Shown: positions 1 through 40,000 of the stretch, piece by piece
Layout of the letters: each line of letters begins with the position of its first letter
How positions within the stretch are numbered: position 1 is the stretch's first letter
Assembly: GCA_016928915.1 (NCBI GenBank)
Contig: JAFGJT010000008.1
Location: 71,546-111,545 of the forward strand
Direction: 5' to 3'
Source of the DNA: Candidatus Peregrinibacteria bacterium
GTDB lineage: Bacteria; Patescibacteriota; Gracilibacteria; UBA1369; PNNO01
Length of the DNA stretch: 40,000 bases
Program-made: the position numbers and the translations under genes
Notes under the pieces: generated by a model
The model's input: the letters and a program-made list of their open reading frames with translations, nothing else
The model's database searches: none
Told to the model about the DNA's origin: nothing

Positions 1-332
1 CATAAGAGTATGAACGACTTTGTACCCGTTGCGTACCTCTTTGCGCGCGTATGGGTTAATTTCGGGCCTTTTGGGGACATATATATTACCGGACCTTTAT
101 TGGTTCGTTTTACATACTTTATTGCGTCGTACAAAGGCTGGGGAGTCATAACCATTCCCGCGCCGCCGCCGTACGGAGTATCATCGGTCTTTTTGTGCTT
201 GTCCTTGCTGAAATCGCGGATATTATGAAGTTTAATTTTGATGATTTTGTTTTTCTGGGCGCGTTTTAAAATGCTCTCATTCAGGTAAGAGTTGAACATC
301 TCAGGAAATAAGGTGAGAATGTCGAATTTCAT
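1..332 (-). CDS. trmD: tRNA (guanine37-N1)-methyltransferase TrmD, N-terminal part (gene runs off the window start)
   Basis: Manual minus-strand translation from the ATG at 332..330 gives MKFDILTLFPEMFNSYLNESILKRAQKNK...DDTPYGGGAGMVMTPQPLYDAI...VIYMSPKGPKL, which matches the conserved TrmD N-terminus. It is absent from the ORF track because it is open-ended. Confidence 0.85.
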   Translation of the reverse strand, partial: MKFDILTLFPEMFNSYLNESILKRAQKNKIIKIKLHNIRDFSKDKHKKTDDTPYGGGAGMVMTPQPLYDAIKYVKRTNKGPVIYMSPKGPKLTHTRAKRYATGTKSFILL

Positions 333-762
333 TTTTGTTACTCGGTAAAAATATCGGATTACAGACAAATTTATATCAAAAACAGTGCGGAAAGTCTAAC
401 AGTGAAGATTTATTATTAGAGAATAATTGATTAAACGACAGGCTTAAACCAGTGTTGATCTTAATTTTAATTTGAATTGCTTACTTAACGAACTTGCCAC
501 CCTTGACATATTTGAAAAACTTTTCAACTTAACGGCAATGTTGAAATGATAATTTTTGTTATTAAATAAACAAAAAACAATGAATAAATTTTTTAACAAA
601 CCCAGCCCTGGGCCGGAATTTTTTTGCAGAAAAAGTGCGTATAGTAAAAAAACGGTCGGACCATTTTTATAATTTTTTTCTCCGAGGATCGAATTCTTTC
701 TTGTAGATTATTGGCTTTGTTTAGTTAAAAACCCGCCATGCCCCAAAAACAGGTTCAAGCTA

Positions 763-1185
763 TTATCTCTTGCTGAACTGTGGAGCTCGTCTTGCTCTTT
801 TTAAGCCGAATTTCTTTCTTTCTTTGATTCTTGCGTCGCGTGTTAAAAAGCCGGCTTTTTTTAAGGTTGCGCGGAGCATCTCATCATATGCGAGCAGAGC
901 CCTTGCAACACCATGCCTTATGGCATCGGCCTGTGCAATTATTCCTCCGCCAAGAACTTTTACGCTTAAATCAACCTTTTTTGCCATTCCGCATAATTCA
1001 AGCGGGGACATAATGGCATCCTGCTGCACTTTTTGCTGGCAGAATTCTTTTAAAGGTTTTTCATTGATTTTAATTTCACCTTTTCCATCCGAAAAAAGTC
1101 TTACTCTTGCAACAGATGTTTTGCGTTTGCCTGTTGCGCTGTAAAATTTATTTTCCTTCTTTTTTGCTTTAGGTTGTGCTGGCAT
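763..1185 (-). CDS. rpsI: 30S ribosomal protein S9
   Basis: The 140-aa ORF ends in ...RDARIKERKKFGLKRARRAPQFSKR, the typical S9 C-terminus, and follows rplM as in the conserved rplM-rpsI pair. Confidence 0.95.
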   Translation of the reverse strand: MPAQPKAKKKENKFYSATGKRKTSVARVRLFSDGKGEIKINEKPLKEFCQQKVQQDAIMSPLELCGMAKKVDLSVKVLGGGIIAQADAIRHGVARALLAYDEMLRATLKKAGFLTRDARIKERKKFGLKRARRAPQFSKR

Positions 1186-1197
1186 AATTATAAATGA

Positions 1198-1626
1198 TTA
1201 TATCTTTAACAATTCGGGATTTTGCGCCTCGTGCTTATGCTCGGGGCCCGCATAAATTTTTAATTTCATCAGAATTTGTTTTCTTATTTTGTTGTTTGGG
1301 AGCATGCCTGTTATGGCAAGTTTAACCACTTTTTCGGGTTTTTCATCAAGCATCTTTTTTAAGGTGGTTGATTTTAATTTTCCGTACTGGCCGGAATGGG
1401 TATAGTACATTTTCTGTTCTTTTTTCATACCGGTGGTATGTACATCCTGTGCGTTAATTATTACAACAAAGTCGCCGCAGTCCATATGCGGCACAAAATA
1501 TGATTTGTTTTTACCGCGCAGTATTGCGGCAATTTTTGAAGCCATTCTTCCGAGAGTTTTACCTTTGGCATCAACCAGATACCATTTTCTTTCAATTTCG
1601 TTCTTTTTTGGTGATAGGGTCTTCAT
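1198..1626 (-). CDS. rplM: 50S ribosomal protein L13 (start trimmed to the internal ATG at 1626)
   Basis: MKTLSPKKNEIERKWYLVDAKGKTLGRMASKIAAILRGKNK... is a canonical L13 N-terminus. The 34 extra codons in the track ORF translate the intergenic hairpin element and overlap rplQ. Confidence 0.92.
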   Translation of the reverse strand: MKTLSPKKNEIERKWYLVDAKGKTLGRMASKIAAILRGKNKSYFVPHMDCGDFVVIINAQDVHTTGMKKEQKMYYTHSGQYGKLKSTTLKKMLDEKPEKVVKLAITGMLPNNKIRKQILMKLKIYAGPEHKHEAQNPELLKI

Positions 1627-1658
1627 ATTAATTAATTTATATTCATAGTTTTTAAATG

Positions 1659-1717
1659 TGGGGGATGGAACCTTAAAGACGGGTTCCGGGGGCCGCTTGT
1701 AGCCCGTGGACGGGCTA
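1659..1717 (-). repeat. Bipartite stop-codon hairpin element, copy at the rplQ 3' end
   Basis: The RNA reads UAGCCCG-UCCA-CGGGCUA (1700..1717; the UAG is the rplQ stop), then CAAGCGGCCCC and a second hairpin GGAACC...GGUUCC. Confidence 0.6.
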
Positions 1718-2071
1718 TACCAGTTCAATTAAAACCATTGGAGCACAGTCTCCCGCACGAAAGCCGACTTTTGTAATTCTTGTGTAGCCGGATTTGCGGT
1801 CTTTATATTTTACTGCCAGCTGTTCCATAATTTTTTTTGAGCAGTTTTTATGGTTAACCAGCTTGTTCAGCATTCTGATTGCGGTAAGTTTGTCATGCTT
1901 TTTGGCGGTATCTATAAGACGCGCCACATAAGGAGCGATAGCTTTTGCTTTTGGCTCGGTTGTTTTAACTTTTTCATGAATTATTACATTCATTGCCAAG
2001 GTTTTTAGAAGGAGTCTTCTGTGATCAGTTCCTCCGACGCCGAATTTTTTATTGCGTTTTTGATGCCTCAT
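1715..2071 (-). CDS. rplQ: 50S ribosomal protein L17
   Basis: MRHQKRNKKFG...HRRLLLKTLAMNVIIHEKVKTTEPKAKA is an L17 signature, and the gene sits directly downstream of rpoA. Confidence 0.94.
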   Translation of the reverse strand: MRHQKRNKKFGVGGTDHRRLLLKTLAMNVIIHEKVKTTEPKAKAIAPYVARLIDTAKKHDKLTAIRMLNKLVNHKNCSKKIMEQLAVKYKDRKSGYTRITKVGFRAGDCAPMVLIELV

Positions 2072-2083
2072 ATATGTCTTTAG

Positions 2084-3061
2084 TTATTCTTCTGATAGTT
2101 TTAAGCCTTTTTTATCAAGAGCGTCAGATACTTCGTTTAATGCTTTTTTTCCGAAGCCTCTTAGATTTGAAAGTTTGCTCTCTGTGCATTTTGAAAGTTG
2201 TTCAATAGAGCCGATTCCTCCGTTGATAAGAGCATTTAATGTTCGCGGAGAAAAGCCAAGAATTTCAATCGGGGTGTATGATTCCTGAACAGGTTTTGTT
2301 TTCTCCTGCTCTTTTTCTTTCTGCGCGATTTTTGCGAAATCACTCATGAATTCAGGTTCAACCATTATCCCTTCTTCGTTGAATAAATTAAAGTAAGAAG
2401 TAAGTATGTTAGATGCGAATTTCAGAGCGTCTTCGGGAGTGATCGTCCCGTCGGTTGCGATTTCCATTACCAGTTTGTCAAGATTTGTCATTTGTCCCAC
2501 ACGGGTATTTGTAACTTCGTATCTGACTTTAACTACAGGCGTATAAACCGCATCTACAACTATCATTCCCGCATCGTGTTCTTCTTTGCTTTTTATTGCC
2601 GCCGGAACATATCCAACACCTTTTTCAACCTTAAGATCCATTTTAAATTTTGAACTTTTTCCGTCAACAGTGGTTATATACAAATCCGGGTTTAAGATTT
2701 GCACATCGCTTGGACATTTAATCATTTTTGCAGTAACGACACCCGGTTTCGTAACATTTATTTCCAGCAAAGAAGGTTCTTTTGAATCCTTTTTAATATA
2801 CAGTTTTTTTAAATTAAGACAGATATCCAGAACGCTGTCTTTTGATCCTTTTACAACGGAATATTCATGAGTAACACCCGGAATTTTTACACCGGTAACA
2901 CTTGCACCAGGTAGAGACGACAATAGAACTCTGCGCAAAGCATTTCCCAGAGTCATTCCATAACCTGGAGGCAAAGGCCCGAGGTTGAAAATAACATGAT
3001 TGTCACCCTTTTTTTTGGTGCCAAGTCTGGGTATGCCGATTTCCTCTTGTATTTGATGCAT
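2084..3061 (-). CDS. rpoA: DNA-directed RNA polymerase alpha subunit
   Basis: The 325-aa ORF contains GYGMTLGNALRRVLLSSLPGASVTGVKI (alpha N-terminal domain) and has a C-terminal helix-hairpin-helix domain. It lies in the rpsD-rpoA-rplQ context. Confidence 0.95.
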   Translation of the reverse strand: MHQIQEEIGIPRLGTKKKGDNHVIFNLGPLPPGYGMTLGNALRRVLLSSLPGASVTGVKIPGVTHEYSVVKGSKDSVLDICLNLKKLYIKKDSKEPSLLEINVTKPGVVTAKMIKCPSDVQILNPDLYITTVDGKSSKFKMDLKVEKGVGYVPAAIKSKEEHDAGMIVVDAVYTPVVKVRYEVTNTRVGQMTNLDKLVMEIATDGTITPEDALKFASNILTSYFNLFNEEGIMVEPEFMSDFAKIAQKEKEQEKTKPVQESYTPIEILGFSPRTLNALINGGIGSIEQLSKCTESKLSNLRGFGKKALNEVSDALDKKGLKLSEE

Positions 3062-3078
3062 AATAGGTAATTTATTTG

Positions 3079-3705
3079 TTATTTTGAATAAAATTCAACA
3101 ATCATCTGAGCATCGAAAACATGCTCAAAATCATCGCGGGTGGGTTCTTTTATAACCTCGCATGTAAGGTTATTAGGTTCGCTTGAAAGCCATTTTGGGG
3201 CTTTGGATTTTTTCTGTATTATGTCTGCAAATAATGGGGATTTTTTTGATCTGTCCCTTATTTCGAGCTTGTCTCCCACTTTTACTTCAATTGAAGGGAT
3301 ATCAACTCTTCGGCCGTTAAGTTTTACAAGCCCGTGAGTGACAATCTGTCTTGCCTGTCTTCTTGTTTCGGCAAGTCCGGCTCTGTAAATTACGTTATCA
3401 AGCCTTTTTTCCAGCATTTTGATAAGAACGAAGTCAGTTGCTTCATTTGTCTTGATGGCTTTTTTGTAATAATTACTGAACTGTTTTTCGAGAATTCCAT
3501 AAATTCTTTTTGCCTTTTGTTTTTCTCTTAATTGTTTTCCGAATTCCGAAGGCTTTGCAAAAGTTCCTTTTTTCCCGTGCATGCCGGGAGGATAATTTTT
3601 TTTCTGCGCAGCTTTCATTGCCGACCCTTCGTAATTTCCAAATGCAGCGAGACTAATTCCGTCTCTTCGCGCCAATCTAACTTTCGGTCCTTTATATCTT
3701 GCCAT
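3079..3705 (-). CDS. rpsD: 30S ribosomal protein S4
   Basis: MARYKGPKVRLARRDG... with an S4 RNA-binding domain (RLDNVIYRAGLAETRRQARQIVTHG). Confidence 0.95.
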   Translation of the reverse strand: MARYKGPKVRLARRDGISLAAFGNYEGSAMKAAQKKNYPPGMHGKKGTFAKPSEFGKQLREKQKAKRIYGILEKQFSNYYKKAIKTNEATDFVLIKMLEKRLDNVIYRAGLAETRRQARQIVTHGLVKLNGRRVDIPSIEVKVGDKLEIRDRSKKSPLFADIIQKKSKAPKWLSSEPNNLTCEVIKEPTRDDFEHVFDAQMIVEFYSK

Positions 3706-3740
3706 TTATTATGATGTTAAGTTAACTTAATTGATTATGA

Positions 3741-3798
3741 AGAATGAAGATTTCGGCCTTGGAAATACAGGTGCCGAAAGTAGCCCTGGGAAGGGCTA
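3741..3798 (-). repeat. Bipartite stop-codon hairpin element, copy at the rpsK 3' end
   Basis: UAGCCCU-UCCC-AGGGCUA (3781..3798; the UAG is the rpsK stop), then UUUCGGC...GCCGAAA, then the flank AAUCUUCAUUCU that is shared with the rpsN copy. Confidence 0.65.
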
Positions 3799-4239
3799 TA
3801 TCCTTCTAGTTTTTCTTGCTCTGCATCCGTTATGCGGGATCGGTGTTGTATCATGTATTGATAAAATTTGAATTCCAGATGCGTTGATTCCTCTTATTGA
3901 CTGTTCGCGGCCGGAGCCGACACCTTTAACAAAAACATGAGCTTTTTCGATACCTATCGGTTTTGCTTTTTCAATTGCGTTTTCGGCGGCAACCTGCGCT
4001 GCATAAGGAGTTGATTTTCTTGTTCCTTTAAATCCGCTTGAGCCTGCCGAAGACCATGCAATAACATCCCCGTTGGGTTCGGTTATTGTAACAATAGTAT
4101 TGTTATAGGTAGCGGAAATATAAATTTTACATTCAGGTGAAACTTTCCTTTTTGATTTCTTTTTCTTAACAACCTTTGCGGGTTTTTCCGCCGCCTTGGT
4201 TTCTTCTTCCTGTTTTTTTGCTTTAACTTCTTCTGCCAT
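3796..4239 (-). CDS. rpsK: 30S ribosomal protein S11 (Lys-rich N-terminal extension)
   Basis: The core ...[44 protein letters not shown]... identifies S11. About 30 extra K/E-rich residues precede it. Confidence 0.95.
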
Positions 4240-4286
4240 ATAATTATTTAAGATTTAAGTATTAAGTTTTAAGTGAAGAAAATTCC

Positions 4287-4346
4287 GGGGAACGCGGCCC
4301 TATTTTTTTAAATGCGGGGGCCACTTATAGCCGTAAGAACGGCTCT
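4287..4346 (-). repeat. Bipartite hairpin element, distal tandem copy downstream of rpsM
   Basis: AGCCGU-UCUU-ACGGCU (4329..4344), UAAGUG, GUGGCCC...GGGCCGC, then GUUCCCC, which is shared with the tuf copy. Confidence 0.6.
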
Positions 4347-4360
4347 TGTTTTTATAATAT

Positions 4361-4402
4361 CGCGGCCTTAGTTGGCCGCCGGGAGCCGTAAGAACGGCTC
4401 TA
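4361..4402 (-). repeat. Bipartite stop-codon hairpin element, proximal copy at the rpsM 3' end
   Basis: UA-GAGCCGU-UCUU-ACGGCUC (4383..4402; the UAG is the rpsM stop and its G is the first stem base), then CCGGC-GCGGCC-AACUAA-GGCCGC. Confidence 0.65.
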
Positions 4403-4774
4403 TTTAGTGGTTATTTTTTTGTTAGCAACTGTTACTCTCTTTCCTTTCTTTGTTCTTGCATTGGTCTTGGTTCGCTGACCTCTTACAGGGAGTCTTCTTC
4501 TATGCCTGAATCCGCGGTAAGTTCCGATATCCTGAAGTCTTTTGATATCCATTGACATTTTTCTGCGCAGATCTCCTTCGAGAGACAGTTTGCCAACAGC
4601 TTCTCTTATTTTTCCAATTTCATCTTCTGTTAAATCATTTACCTTTGTATCAAGATTTATTTTCAATTCGGTTAAAACTTTTTTTGAAAGTCTTCTGCCG
4701 ATTCCATAAATTGCGGTCAGGCCGACTTCTATTCTTTTATCTTTTGGTAGATTTACGTTTGATATACGAGCCAT
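4400..4774 (-). CDS. rpsM: 30S ribosomal protein S13
   Basis: [34 protein letters not shown]...[23 protein letters not shown] matches S13. Confidence 0.95.
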
Positions 4775-4843
4775 ATATTATTACTTTTAACGATTAACAT
4801 TTGACATTTGACAAGTTGACATGTGGTTTTGAAACGGCCACCG

Positions 4844-4957
4844 CTACCCCTGTCTTTGTTTGTGCTTTTTAGTTTTGCAGATCACGCGAATTACACCCTT
4901 TCGGCGTATTATTTTGCATTTGTCACATATTTTTTTTACCGATGATCTGACTTTCAT
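4844..4957 (-). CDS. rpmJ: 50S ribosomal protein L36 (not in the ORF track, too short)
   Basis: Manual translation gives [37 protein letters not shown], with the canonical L36 zinc ligands (C,C,C,H). It sits between infA and rpsM. Confidence 0.9.
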
Positions 4958-4968
4958 AACCTTATATA

Positions 4969-5304
4969 TTATTGATTGCTTGTTTCTTCGGGCTGTTCAT
5001 TTTCAGCCGGTTGAGACTCTTCGTTTATCTCCGTGGCTTCTTCTTTTTTCTCCAACGCTTTTCTGGCTTCCGCCGCCGACTTGTGTCTGAACGTGATGCG
5101 TCCCTTTGTGAGATCGTAAGGGGTTAATTCAATAGTTACAGTGTCTCCGGGAAGTACTTTGATATAATTGACGCGCATCCGACCGCTTAAGTGCGCCAGC
5201 ACTGTGTGGTCCTTGTATCTTGCGTCCAAAAGTTTGACCCGAAATGTAGCATTTGGAAGAGTTTCTGTGATCTCTCCCAAAACCTCAATAACCTCTTTTG
5301 CCAA
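4969..5304 (-). CDS. infA: Translation initiation factor IF-1 with an acidic C-terminal extension (TTG start)
   Basis: The S1-like core is [27 protein letters not shown]...[35 protein letters not shown]. About 38 extra E/A/Q-rich residues follow. The start codon is TTG at 5304..5302. Confidence 0.9.
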
Positions 5305-5329
5305 TTTAGTTTGCGTAAAGAGCGTTAGG

Positions 5330-5358
5330 ATTTTACATTAGGGTTTTAGCCATTGCAA
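5330..5358 (-). promoter_or_regulatory. Candidate sigma70-type promoter for infA-rpmJ-rpsM...
   Basis: TTGCAA - 17 nt - TAAAAT on the minus strand, about 25 nt upstream of the infA TTG start. Confidence 0.4.
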
Positions 5359-5472
5359 CATGTTTTTTCGCATATTTATTGAATTTTAGAAAAATCGATT
5401 GCATACAGAATAGAATATTGTAAAACAACCTTTTGCTGTTTTGTATTTACGGGTGTTGAATTTTTGAAATTC

Positions 5473-5501
5473 TTGAATTTAAAGCCAAAAAATGATACAA
5501 T
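5473..5501 (+). promoter_or_regulatory. Candidate promoter for the patatin-like gene
   Basis: TTGAAT - 17 nt - TACAAT with an extended -10 TG (TGATACAAT), 27 nt upstream of the ATG at 5529. Confidence 0.4.
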
Positions 5502-5528
5502 GTTAAGAAAAACCAAAAAATATAATTT

Positions 5529-6428
5529 ATGTCCGAAAAGAAAAAAATAAAAAAAACTCTCGGAATAGGACTTGGAGGCGGGGGCGCTAGAGGTTTTGCC
5601 CATATTGGAATACTTGAAGTCCTTGAAGAAAACGGTATAAAGCCGGATTTTATTGCAGGAACAAGCATGGGTGCGGTAATTGCGGGTTTGTATGCCGTTG
5701 GATATTCAATACAGCGAATTAAAGAAATAGCGATAAATTTTAAAAACATTGAAATTATTCCCACCAGGTATCTTAATCTTTTGCACGAAAGCCTTTTAAA
5801 GTCGGACATTATTATTGAGGCCTTAAACCAGCTTTTTGACGGCAAAACTTTTAAGGACTGCAAGATTCCTTTTTATACCGTTGCAATTGATCTTGAAAGC
5901 GGCAAAGAAATTATGTTTAATAAAGGGCCTTTAAATAAAGCAATTCTTGCCTCCGTTTCAATTCCGATTATATTTCCGCCCACTTTTCATGAAGACAGAT
6001 ATCTTATAGACGGCGGTATACTTGAGAATGTTCCTTTAAAAGATATAAGAGCATTGTATAAACCGGATGTCTTGATCGGATCTAAAATCATCAATTATAC
6101 ATCAAGGCAATATATATCGGGGATGGTTTATGCAAAATATCAGCAGGTAAAATATGAATCATTGTTTAAAAAAGTAAATTTTATTGAAAATTTTGTAAAC
6201 AATACTAAAAAAGATCTGCATCTGCTTGTGGGGATTGCTCTAAGGGCAATGGATATTGCATCAAAGGACAACACCGACAAAAGAATTCTGGAGGCTAAGC
6301 CCGATATTTTGCTTGAACCTAACATTGATTGTGGTCTTCTTGAATTCGATAAAGCAGGAATTGCAATTGAGGAGGGCAGAAAGGCAATGTTTAAAGAACT
6401 TCCGAAACTTAAAGAATTACTTGGTTAA
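5529..6428 (+). CDS. Patatin-like phospholipase (RssA/PNPLA family)
   Basis: Oxyanion glycine loop GLGGGGARG, nucleophile elbow G-T-S-M-G and catalytic DGG (LIDGGILENVP). It lies on the opposite strand to the surrounding operon. Confidence 0.85.
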   Translation: MSEKKKIKKTLGIGLGGGGARGFAHIGILEVLEENGIKPDFIAGTSMGAVIAGLYAVGYSIQRIKEIAINFKNIEIIPTRYLNLLHESLLKSDIIIEALNQLFDGKTFKDCKIPFYTVAIDLESGKEIMFNKGPLNKAILASVSIPIIFPPTFHEDRYLIDGGILENVPLKDIRALYKPDVLIGSKIINYTSRQYISGMVYAKYQQVKYESLFKKVNFIENFVNNTKKDLHLLVGIALRAMDIASKDNTDKRILEAKPDILLEPNIDCGLLEFDKAGIAIEEGRKAMFKELPKLKELLG

Positions 6429-7169
6429 AATTTCAGCCCCGGTTTTTGTAACAACAACTGTATGTTCCCATTGGCAGGCGGGCAGACCGTCCTGTGTGAT
6501 TATTGTCCACTTGTCTTTTAGAGTACGAATTTTACCGGATCCCATAGCAACAATGGGTTCGATAGCTATTGTCATTCCGGCTTTTAAAACAGGGCCTGGT
6601 GATTTTTCTTTATAATTTACAATATACGGATCTTCATGAAGCTGTCTGCCGATTCCGTGTCCGGTGAGTTCTTTTACAACACTAAAGCCGTGTTGTTCTT
6701 CAATAATTTTTTGTATGGTATCTCCAATAATATTTAAGTATTCACCTTCTTTTATTTTTGAAATTGTTTCATATAATGCCTTTTTTACTATATATACAAA
6801 TTCTTTAACATCTTCCTGTACATTTCCAATAAAAAGGGTTACCGCGCTGTCACTGTGAAAACCTTTATACAGAACTCCGCAGTCTATTGTAAGAATATCG
6901 CCGTCTTTTAATATTTTTTTTTCAGAGGGGATTGAGTGTACAACCTGTTCGTTAACGGATGTGCATAAAGCGGCCGGGTATCCGTGGAATCCTTTAAAAG
7001 AAGGCTGTACGTTATAATTGTGCATTAATTTTTCGGCATATACATTTATTTCATGCGTGGACATGCCGATTTTTACAAAAGCTGAAAGATTTTTTAAAAT
7101 TTCTGCGAGAATTTTTCCACTTTCTCTCATTAATTCAATTTCATCCTTTGTTTTAATGATTATCGCCAT
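6417..7169 (-). CDS. map: Methionine aminopeptidase, type I
   Basis: The 250-aa ORF has metal-ligand contexts DGDILTIDCGV, TGHGIG and EHTV, in the adk-map context. Confidence 0.93.
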   Translation of the reverse strand: MAIIIKTKDEIELMRESGKILAEILKNLSAFVKIGMSTHEINVYAEKLMHNYNVQPSFKGFHGYPAALCTSVNEQVVHSIPSEKKILKDGDILTIDCGVLYKGFHSDSAVTLFIGNVQEDVKEFVYIVKKALYETISKIKEGEYLNIIGDTIQKIIEEQHGFSVVKELTGHGIGRQLHEDPYIVNYKEKSPGPVLKAGMTIAIEPIVAMGSGKIRTLKDKWTIITQDGLPACQWEHTVVVTKTGAEILTK

Positions 7170-7807
7170 TATTTTAAAAGTGGATCCAGAGCCTTAAATA
7201 ATAATTTTGATACTTCTTCGATTGTTTTGGACCCGTCTACACGGATTAGTTTACCTTCTTTTTCAAACAGTTCAATTACGGGCATGGTTTCATTAAAATA
7301 TGCTTTAATTCTTGTTTTTATGCTTTCCGGGTTGTCATCGGTCCTTGTTTCAAGTTTTCCTCCGCATTTTTCACATTTCTTTTCTTTGTACATTGCAGGA
7401 TATGCGGTTTTGCAGTCAGCGCATATACGGCGCGTTATAAGCCGGTTCGTGGCTTCTTTTTCGGAAAGATCCAGTATTAAAGCCTTATATTCGCGCTTGT
7501 CCTTTTTTAATAATTTTTCAAGCGATACAGCCTGGATTTTTTTTCGCGGAATTCCGTCAAAAATAATATTTTCTCCTTTTTTAATTTTTTTTATAAAATT
7601 TTCAACGATTTCCATTACAATTTCGTTTGGGACAAGATGGCCCGCTTCAATTATTGATTTAATTTTTTTTCCAAGAGGGGAGTTTTCTTTGGAAAGTCTT
7701 CTGAGTTCACCGCCCGTTTCAAAATACGCCATATTGTAGCGCTCTTTTAGAATTTTGCCCTGGGTTCCTTTTCCCGATCCCTGAATGCCGAAGAGAATTA
7801 AGTCCAT
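7169..7807 (-). CDS. adk: Adenylate kinase with a Cys4 zinc lid
   Basis: P-loop GIQGSGKGTQ and a lid with CADC...CEKCGG. The stop and start share one base with map (7169). Confidence 0.93.
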   Translation of the reverse strand: MDLILFGIQGSGKGTQGKILKERYNMAYFETGGELRRLSKENSPLGKKIKSIIEAGHLVPNEIVMEIVENFIKKIKKGENIIFDGIPRKKIQAVSLEKLLKKDKREYKALILDLSEKEATNRLITRRICADCKTAYPAMYKEKKCEKCGGKLETRTDDNPESIKTRIKAYFNETMPVIELFEKEGKLIRVDGSKTIEEVSKLLFKALDPLLK

Positions 7808-7825
7808 AAATAGAGAATAAATAAA

Positions 7826-7880
7826 TACGAATGCCGCGCCCCTGAAATCAAGGGGGCGCTTGTAGCCCTAAGAAGGGCTA
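7826..7880 (-). repeat. Bipartite stop-codon hairpin element, copy at the secY 3' end
   Basis: The secY UAA is followed directly by UAGCCCU-UCUU-AGGGCUA (7863..7880), then CAAGC-GCGCCCC...GGGGCGC (7836..7859). Confidence 0.65.
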
Positions 7881-9179
7881 TTAATAAAACTTACTGTAAT
7901 CATGCATAACAAGCTGCGCGTTTATCTGCCTCATCAGTTCAAGTACAACACCGATAATAATAATCATTCCCGCGCCGCTTATAAGAAGCGAAACCGAACC
8001 AATTCCCAGTGTGGAAAAAAGCGATCCGGTGATCATTGGCGCTACAGCAATAAATGCAATAAAAACACCACCCCATAAACATAGCCTGTTTGATACTTTT
8101 CCGAGATGATCGGAAGTTTCTTTGCCCGGTCTTATGCCGGGAATATAACCTCCTCTTTTTTGCAGATTTTCAGCTACTTGTTCGGGATTAAAAGTTATAC
8201 TTACATAAAAATATGTAAATGCGATAATTAAAAGGAAGTAAATAATTACATAGCCTATTGAATTTATTGAGAAATAGGTGAGAATCGCATCTCCGATTGC
8301 TTTTAAAGCGGGTGATTCGGAATGCTGAAAGAGTTGAGCCAGAAGTCCCGGGAAAGATGCCATTGAAACACCGAAGATAATCGGGATCATTCCCGCCTGA
8401 TTTACCCTGATGGGAAGTTCGGCATGATCGCTTTTACCCCGAACACCTCTGCCCGCGTAAATAATCGGAATTTTTCTCTGCCCTTCTGTAACAAGAATTA
8501 CTATTACAAGAAGAATAAGTGTGATAAGTATCATTAATACAAACGGCACGATACTTGTTGGATCAAACTGCGTCTGCGCAAGACTGGATGCGATGGCCAT
8601 AGGTATATTTGCGATAATGCCGGTAAAAATTATCATTGAAATTCCGTTTCCTATGCCGTGCTCCGAAATAAGTTCGCCGAGCCACATAAGGAATACTGTT
8701 CCCGCCGTTACTGTAAGCATAATGGGAATAATGACCGCTGGATTTTCAATTCCCTGCAGAATCGGCAGCTGTACCTGGGCGTTAATCAAAATAATCATTC
8801 CGTATGACTGAAGAAACGCGATAGGCACGGTTAACCACCTTGTATATTGGTTTAATTTTCTTCTGCCCTGCTCGCCTTCTTTTGAGAGGGATTCAAATTT
8901 CGGAACAATAACCGTTAAAAGCTGAATTATAATTGATGCGTTGATATAGGGTGAAAGACCCATAAGCAAAATGGAAAGGTTTTCCATGCTTCCTCCAGTA
9001 AGAGCGCTGAATACGCCGAGCAGCTGTGATTTGCTTACCGCCATTTTTACAGCTTCAAGATTTGCTCCCGGAATTGAAATCTGCGTGCAAAGTCTGTAAA
9101 TAATCAGAATTCCGATTGTGAAAATTATTTTTTTTCTTAAATCTTTGGAATTCCAGATTTGTTGAAGATATTTAAACAT
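7881..9179 (-). CDS. secY: Preprotein translocase subunit SecY
   Basis: The 432-aa polytopic membrane protein sits in the rplO-secY-adk position and carries typical SecY TM2/TM7 motifs. Confidence 0.95.
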   Translation of the reverse strand: MFKYLQQIWNSKDLRKKIIFTIGILIIYRLCTQISIPGANLEAVKMAVSKSQLLGVFSALTGGSMENLSILLMGLSPYINASIIIQLLTVIVPKFESLSKEGEQGRRKLNQYTRWLTVPIAFLQSYGMIILINAQVQLPILQGIENPAVIIPIMLTVTAGTVFLMWLGELISEHGIGNGISMIIFTGIIANIPMAIASSLAQTQFDPTSIVPFVLMILITLILLVIVILVTEGQRKIPIIYAGRGVRGKSDHAELPIRVNQAGMIPIIFGVSMASFPGLLAQLFQHSESPALKAIGDAILTYFSINSIGYVIIYFLLIIAFTYFYVSITFNPEQVAENLQKRGGYIPGIRPGKETSDHLGKVSNRLCLWGGVFIAFIAVAPMITGSLFSTLGIGSVSLLISGAGMIIIIGVVLELMRQINAQLVMHDYSKFY

Positions 9180-9195
9180 AATCTAAATTAGTTAA

Positions 9196-9660
9196 TTAAG
9201 AAGCCTTTTGTCTTGGGGGTGGAAGCTCCAGTTTTGAACCTGCTTTTTCAAGTTTTTCTTTTGCCGCGTTTGCCGCAGCATCGGCATAAACTGTGAGTTT
9301 TTTTTGTAAATCACCGTTCCCGAGAAGTTTTACAGGTTTTGAGAGCGAACCGATAAGTCCTTTTTTATAAAGAGCTTCTTTATCCACTTTAGCCCCGTCT
9401 TCAAAAACATTCAAATCTTTAAGATTTATTATGCTGTAATTTATGCGTTTAATACTTTTAAAACCTTTAAGCTTCGGAAGTTTTCTTATCAGCGGCGTTT
9501 GACCTCCTTCAAAGCCCGGCCTTCGTCTGCCGCCGCTTCGGGAATTTTGGCCTTTCATTCCGCGCGATGAATAAGTGCCGTGTCCGGATCCGTTTCCGCG
9601 TCCGACTCTTTTTTTTGCATGCCTTGCGCCTTTTTTGCTTCTAAGTTTTAATAAATCCAT
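9196..9660 (-). CDS. rplO: 50S ribosomal protein L15
   Basis: The Gly/Arg-rich N-terminus KRVGRGNGSGHGTYSSRGMKGQNSRSGG is typical of L15. Confidence 0.93.
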   Translation of the reverse strand: MDLLKLRSKKGARHAKKRVGRGNGSGHGTYSSRGMKGQNSRSGGRRRPGFEGGQTPLIRKLPKLKGFKSIKRINYSIINLKDLNVFEDGAKVDKEALYKKGLIGSLSKPVKLLGNGDLQKKLTVYADAAANAAKEKLEKAGSKLELPPPRQKAS

Positions 9661-9675
9661 TGTATATAATCGTTA

Positions 9676-10236
9676 TTATTTTTTAGACTGTTGCTTCTCC
9701 AGTGGTTTTTGTAATGGAACTGTTTGCACCTGCGGCCGCTGTGCTTCTTTTTTAACAGGAGCTGTTCTCTGTCTTAATAAGCCCAGGGCTTTAAATGCAG
9801 CCTGTGTGTTTGCTACTCTGTTATTCGTCCCCAAACATTTGCTTAAAATATTTTTAATCCCGGCAAGACCGACAAGTTTTCTTAGGGGGCCTCCGGCTAT
9901 AATACCTGTACCCGGACCGGCGGGCATCATTAATATTTTTGCGCTCTTATACTTGATTTTAATGTCATGAGGGATTGTGGAATTTATAATCGGCACTCGT
10001 ATCAAAGATTTTTTTGCCTGCACAATAGCTTTTTGGATTGATGCCGTTACTTCGTTCGCTTTACCTACTCCTATGCCTATTCTTCCTTTTTTATCGCCGA
10101 TCGCAACAGTTGCTCTAAATCTCATTCTTCTTCCACCTTTAACAACACGAGTAACACGATCAATCTGAATTACTTCTTCTTCGAATTCTTTTGCTTCTTT
10201 AATGGGATTTCTTCCTTTATGTGCTGGTTTAGCCAC
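9676..10236 (-). CDS. rpsE: 30S ribosomal protein S5 (GTG start, C-terminal tail)
   Basis: VIQIDRVTRVVKGGRRMRFRATVAIGDKKGRIGIGVGKANEV is the S5 dsRBD signature. Confidence 0.93.
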   Translation of the reverse strand: MAKPAHKGRNPIKEAKEFEEEVIQIDRVTRVVKGGRRMRFRATVAIGDKKGRIGIGVGKANEVTASIQKAIVQAKKSLIRVPIINSTIPHDIKIKYKSAKILMMPAGPGTGIIAGGPLRKLVGLAGIKNILSKCLGTNNRVANTQAAFKALGLLRQRTAPVKKEAQRPQVQTVPLQKPLEKQQSKK

Positions 10237-10261
10237 GGTACTTTTTGATTAAGTGATATGT

Positions 10262-10606
10262 TTAGAATTTAAGACCGCCTTCGCGCGCTCCTTCTGCAAG
10301 CGCTTTAACCCGGCCGTGATATTTAAATCCATTTCTGTCAAAAACAACTTTTGTAATTTTTGCATCAAGGGCTTTTTTTGCAATTTCCGTGCCGACTGAC
10401 TTGGCCGATTCCTGCTTTTTGCCCTTCTTGCTTTTTAAATCCGAAGCTGCGACAAGTGTTTTTTTTGCATCGTCATCAATTATCTGTGCGTATATATTTG
10501 CGTTGCTTTTAAATACAACCAGTCTTGGACACTGTTTTGTGCCGCTCATCCTGGAAATAATTCTTGCATGCCTCCTTTGTCTTAATTCTTTCTTTGTAGA
10601 TTTCAT
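10262..10606 (-). CDS. rplR: 50S ribosomal protein L18
   Basis: [35 protein letters not shown]...[26 protein letters not shown] matches L18. Confidence 0.93.
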
Positions 10607-10629
10607 ATTAAGTTGATAATTAGATTGTT

Positions 10630-11181
10630 TTATTCTCCTTTTGCGGCAGCTTTACCGGCTTTTCTGGGAACGTTTTCCCCAACATAACGTATTCCTTTGC
10701 CTTTGTAAGGCTCGGGTTTTTTGTATGATCTTATTTTCGCCGCAACTTCTCCCAGCATTTGTTTGTCAATACCGCTTATAATCACAATATTCTTTTTTTC
10801 TTTATCAATTTCGAACATTATTCCTTTTGGAGCGATATATTCAATCGGATGAGAAAATCCGAGATTTAACGTAAGTTTTGACCCTGAGGCCGCGGCTTTA
10901 TAACCTACACCAATAATTTCAAGACGTTTTTCAAATCCTTTTGTTACCCCTTCAACCATATTTGAGACCAGTTTTCGCGTAAGACCGTGAAGGCTGCGTG
11001 TTGGCTTGTCATCAGCGGTTCTTGTAAATACAATCTGACCGTCCTTTATTTCAAGTTTTATTGATGGATGTAATTTTTCATTCAGTTCTCCCTTGGGGCC
11101 TTTAAGTGTGATTTTATTGTCCTTGATATCTATCGTAACCCCGTTCGGGACTGTAACCGGTAATTTTCCTATTCGTGACAT
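10630..11181 (-). CDS. rplF: 50S ribosomal protein L6
   Basis: [19 protein letters not shown]...LKGPKGEL is an L6 N-terminus. Confidence 0.93.
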
Positions 11182-11203
11182 GATAGTTTAAAGTAATAAT
11201 ATA

Positions 11204-11590
11204 TTAGTATATTTCGCACAGTACTTCTCCGCCGACATTCTGTTTTCTTGCTTCGTATCCGGCCATAACTCCTTTGGGAGTGGAAACCACAAGAAGTCCC
11301 AGACCGCTTTTTATTTTCGGAAGATTTTTGCTGGAGAAGTGAATTCTCTGTCCGGGCTTAGAGATTCTTTTAAGGTGCAGAGGCTCCCTTGTCCAGGAAT
11401 TTAACGTTATAACAAGTTCCTTGAATTTTCCGGCTGCTTTAACCTCATAGCCCTGTATAAACTTTTTTGACAGCAATACCTTTGTGATCTGCTCTTTTAA
11501 TTTTGAATAAGGAATACGTGTTTTTTCCTGTTTTACACGGGATGCGTTTCTTAGCCTTGTTAGGTAATCTGCTATAGGATCTGTGGTCAT
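11204..11590 (-). CDS. rpsH: 30S ribosomal protein S8
   Basis: TDPIADYLTRLRNASRVKQEK is the S8 signature. Confidence 0.93.
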   Translation of the reverse strand: MTTDPIADYLTRLRNASRVKQEKTRIPYSKLKEQITKVLLSKKFIQGYEVKAAGKFKELVITLNSWTREPLHLKRISKPGQRIHFSSKNLPKIKSGLGLLVVSTPKGVMAGYEARKQNVGGEVLCEIY

Positions 11591-11632
11591 GTTATGTATT
11601 AAGTAATTAAGTGATTGAGTTTTGTAAGAAAG

Positions 11633-11690
11633 AGAATGAAGATTGCGGCCCTTTAAAGCCAGGGGCCGCTTATAGCCCTAGGAAGGGCTA
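11633..11690 (-). repeat. Bipartite stop-codon hairpin element, copy at the rpsN 3' end
   Basis: The rpsN UGA is followed directly by UAGCCCU-UCCU-AGGGCUA (11673..11690), then UAAGC-GCGGCCCC...GGGCCGC (11645..11669), then AAUCUUCAUUCU. Confidence 0.65.
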
Positions 11691-11915
11691 TCACCAGCTT
11701 GATTTTGTCATGCCTGATATTTTTCCCTGCTGGGCAAGTTCACGGAGACAAATTCTGCACATGTCGAATTTCCTCAGATATCCGTGGTTGCGGCCGCATA
11801 AGGGGCAACGGTTATATACTCTTGTGGGAAATTTTGGTTTCTTTCCGGCTTCAAGAGATTTTAAATAATTCTGCTGTTTTCTGGTTGTGCTGATTCGTAA
11901 TGATTTGCGAGCCAT
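11691..11915 (-). CDS. rpsN: 30S ribosomal protein S14, zinc-binding (type Z-like); start trimmed to the ATG at 11915
   Basis: MARKSLRIS...[38 protein letters not shown] has CxxC...CxxC. The longer track ORF would overlap rplE. Confidence 0.9.
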
Positions 11916-11928
11916 ATATAATATTATG

Positions 11929-12471
11929 TTAATCTTTTTTAAACGGGAAACCCAGCGCGGTAAGAAGCGCCAGCCCATGTTCGTTATTTTTTGCGCTTGT
12001 TTCAATGCATACTTGAAGACCGTGTATTTTTACAATGTCATCCGGATTAATTTCAGGAAAAACAAGATGCTCTTTTATTCCGAAAGAATAGTTGCCTTTG
12101 CCGTCAAAAGCTTTTTTTGAAATTCCCCTGAAATCTCTTATACGCGGCATAACAACATTAACGAGTTTGTTAACAAAGTCCCACATTCTTTCCCCTCTTA
12201 AAGTAACACGAACGCCGCTTGGCATTCCGATTCTTGTTTTGAAATTTGAAATAGCTTTTTTTGCCTTTGTTACAACCGGCTTTTGACCTGTTATCGTTTT
12301 AACGTTATCAATAAATTCTGAAAAATCTTTTGTGCCGCTGGTATAAAAATGTCCAAGACCCGCATTAATCACCACTTTTTTAAGAGTAGGAACAGCATTA
12401 ACATTTTTAATGCCCAGTGATTTTTTAAGTTCCGGCGCTATCTGTTTTTTAAACTTCTCCTTTAATTTCAT
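11929..12471 (-). CDS. rplE: 50S ribosomal protein L5
   Basis: The 180-aa ORF shows the conserved L5 pattern ([18 protein letters not shown]...[20 protein letters not shown]). Confidence 0.93.
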
Positions 12472-12479
12472 ATTATTAA

Positions 12480-12812
12480 TTATTTTTTAGTTGTTTGAGA
12501 TATTTTATCCAGAGATTCTTTGCATTTTTTACATACTCTCTGCTTTTTTCCGTTTTCAAGAATTTTGTATCCAACCCTGGTGGCTTTTTTGCAGTTCGGG
12601 CATATAACCATTACGTTTGATACGTCAATCGGGGCTTCATGCTGTATTTTACTGCCCGGCTTCTGCTGGGTCTTTTTGATATGCTTTGTGATAAGGTTGA
12701 TTTTTTCAACAACAATCTTTTTTTCTTTTTCCATTGTTCGCAGAATTTTACCGCTTTTACCGCGATTTTTTCCTGCTATAACGATCACATTGTCATTTGT
12801 TTTTACCTTCAT
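12480..12812 (-). CDS. rplX: 50S ribosomal protein L24 (with a Cys4 knuckle)
   Basis: A KOW motif (VIVIAGKNRGKSGKI) and the conserved EAPIDVSNVM segment, then CPNC...CKKC. Confidence 0.92.
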   Translation of the reverse strand: MKVKTNDNVIVIAGKNRGKSGKILRTMEKEKKIVVEKINLITKHIKKTQQKPGSKIQHEAPIDVSNVMVICPNCKKATRVGYKILENGKKQRVCKKCKESLDKISQTTKK

Positions 12813-12825
12813 ATTATTAATATAG

Positions 12826-13191
12826 TTATACTACTTCGGGAGCCAGTGAAATGATTTTTTGGAATCTGTCACGGAGTTCGCGTGCAACCGGTCCAAAAAC
12901 ACGTGTGCCTTTTGGCACAAAATCATTGCCAACTATTACAATTGCGTTTTCATCAAATCTTACATATGAACCGTCGGATCTTTTTACCGGACTTTTTGTT
13001 CTTACTATAACGGCTTTTTGAATGGTTTTCTTTTTTACCACCCCTTTTGGCGCTGCGTCTTTTATAGTGACAACAATTATATCACCAAGGCCGGCGTATC
13101 TTCTGCGCGTGCCGCCCAGCACTTTAATACACTGCGCAAGTTTTGCGCCCGTATTATCCGCGATCTGTAACATTGTTCTGTGTTGTATCAT
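12826..13191 (-). CDS. rplN: 50S ribosomal protein L14
   Basis: [27 protein letters not shown] is a canonical L14 N-terminus. Confidence 0.95.
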
Positions 13192-13193
13192 AT

Positions 13194-13445
13194 TTAAGCT
13201 GGTTCTTTATTGGTTGTGGTTTGCGGTTTGATTACCGTCCATCTTTTTAATTTTGACAGGGGCCTCGTTTCATAGATAGTCACTTCATCTCCTACGGCAT
13301 ATTTGCCTTCCGGCACATCAGCGTAATATTTTTTTGAAGTTTTGTATCTTTTTAAATATTTAGGATGGGTTTTATAAGCATATACTGTAACCACCAATGT
13401 TTTATTCATTTTCGTACTTGTCACAACTCCTTTTTTTGATCTCAT
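13194..13445 (-). CDS. rpsQ: 30S ribosomal protein S17
   Basis: [39 protein letters not shown] matches S17. Confidence 0.93.
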
Positions 13446-13460
13446 GGTTGTATAGTTAGG

Positions 13461-13688
13461 TTATACTGTTTTTTGGCTCATAAATTTCTTTTTTTCTTCT
13501 ATAAGAGTTTCTTTTTGAATTGTAAGAATCTGCGCCCTGTATTTTTTTAATTTTCTTAAATCGTTTGAAGCTTTTGAAGATCCCGTCTTGACCTCAAAAT
13601 TCAGCTTAAACAGTTTTTTTGTCGCATCAGCGAGCTCCGCGCTTACTTCTTCTTTTGACATTTTTTTTAATTCTTCAAGCTTTAACAT
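13461..13688 (-). CDS. rpmC: 50S ribosomal protein L29
   Basis: A 75-aa helical protein between rplP and rpsQ, with the L29 pattern LKKMSKEEVSAELADATKKLFKLNFE. Confidence 0.9.
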   Translation of the reverse strand: MLKLEELKKMSKEEVSAELADATKKLFKLNFEVKTGSSKASNDLRKLKKYRAQILTIQKETLIEEKKKFMSQKTV

Positions 13689-13701
13689 TATTATTTTCTG
13701 G

Positions 13702-14112
13702 TTAATATTCTATTACTTTTGTTTTAACGGGCAGTTTATATCCGGCTTTTTTTAAGGCCTCATAAGCTACTTGTTTTGTTACGCCGTCCATTTCAAATAA
13801 AATTCTTCCGGCTTTTACCGTGTCAACAAACAGTTCCGGAGCTCCTTTTCCTGATCCCATGGGAACCTCCTGCGCCTTTTTGGTTAGAGGTTTGTGGGGA
13901 AACATTCTTATCCATACTTTTCCTCCTCTTTTGGTAAAATGAGTGATTACTTTTCTTGCGGCCTCAATTTGTCTTGAAGTAATTTCTGCGGAACTTTGCG
14001 CTTTTAAGGCATATTGCCCGAAACTAATCTGTGTTCCGCTTGTGGCTTTACCTTTCAAGTCACTTCGCCCTCTTTGTGCTTTTCTGAATTTTAATCTTTT
14101 TGGTGCTAACAT
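13702..14112 (-). CDS. rplP: 50S ribosomal protein L16
   Basis: [16 protein letters not shown]...[30 protein letters not shown] matches L16. Confidence 0.95.
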
Positions 14113-14130
14113 AATTTAATTAACTTATTA

Positions 14131-14877
14131 TTATTTCTTTGCTGTTTTTGCGGCTTTTGTTCTGCCCGCTGGTCTTGTTTCTTTTACGGGGATTTGTTTT
14201 CTTGCGGTGGGTCTTTCAGTCGTCATCTGCGTTACGACCCCCGATTCTCTTTTAAATATATCTCCTTTGTAAATCCAGACCTTAACTCCTATGGTGCCGT
14301 AAGTCGTTACAGCCGGAATATATGCGTAATCAATATCAGACCTTAAGGTATGAAGAGGAATTTTGCCTTTTGAGTAAAATTCTTCTCTTGCTATTTCAAC
14401 ACCGTTTAACCTTCCTGACGCTCTTACTTTAACGCCCTGTGCTCCAGCTTCAAGGGCTTTTTCGATGGCCATTTTCGCGGCGCGTCTGTATGAAATCCTT
14501 TTTTCAATCTGCTTTGCAATTGAATCGGCCGTAAGGCGCGCGTCAAGCGCGGGCTGTTTAATTTCAACAATATTTACAGTGAATTTATTATTAAACTTTT
14601 TTTCAAGTTCTTCACGCAGAGCTTCAATTGTTTCGCCGCCTCTTCCGATGATTACGCCGGGTTTTGACGTGTGGATATTAATCGTTACCGCATTTGCCGT
14701 TCTTAAAATTTCTATTTTTGAAACCCCCGCGTCATTCATTTTCTTTCTTAATAATTTTTCAATTGCAATATCCTGATGAAGAATTTTCGCAAATTTTTTC
14801 TTGTTTGCATACCACTTTGTATCCCAAGTGCGATTTATTCCTATTCTCAGCCCTATTGGATTTACTTTTTGTCCCAT
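14131..14877 (-). CDS. rpsC: 30S ribosomal protein S3 (C-terminal basic tail)
   Basis: MGQKVNPIGLRIGINRTWDTKWYA plus KH and S3-C domains. Confidence 0.95.
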   Translation of the reverse strand: MGQKVNPIGLRIGINRTWDTKWYANKKKFAKILHQDIAIEKLLRKKMNDAGVSKIEILRTANAVTINIHTSKPGVIIGRGGETIEALREELEKKFNNKFTVNIVEIKQPALDARLTADSIAKQIEKRISYRRAAKMAIEKALEAGAQGVKVRASGRLNGVEIAREEFYSKGKIPLHTLRSDIDYAYIPAVTTYGTIGVKVWIYKGDIFKRESGVVTQMTTERPTARKQIPVKETRPAGRTKAAKTAKK

Positions 14878-14886
14878 AATAATTTT

Positions 14887-15378
14887 TTAAGATTTAGTGG
14901 TCGGAGTCCCGCTCTGGCGGGGTTCCTTCTTTTTAGTGATTTTTTTTGCGATTGTTTTTTTTGGAGGAATGGGCCTTACCTGTGTTGCGGGTTCCTCCGC
15001 CTTTTCTGTTTTCACCGCTTTAACTTTTTCTTTTGCTTCTGTTTTTTCTCCTTCTGCAAGCCCTACAGTAACCGATATGTGAGCGGTTCTTTTTAATATC
15101 GGATGCATTCTTCCTCGCGATATCGGTATGCTTCTTTTTAATGTAGGTCCTTCAGTCACAACTATTTCTTTTATCAATAAATTATCTTTTTTCTGTTTAA
15201 AATTATTTTCAGCATTTGATACCGCGCTCTTTATAACTTTGTAAAGCATATGCGCGGCTTTTTTTGGAGTGTGTTTTAGGATTGCAAGTGCGTTTTCGGC
15301 ATTTTGTCCTCGAACAAGTCCCGCAACCAAATTTGCTTTCTTTGAGGAGATCCTTTGATGTCGTGCGATTGCTTTCAC
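14887..15378 (-). CDS. rplV: 50S ribosomal protein L22 (GTG start, about 50-aa C-terminal extension)
   Basis: ARHQRISSKKANLVAGLVRGQNAENALAILKHTPKKAA is the L22 signature. The tail is K/E/T-rich. Confidence 0.92.
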   Translation of the reverse strand: MKAIARHQRISSKKANLVAGLVRGQNAENALAILKHTPKKAAHMLYKVIKSAVSNAENNFKQKKDNLLIKEIVVTEGPTLKRSIPISRGRMHPILKRTAHISVTVGLAEGEKTEAKEKVKAVKTEKAEEPATQVRPIPPKKTIAKKITKKKEPRQSGTPTTKS

Positions 15379-15392
15379 TTTTAGTTAGTTAA

Positions 15393-15716
15393 TTATTTTG
15401 CTGGTGCGGACGGTGCTGTTTGCTGCGGAGCAGCATCTGTTCCTGTCATTTTGGCCAGTTTTCCGCCGTGGCCTTTGAATTTTCTTGTCGGAGAGAATTC
15501 TCCGAGTTTATGACCCACCATATTTTCTGTAACAAATACGGGAATATGTTGCTTGCCGTTATGAACTCCGAATGTGTGGCCTACGAATTCCGGTGATATT
15601 GCCGATCTGCGAGCCCACGTTTTGATTACCCTGTGTTGTCCCGTTGCGTTCATTGCCTGGACTTTTTTAAGTAATTTTGGATCTATGTACGGGCCTTTTT
15701 TACTGCTTCGTCCCAT
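15393..15716 (-). CDS. rpsS: 30S ribosomal protein S19
   Basis: [18 protein letters not shown]...[42 protein letters not shown] matches S19. Confidence 0.95.
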
Positions 15717-15732
15717 ATTAATGGTTAGTTAA

Positions 15733-16575
15733 TTATTTCTTGTTTCTATGACGTGATTTAACAATCAGTCTGTCGGAATATTTTCTTTTGCGTGTTTTAA
15801 ATCCGAGCGCCGGCATACCCCACGGTGTTTTTGGATGAGGAAGACCGATAGGCTGACAGCCTTCTCCACCACCGTGCGGATGGTCAACCGGATTCATAAC
15901 TTTTCCTCTTACGGTCGGCTTAATACCCATATGTCTTTTTCTTCCGGCTTTTCCTATGCTAACTTTTGCGTAATCTATATTGCTTACTATACCGACACTT
16001 GCGAAACATCTTTTATCTATATGTCTTACTTCACCCGAAGGCATTCCGACCTGTGTAAATTTTGCGTCATCGTGCGATACAACTGTTGCATATGACCCTG
16101 CCGACCTTATTAACTGGCCGCCTTTTTCATGTCTTACTTCGATATTATGCACCATAAAGCCCACCGGTATATTTTTTATCATGCACCTTGAACCTTTTTT
16201 TAATTTTGCTTTGTCCGCCATCATTACTTTTGTCCCCACCTTAATTCCTTCGGGGGCAATGTGATACCTTTTATCTCCGTCCCTGTAATTAACAAGCATA
16301 ATATATGCCGTTCTGTACGGATCGTATTCTATAGCGGCAACTTTTCCCTCAATGCCCTTTTTATCTATCTGATTAAAATCAATCATTCTGTAAAGCCTTT
16401 TATGACCTCCTCCGTGGTGGCGGGTCGTAATTTTACCCTGATTGTTTCTTCCGGCGCGACGCTTGAGTCTGATTGTTAACTTTTTTTCGGGCTTCGTTTT
16501 TGTAACCTCCTCAAAAGTAAGGTAGCTTAGCTGTCTTGATCCGGGAGTCGTGGGTTTTAGTTTTCTTATAGGCAT
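15733..16575 (-). CDS. rplB: 50S ribosomal protein L2
   Basis: The 280-aa ORF contains RHHGGGHKR and NPVDHPHGGGEG motifs. Confidence 0.96.
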   Translation of the reverse strand: MPIRKLKPTTPGSRQLSYLTFEEVTKTKPEKKLTIRLKRRAGRNNQGKITTRHHGGGHKRLYRMIDFNQIDKKGIEGKVAAIEYDPYRTAYIMLVNYRDGDKRYHIAPEGIKVGTKVMMADKAKLKKGSRCMIKNIPVGFMVHNIEVRHEKGGQLIRSAGSYATVVSHDDAKFTQVGMPSGEVRHIDKRCFASVGIVSNIDYAKVSIGKAGRKRHMGIKPTVRGKVMNPVDHPHGGGEGCQPIGLPHPKTPWGMPALGFKTRKRKYSDRLIVKSRHRNKK

Positions 16576-16895
16576 TATTGCTTCTTTTTAGATTCTTTTT
16601 TTACGTCTTTAAATTTAGTAACATCAATGACTTTTCCGCCTTTTATTCTTATAACGGCTTTTTTACCCGCTTTTCTTTTTACAAACAAATTTCGTCCTCT
16701 TATAAGTCTTGTTTTTGGTCTTACATTTATGATTGCCACGCTTGCGACTTCAGCTCCGTAAATTTCTTTTATGGCATTTTTGACGTCGATTTTAGTGGCG
16801 TCCGGATTTATTTTAAACACATATTTTGCCTTATCCGAGAGCATCGTGCTCTTTTCGGTTGTTATCGGTTCTTTTATGACTGAAAATATATCCAT
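16575..16895 (-). CDS. rplW: 50S ribosomal protein L23
   Basis: IKEPITTEKSTMLSDKAKYVFKINPDATKIDVKNAIKEIYG matches L23. It shares one base with rplB. Confidence 0.93.
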   Translation of the reverse strand: MDIFSVIKEPITTEKSTMLSDKAKYVFKINPDATKIDVKNAIKEIYGAEVASVAIINVRPKTRLIRGRNLFVKRKAGKKAVIRIKGGKVIDVTKFKDVKKESKKKQ

Positions 16896-16905
16896 AATAT
16901 ATTAA

Positions 16906-17574
16906 TTATTCTGGTTTAGCTGTTTTGGTTATTTTTTCTTTTTTTGCCGTGATTACAAACACTTCTTCCATTTTCTTTAATGCGTCTTTTAAGAACATAA
17001 CTTTTTCATGAGATTGAAGATCGGCAATATTTAAATAATTTACAAGTATGGTTTTTACGTAAGGTATGTTTCTTGCGGATTTTTGGATGATTTCATTTTT
17101 TGCGGGAATAACAACAAGCAGATCTTTTTCAACAGGCAGTTTTTGCACCATTTCCGCGAACGTTCTGGTTTTTACCTCTTGCGCATCGTAATTTTCAAGC
17201 GCAAAAATTTCATTATTTTTAGCCTTAACGGTAAGGGCGGAAAACAACGCGGCCCTTCTTTGTTTTTGAGGCATCATAACTTTATAATTTCTAACATTTC
17301 TGGGGCCGAATGCAACTCCTCCGCCTTTCCACTGTGGATTTCTTGATGAACCCTGACGTGCGCGGCCCGTTCCTTTTTGCGAATATGGTTTTTTGCCGCC
17401 TCCTCTAACTTCGGCTTTTGTCAAAGTGTGTGCGTAGGGATTTCTTCGGTTGGCATGCTGCATAACAAGAGCCTGGTGCATAAGATCCATATTGACCTTT
17501 GCGTCAAAATATTCTTTTCTGACTTCAACCTGTCCCTTTTTTTCACCTGTCTGTGTGTATAAATCCAGTTTCAT
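16906..17574 (-). CDS. rplD: 50S ribosomal protein L4
   Basis: HTLTKAEVRGGGKKPYSQKGTGRARQGSSRNPQWKGGGVAFGP is the L4 signature. Confidence 0.94.
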   Translation of the reverse strand: MKLDLYTQTGEKKGQVEVRKEYFDAKVNMDLMHQALVMQHANRRNPYAHTLTKAEVRGGGKKPYSQKGTGRARQGSSRNPQWKGGGVAFGPRNVRNYKVMMPQKQRRAALFSALTVKAKNNEIFALENYDAQEVKTRTFAEMVQKLPVEKDLLVVIPAKNEIIQKSARNIPYVKTILVNYLNIADLQSHEKVMFLKDALKKMEEVFVITAKKEKITKTAKPE

Positions 17575-17576
17575 AA

Positions 17577-18164
17577 TTACTTGGTTGCCGTTTTTATAAA
17601 TATAAGTGATTTGGATGCTCCCGGCAGTGAACCTTTTAGTCCTATAATATTATTTTCAACGTCAAGGTATTTAACGGGAATATTTTTTAATGTTTTTTGT
17701 TCTGTACCCATATGACCGGGAAGTTTTTTCCCTTTTATTACGCGGCCCGGTTTTGCGCGGCAGCCTATTGAACCGGGTTCTCTGTGCGCGTGTGAGCCGT
17801 GTGTTTCGGGGCCTCCTCTGAAGTGGTATCTTTTTACAACTCCCTGGAAACCTTTACCTTTTGATACTCCGATAATTTCAACTTTTTTAATATCCTTGAA
17901 TTTTTCAACCGTTACCGTGTCTCCTTTATTATATGTTTCACCTTCATCGATTTTCACCTCGCGGCTGAACTGGAATTTTCGTGTTTTTAAAGGTTTCTTT
18001 AACGCGACAAAGCCCAGGACTATCGCCGGATATCCGTCTTTCTCTTTTGTTTTAACCTGCGTAACCATGTTAGGTTCGCATTGAACCAGAGTAATCGGGA
18101 TCACACGACCATCATCTTGAAGGATGCGAGTCATACCAAGTTTTTTGCCCAGAATTCCCAACAT
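17577..18164 (-). CDS. rplC: 50S ribosomal protein L3
   Basis: MLGILGKKLGMTRIL...GVSKGKGFQGVVKRYHF.GGP..HGS matches L3. Confidence 0.94.
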   Translation of the reverse strand: MLGILGKKLGMTRILQDDGRVIPITLVQCEPNMVTQVKTKEKDGYPAIVLGFVALKKPLKTRKFQFSREVKIDEGETYNKGDTVTVEKFKDIKKVEIIGVSKGKGFQGVVKRYHFRGGPETHGSHAHREPGSIGCRAKPGRVIKGKKLPGHMGTEQKTLKNIPVKYLDVENNIIGLKGSLPGASKSLIFIKTATK

Positions 18165-18267
18165 TTTATTAGAGGTTATAGAAGTCCGAAGATCTTAGTG
18201 TAATGATTCCTTTTTGGAAGGAGCCCTCGAACCCTTTAAAACAACATAAAATTAATATTGCCGTCAG

Positions 18268-18296
18268 AGTATAAATAACGGGTTATTTAAAGTCAA
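18268..18296 (-). promoter_or_regulatory. Candidate promoter re-initiating the rplC...operon
   Basis: TTGACT - 17 nt - TATACT on the minus strand, about 100 nt upstream of the rplC ATG. Confidence 0.45.
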
Positions 18297-18319
18297 GAGT
18301 TTTTTGGAAAGAAAAAGAG

Positions 18320-18730
18320 CTAAAAATTAAATTTCTGAACTCTGCCTTGAGTATTTTCTCTTTGCAGGTTTGCAGCGGATTTTTTCTCCAGATATTTTTG
18401 CAACATATCCGCGCTTTCTTGAGTAAGATAAAAATATTTGATCCGTGGAATTTGAGTGTTAAATTCTATCACATCAATAGGCCTGTTGGTTTTTGTCGTT
18501 TCAACCGAATATAACTTAAAGCCGTTCTTTTTATCATTCATTGCAAGCTTATAAGGTTTGTTTTTTTGAGAAGAATTAGGATCGCTATTTACAGCATAAA
18601 GCATCTTTTCGTTGTTTTCGGGATCATTTAAATAATCCAACAATTCAAAAAAATTTATCTTAATCAGCTGCAGCTGTTCACTTATTAAAGCAGATTCGGG
18701 ATTTTCTTTTTGTGTCGGGTTTGCCGTCAT
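18320..18730 (-). CDS. Hypothetical protein, 136 aa, no recognisable domain
   Basis: The clean ORF is translationally coupled to the upstream ORF (TAA-A-ATG junction at 18734..18728). It is hydrophilic with no TM segment and no motif I recognise. Confidence 0.6.
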   Translation of the reverse strand: MTANPTQKENPESALISEQLQLIKINFFELLDYLNDPENNEKMLYAVNSDPNSSQKNKPYKLAMNDKKNGFKLYSVETTKTNRPIDVIEFNTQIPRIKYFYLTQESADMLQKYLEKKSAANLQRENTQGRVQKFNF

Positions 18731-18731
18731 T

Positions 18732-19403
18732 TTATGCGTTAAGATTTTTTTGTATGGCTTTGGTTAACGCTCTGGTTAATTGATTTTGTGTTTCAAATTC
18801 GGTTGCAGTTACAAGAGCGTTTTTTGCAAGTTCCGTTGATTTTGCAGCAATTTCTTTTATTTTTGGACCGGGAATGTTTTTTTCTTTTAATTGGGTTGCC
18901 ATATTCCTGTAAGGTTTATCTAGCGAAGCCGATCCTCCCATGGTTACAGTCATATCTTCAGATGATGAATCCGGTTTAACCCGTGCGGCTTTTAATATGA
19001 GATTCCCATAGTTTGCATAAGCCTGATTGATGATATTTTCTTTTGTAAATTTAAAATTTGTATTTTTTACTGTTTTTAATACTTTTTCCCTAAAATCGGC
19101 ATACCCTTTTGGGCCTCCTTTAGTCGCTTCTATCAAAGCTTTTCCTCCCTGAACTTTTTCATTTACTACACGGTCAATGTTTTTTGGCGCAATTACCTGT
19201 GTTATAATTTTTTTTATGTGCGGGTTTTGAATTTTACCGATTTGGTTGAGCTTTTTATTAAAGTCCGCATCCAGTTGTTTTAATTGTTTTGGGTTTAAGG
19301 TTTCAACCGCTTTCGGACCTTCCGGTCCCCGAAAGATTAGTTTAGTTTCAAAGAGTCCGCAACCGGATACGCTCAGACGGTTTAATGAATACAATGTTTT
19401 CAT
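18732..19403 (-). CDS. Hypothetical protein, 223 aa, Lys-rich, no recognisable domain
   Basis: The clean ORF has its own sigma70-like promoter (19438..19467). It lies between rpsJ and rplC where no gene is normally found. Confidence 0.6.
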   Translation of the reverse strand: MKTLYSLNRLSVSGCGLFETKLIFRGPEGPKAVETLNPKQLKQLDADFNKKLNQIGKIQNPHIKKIITQVIAPKNIDRVVNEKVQGGKALIEATKGGPKGYADFREKVLKTVKNTNFKFTKENIINQAYANYGNLILKAARVKPDSSSEDMTVTMGGSASLDKPYRNMATQLKEKNIPGPKIKEIAAKSTELAKNALVTATEFETQNQLTRALTKAIQKNLNA

Positions 19404-19423
19404 TTTGATTTTGGTTAGTTGTT

Positions 19424-19452
19424 TTGTATTTCTTTATATTATACCCTAAAAT
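19424..19452 (+). promoter_or_regulatory. Candidate promoter of the SanA/DUF218 gene (overlaps the divergent orphan-gene promoter)
   Basis: TTGTAT - 17 nt - TAAAAT on the plus strand, 40 nt upstream of the ATG at 19493. Confidence 0.3.
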
Positions 19453-19467
19453 AGGAAGAGAATGCAA
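19438..19467 (-). promoter_or_regulatory. Candidate promoter of the orphan two-gene unit
   Basis: TTGCAT - 18 nt - TATAAT on the minus strand, about 30 nt upstream of the ATG at 19403. Confidence 0.4.
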
Positions 19468-19492
19468 TAAAAGGAAGTATTAAAAAAGATTT

Positions 19493-20152
19493 ATGAGGGT
19501 CGGGATTAAGAAAATTTTGATTGTTGGTTTGTCGGTTTTTGCTGCTGCCGCGGTATTTTGTTCTGGTGTTGTTTTTTATGTGCAAAATTATGCGGCGGAA
19601 TTTATTTATTTTTATTCCGATATTGAAAATATTCCCATAAAGGATGTCGCGATTGTTTTTGGAGCATCGGTTAATCCCGATACTCTGCGGCCTTCGGATA
19701 TGCTGACCGACAGGCTTATTACGGGTGTTGAACTTTACAGGGCGGGTAAAGTGCAAAAAATTGTTATGTCGGGCGACAACAGGGTGAGTCATTATAATGA
19801 GCCTTTGGTGATGAAAAAATTCGCCGAAGATCTTGGAGTGCCGACAGAGGATATTGTGCTTGATTATGCAGGAAGGCGCACTTACGACACCTGCTATCGG
19901 GCAGTTGAGATTTTTGGCATTAAAAACGCGGTTTTAGTTACACAAAAATACCATCTGTATCGGGCTCTTTATACGTGCCGGTCATTGGGAGTTGATGCGG
20001 TGGGGGTTGATGCGGCGCGTCAGGCGTATATCGGGCAGAACTATTATGATTTCAGAGAATTTTTTGCCACTCTCAGCACGTTTTTTGATGTTAATGTGTT
20101 ACATCCCCGCCCGATTTTGGGAGAAAAAATCGATATTAATCTTCCTTACTAG
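19493..20152 (+). CDS. SanA/DUF218 (ElyC/YdcF-like) family protein with an N-terminal membrane anchor
   Basis: N-terminal TM ([23 protein letters not shown]), then VFGASV...[21 protein letters not shown]....YNEP..M......GVP...I.LDYAG..TYD, typical of SanA-type DUF218 proteins. Confidence 0.7.
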
Positions 20153-20468
20153 AAGCAAGCATTTTAATTTCAATATCAACACCTGCAGGAAGGCTTAAGT
20201 TTGAAAGTGATTCGATTGTTTTTGGTGTGCTTTCCGTTATATCGATCAGTCTTTTGTGAGTCCGGATCTCAAACTGGTCGCGTGAATTTTTGTGTACAAA
20301 AGTTGAGCGATTAACTGTAACTTTTTCAATTTTTGTAGGAAGAGGGATAGGTCCGTTTATAATTGCACCGGTTCTGATTGCCGTATCAATAATTAATTTT
20401 GCGCTGTCATCAATGATTTTGTGGTCGTAAGCGCGCAGTTTGATTCTGATTTTTTGCTTTGCAGCCAT
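20136..20468 (-). CDS. rpsJ: 30S ribosomal protein S10
   Basis: [72 protein letters not shown] matches S10. Confidence 0.95.
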
Positions 20469-20618
20469 TGTTATTGTTGTTAATTAATTTAAATTACCGA
20501 GATTTAATCCCGGCCATATATTCATGACGATTTTGGAATGAGATCCGGGATGTGCCGCTTAATTGATCTTTAGCGGCTCAGGGCTTAAAAGCAAGACCTG
20601 AAATTTGTTAGTGTCATC

Positions 20619-20646
20619 ATTCTATTTGAATTAAACGTAAAGTCAA
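20619..20646 (-). promoter_or_regulatory. Candidate rpsJ promoter with a long leader
   Basis: TTGACT - 16 nt - TAGAAT on the minus strand. The leader of about 145 nt contains the stem-loop GCCGCU...AGCGGC (20554..20577) and CCCGG/CCGGG arms (20510..20549). Confidence 0.45.
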
Positions 20647-20654
20647 ATTAAAAT
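20626..20654 (+). promoter_or_regulatory. Candidate promoter of the PBP gene, geometry compatible with a leaderless mRNA
   Basis: TTGAAT - 17 nt - TAAAAT on the plus strand. The -10 ends 6 nt before the ATG at 20661. It is interleaved with the rpsJ promoter on the other strand. Confidence 0.4.
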
Positions 20655-20660
20655 ATTCGC

Positions 20661-22688
20661 ATGAAGAGATTAAAGAAAAAAAAGAAACTATTAATTTTTT
20701 TGGGTTCGGTTTTAGGAGTTATTTTAATCGGCGTTTTGATTTTTTATATTTGGGCCGGTTATGCGGTTGATTCTCTTATGGGTATATATGAGTCGCGGCG
20801 GTCTAAAGTTGTACTGGACAGAAACAATGAAGTAATCAGCATTATGCCAAATAAAGACGGGTATTATACGGAATATATAGATGAAATCCCGCAGGATTTC
20901 GCGGACGAACTTATTTCCAGCGAGGATAAATATTTTTATTTTCATCCGGGAGTTAATCCTTTTAGCACTGCGCGGGCTTTATGGAACAGTTTTTTTAATG
21001 CAAGCACAGCTTCGAGTACTATAACCCAGCAGCTTGCAAAAATTTTGCTCGGAAATGAAAAAGACAGAACATTTATAAATAAAGTTATTGAGTATAAATA
21101 CGCGCTCGCGCTTGAAGCAAAGCTTACCAAGGAAGAGATTTTAAAAATGTATGTAAACAGCATTTATCTGGGAAATCAGGTGCAGGGGATTGAGGCCGCT
21201 TCACGTTTATATTATGGAAAAACCGTTAATATGCTTAATAATGCGGAGCGCGAAAAGATAATTGCTTCAATAACATCGCCTTCACAGCTTAATCCTTTTG
21301 CGGATGAAGAAAATTTTAGCGAGGCTGAATACCAAAAAAGATCTCTGGATTTTAAGTCTTACATTAACAATGCATCATATTTTGAATTTAAAGATTTGCC
21401 CGGCTCTGATGAATGCTTAAAAAAGGATATTTGCAGAACAACAATCGATAAAGAGCTTACAGCAAAAATTCGTGAAGTAATAAACCGGCATTTGATAGAT
21501 CTTTCCGTGAAGAACGCAAAACACGCGGCCGTTATAGTTATAAGAATTCCCGAAAATGAAGTTTTGGCCGTTGTTGGTTCTCCTGATCCGAATTCAATCC
21601 TTGAAGGGGACCAGATAAATATGGCATTTAAGAACCGCCCGATCGGCTCCACAATAAAACCTTTTATTTACGGAGCCGGATTTTCGTTGGGGCTGCGGCC
21701 TTATTCTTTGGTTGATGACAGGGAGTATAAATATGTAACAGCTCTTGGGTTCGCGCATTATCCCAAAAATTTTGATTATCAGTACCGCGGAATAATAAGC
21801 CTTCACGAGGCGCTTTCAAACAGTTTAAATGTGCCGACCGTAAAAGTCCTGGAATTTATAGGGCTAAATAAATTTTATGAATTTTTAGAAAAAGGATTGC
21901 ATGTAAATCCTCCGCAGTCTTTTGAAAAATATCAGTACGGGATAGCGCTGGGACAGCTTGAGATGACGCTTTATGACCTTGCATACGCGTTTACCGTTTT
22001 CCCGAATGAAGGGAAAAACGATAAAGGGGAGCGGGTGCTTGAGACAAAATATGTTCAGCTAATAAATAAACTTTTACAGGACCGCGATACCGGCAGCGAA
22101 CAGTTCGGTATTGTGAGTAATTTAAATCTTCCCTATAAGAATTATGCCGTAAAAACCGGAACCTCACGCGAGTATCACGATTCATGGACAGTTGGATACA
22201 CCCCTGATTTTTTGGTTGCTGTTTGGGTGGGGAATGCGCAGAACACGGCTATGGATGAAGTGGCGGGATCAATTGGCGCGGGCGGGATATGGCACGATGT
22301 CATGCTGCTTTTATATAACTCAAAGTACAATAAAGACACTAAATTCAAATTTGATAAAATTAAAAGTTTTTATGACGCGGCCAGTGCGACAGTTGATTAC
22401 GGGCTTGCGGGTGACGATTACGAAAAGGCAAAAAATTTGCTTATAAAAAAAGCCTTAATTAGTTTTCCTCATGACGGCGATGAATTTTTATACGAAACTG
22501 ACATGATTTTACCCCTTGAATCGGACTATGAAGTTGAATGGTTTGTTGATGATAAAAAAGTCGATGAGGGAAGTATGGCAAAATTTACACCCGACAAAGA
22601 GGGTTCGTATGAAATCCGTGCTTATAATAATGAGTTTGACAGCGAAATTATCCGGATTGAAATTGTTACTTTCCCAGAGAATTCATAA
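20661..22688 (+). CDS. Bifunctional class A penicillin-binding protein (GT51 transglycosylase + transpeptidase) with a PBP1C-type C-terminal domain
   Basis: N-terminal TM. GT51 motifs EDKYFYFHPGVNP and STITQQLAK. Transpeptidase motifs STIKP (SxxK), SNS (SxN) and KTGTS (KTG). The about 90-aa C-terminal beta-rich tail (VEWFVDDKKV...GSYEIRAYNNEFDSEIIRIEIV) resembles the BiPBP_C domain of PBP1C. Confidence 0.85.
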   Translation: MKRLKKKKKLLIFLGSVLGVILIGVLIFYIWAGYAVDSLMGIYESRRSKVVLDRNNEVISIMPNKDGYYTEYIDEIPQDFADELISSEDKYFYFHPGVNPFSTARALWNSFFNASTASSTITQQLAKILLGNEKDRTFINKVIEYKYALALEAKLTKEEILKMYVNSIYLGNQVQGIEAASRLYYGKTVNMLNNAEREKIIASITSPSQLNPFADEENFSEAEYQKRSLDFKSYINNASYFEFKDLPGSDECLKKDICRTTIDKELTAKIREVINRHLIDLSVKNAKHAAVIVIRIPENEVLAVVGSPDPNSILEGDQINMAFKNRPIGSTIKPFIYGAGFSLGLRPYSLVDDREYKYVTALGFAHYPKNFDYQYRGIISLHEALSNSLNVPTVKVLEFIGLNKFYEFLEKGLHVNPPQSFEKYQYGIALGQLEMTLYDLAYAFTVFPNEGKNDKGERVLETKYVQLINKLLQDRDTGSEQFGIVSNLNLPYKNYAVKTGTSREYHDSWTVGYTPDFLVAVWVGNAQNTAMDEVAGSIGAGGIWHDVMLLLYNSKYNKDTKFKFDKIKSFYDAASATVDYGLAGDDYEKAKNLLIKKALISFPHDGDEFLYETDMILPLESDYEVEWFVDDKKVDEGSMAKFTPDKEGSYEIRAYNNEFDSEIIRIEIVTFPENS

Positions 22689-23088
22689 TATCTCTTCGGT
22701 GCTCTTCTTCCTGCATTAAAATATCTTCCATAACTCTTCTTACGCCGTATTCTTTTTGCTCTTCGGCTATCACTATCAATTCTTTATAAAGTTTTATCGC
22801 GATTTCTTCGCCTTCAAGATCCTGTTCGAGCATTGTTTTTGAATCGTCTGAAATGTTTCTTTTTTCAACTTCAATTGTAGGAACACCTCCGAGATCGGAA
22901 ATTGCGGTCGCAACAAGCACAGCATGTGCGATTTCTTCGTTTGCGTGAACAACGAGTTCTTTAGAAATTGAATCATACTGGGCGCCCGTAATTACGGCCG
23001 AATGCTGGATATACTGAATTGCGGAAGCATATTCCCATTCAAGCGCTTTATTTAGCTTATTAATAAAATCTTCTTTTGTTGATGGCAT
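22666..23088 (-). CDS. Ferritin-like (bacterioferritin/Dps superfamily) di-iron protein
   Basis: A four-helix pattern with E...EEIAH...E...EEEH ligand spacing (LEWEYASAIQY, ANEEIAHAV, LEGEEIAIKLY, QEEEHRRD). Confidence 0.7.
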   Translation of the reverse strand: MPSTKEDFINKLNKALEWEYASAIQYIQHSAVITGAQYDSISKELVVHANEEIAHAVLVATAISDLGGVPTIEVEKRNISDDSKTMLEQDLEGEEIAIKLYKELIVIAEEQKEYGVRRVMEDILMQEEEHRRDIMNSLGK

Positions 23089-23142
23089 AGTATTTTTGTT
23101 AATGATATACCTGTATAAGATTATAAATGAAAAAATAACTTT

Positions 23143-23376
23143 TTAAAGTTTTTCAATTTCATGTAAGTTTTTATTTGGGATATAAAGAATTGCAAGTCCT
23201 GCGATTATCCCTCCGATCGCTGTGAAAATATGGTTTCCGCCGAGCCAGGTGAAGTCAACAAAATCCAAAACATACCAGATGCCGCGCCATATCATAACAA
23301 GGCCTATTACCACGCTTAAGCTTTTGGCGAAATAAAAGAGCGTATCAAGGATTGTTTTTCTTTTAAAGAACATCAT
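23143..23376 (-). CDS. Small membrane protein, 77 aa, two predicted TM helices
   Basis: Two hydrophobic stretches (LSVVIGLVMIWRGIWYVL and IFTAIGGIIAGLAILYI). The start lies 12 nt after the stop of the upstream methyltransferase. Confidence 0.55.
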   Translation of the reverse strand: MMFFKRKTILDTLFYFAKSLSVVIGLVMIWRGIWYVLDFVDFTWLGGNHIFTAIGGIIAGLAILYIPNKNLHEIEKL

Positions 23377-23388
23377 ATGTGTAAATTG

Positions 23389-24513
23389 TTAATTGCTTTG
23401 AATCTTATAATACGAATACAGATAACATTTAATGTTTCCGTTAAACAGTTTGCGGTTTTTGTCTGCGGGACGGCCGAAAAGGCGCGGAAAATCTTCATTT
23501 GAAGTTATTAAAAAGAGCGAACAGTTTTTTGTCTGTGTGAATTTTTTTCCGAAATCTTTATATATTTGATTTACTTTTGCAGCATCTTCAAGCCTTTCTC
23601 CGTAAGGCGGGTTTGTTATAAAGGTGCAGTTTTCAAATTTGCCGAAATCAAGGTCATTGAAGTCGGAGCGTTTAAAATGAATATTATCAAATCCGGCATT
23701 TGCGGCATTGTGCTGGGCGATTTTAAGCGCGATAGGATCTATATCGAAACAATATACGGGAAGTTTTTCTAATGGTTTTTCGGATTCTTTTGCTTCATCA
23801 ATTGCATCGGTTACTATTTTTTTATCAATCCTTTTCCAGTTATCAAAAGCAAATTTTCGGTTTATACCGGGTGCGATATTGTTTGCAATCAATGCGGCTT
23901 CTATTGCTATTGTTCCGCTTCCGCAGAATGGATCAACCAAAGTCTTGTCAGGCGTCCAGTCGGAAAGTTTGACCATTGCCGCGGCCAGAGTTTCTTTAAT
24001 GGGAGCAATATCGCCCTTTTTTCTGTACCCTCTTTTATGCAGACTTTCACCCGAAGAATCTATACAAACGGTGAACTCGTCTTTGTGTGATTTTACAATT
24101 ATCTGATAAACGGAATTTGAATTCTCGGGCAAAATTTCCGTTTTATATTTCTGCTGAAGTCTTTTTACAACGGCTTTTTTTACAATGCTCTGAACAGCCG
24201 GCTCGGAATGAAGCGCTGATTTTACGCTCACAGCCTTAACGGGAAAGCAGTCCGTCACTCCGATATATTTCTCCCATTCCAAAGCATTCACGGCATCAAA
24301 AAGCTCGTCAAAAGTTACGGCCATGAATTTACCGATTTTAACAAGAATTCTGTCAGCGCATCGCAGCCATAAATTGGCTTTAATTAAAGCTGTTTCGTCG
24401 CCCTCAAAAAACACTCTTCCATCATCTTTTTTTATAACCCAAAGACCAAGTTTTTTTATTTCATCATAAACAAGTTTTTCAAGCCCGAATGCGCAGGTGG
24501 CAATTAATTCCAT
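23389..24513 (-). CDS. THUMP-domain class I SAM-dependent RNA methyltransferase (RlmL/YpsC-like, COG0116 type)
   Basis: The N-terminal ferredoxin-like/THUMP region is followed by DPFCGSGTIAIEA (motif I) and the catalytic NPPYGERL (motif IV). Confidence 0.8.
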   Translation of the reverse strand: MELIATCAFGLEKLVYDEIKKLGLWVIKKDDGRVFFEGDETALIKANLWLRCADRILVKIGKFMAVTFDELFDAVNALEWEKYIGVTDCFPVKAVSVKSALHSEPAVQSIVKKAVVKRLQQKYKTEILPENSNSVYQIIVKSHKDEFTVCIDSSGESLHKRGYRKKGDIAPIKETLAAAMVKLSDWTPDKTLVDPFCGSGTIAIEAALIANNIAPGINRKFAFDNWKRIDKKIVTDAIDEAKESEKPLEKLPVYCFDIDPIALKIAQHNAANAGFDNIHFKRSDFNDLDFGKFENCTFITNPPYGERLEDAAKVNQIYKDFGKKFTQTKNCSLFLITSNEDFPRLFGRPADKNRKLFNGNIKCYLYSYYKIQSN

Positions 24514-24526
24514 AATCCTTATATAA

Positions 24527-27500
24527 TTATTCTTTCACGATAAATTTTTCTCCTCCTGTTCGTCCGAATATTTCAGGAAAGTACATTTGGCTTACCACGG
24601 CAGGCATATGCGAGAATTCTCCGGGCACCAAAGCGCGCAGGTAATAGTCGTAATGATATGTCCCCGGTGAAAGATGATCGGTGAACAGGAATAATCTGTC
24701 ATCGCGCAGTTCTTCTCTGCGAGGATATAGTTGATTAGGATCATAATCATAATTGCAGCCTTTTGCATTGCCGTTTTTGCACTCTTCATAGTCTTTGTAT
24801 AATGATTCGTTTTCAGTGGCGAGGGTAAAATTTACAAGTTCCGTTCCGGCCGGTATATAGTTTTCTATCGCAACAAAATTTCTGTCTTCAGGCACAATTA
24901 TTTCAAGACGTCCTTTTAAAATATCTCCTATTCGTGCTTCCGCAAGGGGTTTTTCAAGTTTTTTATCGTCAAGAGCATACAGTTTTTTTGTTATTGAAAA
25001 GCCTTCATCGCGCGGCGCGATATTTTCAACCGGAAGATAATATTTTAACAATACATCGTAATAGAAATTATTTTTTTCATTATTGTTGTTCTTTTTGGTG
25101 AACGTTAAAGGCAGAATTTTACCTATCTGCAGTTTTTCAAGCGGAGAGATTTTAACTTTTTCCTGATTTAAGATTGTTTGCGGATTAAAGCTGAATTCAT
25201 TTGTAATATCATCAACAGCGATTGTTAAATTAAAGTCCGACTTGTTTTCGTTTTGCCATTTAATAAAGTCCGTAAAAGAGTCAATAACAGCAAGTGTGGC
25301 TGCGGTTGAACCCCATGCCCCGTCTTTTTCACGTGTATTTAATAGCCATCTTAAAAGATTGCCGAGAGTTTCATTGTCTCTTTTATCGGCCGTGAGTGCT
25401 TTAAGATAAAGAGCGGTGTTTTTTTGGCTTGTTTCATAATATGACCATTCGTACTTACCGCTTAGCGGCATGTATGCGCCGCGCGCGTCAATTTTTACCC
25501 TGTTTTCAAGAAGTTTATACACCATATCTTTATCACCCGAATTAAACAGATTAGGATTTTCCGCAAGCGTAAGCGCCAGATATGTGAGCGTCATATTATT
25601 TAATTCTTCGTTCAGCAGTTTTTCATCCGCAAGAATCACCTCGCTTATTTTGGGCGCCAGTTCTTGAAGATAACTTGAATTATTGCTGATATTACTAAAT
25701 GCATATGCCGCATAAATAATATTTGATTCAGTCTGGTATGCTTTGTCAGTATTAATTTTGCCCAGAACATAATTTGCGGCATTAATAATTGCATTCTGGT
25801 TAACCTGATAACCAGCGCGGTTTAATGTGTTTAACATTGTTATCATGCGCAGAGTCAGGTGGTAGTTAGATTCCCATCCTTTGAAATATGTAAAACCGCC
25901 GTCGGAATTTTGATTTTCATAAATTTTTGAAAGACCGATTTTTACAACTTCGTCCGGTGAGTATTTTTTTCCTTCAAACGTAATCTCTTCCATTCGGAAT
26001 TTTTCTCCTATATTTTCAAGCGCAAGTCCGCGTTTTACTATTGCAATGGCCTCAAGTTTGCTTGCAATTTGTTCGGTGCAGCCGTATGCAAAATCCATTA
26101 AAGAGTTGAGCCCGCCGGAAATAAACACAGCAAGAGTGGCGCTTGTTCCTATGTTTAATTCGCCTTTGTCTTTTATTACATTTTCGGGGATATAAATATA
26201 TTCCGTCGCTGTATCTTCGTTAGTGTAATAAGCTGTTGCGGTTGATTCGTAAGTATTGTCGCGCGTTATAGAAATGCTTTGCTCAACAGTATCTTCTTCT
26301 TCGTTTGATTTTGCCGATAATGTAAATTTATGAATGCCCTCTTGTATAAGCGCCGGCGCCTGAGCATTAAAATATACTGTTTTTGTTTCACCCCTGCCTA
26401 TGCTTAAGTCGATTTCTTTGGATCCGTCCAGACTTAAAGTTTCCGAAGAAATCGTTACTTTAAGGTTCTGTATCTTATCGGACTGGTTGAATATTTTTGC
26501 GCCGAGTTTAAAGGTGTCTCCGGGCACGGCAAACCTTGGCTTTAGCGGTGTAATCATGAGATCTTTTTGCGTCATGATTTCATCGTAATCAACGCCAAGT
26601 TTTGTATCTTTTGATACTCCTATTGTTTCAACCTGCCAGGTTGTTAAATTATCGGGCAGATTAAATTTAACTTTTGCTGTTCCGTTTTCATCCGTATGAA
26701 TTACAGCCTGCCATAATGCTGTGTCCAAAAATTCACCGCGTTTTTTTGTATCATCAATGCCTCCTCCTCCGCCTTTGCCCGGCTTGATTTCAATTTCATG
26801 AAGCAGATTTTTTAAGTTTGCCGAAGTTGAAACAGTTAACGGAAATCCCGCGTAAAAGAATTTAACCGGATTTTTATGAGGGTTTCCTTTAAGAGCAAGA
26901 ACGCTTTCGTCAACAACCGCCACCGAAAGTTCGGTTTGCACAGGTTTTCCGTCATTATCTTTAACAGTGATATCAAGATTAACTTCTTCGCCCGGAAGAT
27001 ATTTTTCTTTTTCGGATTTTACATCAATTGTAAGTTCTTTTTGTTCCACATTTATAACATATGAGGTGCTCGCAAATTTAAGCCCGGGTTCGGCAGAAAG
27101 CAGGACCACCGAAGCATAAATATTAGGAATGTAATCATCGGTTATTTCAAATTCATGCTTGTAAAAACTTGAGGCAACGTCAACAATTTCGTAGTCAAAC
27201 ACGCGTCCGCGCTCAATCGCTATCAGCGCTTTTGCTTTTGCGTTAAAAGGATTTTTAATCATAAAGTCGGCCGTGTCTCCCACTTTAAGCATGCCGTTCG
27301 TATTTACTATTTCAAGGGTGGTGTCATTTGTTTTTCTTACAAGGCTTATTTCTCCGGCAAACTGATCTGATTCGGTTGCTTTATAAACATACACATTTTC
27401 GCTTGTTGTAATTTCGTTACCGCGGGAGTCTTTAGTTTGTAATATGATTTCGTATTCACCCTGCTCTTTAATAGTGAATTTCTTTGAATAATTTCCTTTT

Positions 27501-30500
27501 GTATCGGTTGAAAAGCTGAATTCTTCAATGGATGTCAGTTCTTTTTCGGTCCTATAGTAAAAACTTCCGTCAACTTCTTTTCGCTGAATGGTTTTCCATG
27601 TTACTTTGTTTATCGATCCTTTAATATCACCTTTACCAGCCGGTTTTCCGTCTTTATCAACCGATTTCGCTTTCATTTCAAATTCTTTTCCCTCGGGCAT
27701 AAAATAATCATCGGTTTTAACACCCAGATAAACATCTCCGGCATGAACTATAAATGACTTTTGGGTGCTTATCTGCTGGCCGCTTGTATTTTCGACGTTC
27801 AGATTAACAACAAAAATTTTGCTTTTTCTGTCTTCTTCCTCTTTAAACAGTTTTTCAAAGTTCATTTCATGCGTTATAACGGCTTTCCCGTCTTTTCCCA
27901 GTTCTTTTTCGCCTCTTAAAATAAACGTGTCGTTGGTCGGACATCCCCACCAGCATGAGTACCACGGGCTGCCGAAATTAAAATATTCATCAGTATACTT
28001 ATCAAAATAATAATCCTGGGCGACTATTGAATAATTGACTGTTCCGCCTTCAAGAGGAACGCCAAAATAATAGTTGGCATCAATATTCAGCGTGAATTTT
28101 TCGCCGGCAGTGTATTCTTCTTTGTCGGTTTTTGTTTCAACTTTAAATGCGGCATTTGTATATTCCTCAACATCAAAATATGCTGTTTGATTGTTGGAAT
28201 AAATATAATATCTGCCGAGCGGAGCTTCGGAGCTTATTATATAATCCGTGCTAAAAGTTCCGAATTCGTTAATTTCGCTTTCAGCGCTGTAAACGTTGTT
28301 ATATTCAGAGTCATTAACCGAAACTTCCATTTGTGTATCACGCAGAATTTTCATTTCATTATCAAACCCGGTGCGGTAAATGCCTTTGATATGCACAGTA
28401 TCGCCCGGCCTGTAAATCGGTCTGTCCGTGTAAATATAAATTCTGTCGGTATTATAAGCTGTTTCGGAGTACTGTAGCACCGTTGAATAATTGGGTATTA
28501 TTGCACTATCATTGCCGCTTGTTATAATCGCTCCGGCAGGGTTGGTAACAACTTTAACTTTTGCTACGCCGTTTTCATCTGTGCTTACCGATCGGGCAAT
28601 AACTATATCGTCGGAATTTTTCATGTCTTCATACCGGTACAGATCAATTTTTGCGTTTGAAATATTGTTAAGGGTTGATATATCGGTTACCCAGTACATG
28701 TTTTCAAGCTGTTCTTTTTGTTTATCCGTAAGTTTATTCTGATCCTGTATATAACTGTATTCGTAAGCCTGGATAACTTTTTCAATCGCCGAAATATTTG
28801 TTATTGTAAGATATGCATGTTCAAAAATTTGGTCATCGCTCCAGCCTTTATAATCCGGATTGGTAAAAGTTAAAACATAATGACCCGGTGTTTCCGGGAA
28901 ATAATCCGCAACTCTAATTTGAAAATAATTGCGCGCCCAGTAATTGCCGGGTATGTCGATTTGGTCGGTTTTAAGGTCTTCGCATGCAAGCTGATTATGC
29001 GCGGGTTCTTTATAGTCAAGACCGTTGTTTAAAGCCTCAAGCATTGTCAAAGGGTCCACTTTGCAGATCTGCACATCAACATAATCAAGATTTTCCGTTG
29101 CGTACGAAAGTTTTGTGGCCTTTGAGGTTGTAACCGAATAATGATCCTGCAGATGATAAATATTTGTAAGGATTTCGCCTATATTACCCGTTGTAAGGGT
29201 GATTTCTTTTGAGGCCGTCTGGTCAAACAGGTCTTTTAAATCAAGATTAATTTTATATTCGGTATATGGTTTTAAATAATAATAAATATCAGTCTGAAAT
29301 TCATATGGTTTGCACTCCGGATATTCTTTTTGTCCGGGGTCAATATAGTAAGACGAATTCCAGCTTTGGAATTTATATTCGGGGTTTATTTTTATAAAGT
29401 TATCGATTTTTTCTTGTTCGGGCGCGTAAAGCGGGGTGGAGGAGCATACGGTAAGCTTTTCGGTGTCTACGCCCTGTTTGCCTTCCTCCAGAACATTTTT
29501 GATTTCAAATTTCGGATAAGCATAAAGAGTATATTCAATTTCCTGATCTTGTGGATTTAATGTTACGCCTTCAACATTGACGATTTTTTTGATTTTCAGT
29601 GAGAGTTTTTCGCTGAAATCTATAAGACCGGACTGGAAGAAAACACGCAACTTGGTTTTATCCGTAATTTCTTCGCATTTTTCTTCCTCTGTATCATCAG
29701 TGCTCCATATAACTTTTTCAGTTTCGGCTTCCTGCTCTTTACATTTTTTCCCGTATTCGATATTTGTTGTTTTATCGCCTTCAATGCGGCTTCTTCCAAG
29801 GTCTGTTTCCTCGTAAAATTCGATTTCCAGATATCCTTTTGGATCAAGAAATTCTTTTGTGGCATAAAAAGAACGTTCCGAATGGGCGCTGACGTTTTTT
29901 ACAATTTCGGTAACCGTAAGCGTGCTTGTGTTTTTTTCATCAAGAACAATATCGCCCTCAAGCGGATATGCCTTTAAAATTTCAAGATTGTATACATTGG
30001 CAAAATCCCAAAGTTTTGAGCGGCCGTGTGAGTCTTGCGCCTGATAGACCGCAAGAACCGAATTATCAGTTTTTTCTTCATATTTATGAGTTTCGTTGTT
30101 CCACATGGAACGTTTGCCGTATTCAACTAAAATATCCGCACTTTCAGCCGAGGTATTGTTAAACACTTCAATATGCGATTTTGTTTTTTCAATATCAACC
30201 GGCTGATTAAAATATATGTTTATGGGCTTGTTATAAACAATTTTCCCTGTATCGATTCTTTCATATCGGAGCGGTGTTGTGTTAAATGTATGTTCAACGG
30301 ATTCAATTTTAAGTCCTTCAAAAGAGGTAAATTCAGGCAGGGTTTTTACCGTATAATTTGCCGAACTTACAAGTGAGTCAGCCGGAATAAACTGTAGGCT
30401 TCGCGTTGAAATCCATTTCCATCTGCCGGTTGTTTTGGGTGTCATTTCTACGGGAACTGTATTTTTTTCAACTTCGCCGAGTGTTGTTAGAGGGATCATT

Positions 30501-30946
30501 GGTCTGTTAAATACCATGGTTATTTTGGAGTTCACCGGAGTTTCGGTGTCTTTGTTCGGGAAAATATTTAAAACTTTGGGAGGTTCGGTGATTTCAAAAA
30601 ATTGTTTAAACTCGCCTTCTTTTGCGGGAATTTTAATCTGGTAGACCATGCCCTGCTCAAGCGGTTTATCAGGGGTCAATATAACAACATTTTGCGCGGC
30701 GCCTTTATGCCATTCGCCTTCTATTTCAGGCGAGAATTCGATATTTTCAGTTGAGCCCGCCGCTTCCTTTGGAAGATTAACAATAATATCAGCCCCGGAA
30801 GAAATTTTTTCACTAACAATTGTTTGCGGAGCCTGGTATCGGCTTTCTTTTTGAGGACGGAGTTGGATGTAGTAAAATGCGGCGGCGGCCACAGCCAAAA
30901 TAACCGCGACAGGGATGACAACGGAAAGAAGTTTTTTTGCTTTCAT
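24527..30946 (-). CDS. Alpha-2-macroglobulin family protein (bacterial A2M) with an intact thioester, N-terminal TM anchor, 2139 aa
   Basis: The thioester motif G-C-T-E-Q is at 26069..26080 (Cys1623, checked in frame). The A2M-domain hallmark is FLDTALWQAVIHTDENGTAKVKFNLPDNLTTWQVETIGVS. There is a single N-terminal TM (LLSVVIPVAVILAVAAAAFYYI) and long beta-rich MG-like repeats. Confidence 0.88.
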   Translation of the reverse strand: MKAKKLLSVVIPVAVILAVAAAAFYYIQLRPQKESRYQAPQTIVSEKISSGADIIVNLPKEAAGSTENIEFSPEIEGEWHKGAAQNVVILTPDKPLEQGMVYQIKIPAKEGEFKQFFEITEPPKVLNIFPNKDTETPVNSKITMVFNRPMIPLTTLGEVEKNTVPVEMTPKTTGRWKWISTRSLQFIPADSLVSSANYTVKTLPEFTSFEGLKIESVEHTFNTTPLRYERIDTGKIVYNKPINIYFNQPVDIEKTKSHIEVFNNTSAESADILVEYGKRSMWNNETHKYEEKTDNSVLAVYQAQDSHGRSKLWDFANVYNLEILKAYPLEGDIVLDEKNTSTLTVTEIVKNVSAHSERSFYATKEFLDPKGYLEIEFYEETDLGRSRIEGDKTTNIEYGKKCKEQEAETEKVIWSTDDTEEEKCEEITDKTKLRVFFQSGLIDFSEKLSLKIKKIVNVEGVTLNPQDQEIEYTLYAYPKFEIKNVLEEGKQGVDTEKLTVCSSTPLYAPEQEKIDNFIKINPEYKFQSWNSSYYIDPGQKEYPECKPYEFQTDIYYYLKPYTEYKINLDLKDLFDQTASKEITLTTGNIGEILTNIYHLQDHYSVTTSKATKLSYATENLDYVDVQICKVDPLTMLEALNNGLDYKEPAHNQLACEDLKTDQIDIPGNYWARNYFQIRVADYFPETPGHYVLTFTNPDYKGWSDDQIFEHAYLTITNISAIEKVIQAYEYSYIQDQNKLTDKQKEQLENMYWVTDISTLNNISNAKIDLYRYEDMKNSDDIVIARSVSTDENGVAKVKVVTNPAGAIITSGNDSAIIPNYSTVLQYSETAYNTDRIYIYTDRPIYRPGDTVHIKGIYRTGFDNEMKILRDTQMEVSVNDSEYNNVYSAESEINEFGTFSTDYIISSEAPLGRYYIYSNNQTAYFDVEEYTNAAFKVETKTDKEEYTAGEKFTLNIDANYYFGVPLEGGTVNYSIVAQDYYFDKYTDEYFNFGSPWYSCWWGCPTNDTFILRGEKELGKDGKAVITHEMNFEKLFKEEEDRKSKIFVVNLNVENTSGQQISTQKSFIVHAGDVYLGVKTDDYFMPEGKEFEMKAKSVDKDGKPAGKGDIKGSINKVTWKTIQRKEVDGSFYYRTEKELTSIEEFSFSTDTKGNYSKKFTIKEQGEYEIILQTKDSRGNEITTSENVYVYKATESDQFAGEISLVRKTNDTTLEIVNTNGMLKVGDTADFMIKNPFNAKAKALIAIERGRVFDYEIVDVASSFYKHEFEITDDYIPNIYASVVLLSAEPGLKFASTSYVINVEQKELTIDVKSEKEKYLPGEEVNLDITVKDNDGKPVQTELSVAVVDESVLALKGNPHKNPVKFFYAGFPLTVSTSANLKNLLHEIEIKPGKGGGGGIDDTKKRGEFLDTALWQAVIHTDENGTAKVKFNLPDNLTTWQVETIGVSKDTKLGVDYDEIMTQKDLMITPLKPRFAVPGDTFKLGAKIFNQSDKIQNLKVTISSETLSLDGSKEIDLSIGRGETKTVYFNAQAPALIQEGIHKFTLSAKSNEEEDTVEQSISITRDNTYESTATAYYTNEDTATEYIYIPENVIKDKGELNIGTSATLAVFISGGLNSLMDFAYGCTEQIASKLEAIAIVKRGLALENIGEKFRMEEITFEGKKYSPDEVVKIGLSKIYENQNSDGGFTYFKGWESNYHLTLRMITMLNTLNRAGYQVNQNAIINAANYVLGKINTDKAYQTESNIIYAAYAFSNISNNSSYLQELAPKISEVILADEKLLNEELNNMTLTYLALTLAENPNLFNSGDKDMVYKLLENRVKIDARGAYMPLSGKYEWSYYETSQKNTALYLKALTADKRDNETLGNLLRWLLNTREKDGAWGSTAATLAVIDSFTDFIKWQNENKSDFNLTIAVDDITNEFSFNPQTILNQEKVKISPLEKLQIGKILPLTFTKKNNNNEKNNFYYDVLLKYYLPVENIAPRDEGFSITKKLYALDDKKLEKPLAEARIGDILKGRLEIIVPEDRNFVAIENYIPAGTELVNFTLATENESLYKDYEECKNGNAKGCNYDYDPNQLYPRREELRDDRLFLFTDHLSPGTYHYDYYLRALVPGEFSHMPAVVSQMYFPEIFGRTGGEKFIVKE

Positions 30947-31022
30947 AAATGAAAAATTATTGGTTTAAATTTTTATACGAAAATAGTTTAGCGATAAGTT
31001 TGTAATTTAGCCAGTGGTTTGC

Positions 31023-31050
31023 AAAAAAAACCCCCGCCTTGCGGTGGGGG
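31023..31050 (-). terminator. Rho-independent terminator downstream of tuf
   Basis: The minus-strand RNA CCCCCACC-GCAA-GGCGGGGG (8-bp GC stem with one A.C mismatch, GNRA-like loop) is followed by U8 (31023..31030). Confidence 0.7.
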
Positions 31051-31081
31051 CAACTAGGACTTACTCTAAATGCGAATTTTT

Positions 31082-31130
31082 GGGGAACGCGGCCTTGGTC
31101 GGCCGCTAAGGAACACGAAGACGTGTTCTA
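31082..31130 (-). repeat. Bipartite stop-codon hairpin element, copy at the tuf 3' end (stem sequence replaced, structure kept)
   Basis: UA-GAACACG-UCUU-CGUGUUC (31111..31130; the UAG is the tuf stop), then CUUA-GCGGCC-GACCAA-GGCCGC (31089..31106), then GUUCCCC. Confidence 0.6.
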
Positions 31131-32321
31131 CTCCACAATCTTTGTTACAACACCTGAACCTACCGTTCTTCCGCCTTCACGGATAGCAAATCTTGTTCCT
31201 TCGTCCATGGCGATAGGAGCGCCAAGTGCTACATTGAACTTTAGGTTGTCGCCGGGCATAACCATCTCAACATCAGCCGGTAATTCCACTGAACCGGTTA
31301 CATCTGTTGTTCTGATATAGAACTGTGGTTTATAACCTTTAAAGAATGGAGTGTGTCGTCCGCCTTCTTCTTTTGTCAGGATATAAACTTCAGCCTCGAA
31401 TTTTGTATGCGGCTTGATTGTTCCGGGTTTTGCGCAAACCTGTCCTCTTTCAATATCGTCACGTTCAATACCTCTAAGCAACAGCCCAACATTGTCTCCG
31501 GCGCGGCCTTCGTCGAGAAGTTTCTTGAACATTTCAACACCTGTTACAACTACTTTTCTTGTTGGCTTAATGCCTACGATTTCAACTTCATCATTGATTT
31601 TTACTATACCCTGGTCAACACGACCCGTAGCAACTGTTCCTCTTCCTTTAATTGAGAATACATCCTCAACCGGCATAAGGAATGGTTTATCAAGATCGCG
31701 TTTTGGTTCCGGAACGTATGTATCTAATGTTTCAAGTAATTTTACGATTGGTTCGGCATCAGGTCCGTTTGGATTTTCAAGAGCTTTTAAAGCAGAACCC
31801 CTGATAATCGGAGTTTCATCTCCAGGATATCCGTATTTTTTAAGAAGATCGCGCACTTCCATTTCAGCAAGTTCCGCAACTTCAGGATCCGCAACGTCAA
31901 TTTTATTTAAGAAAACAATAATATGTGGAACATTCACCTGGTGAGCCAAAAGAATGTGTTCGCGTGTCTGAGGCATAGGGCCGTCGGCTGCCGATACAAC
32001 AAGAATAGCACAGTCCATTTGGGCTGCTCCGGTAATCATGTTCTTTACATAGTCGGCGTGTCCCGGGCAGTCTACGTGCGCATAGTGTCTGTTTGCAGTT
32101 GTATACTCCTGGTGGGAAGTTGCGATTGTAATACCGCGCTCTTTTTCTTCAGGTGCATTGTCGATTGCGTCGAATGCAATCGCTTTGTTGCTTCCTCCGA
32201 ATTTAGCGGCGGCAACAGCTGTAATAGCTGAAGTAAGAGTTGTTTTACCATGATCTACGTGACCGATTGTTCCCACGTTTACGTGCGGTTTGCTTCGGTC
32301 AAATTTTTCTTGTTCTGCCAT
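31128..32321 (-). CDS. tuf: Elongation factor Tu
   Basis: [28 protein letters not shown] and NKID motifs in a 397-aa ORF. Confidence 0.97.
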
Positions 32322-32384
32322 GTGAATGGTTGGTTACTTATTAGAAAAATATATATGTAACGGAGTTTATCCGAATGCTAAGAG

Positions 32385-32413
32385 ATATTAGCGAAAGAAA
32401 TTTTCATTTGCAA
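32385..32413 (-). promoter_or_regulatory. Candidate tuf promoter
   Basis: TTGCAA - 17 nt - TAATAT on the minus strand, about 60 nt upstream of the tuf ATG. Confidence 0.4.
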
Positions 32414-32453
32414 GAGAAATTTTATTTAATAAGAATATTGAATTTAGAATACC

Positions 32454-32714
32454 ATGTTGAAGAAAAATGATTATTATGTTATAATATCAAATAAAGTAAA
32501 TAAAATGTTATTAAAAAAACAAAAAAATAAAATTCGCATTAAAGCATTAATAAAAGCTTTTCATGGTCTCAATAAAAGATTAGGAAATGAAATACTTTTG
32601 CTTGAGGAATTTAAAAAAGCATTAGATAGGTTAAAATTGAAAAGGACAGGAGAGAGTGAAGAGGAGCAATTAAAAAAGCTCGAGAAACAGATAGGAAATC
32701 TTAAAACAGAATGA
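32454..32714 (+). CDS. Hypothetical small Lys/Glu-rich coiled-coil protein (86 aa; the true start may be an internal Met)
   Basis: The ORF is coupled to the next gene (TGA-T-ATG at 32712..32718), has a heptad-like K/E/L composition and very AT-rich DNA. Confidence 0.45.
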   Translation: MLKKNDYYVIISNKVNKMLLKKQKNKIRIKALIKAFHGLNKRLGNEILLLEEFKKALDRLKLKRTGESEEEQLKKLEKQIGNLKTE

Positions 32715-32715
32715 T

Positions 32716-35187
32716 ATGGGAAATCCAAATGTATTTCATAAGAAGGTTGAAAAAGAGATCGCTGCTTTAAAATTGAATGAAAAACCAAAAGAAAAGGGTA
32801 CAAAGGAAGAGCTGCTCAAAGAAAAAGCAAAATATGAAAAACTTAAGGATAAACTTAAAGAATTAAAGAAAAAGCTTAAAGCGACAATGCCAAAATACAC
32901 AGAAGATCAGAGGATAACTGAAAAAGAAGCAAATGAAATTTTTAAATCAATTTCACCAGAATTACTAAAAGAGCTCGGAATTGAAAATTCGTTGCATCTT
33001 ATGAATTTTACGGGGATTTATTCGATATCAGAACAGAAATTGTATATGGAGATTAATGATAAGCTTATAACTAATCCAAAAGAGCTTTTTAAAAATGTTG
33101 CTGTTTTTAAAAACGCCCCATGGGCTTTTGAAGTGCTTTGTGAAGCAATATTTAGAAATCCTACAGATTGTTCGGAAGAGACATTTGAAAATATTAAATT
33201 ATTTATAGAAAAATCCTGGGCAATAAATATTGTCAGCCTTGCGGCACCTTTTTGTCCGGATGAAGCTGTGAGAAATTATTCACTTTATAAAAAATTAACA
33301 GGATCGAATGAGATTTTTAAAATGGTTGCCTCATTAGCTGATGGAAGTTGTTTATTTGATTGCCTTGAAGATTTTATAAATGCTTCTTTTGCAAAAGACA
33401 TTTTACAAAGTAAATTTCTAAAAGACCCCGAATCTTCGTTTCTTGCATTTAGTAAAATTGATAAATATAGTCATATGCCATGGGCAGAAGAAATAATTAA
33501 ATCAGCTATAGATGTAACGCCAAATGAAAATTTTGAAGATTTTTTTAAAATATTAAAGAATAAAAATCTTCCACATTTAAAAGAGATTGTAATTTACGCA
33601 ATAAACAAAAAAGTAGACTATTTTTTAACGAATTATTTTACTGAGAAAGAAAAATATAAAGATATTGTAAATGAAAAAGATGTATTAAATATTTTCATAA
33701 ATCATTTCATAAACGATCCTTCGCTGGCCATTAAATATTATCCTTTATATAAGGATATGCCGTACGCAAAAAAAATTATCCAATCAGTTAGTCATTTAAT
33801 AAATAAGAATGATTTGCCGATTTTAAATGACGATTTCCCTGAACTGGTCCCTGAAGAACAGAAGAATGTACTGAAAATATTGGATAGATCTCCTGAAAAA
33901 GCTTTTACTTGGCTGGAGGCATATGAAAAACAACCTTATGCAAAAAATATATTGATTCGCGCAGCTATAAAATATCCTAAATCAGCTATTATATATTTTA
34001 AAAATTATAAAGACAAAATTTATGCACAAGAAATTTTAGAAACAGCTATAAAAGCTATAGATGGTAAATCATTGAATGAAGGTTTTCTGTTCAAATCGGC
34101 ATATGCTTCTATAAAATTTTTAAAATCCAAAACAGAAAAGTATTTAATATCACTGCTTAATTCTAAAATGAAAGATTATAAAAAGTTTATTGATGATATT
34201 TTGGGAAATACGATTCAATATACTATTAATTCAGAGTTTAAAAATATTAAACCTAAAGCTGGAGAAATTGAGGGGAGAAGTAAACAGTCGATAGATCTTT
34301 TTTGGAATGACCCTTCTGTCAAAAAAGTTCTAAAGATTCCATTTAAATGGATAATTATTAATAAATTTGTTAAATCTGCTGAAAAAAATGATTTACGTTT
34401 AATGGTAGCTCGTAATTTATATTTTCAAAATAAAAAAATAACATTTATAAATGTACAAACAGAGCTCAAACGTATTCTTGAACAACCCGAAGAATATAAG
34501 GACACCCCAGTTTTTAAAGGCCGAAAAGTACTAATGATGGCCCATAATGAAAAATGGGCTAATAATACATATAGATTTGGATGTACTGGTTTAATGGAAA
34601 ATATAAAAAAACAGGGTGGAAAAATTCAGTTATTTAGAGAGGAATCCAATATGGAGGGAAAAATTATACATAAGAAAAAAAATATTTTAAAAGCCATAAC
34701 AAATACTCCGCCTCCTTTAACAATTTATTTTGATGCACACGGAGCACCTGATGGTATTTATTTTTCAAACAAGTCTACTATTCATATAAACCAATCTGAA
34801 TTGGTGGAAGCATTAAAAAAAAGGAATGAAAAATATGCTAACGAACCCACTCCTATAATAATCTATGATCAATGTAATTCCAGTAAGTTTTTAAGGGGGG
34901 TTTATCAAAAATTAAAATTTTTTCCTAAGCCTATTTCAATTGGGACATCAGAATATGGGCAATTGGGATTTTCAGGAACTTCGGATGAAATTTTTATGTT
35001 TAAAGACAATAAAACCCATCCTATAACACTAAAAAATATTATATTAAATTCCAGACAAGTATATACTTTTAATTCTGTGATTTATATACCTTCAAAAAAA
35101 GGTCGTATTATGCAGGTTGCGGAAAAGAAAAGAAAAAAACAAAGAAAAACTATAGGACAAAACGAATCAGAAAAAGCAAATGCTTAA
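32716..35187 (+). CDS. Hypothetical 823-aa protein: N-terminal coiled coil, helical repeat region, C-terminal putative caspase-fold (clan CD-like) cysteine peptidase domain
   Basis: It contains repeats of [PS]-[WYF]-A-x-x-[IV]-[ILV] (residues 135, 167, 225, 255, 349, 407, 435). The C-terminal region shows beta-strand-H-G (LTIYFDAHG, His675 at 34738..34740) and beta-strand-C (IIIYDQCNS, Cys720 at 34873..34875), 45 residues apart. Confidence 0.6.
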   Translation: MGNPNVFHKKVEKEIAALKLNEKPKEKGTKEELLKEKAKYEKLKDKLKELKKKLKATMPKYTEDQRITEKEANEIFKSISPELLKELGIENSLHLMNFTGIYSISEQKLYMEINDKLITNPKELFKNVAVFKNAPWAFEVLCEAIFRNPTDCSEETFENIKLFIEKSWAINIVSLAAPFCPDEAVRNYSLYKKLTGSNEIFKMVASLADGSCLFDCLEDFINASFAKDILQSKFLKDPESSFLAFSKIDKYSHMPWAEEIIKSAIDVTPNENFEDFFKILKNKNLPHLKEIVIYAINKKVDYFLTNYFTEKEKYKDIVNEKDVLNIFINHFINDPSLAIKYYPLYKDMPYAKKIIQSVSHLINKNDLPILNDDFPELVPEEQKNVLKILDRSPEKAFTWLEAYEKQPYAKNILIRAAIKYPKSAIIYFKNYKDKIYAQEILETAIKAIDGKSLNEGFLFKSAYASIKFLKSKTEKYLISLLNSKMKDYKKFIDDILGNTIQYTINSEFKNIKPKAGEIEGRSKQSIDLFWNDPSVKKVLKIPFKWIIINKFVKSAEKNDLRLMVARNLYFQNKKITFINVQTELKRILEQPEEYKDTPVFKGRKVLMMAHNEKWANNTYRFGCTGLMENIKKQGGKIQLFREESNMEGKIIHKKKNILKAITNTPPPLTIYFDAHGAPDGIYFSNKSTIHINQSELVEALKKRNEKYANEPTPIIIYDQCNSSKFLRGVYQKLKFFPKPISIGTSEYGQLGFSGTSDEIFMFKDNKTHPITLKNIILNSRQVYTFNSVIYIPSKKGRIMQVAEKKRKKQRKTIGQNESEKANA

Positions 35188-35236
35188 TATTATTCTTTGA
35201 CTTAAGCGCGTTTTGAAACTCCGGCTCTTTTGGCGA

Positions 35237-36133
35237 TTATTTTGAAAGAACGCATGTGATTTGTTTTACAAGAAGCTCATCCAGTACGGGCAGACCGGTA
35301 AGGAATTTTAATACCGGGTTATTCCATTTTTCGTTAAAATAGTAGGAACATTTTATATTATTATTTTTTCTTAGATTTTTGAGGATTTTTTTAAATTTGC
35401 GTGTGGAAATATGGTTCAGATAAGTGAATTTTTCTTTTTCGTTAATTTTGCCGATTCTGAAATTGATTCGTTCTTGACCGTCCGGCAGATTCTGCACCAG
35501 TTTTTTGTATAATTTTATGCGAAATTGTTCGGTGGTAAAAACATGAAGCCACGGAATTGATATCACATCGGTAAGATGGTGCCCGTATGCATGATAGTAT
35601 GTGGCTAAGTTTATACATATGCTGCCTCCGGGGCGTATTACTCTTGAGGCTTCTTTAAGCGCTTTTTCGGGATTAGGTATGTGTTCAAGCGCATCATTTA
35701 GAAAAACAACATCAAAGGAGTTGTCTTTAAATGGAAGTTCTTTTGCGCTTGCCACCTTGAATTTTATTTTTTCCGATAAATTTTTTTCCGCTGCAAATTT
35801 TTTTGCCTGATCAATAAAATTTTTAGAAATATCAATACCGGTCATTGTTTTTAGTTCGGTATTTTCTGCAAGCCAGATGCTTTTTCCTCCTCCTCCGCAT
35901 GCGATATCAAGAACTTCTTTATCATTTAATGATTTCAAAAAGTCCAAATTGCCGCCTTCGAAAGCCTTAAAAGCCGTCTGATATGCAAGATTATATTCAA
36001 AATCAGTATAAGATAATTTCTGATCCTTGTTTTTTTTATCATTAAAAGGATGGGGAAGCGGACGAAAACGTTTATTTATAAAAAGCACCAGCTTTTCGCC
36101 CAAAGTAAAATTTTGAACTGAACTTTCTTTCAT
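35237..36133 (-). CDS. Class I SAM-dependent methyltransferase (Methyltransf_11/25-like)
   Basis: Motif I VLDIACGGGGKS and post-I/II DVVFLNDALEHIPNPEKALKEASRVIRPGG. The start lies 12 nt after the fusA stop. Confidence 0.8.
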   Translation of the reverse strand: MKESSVQNFTLGEKLVLFINKRFRPLPHPFNDKKNKDQKLSYTDFEYNLAYQTAFKAFEGGNLDFLKSLNDKEVLDIACGGGGKSIWLAENTELKTMTGIDISKNFIDQAKKFAAEKNLSEKIKFKVASAKELPFKDNSFDVVFLNDALEHIPNPEKALKEASRVIRPGGSICINLATYYHAYGHHLTDVISIPWLHVFTTEQFRIKLYKKLVQNLPDGQERINFRIGKINEKEKFTYLNHISTRKFKKILKNLRKNNNIKCSYYFNEKWNNPVLKFLTGLPVLDELLVKQITCVLSK

Positions 36134-36145
36134 TGTTTATAAGGC

Positions 36146-38230
36146 TTATGCACGTTTTACTATACCCGCTCTTGCTGTGATTATTTTTTCAGCAACGTTA
36201 TTTGGCACTTTATTATATTTGCCGAATTCCATTGTATATGATGCGCGACCCTGTGTCATTGACCTCAAGTCTGTTGCGTATCCGAACATTTCAGCCAGAG
36301 GAACTTCGGCCTTGATAAATTTTGCTAAGCTTCTGTCTCCGCTTTCGGTTATTTGTCCGCGTCTTGAGCTTAAATTGCCCATAACATCTCCGAAATAATC
36401 TTCGGGAGTTACAACTTCAACTTTCATAATCGGCTCAAGCAGTACGGGGTTTGCCTGTTTGGCTCCGTTCTGGAAGGCGATTGATCCTGCGATTTTAAAC
36501 GCAAGTTCGGATGAATCCACATCATGATAAGATCCGTCGTAAAGTTCAACTTTAATGTCAACCATCGGATAACTTGCTACTACTCCTCTTGTCATGGCTT
36601 CAATAATACCTTTATTTACAGCGGGAATATATTCGCGCGGGATTCTTCCTCCAACAACTTTATCGACGAATTCATAACCTTTACCCGGCTCCTGCGGCGT
36701 TAAGCGTATAAGTACATGTCCGTACTGTCCGCGGCCTCCTGTCTGTTTTGCGTATTTTTCTTCCGCCTCAACCGGAATCTGAATTGTTTCTCTGTATGCA
36801 ACTTGCGGCTTACCCACATTTGCCTCAACTTTAAATTCTCTTCTTAAGCGGTCAACAATAATTTCAAGGTGAAGCTCTCCCATACCTGCAATAATCGTTT
36901 GTGCGGTTTCTTCATCAGTGTATGTTTGAAAGGTCGGGTCTTCTTCTGCAAGTTTTTGCAGGGCAATACCCATTTTTTCCTGATCAACCTTGGTTTTTGG
37001 CTCAATGGCGATATGGATAACCGGATCAGGGAATTCAATTGATTCAAGAATAATCGGTTTGTTTTCATCGCATAATGTATTGCCGGTCATTGTTGCTTTT
37101 AAGCCGACGGTTGCGGCAATATCTCCGGCTTTCACTTCCTTGATTTCTTCTCTGTGGTTTGCGTGCATCTGAAGTATTCGACCTATTCTTTCTTTTTGTC
37201 TTGATGTGGTGTTGTATACATAGCTGCCCGCTGTAAGCACACCTGAATAAACTCTAAAAAAGCACAGTTTGCCTACAAAAGGGTCGGTTGCTATTTTAAA
37301 GGCAAGCGCGGAAAAAGGTTCATTAAATTCGGCTTTTCTTTCTTCCTGAGTATCGGTATCGGGATTTTTTCCTTTGATGGCGGGAACATCAAGCGGGGAA
37401 GGGAGATAATCCTGAACAGCATCAAGCATAAATTGCACACCGATATTAGCGAGAGCCGATCCGCACAGCACAGGATAAATCTGGTTTGATATTGTTCCTT
37501 TTCTTGTAGCAGCTTTAATTTCTTCTATGGAAATTTCTTTTCCTTCAATAAATTTTTCGGTTAACGCCTCATCACATTCGGCAACTTTTTCAACCATTGT
37601 TGCCCTGAATTTAGCGACCTGATCTTTCATATCATCGGGAATCGGAATTTCAACTATGTTTTCACCGTTTTTTCCCTCGAATTTATATGCTTTTTGTTCA
37701 ACTAAATCAATAATTCCGGAGAAAGTTCCTTCAGCTCCGATCGGAAGCTGAATTGCTACAGCTTTCGGGTTTAATCTTTTATGGATAGAATCAAGGCTCA
37801 TATAAAAATCAGCCCCCATTTTGTCCATTTTATTAATAAAAGCAAGGCGCGGTACCTCATATTTATCGGCTTGTCTCCATACTGTTTCTGACTGCGGTTC
37901 AACACCCTGAGATCCGTCAAATACAACGCATCCTCCGTCAAGAACACGCAGAGAACGTTCAACTTCAGCTGTAAAATCAACGTGTCCCGGAGTGTCGATT
38001 AAGTTTATTCTTACGTCTTTCCAACGGCAGGTTGTGGCTGCGGATGTAATTGTGATGCCCCGTTCTTTTTCCTGTTCCATCCAGTCCATTTCAGCCGCGC
38101 CTTCATGTACTTCACCTATTTTGTGCTTTTTACCGGTGTAAAAAAGCACGCGTTCGGATGTAGTGGTTTTACCCGCGTCAATATGCGCGATAATACCAAT
38201 GTTGCGTATAAGCCGTAAATCTTCAGACAT
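36146..38230 (-). CDS. fusA: Elongation factor G
   Basis: [34 protein letters not shown] and NKMD motifs in a 694-aa ORF. Confidence 0.97.
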
Positions 38231-38258
38231 AATGTTTTTGAGTTAATTTTGCTCAAGT

Positions 38259-38286
38259 ATTATATGTATTTAAAGGGTGAAGTCAA
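38259..38286 (-). promoter_or_regulatory. Candidate fusA promoter
   Basis: TTGACT - 16 nt - TATAAT on the minus strand, about 25 nt upstream of the fusA ATG. Confidence 0.45.
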
Positions 38287-38411
38287 CAAAATTTGCTTCT
38301 ATTGAATTCTGATTATTAAAATTTAAAACATATTAGTCAAGGGGCTTTTGTAACAGCAAAAAATGCGTATAATTATATATGATGCTTTGAATTTTTTAAC
38401 CTAAAAAAGCC

Positions 38412-40000
38412 ATGAAATTACACAAAGTACTGGCCGGAACATTGATTACAGGAATCCTTGCGGGTTTCCTTGTGATCGTCAACAGTGCCGGTGCGTTTGC
38501 AGTTGGGTTTTCAGATGTGCCTACAAGTTATCCTTATTCACAGGCGGTAACTTATTTAAAAGACGAGGGTGTTGTTGAAGGGTATGGCGACGGAACTTAT
38601 TTGCCGGAAAATACGATTGTCCGCGCGGAGTTTGTAAAAATTATTCTGCTTGCAAGCGGTGCAACACCCGAAGGCTCCGACTGTTTTCCCGATGTTAAAA
38701 ATGAATGGTTCGCACCTTATGTGTGTAAAGCAAAATCCCTGGGAATGATCAGCGGTTACCCTGACGGCACATTTAAGCCCGAAAGGCCTATTAATTTTGC
38801 CGAGTCAGGCAGGGTTGTTATAAACGGGCTTGATATTCCTTCTGATGATTTGTTAACAGATACCTGGTTTCATCAGTACGTATCGGCTTTAGAGGACAAA
38901 TCCGCAATCCCTGAAACAGTTGCTACTTTTGACCAGTATATAAACAGGGGAGAAATGGCGGAAATGATTTGGAGACTTCAAGTAAACCCGACCGGCGTTG
39001 AAACTGGTTCATATGACGAACTTTTAAAAAACACACAGGCTGAATTATTTTCAACGATTTCAGACTGCAACCAGTTAAAGGAGAAATTTGCCGTTTCAGG
39101 ATCTAATTATTATTATGATGGAGATGTGAAGATGGCTGTTCAAGAGGCTGAATCCGGTGCAACTTCAACCGCACCTTCGGTTTCTCAGGACGAAGCATCT
39201 GGTCTTGGGGATAGCTCAGCAACACGTGACTATTCTGAAACAAACGTGCAGGTTGCAGGTGTTGACGAGGCAGATATTGTTAAAACGGACGGCGAATATA
39301 TTTATCAAGTTGTCGGCCAGACTGTAAAAATTATCAGGGCGTATCCACCCATGGCTCTTGCCGAACTTGATGCAGTAACTTTTACCGATGATGATTTCTG
39401 GCCGCGCGATATGTATGTGGACGGAAACAAACTTGTGGTTCTCGGAACTTCATATGTTTCTTATCCTTATCCCGTATATAAAGAAGATGCAAGAATTCTT
39501 CCGTATCCTTATTATGGCGGAACGCTCACTAAAATTTTCATTTTTGATATAACCGACAAAACAAATATCAAGAATTTCCGCTCACTTTCGTTTGAGGGAG
39601 ATTATACCCAGTCAAGAAAAGTGGATGAGATGGTTTATGTTGTTATGAACAGGCCCGGATTTTGGGCTTACTCAACGGTTGAAAGCGCCGATGAAATTCT
39701 TCCAAGGTATCAGGATACCGCGGATGAAACCGCCAAGCCCTTATGCGGATGCACGGATGTTAAATACATTCCGGCTTATGAATCGGCAAATTATTTGATT
39801 GTTACCGGTATCCCGATTGATACAAACAATGCTGCAATTTCAAAAGAAGTAATCCTTGGTTCAAGTGAAAATATTTACGCATCAACCGAGCATTTATATG
39901 TTGCCGCAACGGACTGGAATTACTGGATGTACGATTCTTTTAGGGCTCCTTCAAACACCGAGCAGACAACGGTTTATAAGTTTAATCTTGAAAGAGAAAA
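38412..40000 (+). CDS. Secreted SLH-domain protein with a beta-propeller (PF09826/COG4880-like) domain, 3'-truncated by the window end
   Basis: Manual translation gives a signal/anchor (MKLHKVLAGTLITGILAGFLVIVNSAGAFA). Two SLH-like repeats follow (FSDVPTSYPYSQAVTYLKDEGVVEGYGDGTYLPENTIVRAEF and FPDVKNEWFAPYVCKAKSLGMISGYPDGTFKPERPINFAE). Then comes the hallmark DYSETNVQVAGVDEADIVKTDGEYIY. No stop occurs through base 40000. Confidence 0.8.
   Translation, partial: MKLHKVLAGTLITGILAGFLVIVNSAGAFAVGFSDVPTSYPYSQAVTYLKDEGVVEGYGDGTYLPENTIVRAEFVKIILLASGATPEGSDCFPDVKNEWFAPYVCKAKSLGMISGYPDGTFKPERPINFAESGRVVINGLDIPSDDLLTDTWFHQYVSALEDKSAIPETVATFDQYINRGEMAEMIWRLQVNPTGVETGSYDELLKNTQAELFSTISDCNQLKEKFAVSGSNYYYDGDVKMAVQEAESGATSTAPSVSQDEASGLGDSSATRDYSETNVQVAGVDEADIVKTDGEYIYQVVGQTVKIIRAYPPMALAELDAVTFTDDDFWPRDMYVDGNKLVVLGTSYVSYPYPVYKEDARILPYPYYGGTLTKIFIFDITDKTNIKNFRSLSFEGDYTQSRKVDEMVYVVMNRPGFWAYSTVESADEILPRYQDTADETAKPLCGCTDVKYIPAYESANYLIVTGIPIDTNNAAISKEVILGSSENIYASTEHLYVAATDWNYWMYDSFRAPSNTEQTTVYKFNLERE

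Follow-up and report, generated by a model that had tools for sequence, protein, structure and literature searches.

REP-like, TAG-tagged hairpin modules at the stop codons of translation genes in a member of the Peregrinibacteria

The window analyzed in this work is a 40-kb stretch of DNA from a Candidatus Peregrinibacteria bacterium, in which seven copies of a two-hairpin element lie at the ends of rplQ, rpsK, rpsM (two copies), secY, rpsN and tuf. All copies are intergenic and located on the minus (transcribed) strand; an earlier sequence-only reading had placed the same seven there, and re-reading of the sequence as well as the model scan described below returned these positions and this strand. 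Read 5′ to 3′ on the transcribed strand, the module opens with a TAG foot and a first hairpin of 6-7 bp (18 nt in all) closed by a UCNN loop; after a short linker come a second, GC-rich hairpin of 18-31 nt and a pyrimidine-rich, G-poor tail.

The features given here are all on the minus strand. The rpsK copy (3741..3798) contains the TAG stop codon (3796-3798) within hairpin 1 (3781-3798, loop UCCC), followed by hairpin 2 (3751-3779, UUUCGGC..GCCGAAA) and a tail ending in UCUUCAUUCU (3741-3750). Two copies stand in a head-to-tail tandem downstream of rpsM. The proximal one (4359..4402, TAG stop 4400-4402) has hairpin 1 at 4383-4400 (GAGCCGU UCUU ACGGCUC), whose first paired base is the G of TAG, and hairpin 2 at 4362-4379 (GCGGCC..GGCCGC); the distal one (4287..4346) comprises hairpin 1 (4327-4344), hairpin 2 (4294-4324, GUGGCCC..GGGCCGC with a loop of 17 nt) and the tail GUUCCCC (4287-4293). 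At secY (7826..7883) the gene's own stop TAA (7881-7883) is followed by TAG, with which hairpin 1 (7863-7880, loop UCUU) starts, and hairpin 2 lies at 7836-7859 (GCGCCCC..GGGGCGC). The rpsN copy (11626..11693) is arranged similarly, with the stop TGA (11691-11693), a hairpin 1 starting with TAG (11673-11690, loop UCCU), hairpin 2 (11645-11669, GCGGCCC..GGGCCGC) and a pyrimidine-rich, G-free tail (11626-11644). The tuf copy (31082..31130, TAG stop 31128-31130) is composed of hairpin 1 (31111-31128, GAACACG UCUU CGUGUUC), hairpin 2 (31089-31106, GCGGCC..GGCCGC) and the tail GUUCCCC (31082-31088); a canonical intrinsic terminator outside the family, read from the sequence as a GC-rich stem with eight U, follows 30 nt downstream (31023..31051).

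Two places depart from this plan. The rplQ copy (1660..1717) is a mosaic: its TAG stop (1715-1717) lies within hairpin 1 (1700-1717, UAGCCCG UCCA CGGGCUA), only the linker and the 5′ arm of hairpin 2 follow (1688-1699), and then come a different hairpin (1667-1687, GGAACC..GGUUCC) and the C-rich tail AUCCCCC (1660-1666), so that the hairpin 2 built on GCGGCC...GGCCGC, which the sequence-only reading had ascribed to the copies, does not hold for rplQ. The same reading had found the architecture in all large gaps inside the operon; the rpmJ-rpsM gap (69 nt) is an exception, having only a possible degenerate remnant (4823..4846) in which the rpmJ TAG stop (4844-4846) is followed by the hairpin-2-like GCGGUGGCCGUUUCAAAACCAC, which folds weakly (z=-0.97) and is unmatched by the model.

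The anchoring on stop codons claimed by that reading stood and could be made more precise: the element opens with TAG, which is the stop itself or comes directly after the stop. TAG is found at the 5′ end of six of the seven window copies, preceded by A in five cases and by G in one. It is the stop codon of the gene at rplQ, rpsK, rpsM and tuf, and directly follows the gene's own stop at secY (TAA-TAG) and rpsN (TGA-TAG). In the main variant, UAGCCCU, the TAG is base-paired within the stem. The hairpin starts inside the stop codon or 0-5 nt past it, and the next start codon is 40-60 nt away from the element. The hairpin-1 loops are UCUU in four copies and UCCU, UCCC and UCCA in one each, as had been listed; the three stem-1 variants and the shared flanks that had been pointed out, AAUCUUCAUUCU in the rpsK and rpsN copies and GCGUUCCCC in the distal rpsM and tuf copies, are likewise correct. 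The rpsK and rpsN copies also have a 12-nt tail in common.

The seven window copies form one family. A covariance model, designated R1, with a seed of three window copies and three copies from relatives, returned exactly these seven when run over the 40 kb. The four non-seed copies were recovered with E values from 1e-12 (secY) through 8e-11 (distal rpsM) and 2.5e-5 (rplQ) to 7e-5 (tuf), and the proximal rpsM, rpsK and rpsN copies with 3e-15, 4e-19 and 2e-20, respectively. The remaining R1 matches were opposite-strand readings of the minus-strand copies or had E > 1, and the non-ribosomal part of the window, approximately 20 kb, contained no R1 copies. For the hairpin-1 pattern TAGCCCKTCNNMGGGCTA 0.03 occurrences are expected, whereas the minus strand has four (it is palindromic, and counting both strands gives eight matches). 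The two predicted hairpins fold in every copy, with z from -1.9 to -6.1 versus dinucleotide shuffles. All seven copies in the window, and likewise all those in relatives, are sense-oriented; inverted pairs of the BIME type are absent among the copies found, the sole pair being the tandem at rpsM.

Related genomes have further copies, located at the ends of the same genes. In a set of 13 copies, drawn from the window and from close relatives, 95.9% of the stem cells pair and nine of 14 pairs change on both sides, which bears out the compensatory changes noticed earlier; none of 500 shuffles reached these values and slid controls paired at 29-45%, the alignment being fitted to the model and the pairing equally compatible with a DNA-level hairpin. 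Two relatives allowed comparison of orthologs. Between the window and L002 amino-acid identity is 89% and fourfold-degenerate sites are 49% identical; between the window and L008 the values are 74% and 41%. In orthologous stems 76 of 82 bases are identical and the six differences make up three compensated pairs, a conservation with a probability of 2e-17 at a neutral identity of 0.49. The rpsN ortholog in L008 has all 28 stem bases identical to the window, and the hairpin-2 changes in the rpsK ortholog of L002 are compensated; the tuf copy has an ortholog in L092. Loops, linkers and tails diverge between those same orthologs. Because 76 of the 82 stem bases have been kept while fourfold sites are 41-49% identical, purifying selection acts on the stems, with compensatory changes. 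All of 14 copies have a UCNN loop, with variation at its positions 3 and 4.

The occupation of junctions is less constant. L002 has no copy at secY, and close relatives have their rpsN and rpsM variants interchanged. Variants substitute for one another at a site, and therefore the copies exchange sequence. Comparison of the filled and the empty secY-adk site did not give clean boundaries. Counting of G-U versus A-C mismatches inside the sense stems (16 and 26, respectively), a test confounded by base composition, did not point to selection on the sense strand at the RNA level. Antisense folds are more stable at 65 of 85 sites and have more G-U pairs because the antisense strand is G+U-rich.

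In the other Peregrinibacteria the sequence family itself was not found: R1 gave no match below E 0.3 in 80 other species, and a scan of species-representative genomes with a strict pattern of hairpin 1 and linker gave none, the genus being missing there or the region masked. An unbiased pattern scan of metagenomes produced two matches, both at ribosomal gene ends (rpsK and rpsN). Judged by these searches, the sequence family is a narrow, genus-level one, and its copies appear to be few and restricted to translation operons without genome-wide dispersal. The other Peregrinibacteria have stop-adjacent hairpins of their own, a separate family in each genome, with quite different stem sequences, a TAACAG or TAG foot and a pyrimidine-rich, G-poor tail. 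In the 80 species such hairpins stand at 87 of 428 ribosomal junctions versus 11 of 192 other junctions (p=1e-6). The YAG foot and the pyrimidine tail are conserved across the class, where TAACAG and TAATAG feet are equivalent; TAACAG follows the stop at 22 of 90 hairpin sites versus nine of the 423 long gaps that lack a hairpin (p=1e-11). The tails are strand-specific: of the intergenic regions with hairpins, 26 contain ATCCC and two its reverse complement, 15 contain CCCCC and none GGGGG, and 12 of 13 matches of the L053 tail motif are on the sense strand, 11 of these after stops of the ribosomal cluster. Spacers 3′ of the last hairpin contain 520 C and 79 G (3.9% G) at 86 sites. G-depleted, A/U/C-rich spacers also precede start codons without a hairpin, and no Shine-Dalgarno sequence is visible at the ribosomal-protein genes here. 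In L092 and L093 tuf has a stop-adjacent hairpin and then a separate terminator.

Among known elements the closest kind is the GTAG-tagged REP (Di Nocera et al. 2013, PMC3733652; Nunvar et al. 2010, PMC2817692), and the window family looks like a new, operon-restricted relative of the REPs. GTAG-tagged REPs lie less than 20 bp past the upstream ORF, whose TAG stop they often provide, and have been proposed to be transcribed RNA elements serving, for example, mRNA stabilisation (Di Nocera et al. 2013, PMC3733652). The REP-like reading offered earlier agrees with this published pattern, in which the TAG end often is the stop codon. The window element is a short extragenic stem-loop palindrome of the size used to define REPs (20-40 nt), GC-rich, with an (N)TAG tag at one end; it is found directly 3′ of the upstream ORF between co-directional genes, with TAG often as the stop, and it shares with REPs the species-specific families, head-to-tail tandems and mosaic arrangements. 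The E. coli RAYT needs the GTAG motif and residues at the loop edge for cleavage, and tag and loop edge, the positions read by the enzyme in E. coli REPs, are the invariant ones here. There are also differences. The tag in the window is mostly ATAG instead of GTAG, and the main variant has it base-paired, unlike the unpaired tag of REPs; the family has been seen only in translation operons (seven copies in 40 kb) and in one orientation, whereas REPs are dispersed, typically in more than 100 copies per genome, in both orientations and often as inverted pairs (BIMEs). The unit is a composite of two different hairpins and a pyrimidine tail, its orthologous copies are under strong purifying selection by the above comparison, and the host is a CPR bacterium. 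Genomes with such REPs carry a RAYT (Y1 transposase) gene, which REPs usually flank. No transposase domain was found in the non-ribosomal ORFs of the window, and the best tblastn match of E. coli RayT in the window and 1.4 Mb of Peregrinibacteria loci, a small and biased sample, had E=0.45. Nothing specific on hairpins or REPs in CPR bacteria or Peregrinibacteria was found in the literature searched.

Other identities fit less well. The MITE-like reading also offered for these sequences finds no support, as there are two successive independent hairpins in place of one long palindrome, and neither terminal inverted repeats spanning the element nor a flanking direct repeat (target-site duplication) nor a transposase is seen in the window. 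An intrinsic terminator is rejected: no U-run follows any copy, a terminator scan flagged none on the minus strand, and essential genes lie 40-100 nt downstream of the copies. Since a canonical terminator follows the tuf copy, the element is not a terminator and the organism uses ordinary ones, which agrees with the earlier view of one family instead of independent terminators. The search of Rfam 15 at the gathering threshold gave no matches in the window or in seven related loci, and at E up to 5 four weak matches appeared in the window, none overlapping an element. Like the Rfam ribosomal-protein leaders, the window element is a structured RNA within ribosomal-protein operons, upstream of rpsD, rpsH, rplM, rpsK and others, but the leaders are protein-specific, whereas a single window motif precedes many different genes. 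Candidates dismissed on particular features were a PYLIS-like or read-through signal at UAG (downstream frames unconserved, indels separating orthologs), mimicry of the 16S 3′ end or anti-Shine-Dalgarno by the GAUCC/CCUUCC tails (loose resemblance, no Shine-Dalgarno partner upstream of the next genes), lambda boxB likeness of GCCCU..AGGGC (antisense strand only, wrong loop length), an integron attC site (wrong context) and an RNase III site (stems too short); a DNA uptake sequence, which would require genome-wide over-representation, was dropped.

Functional parallels come from hairpins and repeats between cistrons. Intercistronic mRNA stabilisers are represented by the E. coli malE-malF REP, the hairpins of the Rhodobacter puf operon and the chloroplast 3′ inverted repeats. 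Like them, the window elements are stable stem-loops between cistrons, have no U-tract, are followed by further genes and would presumably stop exonucleases arriving from the 3′ end, so that the upstream segment differs in stability; for the known stabilisers this function is experimentally backed, whereas for the window family it is inferred, and they are neither fused to stop codons nor a multi-copy family with conserved loop and tail. Liang and Deutscher reportedly found in E. coli that a REP within 15 nt of the stop stalls terminating ribosomes and triggers trans-translation. A window hairpin at the stop must similarly be melted by the terminating ribosome, but the lower output of the upstream gene seen with such REPs would be unexpected for EF-Tu and ribosomal proteins. 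The MIRUs of Mycobacterium, direct-repeat units of 40-100 bp, overlap at their ends with the stop and start codons on either side and contain small ORFs for translational coupling. They resemble the window family as repeats that lie in a single orientation between the genes of a polycistronic operon and touch the upstream stop codon, and differ in that the window elements are hairpins with no conserved ORF, 40-60 nt before the next start.

We tentatively favour the reading that the copies are lineage-specific, REP-like, TAG-tagged palindromic modules acting in mRNA as intercistronic boundary elements. They probably act on the mRNA and do not end transcription. The modules would be transcribed within the polycistronic mRNA, on the stops of highly expressed translation genes. 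After cleavage of the mRNA within the A/U-rich spacer, or termination at a more distal point, the stable hairpins with the C-rich tail would halt 3′-to-5′ exonucleases where the upstream reading frame ends. The elements would also keep upstream sequence apart from the start region of the next gene, which is unstructured and G-free, and the long ribosomal transcript would be split into units differing in stability. That the TAG foot and the loop-edge UC are invariant suggests additional recognition of the modules by a sequence-specific factor, an RNA-binding protein or a REP-type enzyme. Several observations go against a plain barrier. At tuf, with the terminator hairpin 30 nt on, a further exonuclease barrier seems redundant, which hints at another role, e.g. 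as a binding site or in a link to translation termination. A purely structural block needs no constant UC in the loop, nor does it need the identical stem sequences shared by lineages with saturated synonymous sites. In these operons 407 long intergenic gaps have no hairpin versus 86 with one.

An explanation that we regard as unlikely is that the hairpins are an operator, bound sequence-specifically by a dedicated factor (a ribosomal protein, some other RNA-binding protein or an RNase) which coordinates the spc, alpha and tuf units, the pairing merely scaffolding the recognised bases. The constancy of the UCNN loops, the persistence of stem sequence beyond mere pairing at saturated synonymous divergence (rpsN of the window and L008), the class-wide foot and tail, the confinement to translation genes including the unlinked tuf and the retention of a hairpin at tuf despite the close terminator would all be expected of such an operator, whereas the varying occupation of junctions among close relatives is unusual for a fixed circuit and the stem sequences of other Peregrinibacteria are quite different. 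That same variation, together with the mosaic rplQ copy, the tandem at rpsM, the separate family of each genome, the GTAG-tagged REP pattern of (N)TAG and palindrome right after an ORF with TAG as the stop (PMC3733652) and the coincidence of the constant features with the cleavage determinants of the E. coli RAYT, would suit selfish DNA of the REP type, spread and homogenised by a RAYT-like (IS200/IS605 Y1) enzyme which would recognise tag and loop edge on single-stranded DNA and prefer to insert just past ORFs, with any effect on the host incidental. This we consider improbable: conservation of orthologs is far above the neutral expectation, orientation is single with no inverted pairs, the unbiased metagenome scan matched ribosomal gene ends only, and the searches for a transposase in the window and for RayT in the small, biased 1.4-Mb sample were negative.

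Quite doubtful is an attenuator, in which the G-poor, C-rich spacer would be a Rho loading site, or the hairpin a NusA/NusG-assisted pause, causing termination inside the operon if the next cistron is untranslated, with the hairpin shielding the trimmed 3′ end. Rho-terminated transcripts of E. coli are trimmed back to stable stem-loops. The hairpins without U-tracts, the excess of C over G in the spacers and the strand-specific C-rich tails such as GAUCCCGUUCCCC, CCUUCCCC and GUUCCCC are consistent with it, but spacers of just ~40-60 nt are short for Rho loading, G-depleted spacers exist without hairpins and may simply be regions of Shine-Dalgarno-independent initiation, and every copy has essential ribosomal genes downstream. 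That unrelated GC-rich hairpins or ordinary terminators merely look alike is extremely improbable. Short GC-rich hairpins are common 3′ of genes and the second hairpin of rplQ is deviant; against this stand the excess of the hairpin-1 pattern, the recovery of non-seed copies by R1, the 12-nt tail common to rpsK and rpsN, the missing U-tract in all copies and the conservation of orthologous copies in relatives. Chance resemblance is already refuted by the pattern counts, the R1 scan and the pairing statistics.

A wider reading, to which we assign a low probability, takes the window family as the local form of a Peregrinibacteria-wide, previously undescribed cis-element read by a conserved trans-acting factor. 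This element, a stop-fused hairpin with a YAG foot and a pyrimidine-rich, G-free tail, may coordinate the output of the translation apparatus, and candidates for the factor are an RNase, a protein associated with the ribosome and a REP-type enzyme that has been domesticated. If true, this would amount to an operator for a whole regulon, sited at gene ends and not in leaders, in organisms whose ribosomal-protein genes here lack visible Shine-Dalgarno sequences.

CPR bacteria have tiny, streamlined genomes, and to our knowledge almost nothing is known about their post-transcriptional gene regulation. Here selection keeps GC-rich modules of 50-60 nt at the ends of the most highly expressed genes, with analogous modules class-wide, which suggests a real mechanism dividing or tuning the large ribosomal-protein transcript. 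With the covariance model ready, the modules are a concrete target for end-mapping in metatranscriptomes. If they are relatives of REPs, the range of REP-type elements would reach into the CPR, in a domesticated form limited to certain operons; should they instead bind a factor, a new regulon-wide RNA operator would be defined.

Seven copies of a composite element at gene ends in the window form one family, always in the sense orientation, fused to a stop codon, distinct from terminators and under selection. Their positions, loops, stem variants and shared flanks are as the sequence-only reading had described them, on the minus strand at 1659-1717 (rplQ), 3741-3798 (rpsK), 4287-4346 and 4361-4402 (rpsM, distal and proximal), 7826-7880 (secY), 11633-11690 (rpsN) and 31082-31130 (tuf). 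Each folds into two hairpins (z-scores -1.9 to -6.1), the hairpin-1 pattern was counted four times on the minus strand, or eight times with both strands included, where 0.03 would be expected, and five copies were grouped independently by a direct-repeat search. A covariance model, of the kind which that reading had proposed as a check (R1), was seeded with three window copies and three of relatives, six in all; run on the window with filters off, it returned exactly the seven, four of them outside the seed (secY, E = 1e-12; distal rpsM, 8e-11; rplQ, 2.5e-5; tuf, 7e-5), all other matches being the same copies on the opposite strand or having E > 1.

The element begins with TAG. In rplQ, rpsK, rpsM and tuf this triplet ends the reading frame; secY and rpsN stop one codon earlier, on a TAA and a TGA respectively. 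TAA is the stop in about 40 of the 46 window genes. In the UAGCCCU stem variant all three bases of TAG are paired, in GAGCCGU and GAACACG the G alone. The two-hairpin architecture claimed for every copy holds in general, but the rplQ copy is a mosaic with only the 5' arm of hairpin 2 (hairpin 1, linker, that arm, then a different hairpin and a C-rich tail). Nor does the same architecture fill all large gaps of the operon: the rpmJ-rpsM gap has a weak remnant only, at 4823-4846 (minus strand), where GCGGUGGCCGUUUCAAAACCAC comes after the TAG stop of rpmJ (4844-4957, a gene missing from the 60-aa ORF list); this sequence is similar to hairpin 2, has a weak fold and goes unmatched by R1. It may be a decayed family copy.

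That the elements are not terminators was borne out, no U-run following any copy and the minus-strand terminator scan flagging none. A canonical intrinsic terminator, GCCCCCACCGCAAGGCGGGGG and then eight U, lies at 31023-31051 (minus strand), 30 nt past the tuf copy, and was missed by the simple scan because of an internal mismatch; in two loci from relatives (L092 and L093) tuf is likewise followed by a stop-adjacent hairpin and next by a separate terminator. On the antisense strand (4329-4344, plus) the distal rpsM hairpin 1 followed by CTTGTTTTTA was flagged as terminator-like, which could stop antisense transcription or be incidental.

The window covers a translation-gene region, on the minus strand, of an uncultured member of the Peregrinibacteria (CPR). 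Its EF-Tu shows 100% identity with an NCBI 'Candidatus Peregrinibacteria bacterium' protein, and the relatives of its RpoA (94% to 65% identical) are labelled Peregrinibacteria, Peribacteria or Patescibacteria. The genes run from fusA and tuf through an alpha-2-macroglobulin gene and others to rpsJ; three inserted genes come next, then rplC-rpsQ, the spc and alpha genes, rplM and rpsI. The L30 gene is absent, and fusA has no rpsL-rpsG before it. Of the three non-ribosomal genes between rpsJ and rplC (18165-20468), two lack a Pfam hit and the third, a DUF218 gene, is on the opposite strand. A promoter-like site, TTGACT-17-TATACT (18268-18296, minus strand), the best in the window's first half, stands in front of rplC. 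L093 is arranged in the same way. Within the ribosomal cluster a patatin-like phospholipase gene (5529-6428, plus) separates map from infA; it runs on the opposite strand and is conserved in L001, L002, L005 and L007. GC content is 31% at 32001-36000 and 38-41% elsewhere; this stretch holds an 823-aa Lys/Glu-rich ORF without Pfam match (32716-35187, plus), between tuf and a methyltransferase gene with fusA.

Among related genomes, the family was found at the same gene ends on contigs of close relatives: at rpsK, rpsM and rpsN in L002, at rpsM, rpsK and rplQ in L090 and L091 (rpoA 89-94% identical in these three), at tuf in L092 (EF-Tu 97% identical), and at rpsN in L008, whose contig is without rpoA. 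The only unbiased search, a metagenome-wide scan with hairpin 1 and the start of hairpin 2, gave two matches, both at ribosomal gene ends; R1 had no match in 80 other Peregrinibacteria species. The secY-adk site is nearly empty in L002, the rpsN variant of L002 differs from both the window and the more distant L008, and rpsM has UAGCACU..AGUGCUA in L090 against GAGCCGU in the window; sites thus turn over, with copies being exchanged or supplanted by others. The rpsM leader, ATGTCAA(N)TGTCAAATGTCAAATGTTAATCGTTAAAAGTAATAATAT (4775-4822, minus strand), has ATGTCAA repeats immediately before the start of the alpha operon, where the S4 operator lies in E. coli; about 43 nt are identical in L090 (about 206-255; rpoA 90% identical to the window), and the leader is missing in L002.

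The reading of the stem changes as compensatory, first made from the window, is supported in 13 copies (the analysis was also run on 10): pairing holds in 95.9% of stem cells, and both sides have changed in 9 of 14 pairs. None of 500 shuffles (0/500) reached these values, slid controls were 29-45% paired, and chance resemblance among the copies is highly improbable. In coding sequence near orthologous copies fourfold sites are 49% (L002) and 41% (L008) identical, synonymous sites being nearly saturated, and yet 76 of 82 stem bases are identical (p = 2e-17). All six differences lie in rpsK hairpin 2 as three compensated pairs; loops, linkers and tails differ, and the hairpin-1 loop is UCNN in 14/14 genus-level copies. 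Judged by stem identity, compensated pairs and loops, both pairing and part of the sequence are under constraint.

A wider comparison of 80 species (83 loci) counted strong hairpins starting 0-5 nt past the stop, which were found at 87 of 428 ribosomal-cluster junctions versus 11 of 192 other co-directional junctions (p = 1e-6). They are patchy among genes and belong to a separate sequence family in each genome; the L053 tail motif occurs at 11 sites after ribosomal-cluster stops on the sense strand, with a twelfth sense match in coding sequence and one match elsewhere. A YAG foot, TAG preference and strand-specific pyrimidine tails are common across species. Hairpin sites are enriched in TAG stops (p = 6e-7), and TAACAG comes after the stop at 22 of 90 of them versus 9 of 423 gaps without a hairpin. 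The rpsI end in the window (727-765, minus strand) has TAA-TAG, then a weak hairpin and U-run (operon end), where its L091 ortholog (3598-3640) has TAA-CAG, so TAG and CAG are interchangeable at the hairpin foot. Of the regions that bear a hairpin, 26 contain ATCCC and 2 its complement, 15 contain CCCCC and none GGGGG, and G makes up 3.9% of the spacer that leads to the next start codon.

In 30 of the 86 intergenic regions with a hairpin, GCGAA is present. Many hairpins of L005, L012, L093 and L053 have GCGAAGC or CGAAG cores (GAA triloops, C-G closed), and the GCGAAGC-type motif is known as an unusually stable mini-hairpin. No Shine-Dalgarno sequence was visible upstream of the ribosomal-protein start codons examined in the window, L005, L010 and L012. 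G-poor A/U/C spacers of short repeated units are found instead (in the window e.g. 4240-4286, 3706-3740 and 11591-11625, minus strand), with ACUUAA and UUAACUUAA in the window, AAUUACUAAU in L005 and L012, and AUUGAC/AUUAAC in L010; they could serve as translation enhancers or standby sequences.

The Rfam check returned no match at any of the thresholds used. Among described kinds of element, the GTAG-tagged REP (repetitive extragenic palindrome) comes closest, a short palindrome <20 bp past the upstream ORF whose TAG end is 'often' its stop codon (PMC3733652; PMC2817692); such REPs are proposed to act as RNA, and both the tag and loop-edge residues are needed by their RAYT enzyme (PMC3733652). 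The REP-like reading fits a comparable tag, the position, the modular and tandem arrangement, and the species-specific families. Unlike these REPs, the present family has a single orientation, is apparently restricted to translation operons, has a composite unit of two hairpins and a tail, often pairs its tag and is strongly conserved between orthologs, and two weak tests, on the non-ribosomal window ORFs and on 1.4 Mb of Peregrinibacteria loci with the window, detected no RAYT gene; for these reasons it is not filed as a REP member. A selfish element of REP type, moved by a RAYT-like enzyme, is given as doubtful, and a Rho- or Nus-dependent attenuator as somewhat more doubtful still.

A sequence-specific operator for a trans-acting factor, for which the invariant UC and TAG and the apparent redundancy of the element at tuf speak, is unlikely, if less so than these two. 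These rivals partly coincide with the favoured explanation and do not exclude it. We tentatively favour an RNA-level intercistronic boundary, a reading held at slightly less than even confidence, in which the hairpins and C-tail would form a barrier to 3'-exonucleases and would insulate the G-free region in which the next gene starts.

Follow-up and report, generated by a model that had tools for sequence, protein, structure and literature searches.

A previously unnamed clan CD peptidase family of CPR bacteria with an alpha-solenoid and a small upstream partner

Introduction

Clan CD peptidases, among them caspases, metacaspases, legumain, separase, gingipains and CHAT proteases, act as switches that control cell death, immunity and the maturation of proteins. 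The proteomes of CPR bacteria are largely uncharacterised, and the biology of these organisms relies on host-cell interactions. In a genome of Candidatus Peregrinibacteria, two coupled genes without an assigned function are located between tuf and fusA, raising the question of what they encode, whether they are specific to this locus, and how they came to occupy it. A first-pass annotation made from the sequence proposed a caspase-like protease tethered to a repeat scaffold and accompanied by a small helical partner. In this work, we followed up this proposal by structure prediction, profile comparisons and the mapping of homologous loci.

Results

Organization of the tuf–fusA interval

The features of the interval, given as positions within the window (the whole stretch of 40,000 nucleotides that was analysed), are the following:

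31128–32321, minus strand: tuf, one flank of the gene pair
32454–32714, plus strand: small ORF, 86 aa as annotated (MBN1494430.1)
32712–32718, plus strand: coupling junction TGA-T-ATG joining the small to the large ORF (reads GAA TGA T ATG)
32716–35187, plus strand: large ORF, 823 aa (MBN1494431.1), annotated as 'hypothetical protein' of Candidatus Peregrinibacteria bacterium
35237–36133, minus strand: class I SAM methyltransferase gene, third gene inside the interval
36146–38230, minus strand: fusA, the other flank

The coupled plus-strand pair is thus as first described; the interval, however, holds three genes rather than two, the minus-strand methyltransferase gene having been missed. The order tuf-small-large-methyltransferase-fusA is repeated in another recorded assembly (Logan contig SRR13394437_1108591). 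The adjacency of tuf and fusA is indeed broken, but this is not a peculiarity of the cassette, since non-translation genes interrupt the whole str/S10 region of the source genome, where rpsL/rpsG do not adjoin fusA either.

A caspase-type catalytic domain at the C-terminus

The C-terminal part of the large protein carries the following predicted elements:

34501–35115, plus strand: clan CD (caspase-hemoglobinase fold) catalytic core, residues ~596–800, from the model and sequence profiles
34738–34743, plus strand: His675-Gly676 in LTIYFDAHG at the end of the third strand, with the predicted catalytic His (CAC) at 34738–34740
34873–34875, plus strand: Cys720 (TGT) in IIIYDQCNS at the end of the fourth strand, predicted catalytic nucleophile

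An AlphaFold2 model of residues 520–823 (pLDDT 84.9, pTM 0.85) predicts six main strands (604–609, 636–640, 668–673, 714–717, 740–743 and 788–792) alternating with helices; LTIYFDAHG follows strand 668–673 and IIIYDQC follows strand 714–717, with 45 residues separating His675 from Cys720. Clan CD is characterized by an alpha/beta/alpha sandwich whose six-stranded sheet has five parallel strands and one antiparallel strand in the order 2-1-3-4-5-6 (PMC4357240), and by a dyad in which His precedes Cys, the His, usually within H-G, being placed on the loop following strand 3 and the Cys on that following strand 4, both behind hydrophobic residues; the six-strand core and dyad position of the predicted structure agree with this definition. 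When the model was compared with the PDB using Foldseek, the top 50 matches were all clan CD peptidases (probability 0.97–1.00), the best being the GPI transamidase 8imx_K (E 8.8e-5). Caspases-11/7/6/4/3/1, CED-3, drICE and an asparaginyl endopeptidase came next, and the TM-scores against solved structures of the clan were modest (0.3–0.5). Further, the top matches in the BFVD viral library were a C14 caspase-domain protein (3e-5), a clostripain and a caspase-like protein, so that both structure libraries were dominated by clan CD peptidases and the fold proposed at first sight was borne out.

Sequence conservation points in the same direction. Among homologues scored as representatives at most 50% identical to one another, both members of the dyad are near-invariant, His675 being present in 132/134, Cys720 in 132/133 and the adjacent Gly676 in 129/134. 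A family profile matched human PIGK (E 0.002), with the His and Cys falling on its catalytic His164/Cys206. A second profile, of the core, lost the PIGK match and favoured caspases: it aligned the first strand, loop L1 and H-G to ancestral caspase-3/6/7 at a non-significant E of 0.2, placing His675 on the caspase SHG motif. With Pfam, residues 668–731 matched Peptidase_C13 (PF01650) with E 0.0025 when the complete protein was searched and 0.0006 with the isolated domain, below the gathering threshold (17.8 and 19.8 bits, respectively, against a cut-off of 22.8) and spanning only profile positions 110–172 of 258, that is, ~65 residues around the dyad; any C13 match was found in just 3/33 and 1/24 family members, and PF00656 (C14) gave no match to the protein at E<=1. 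Taken together, fold, conservation and register indicate that the C-terminal ~200 residues very probably adopt a clan CD fold with a catalytic dyad, as the first-pass annotation had recognized.

That the domain would be catalytically active is also likely, and two other possibilities were considered. In bacteria, pseudo-orthocaspases without the dyad exist (PMC6426788), and the protein could by analogy be a dead scaffold; this is most improbable, as the His, the Cys and the Gly next to the His belong to the most conserved positions in the family and the query has all three. Alternatively, instead of acting as a hydrolase, the enzyme could be a transamidase or ligase, cleaving a C-terminal signal and joining the new end to another molecule in the manner of GPI8/PIGK or legumain-type ligases. 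PIGK being the closest sequence match and the top Foldseek match, and C13 the only Pfam family detected, speak for such an activity, but the short, sub-threshold C13 match, the preference of the second profile for caspases, and the soluble, apparently cytoplasmic nature of the protein, with no membrane partners nearby, make it improbable. Peptidase activity in clan CD comes with strict P1 specificity. The S1 pocket of legumain/GPI8 is zwitterionic, formed by Arg44 and His45, which follow strand 1, together with Ser216 and Asp231 of L5 (PMC4357240). The candidate S1 residues of the family are Glu612 and Arg620 on L1 and Glu746 on L5, a mixed set from which the P1 prediction is ambiguous; Arg620, ~10 residues past strand 1, occurs in 92/131 homologues (70%), and Glu746 appears as an invariant acidic position.

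Architecture of the N-terminal regions

Ahead of the catalytic core, the full-length AlphaFold2 model of the 823-aa protein (pLDDT 85.5, pTM 0.60) distinguishes three regions:

32716–33009, plus strand: N-terminal module, residues 1–98, with a K/E-rich long helix (30–61) followed by conserved E-I-F-K-x-x-P...L-L-x-E-L
33010–34116, plus strand: alpha-solenoid, residues 99–467, with 11–12 tandem helical repeats of 28–32 aa each
34126–34500, plus strand: connecting long helix (471–507) and family-specific helical subdomain (515–594), from the model

The N-terminal module is modelled as helices 5–16, 30–61 and 69–99. The solenoid repeats follow the consensus [YF]-K-[DN]-x-P-[WY]-A-x-[ED]-I-[IL]-x-x-A-[IV], and the core pattern [WYF]A..[IV][ILV]..[ASV][IVS] occurs 4 times, against 0.005 expected from 2000 shuffles. 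The motif noticed initially is therefore real, but its count of at least seven copies has to be raised to 11–12 units over residues ~99–461. Only generic TPR, ARM and HEAT-like matches were obtained for the solenoid with Foldseek, and the same repeat was found in giant proteins devoid of the protease domain. In the helical subdomain, Arg566 within the motif A-R-N-L-Y-F-Q is present in 134/134 homologues, and Asp532 is also conserved.

The small upstream protein

The small protein is K/E-rich and helical, with a conserved core E-x-x-L-L ... K-[RK] ... L-x-x-L-[EN]. Its true start is probably Met18 (ATG at 32505), giving a product of 69 aa (32505–32714) instead of the 86 aa originally assigned, because a 68-aa homologue aligns from Met18 and because of the following upstream site:

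32457–32485, plus strand: promoter-like site, TTGAAG and TATAAT spaced by 17 nt, with a TG preceding the -10; a transcript initiated from it would begin just 5' of the ATG at 32505

This site is only suggestive, since such sites are not more frequent in the region than expected from shuffling (16 observed, 17.5 expected). The 68-aa homologue, from the close relative L001, is 50% identical to the small protein (E 6e-19), and its junction with the large gene, TAA-C-ATG, has the same one-base spacing as in the window.

The pairing is recurrent. A small same-strand ORF separated by a gap of <=3 nt, or overlapping, precedes the family gene in about 13/30 loci, and about half of the loci have no small upstream ORF. 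An HMM built from four partner homologues was scored against 3405 ORFs at a cut-off of E=0.1; besides the sequences it was trained on, it matched a single further ORF (L024, E 3e-4), and each of the five lies directly 5' of a family gene. The small upstream ORFs of other loci had no detectable homology to that of the window. Moreover, the N-terminal module of the large protein is kept only in members with this type of partner, namely the window protein, L001 and L017, and partly L021 and L024. The proposal of a small helical partner thus stands and extends to many loci; the length given for it probably does not.

Extent of the family

The cassette had been regarded as an orphan, which proved wrong: 359 representatives of clusters at 50% identity match at E<=1e-3, and all named genomes with a family member belong to CPR bacteria (Peregrinibacteria/Peribacteria, Gracilibacteria, Paceibacterota and Saccharibacteria). 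The statement that neither protein falls in a named family was, conversely, upheld, as no Pfam, NCBIfam, PADLOC or PHROGs model matched the cassette proteins at threshold. The cassette encodes a previously unnamed clan CD peptidase family, so far found only in CPR bacteria. The catalytic domain ends <=40 residues from the C-terminus in 118/143 representatives and is internal in two giant members; the region N-terminal of it ranges from 1 to >1400 residues, with members reaching 3901–4358 aa. Tandem and multiple copies occur.

In ~30 neighbourhoods, composed mostly of unannotated genes, the annotated neighbours of family genes were housekeeping genes, and no defence, toxin-antitoxin or mobility gene was linked to them; neither was a CRISPR, SAVED, NACHT or gasdermin gene seen.

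Base composition and mobility of the cassette

The gene pair is compositionally foreign. Its higher AT content relative to the flanks, first noticed by eye, was quantified against the remaining 39 ORFs of the window, whose GC averages 0.393 (sd 0.030, minimum 0.333) and GC3 0.341 (minimum 0.280); the small ORF has a GC of 0.271 and GC3 of 0.214, and the large ORF 0.284 and 0.200, these being the AT-richest genes of the window and lying beneath all other ORFs by both measures. In addition, the TGA stop of the small ORF is the only one among the 41 ORFs of the window. Across the family, genes exceed their neighbours in AT content in 25/27 comparisons.

In L001, 11 flanking core proteins are collinear with and 73–91% identical to those of the window, but its cassette is located between patatin and map instead of tuf and fusA, and the identity of the cassette proteins is lower (39% for the large and 50% for the small). 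In another genome, L010, a family gene resides within a 4.1-kb insert bordered by repeats (~139 nt) of the 3' end of rpsJ. Composition, the different site and divergence in L001, and the repeat-bounded insert of L010 support an acquisition or mobility of the cassette, as had been suggested.

The pair could also be an ordinary, vertically inherited one, its AT-richness derived from amino acid content, low expression and fast evolution, and its relocation from local rearrangement. A K/N/I/E-rich composition and low expression could indeed partly lie behind the AT-richness, which is found nearly everywhere in the family and may be one of its properties; the str/S10 region is interrupted throughout, each of the two related genomes has one copy, and mobility genes, flanking repeats and tRNA genes are all absent from the window. 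Searches of phages, plasmids and IMG/VR returned no homologue. However, a GC3 of 0.20 versus 0.34 means that synonymous positions are shifted as well, and the sole TGA stop, the contrast between cassette and flanking identities, and the L010 insert are likewise at odds with vertical descent, which we consider distinctly unlikely.

Discussion

With the integration of these findings, the best overall explanation is that the locus carries a member of an unnamed CPR family of clan CD peptidases functioning as an intracellular, partner-linked and mobile accessory protease, to which we assign a probability of about 0.6. Under this model, the enzyme would be an active, P1-selective intracellular endopeptidase, in which Cys720 would attack the scissile bond with the help of His675, while the solenoid may pick the substrate or sense a trigger. 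The co-translated small protein would bind the large one, most plausibly through the co-occurring N-terminal helical module, and either keep the protease inactive, in the way that securin restrains separase or an antitoxin its toxin, or direct it; the module as a whole would be accessory and move between CPR genomes.

The components of this model differ in strength. The protein is probably an accessory, regulated intracellular protease, and a module in conflict or regulated proteolysis is more likely than a housekeeping one. A physical regulation of the large protein by its putative partner is a tentative proposition, somewhat short of even odds, and the case for it is circumstantial, since it consists of the coupling, its recurrence, the conserved K-[RK] and the co-occurring N-terminal module. 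A putative role in conflict or addiction is rather doubtful. Still more speculative, and unlikely as it stands, is a CPR-only two-gene module of the separase-securin or protease toxin-antitoxin kind, mobile between the tiny genomes of episymbionts, in which the 69-aa partner would be a pseudosubstrate inhibitor; release of the protease upon a trigger such as phage infection, module loss or host contact would lead to the cleavage of specific cellular or host targets. If true, such a protease–inhibitor module would represent a conflict or addiction system of a new kind, based on a clan CD family that is itself new.

The intracellular location has to be weighed against export. CPR bacteria are regarded as symbionts of other cells (PMC8080830), and the large protein could be an effector similar to polymorphic toxins, delivering a C-terminal protease 'warhead' into the host bacterium of the episymbiont, with the variable N-terminus for targeting and the small protein as an export chaperone or adaptor, a function served in LXG toxins by their small helical partners. 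The mostly C-terminal catalytic domain, the highly variable and occasionally giant N-terminal regions, the accessory, AT-rich and multi-copy behaviour of the family, and the combination of an upstream small helical ORF with a helical N-terminal module would fit this possibility. It is nevertheless improbable on balance, roughly as much so as vertical descent: the 823-aa protein lacks both a signal peptide and a membrane segment, 142/150 representatives are likewise free of a signal peptide or TM-like segment, neither secretion-system genes nor a conserved downstream immunity gene were seen in the ~30 neighbourhoods, and the domain is internal in two giant members. We therefore retain the intracellular protease as the preferred reading. 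The central proposal of the first-pass annotation, a clan CD protease tethered to a repeat scaffold and paired with a small helical partner, is sustained by the fold, the dyad, its register and the recurrent coupled upstream ORF.

These results add to clan CD a sizeable family (359 clusters at 50% identity) that is unnamed in curated libraries, and with it a new type of helical repeat and a recurrent small partner gene. They also offer a testable handle on regulated proteolysis or conflict in CPR bacteria, given two predicted catalytic residues and a unit of two genes amenable to expression in E. coli, and a seed alignment is available for a new Pfam or MEROPS entry.

Comparison with known systems

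The family shares with C13 peptidases (legumain/GPI8, PIGK, PF01650) the fold class, the His-Gly and Cys placed after consecutive hydrophobic strands at a similar spacing, and the single-chain organization with extra regulatory domains; unlike them, it has no signal peptide or membrane anchor, its extra domain is an N-terminal solenoid rather than a C-terminal prodomain, the Arg566 helical subdomain lies ahead of the core, and it is confined to CPR bacteria. With C14 caspases, metacaspases and orthocaspases (PF00656) it has in common the six-stranded sheet, whose loops L3 and L4 bear the dyad; caspases make up the majority of the top 50 PDB fold matches, and R-F-G of the family lies opposite the caspase L1 Arg in the profile alignment (E 0.2). 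It differs from C14 in the loop residues, with Glu612 and Glu746 conserved, in the absence of the QACxG motif, and in that nothing points to dimerisation or to an inter-subunit cleavage site.

The combination of an N-terminal repeat scaffold and a C-terminal caspase-like protease, encoded by accessory genes with variable sensor parts, recalls TPR-CHAT (Csx29) and other CHAT proteases (PF12770) of bacterial defence systems; the repeats are nonetheless of a new sequence type, and neither cassette protein had a CHAT match in Pfam or a relevant match in PADLOC. In LXG polymorphic toxins of type VII secretion, small helical proteins are encoded upstream of a large one that is helical at its N-terminus and carries its enzymatic domain at the other end. 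By analogy, the cassette, with a small helical ORF 5' of a similarly arranged large protein, may resemble this layout, but no sequence similarity was detected, and the CPR loci examined contain no type VII genes or downstream immunity gene.

In comparison with separase and securin (C50), sequence relation is absent, human separase comes no higher than rank 29 in Foldseek (probability 0.38), and separase is eukaryotic whereas the family occurs in CPR bacteria. The architecture is nevertheless alike, in that long N-terminal helical repeats are followed by a caspase-like domain at the C-terminus and a small partner is encoded by a gene of its own; the conserved K-[RK] of that partner would be compatible with a securin-like logic, in which pseudosubstrate inhibition is, for this system, a conjecture by analogy. 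Set beside these systems, the tuf–fusA cassette represents a new clan CD family that combines a solenoid with a small partner.

Organization of the cassette locus

The ribosomal-protein/str region covered by the window, from a low-GC genome (GC 0.38), carries between tuf and fusA a cassette of two genes, encoding a caspase-fold domain whose His/Cys dyad is conserved, an alpha-solenoid and a coupled small partner, the large product being a soluble protein. The genes of this interval are as follows:

31128-32321, minus strand, tuf
32454-32714, plus strand, small cassette ORF, 86 aa (NCBI MBN1494430.1, 'hypothetical protein')
32716-35187, plus strand, large cassette ORF, 823 aa (NCBI MBN1494431.1, 'hypothetical protein')
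35237-36133, minus strand, class I SAM methyltransferase (Methyltransf_11, E 5e-28; UbiE/ArsM-like), on the fusA/tuf strand
36146-38230, minus strand, fusA

Both cassette proteins have NCBI records under Candidatus Peregrinibacteria bacterium and come from a contig of 129 kb, and an identical gene order was found in a second assembly on record, a Logan contig. The first-pass annotation described two plus-strand ORFs joined as TGA-T-ATG, and the junction indeed reads GAA-TGA-T-ATG; it overlooked, however, the methyltransferase as a third gene between tuf and fusA. [quoted passage not shown] Given its opposite strand, its near-normal GC and these envelope/glycosylation contexts, the methyltransferase was set aside as a cassette member and treated as a separate gene.

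The C-terminal region as a clan CD peptidase domain

When residues 520-823 were modelled on their own with AlphaFold2, the pLDDT was 84.9 and the pTM 0.85. In a PDB structure search with this domain, all 50 of the 50 best matches were clan CD enzymes (probability 0.97-1.00, TM 0.3-0.5), including GPI transamidase PIGK (E 8.8e-5), caspases-11/7/6/4/3/1, CED-3, drICE and plant asparaginyl endopeptidase, and the best matches among viral-protein structures were a C14 caspase-domain protein, clostripain and caspase-like proteins of giant viruses. At the sequence level, Pfam returned Peptidase_C13 around the dyad only and below threshold (17.8-19.8 bits versus a cut-off of 22.8). A 33-sequence family profile matched human PIGK with E 0.002, and counting along this alignment places the H-G of the family at His164 and its Cys at Cys206, the catalytic residues of PIGK. 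Transamidase activity is one of the rival explanations considered. Further, a 26-sequence core profile aligned the first strand, the next loop and the H-G motif to ancestral caspase-3/6/7, with the family R-F-G facing the caspase L1 arginine; at E 0.2, this alignment tells the register and is not significant by itself.

In clan CD, the catalytic His follows strand 3 and the Cys follows strand 4 (PMC4357240), which is where the family His and Cys are found. Agreement with the clan extends to each criterion testable here, and the modelled C-terminal domain can be assigned to the clan CD peptidases. Among 134 domains aligned with MAFFT, His675 was retained in 132/134, Gly676 in 129/134 and Cys720 in 132/133, so that the caspase-like dyad read from the sequence by the first-pass annotation is borne out by both fold and conservation. 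These counts speak against the rival notion of a pseudo-protease, having the fold and not the activity. Arg566 was present in 134/134 domains, and other positions conserved at 90% or above were Asp532, Leu568, Phe600, Arg603, Glu612, Phe621, Pro667, Thr669, Arg703, Pro739, Glu746, Gln749, Pro792 and Gln800.

The domain reached none of the curated thresholds of C13, C14 and CHAT and was therefore filed under none of those families, and searches of PADLOC, NCBIfam, PHROGs and PDB sequences yielded nothing relevant for either cassette protein, in line with the first-pass annotation, which recognised no named family for either. Matches to GrpE and CENPH were discarded as low-complexity coiled-coil matches, and a PDB 'Myc' match was an artefact, the family motif NLYFQ having hit a TEV tag. 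This motif, A-R-N-L-Y-F-Q-[GNK], is family-wide (ARNLYFQ, residues 565-571, window 34408-34428), contains the only fully invariant family residue, Arg566, and resembles the TEV protease site ENLYFQ/G, giving spurious PDB matches to tagged proteins; members with RNLYFQG could be cut in TEV-tagged constructs.

Regarding P1 specificity, the S1 selectivity of caspase-7 derives from Arg87 (L1), Gln184 (L4) and Arg233 (L5), and that of legumain from two residues following strand 1, Arg44 and His45, together with Ser216 and Asp231 on L5 (PMC4357240). The family has on L1 Glu612 (at least 90% conserved) and Arg620 (70%), and on L5 Ser745-Glu746-Tyr-Gly-Gln749; judged from sequence, these residues would be compatible with a legumain-like zwitterionic pocket and with an acidic pocket for basic residues alike.

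Size and distribution of the family

When 1.84 billion cluster representatives were searched exhaustively with HMMER, 359 proteins matched at E<=1e-3, with 198 remaining at E<=1e-10, and the initial description of the cassette as an orphan was consequently abandoned; a word-indexed protein search had returned 1 homologue with the full protein and 5 with a profile. Loci were searched with a 6-sequence alignment, the 33-sequence alignment being too diverse for this. The part common to the family is the C-terminal ~300 residues, lying at most 40 residues from the C-terminus in 118/143 proteins and preceded by a region of 1 to >1400 residues (median 418), and the largest whole proteins have 4358 aa. 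Pfam domains in family members were none beyond rare sub-threshold C13 matches and one thioredoxin; the giant members, considered as a clue to function, carried none.

All named genomes encoding the family belong to CPR bacteria, with 8 of 12 loci from Peribacteria and the others including Gracilibacteria, Paceibacterota, Saccharibacteria and a 'Patescibacteria group' genome. The family can be multi-copy, since one Peribacteria genome carries two tandem paralogues (L004 3193-8894) and the FLOH01 assembly has two copies on different contigs (loci L028 and L030). It also spans lineages with different genetic codes, as in loci L007 and L024 the coding density rises from 0.40-0.52 to 0.83-0.91 with TGA as sense (code 25, Gracilibacteria-like). 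The literature searched did not describe any caspase-like family from CPR bacteria. We regard these proteins as forming a new clan CD family, whose repeat type is likewise new and whose small partner recurs, and which has so far been found in CPR bacteria only.

Architecture of the large protein

A full-length AlphaFold2 model built with a 41-sequence alignment (pLDDT 85.5) predicts the following arrangement:

residues 30-61, long charged helix
residues ~99-467, alpha-solenoid with 11-12 units, each 28-32 residues long (in-register layout)
residues 471-507, long connecting helix
residues 515-594, helical subdomain
residues 604-800, alpha/beta core (strands 604-609, 636-640, 668-673, 714-717, 740-743, 788-792)

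With the units in register, the repeat consensus is [YF]-K-[DN]-x-P-[WY]-A-x-[ED]-I-[IL]-x-x-A-[IV], and the core motif occurs 4 times versus 0.005 in shuffles. The helical repeats of the first-pass annotation are therefore real, the modelled units numbering 11-12 rather than the at least seven it listed. In Foldseek, the N-terminal part gave generic TPR, ARM and HEAT solenoid matches only. The P-[WY]-A-x-x-I-[IL] repeat, in up to 10 copies, is also present in proteins of 298-2285 aa without the protease domain (representatives P0115, P0121, P0126, P0129, P0122, P0093 and P0150), and thus constitutes a separate, unnamed repeat family.

The small upstream partner

From Met18 onward, the 86-aa ORF can be aligned with a protein of 68 aa at the equivalent position in L001, the locus of a close relative (50% identity, E 6e-19), and this Met18 is closely preceded by a promoter-like site; on these sequence grounds, a product of 69 aa is favoured. 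Of ~30 loci, ~13 have a small ORF of 51-133 aa that either overlaps the family gene or is separated from it by no more than 3 nt, on the same strand. Across the loci no other conserved neighbour was found, the neighbours including Fpg, SHMT, a Cys/Met PLP enzyme and polysaccharide deacetylase. A partner HMM built from 4 proteins (window, L001, L017 and L021) and searched against 3405 ORFs of at least 30 aa from all loci recovered at E<0.1 its training sequences and one new ORF (L024 4824-4994, E 3e-4), and nothing else. All five lie directly upstream of a family gene and share E-x-x-L-L ... K-[RK] ... L-x-x-L-[EN], and the large proteins beside them share an N-terminal module of ~100 residues, which other members lack. 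Other loci have unrelated small helical ORFs at the equivalent upstream place; those of L004, L005/L012, L018/L019 and L030/L031 showed no detectable similarity to the window partner, and homology across all partners is thus not claimed. What the recurrence of these ORFs indicates is that a small helical ORF plus protease is conserved as an arrangement. An exported effector with a chaperone partner would be a rival, less likely explanation of such a pair, against which stands the absence of TM-like segments in 142/150 family representatives.

Composition, genetic code and location

The higher A+T content of the cassette, seen by eye in the first-pass annotation, was confirmed by quantification, the sliding GC profile of the window falling to 0.26.

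Composition of the cassette ORFs and of the other window ORFs
small ORF: GC 0.271, GC3 0.214
large ORF: GC 0.284, GC3 0.200
other 39 window ORFs, mean: GC 0.393 (sd 0.030), GC3 0.341
other 39 window ORFs, minimum: GC 0.333, GC3 0.280

As the low GC3 indicates, the AT shift reaches synonymous positions too. Family genes were AT-richer than their neighbours in 25/27 comparisons, with a z-score of -3 or below in the window, L001, L005, L017 and L024.

The 41 window ORFs end in TAA (34), TAG (6) and TGA (1), and it is the small cassette ORF that has the one TGA. Over this stretch, from a lineage related to groups reading UGA as glycine, TGA is nearly unused, and because of this rarity an alternative genetic code was considered. 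It was rejected, every long ORF being intact under table 11; with TGA read as sense, the small ORF gains 9 residues only and the genes stay unfused.

L001 (ENA ERZ27247363; also JGI 3300029288) is collinear with window 763-9179, a stretch in which its 11 core proteins are 73-91% identical to those of the window. Its cassette lies between patatin and map, a site at which the window has none, and the large and small proteins are 39% and 50% identical to their window counterparts. In the window, the patatin-like phospholipase gene (5529-6428, plus strand) lies between infA and map, on the strand opposite to theirs, overlapping the map end by 12 nt; it is kept at that site in L001 (79% identity), with the protease cassette directly after it and stop-N-ATG junctions. 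Another locus, L010 (Peribacteria contig CAYHBN010000058.1), has beside tuf-rpsJ a 4.1-kb segment holding a family member of 971 aa and an unknown gene of 328 aa. Direct repeats (814-992 and 5097-5275) flank it, and their ~139-nt core, with one mismatch, equals the final 135 nt of rpsJ, a gene lying directly after tuf. This segment, in which an integrase is absent, looks like an insertion with target duplication. The divergent site in L001, the AT-richness, the L010 segment and the tandem copies of L004 together suggest that the family behaves as accessory or mobile.

On the flanks of the window cassette, by contrast, neither direct nor inverted repeats were found, and no tRNA genes, Rfam elements or mobility genes. 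Phage records, plasmid records and IMG/VR gave no homologue, which leaves a phage or plasmid as vehicle unsupported. A preference for translation-gene clusters is not claimed either: ~5/30 loci (window, L001, L010, L011 and L024) lie near tuf, rpsJ, infA, rplU or rpoA, which is not clearly above expectation for small, r-protein-dense CPR genomes. Vertical inheritance of the gene pair is a rival explanation, against which it counts that the pair is compositionally foreign and at a variable location.

The str/S10 region of this genome is itself broken up repeatedly by normal-GC genes, the methyltransferase and patatin among them, so the lost fusA-tuf adjacency is not peculiar to the cassette. 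Within 18300-40000, an SLH-domain protein upstream of fusA (plus strand, from ~38400, past the window end) replaces rpsG/rpsL; a bacterial alpha-2-macroglobulin (2139 aa), an RlmL-like methyltransferase, ferritin and PBP1 lie between tuf and rpsJ, and a DUF218 protein and two unknown proteins between rpsJ and rplC.

Proposed function and comparison with known systems

We propose that the 823-aa protein may act as an intracellular endopeptidase, in which Cys720 and His675 would cleave after a specific P1 residue. The solenoid could bind the substrate or a trigger, and the small protein may bind the N-terminal module and either inhibit the enzyme, following a securin or antitoxin logic, or direct it. 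In architecture, the cassette is alike to separase-securin and to TPR-CHAT, both being likenesses of design, with no shown homology beyond the clan.
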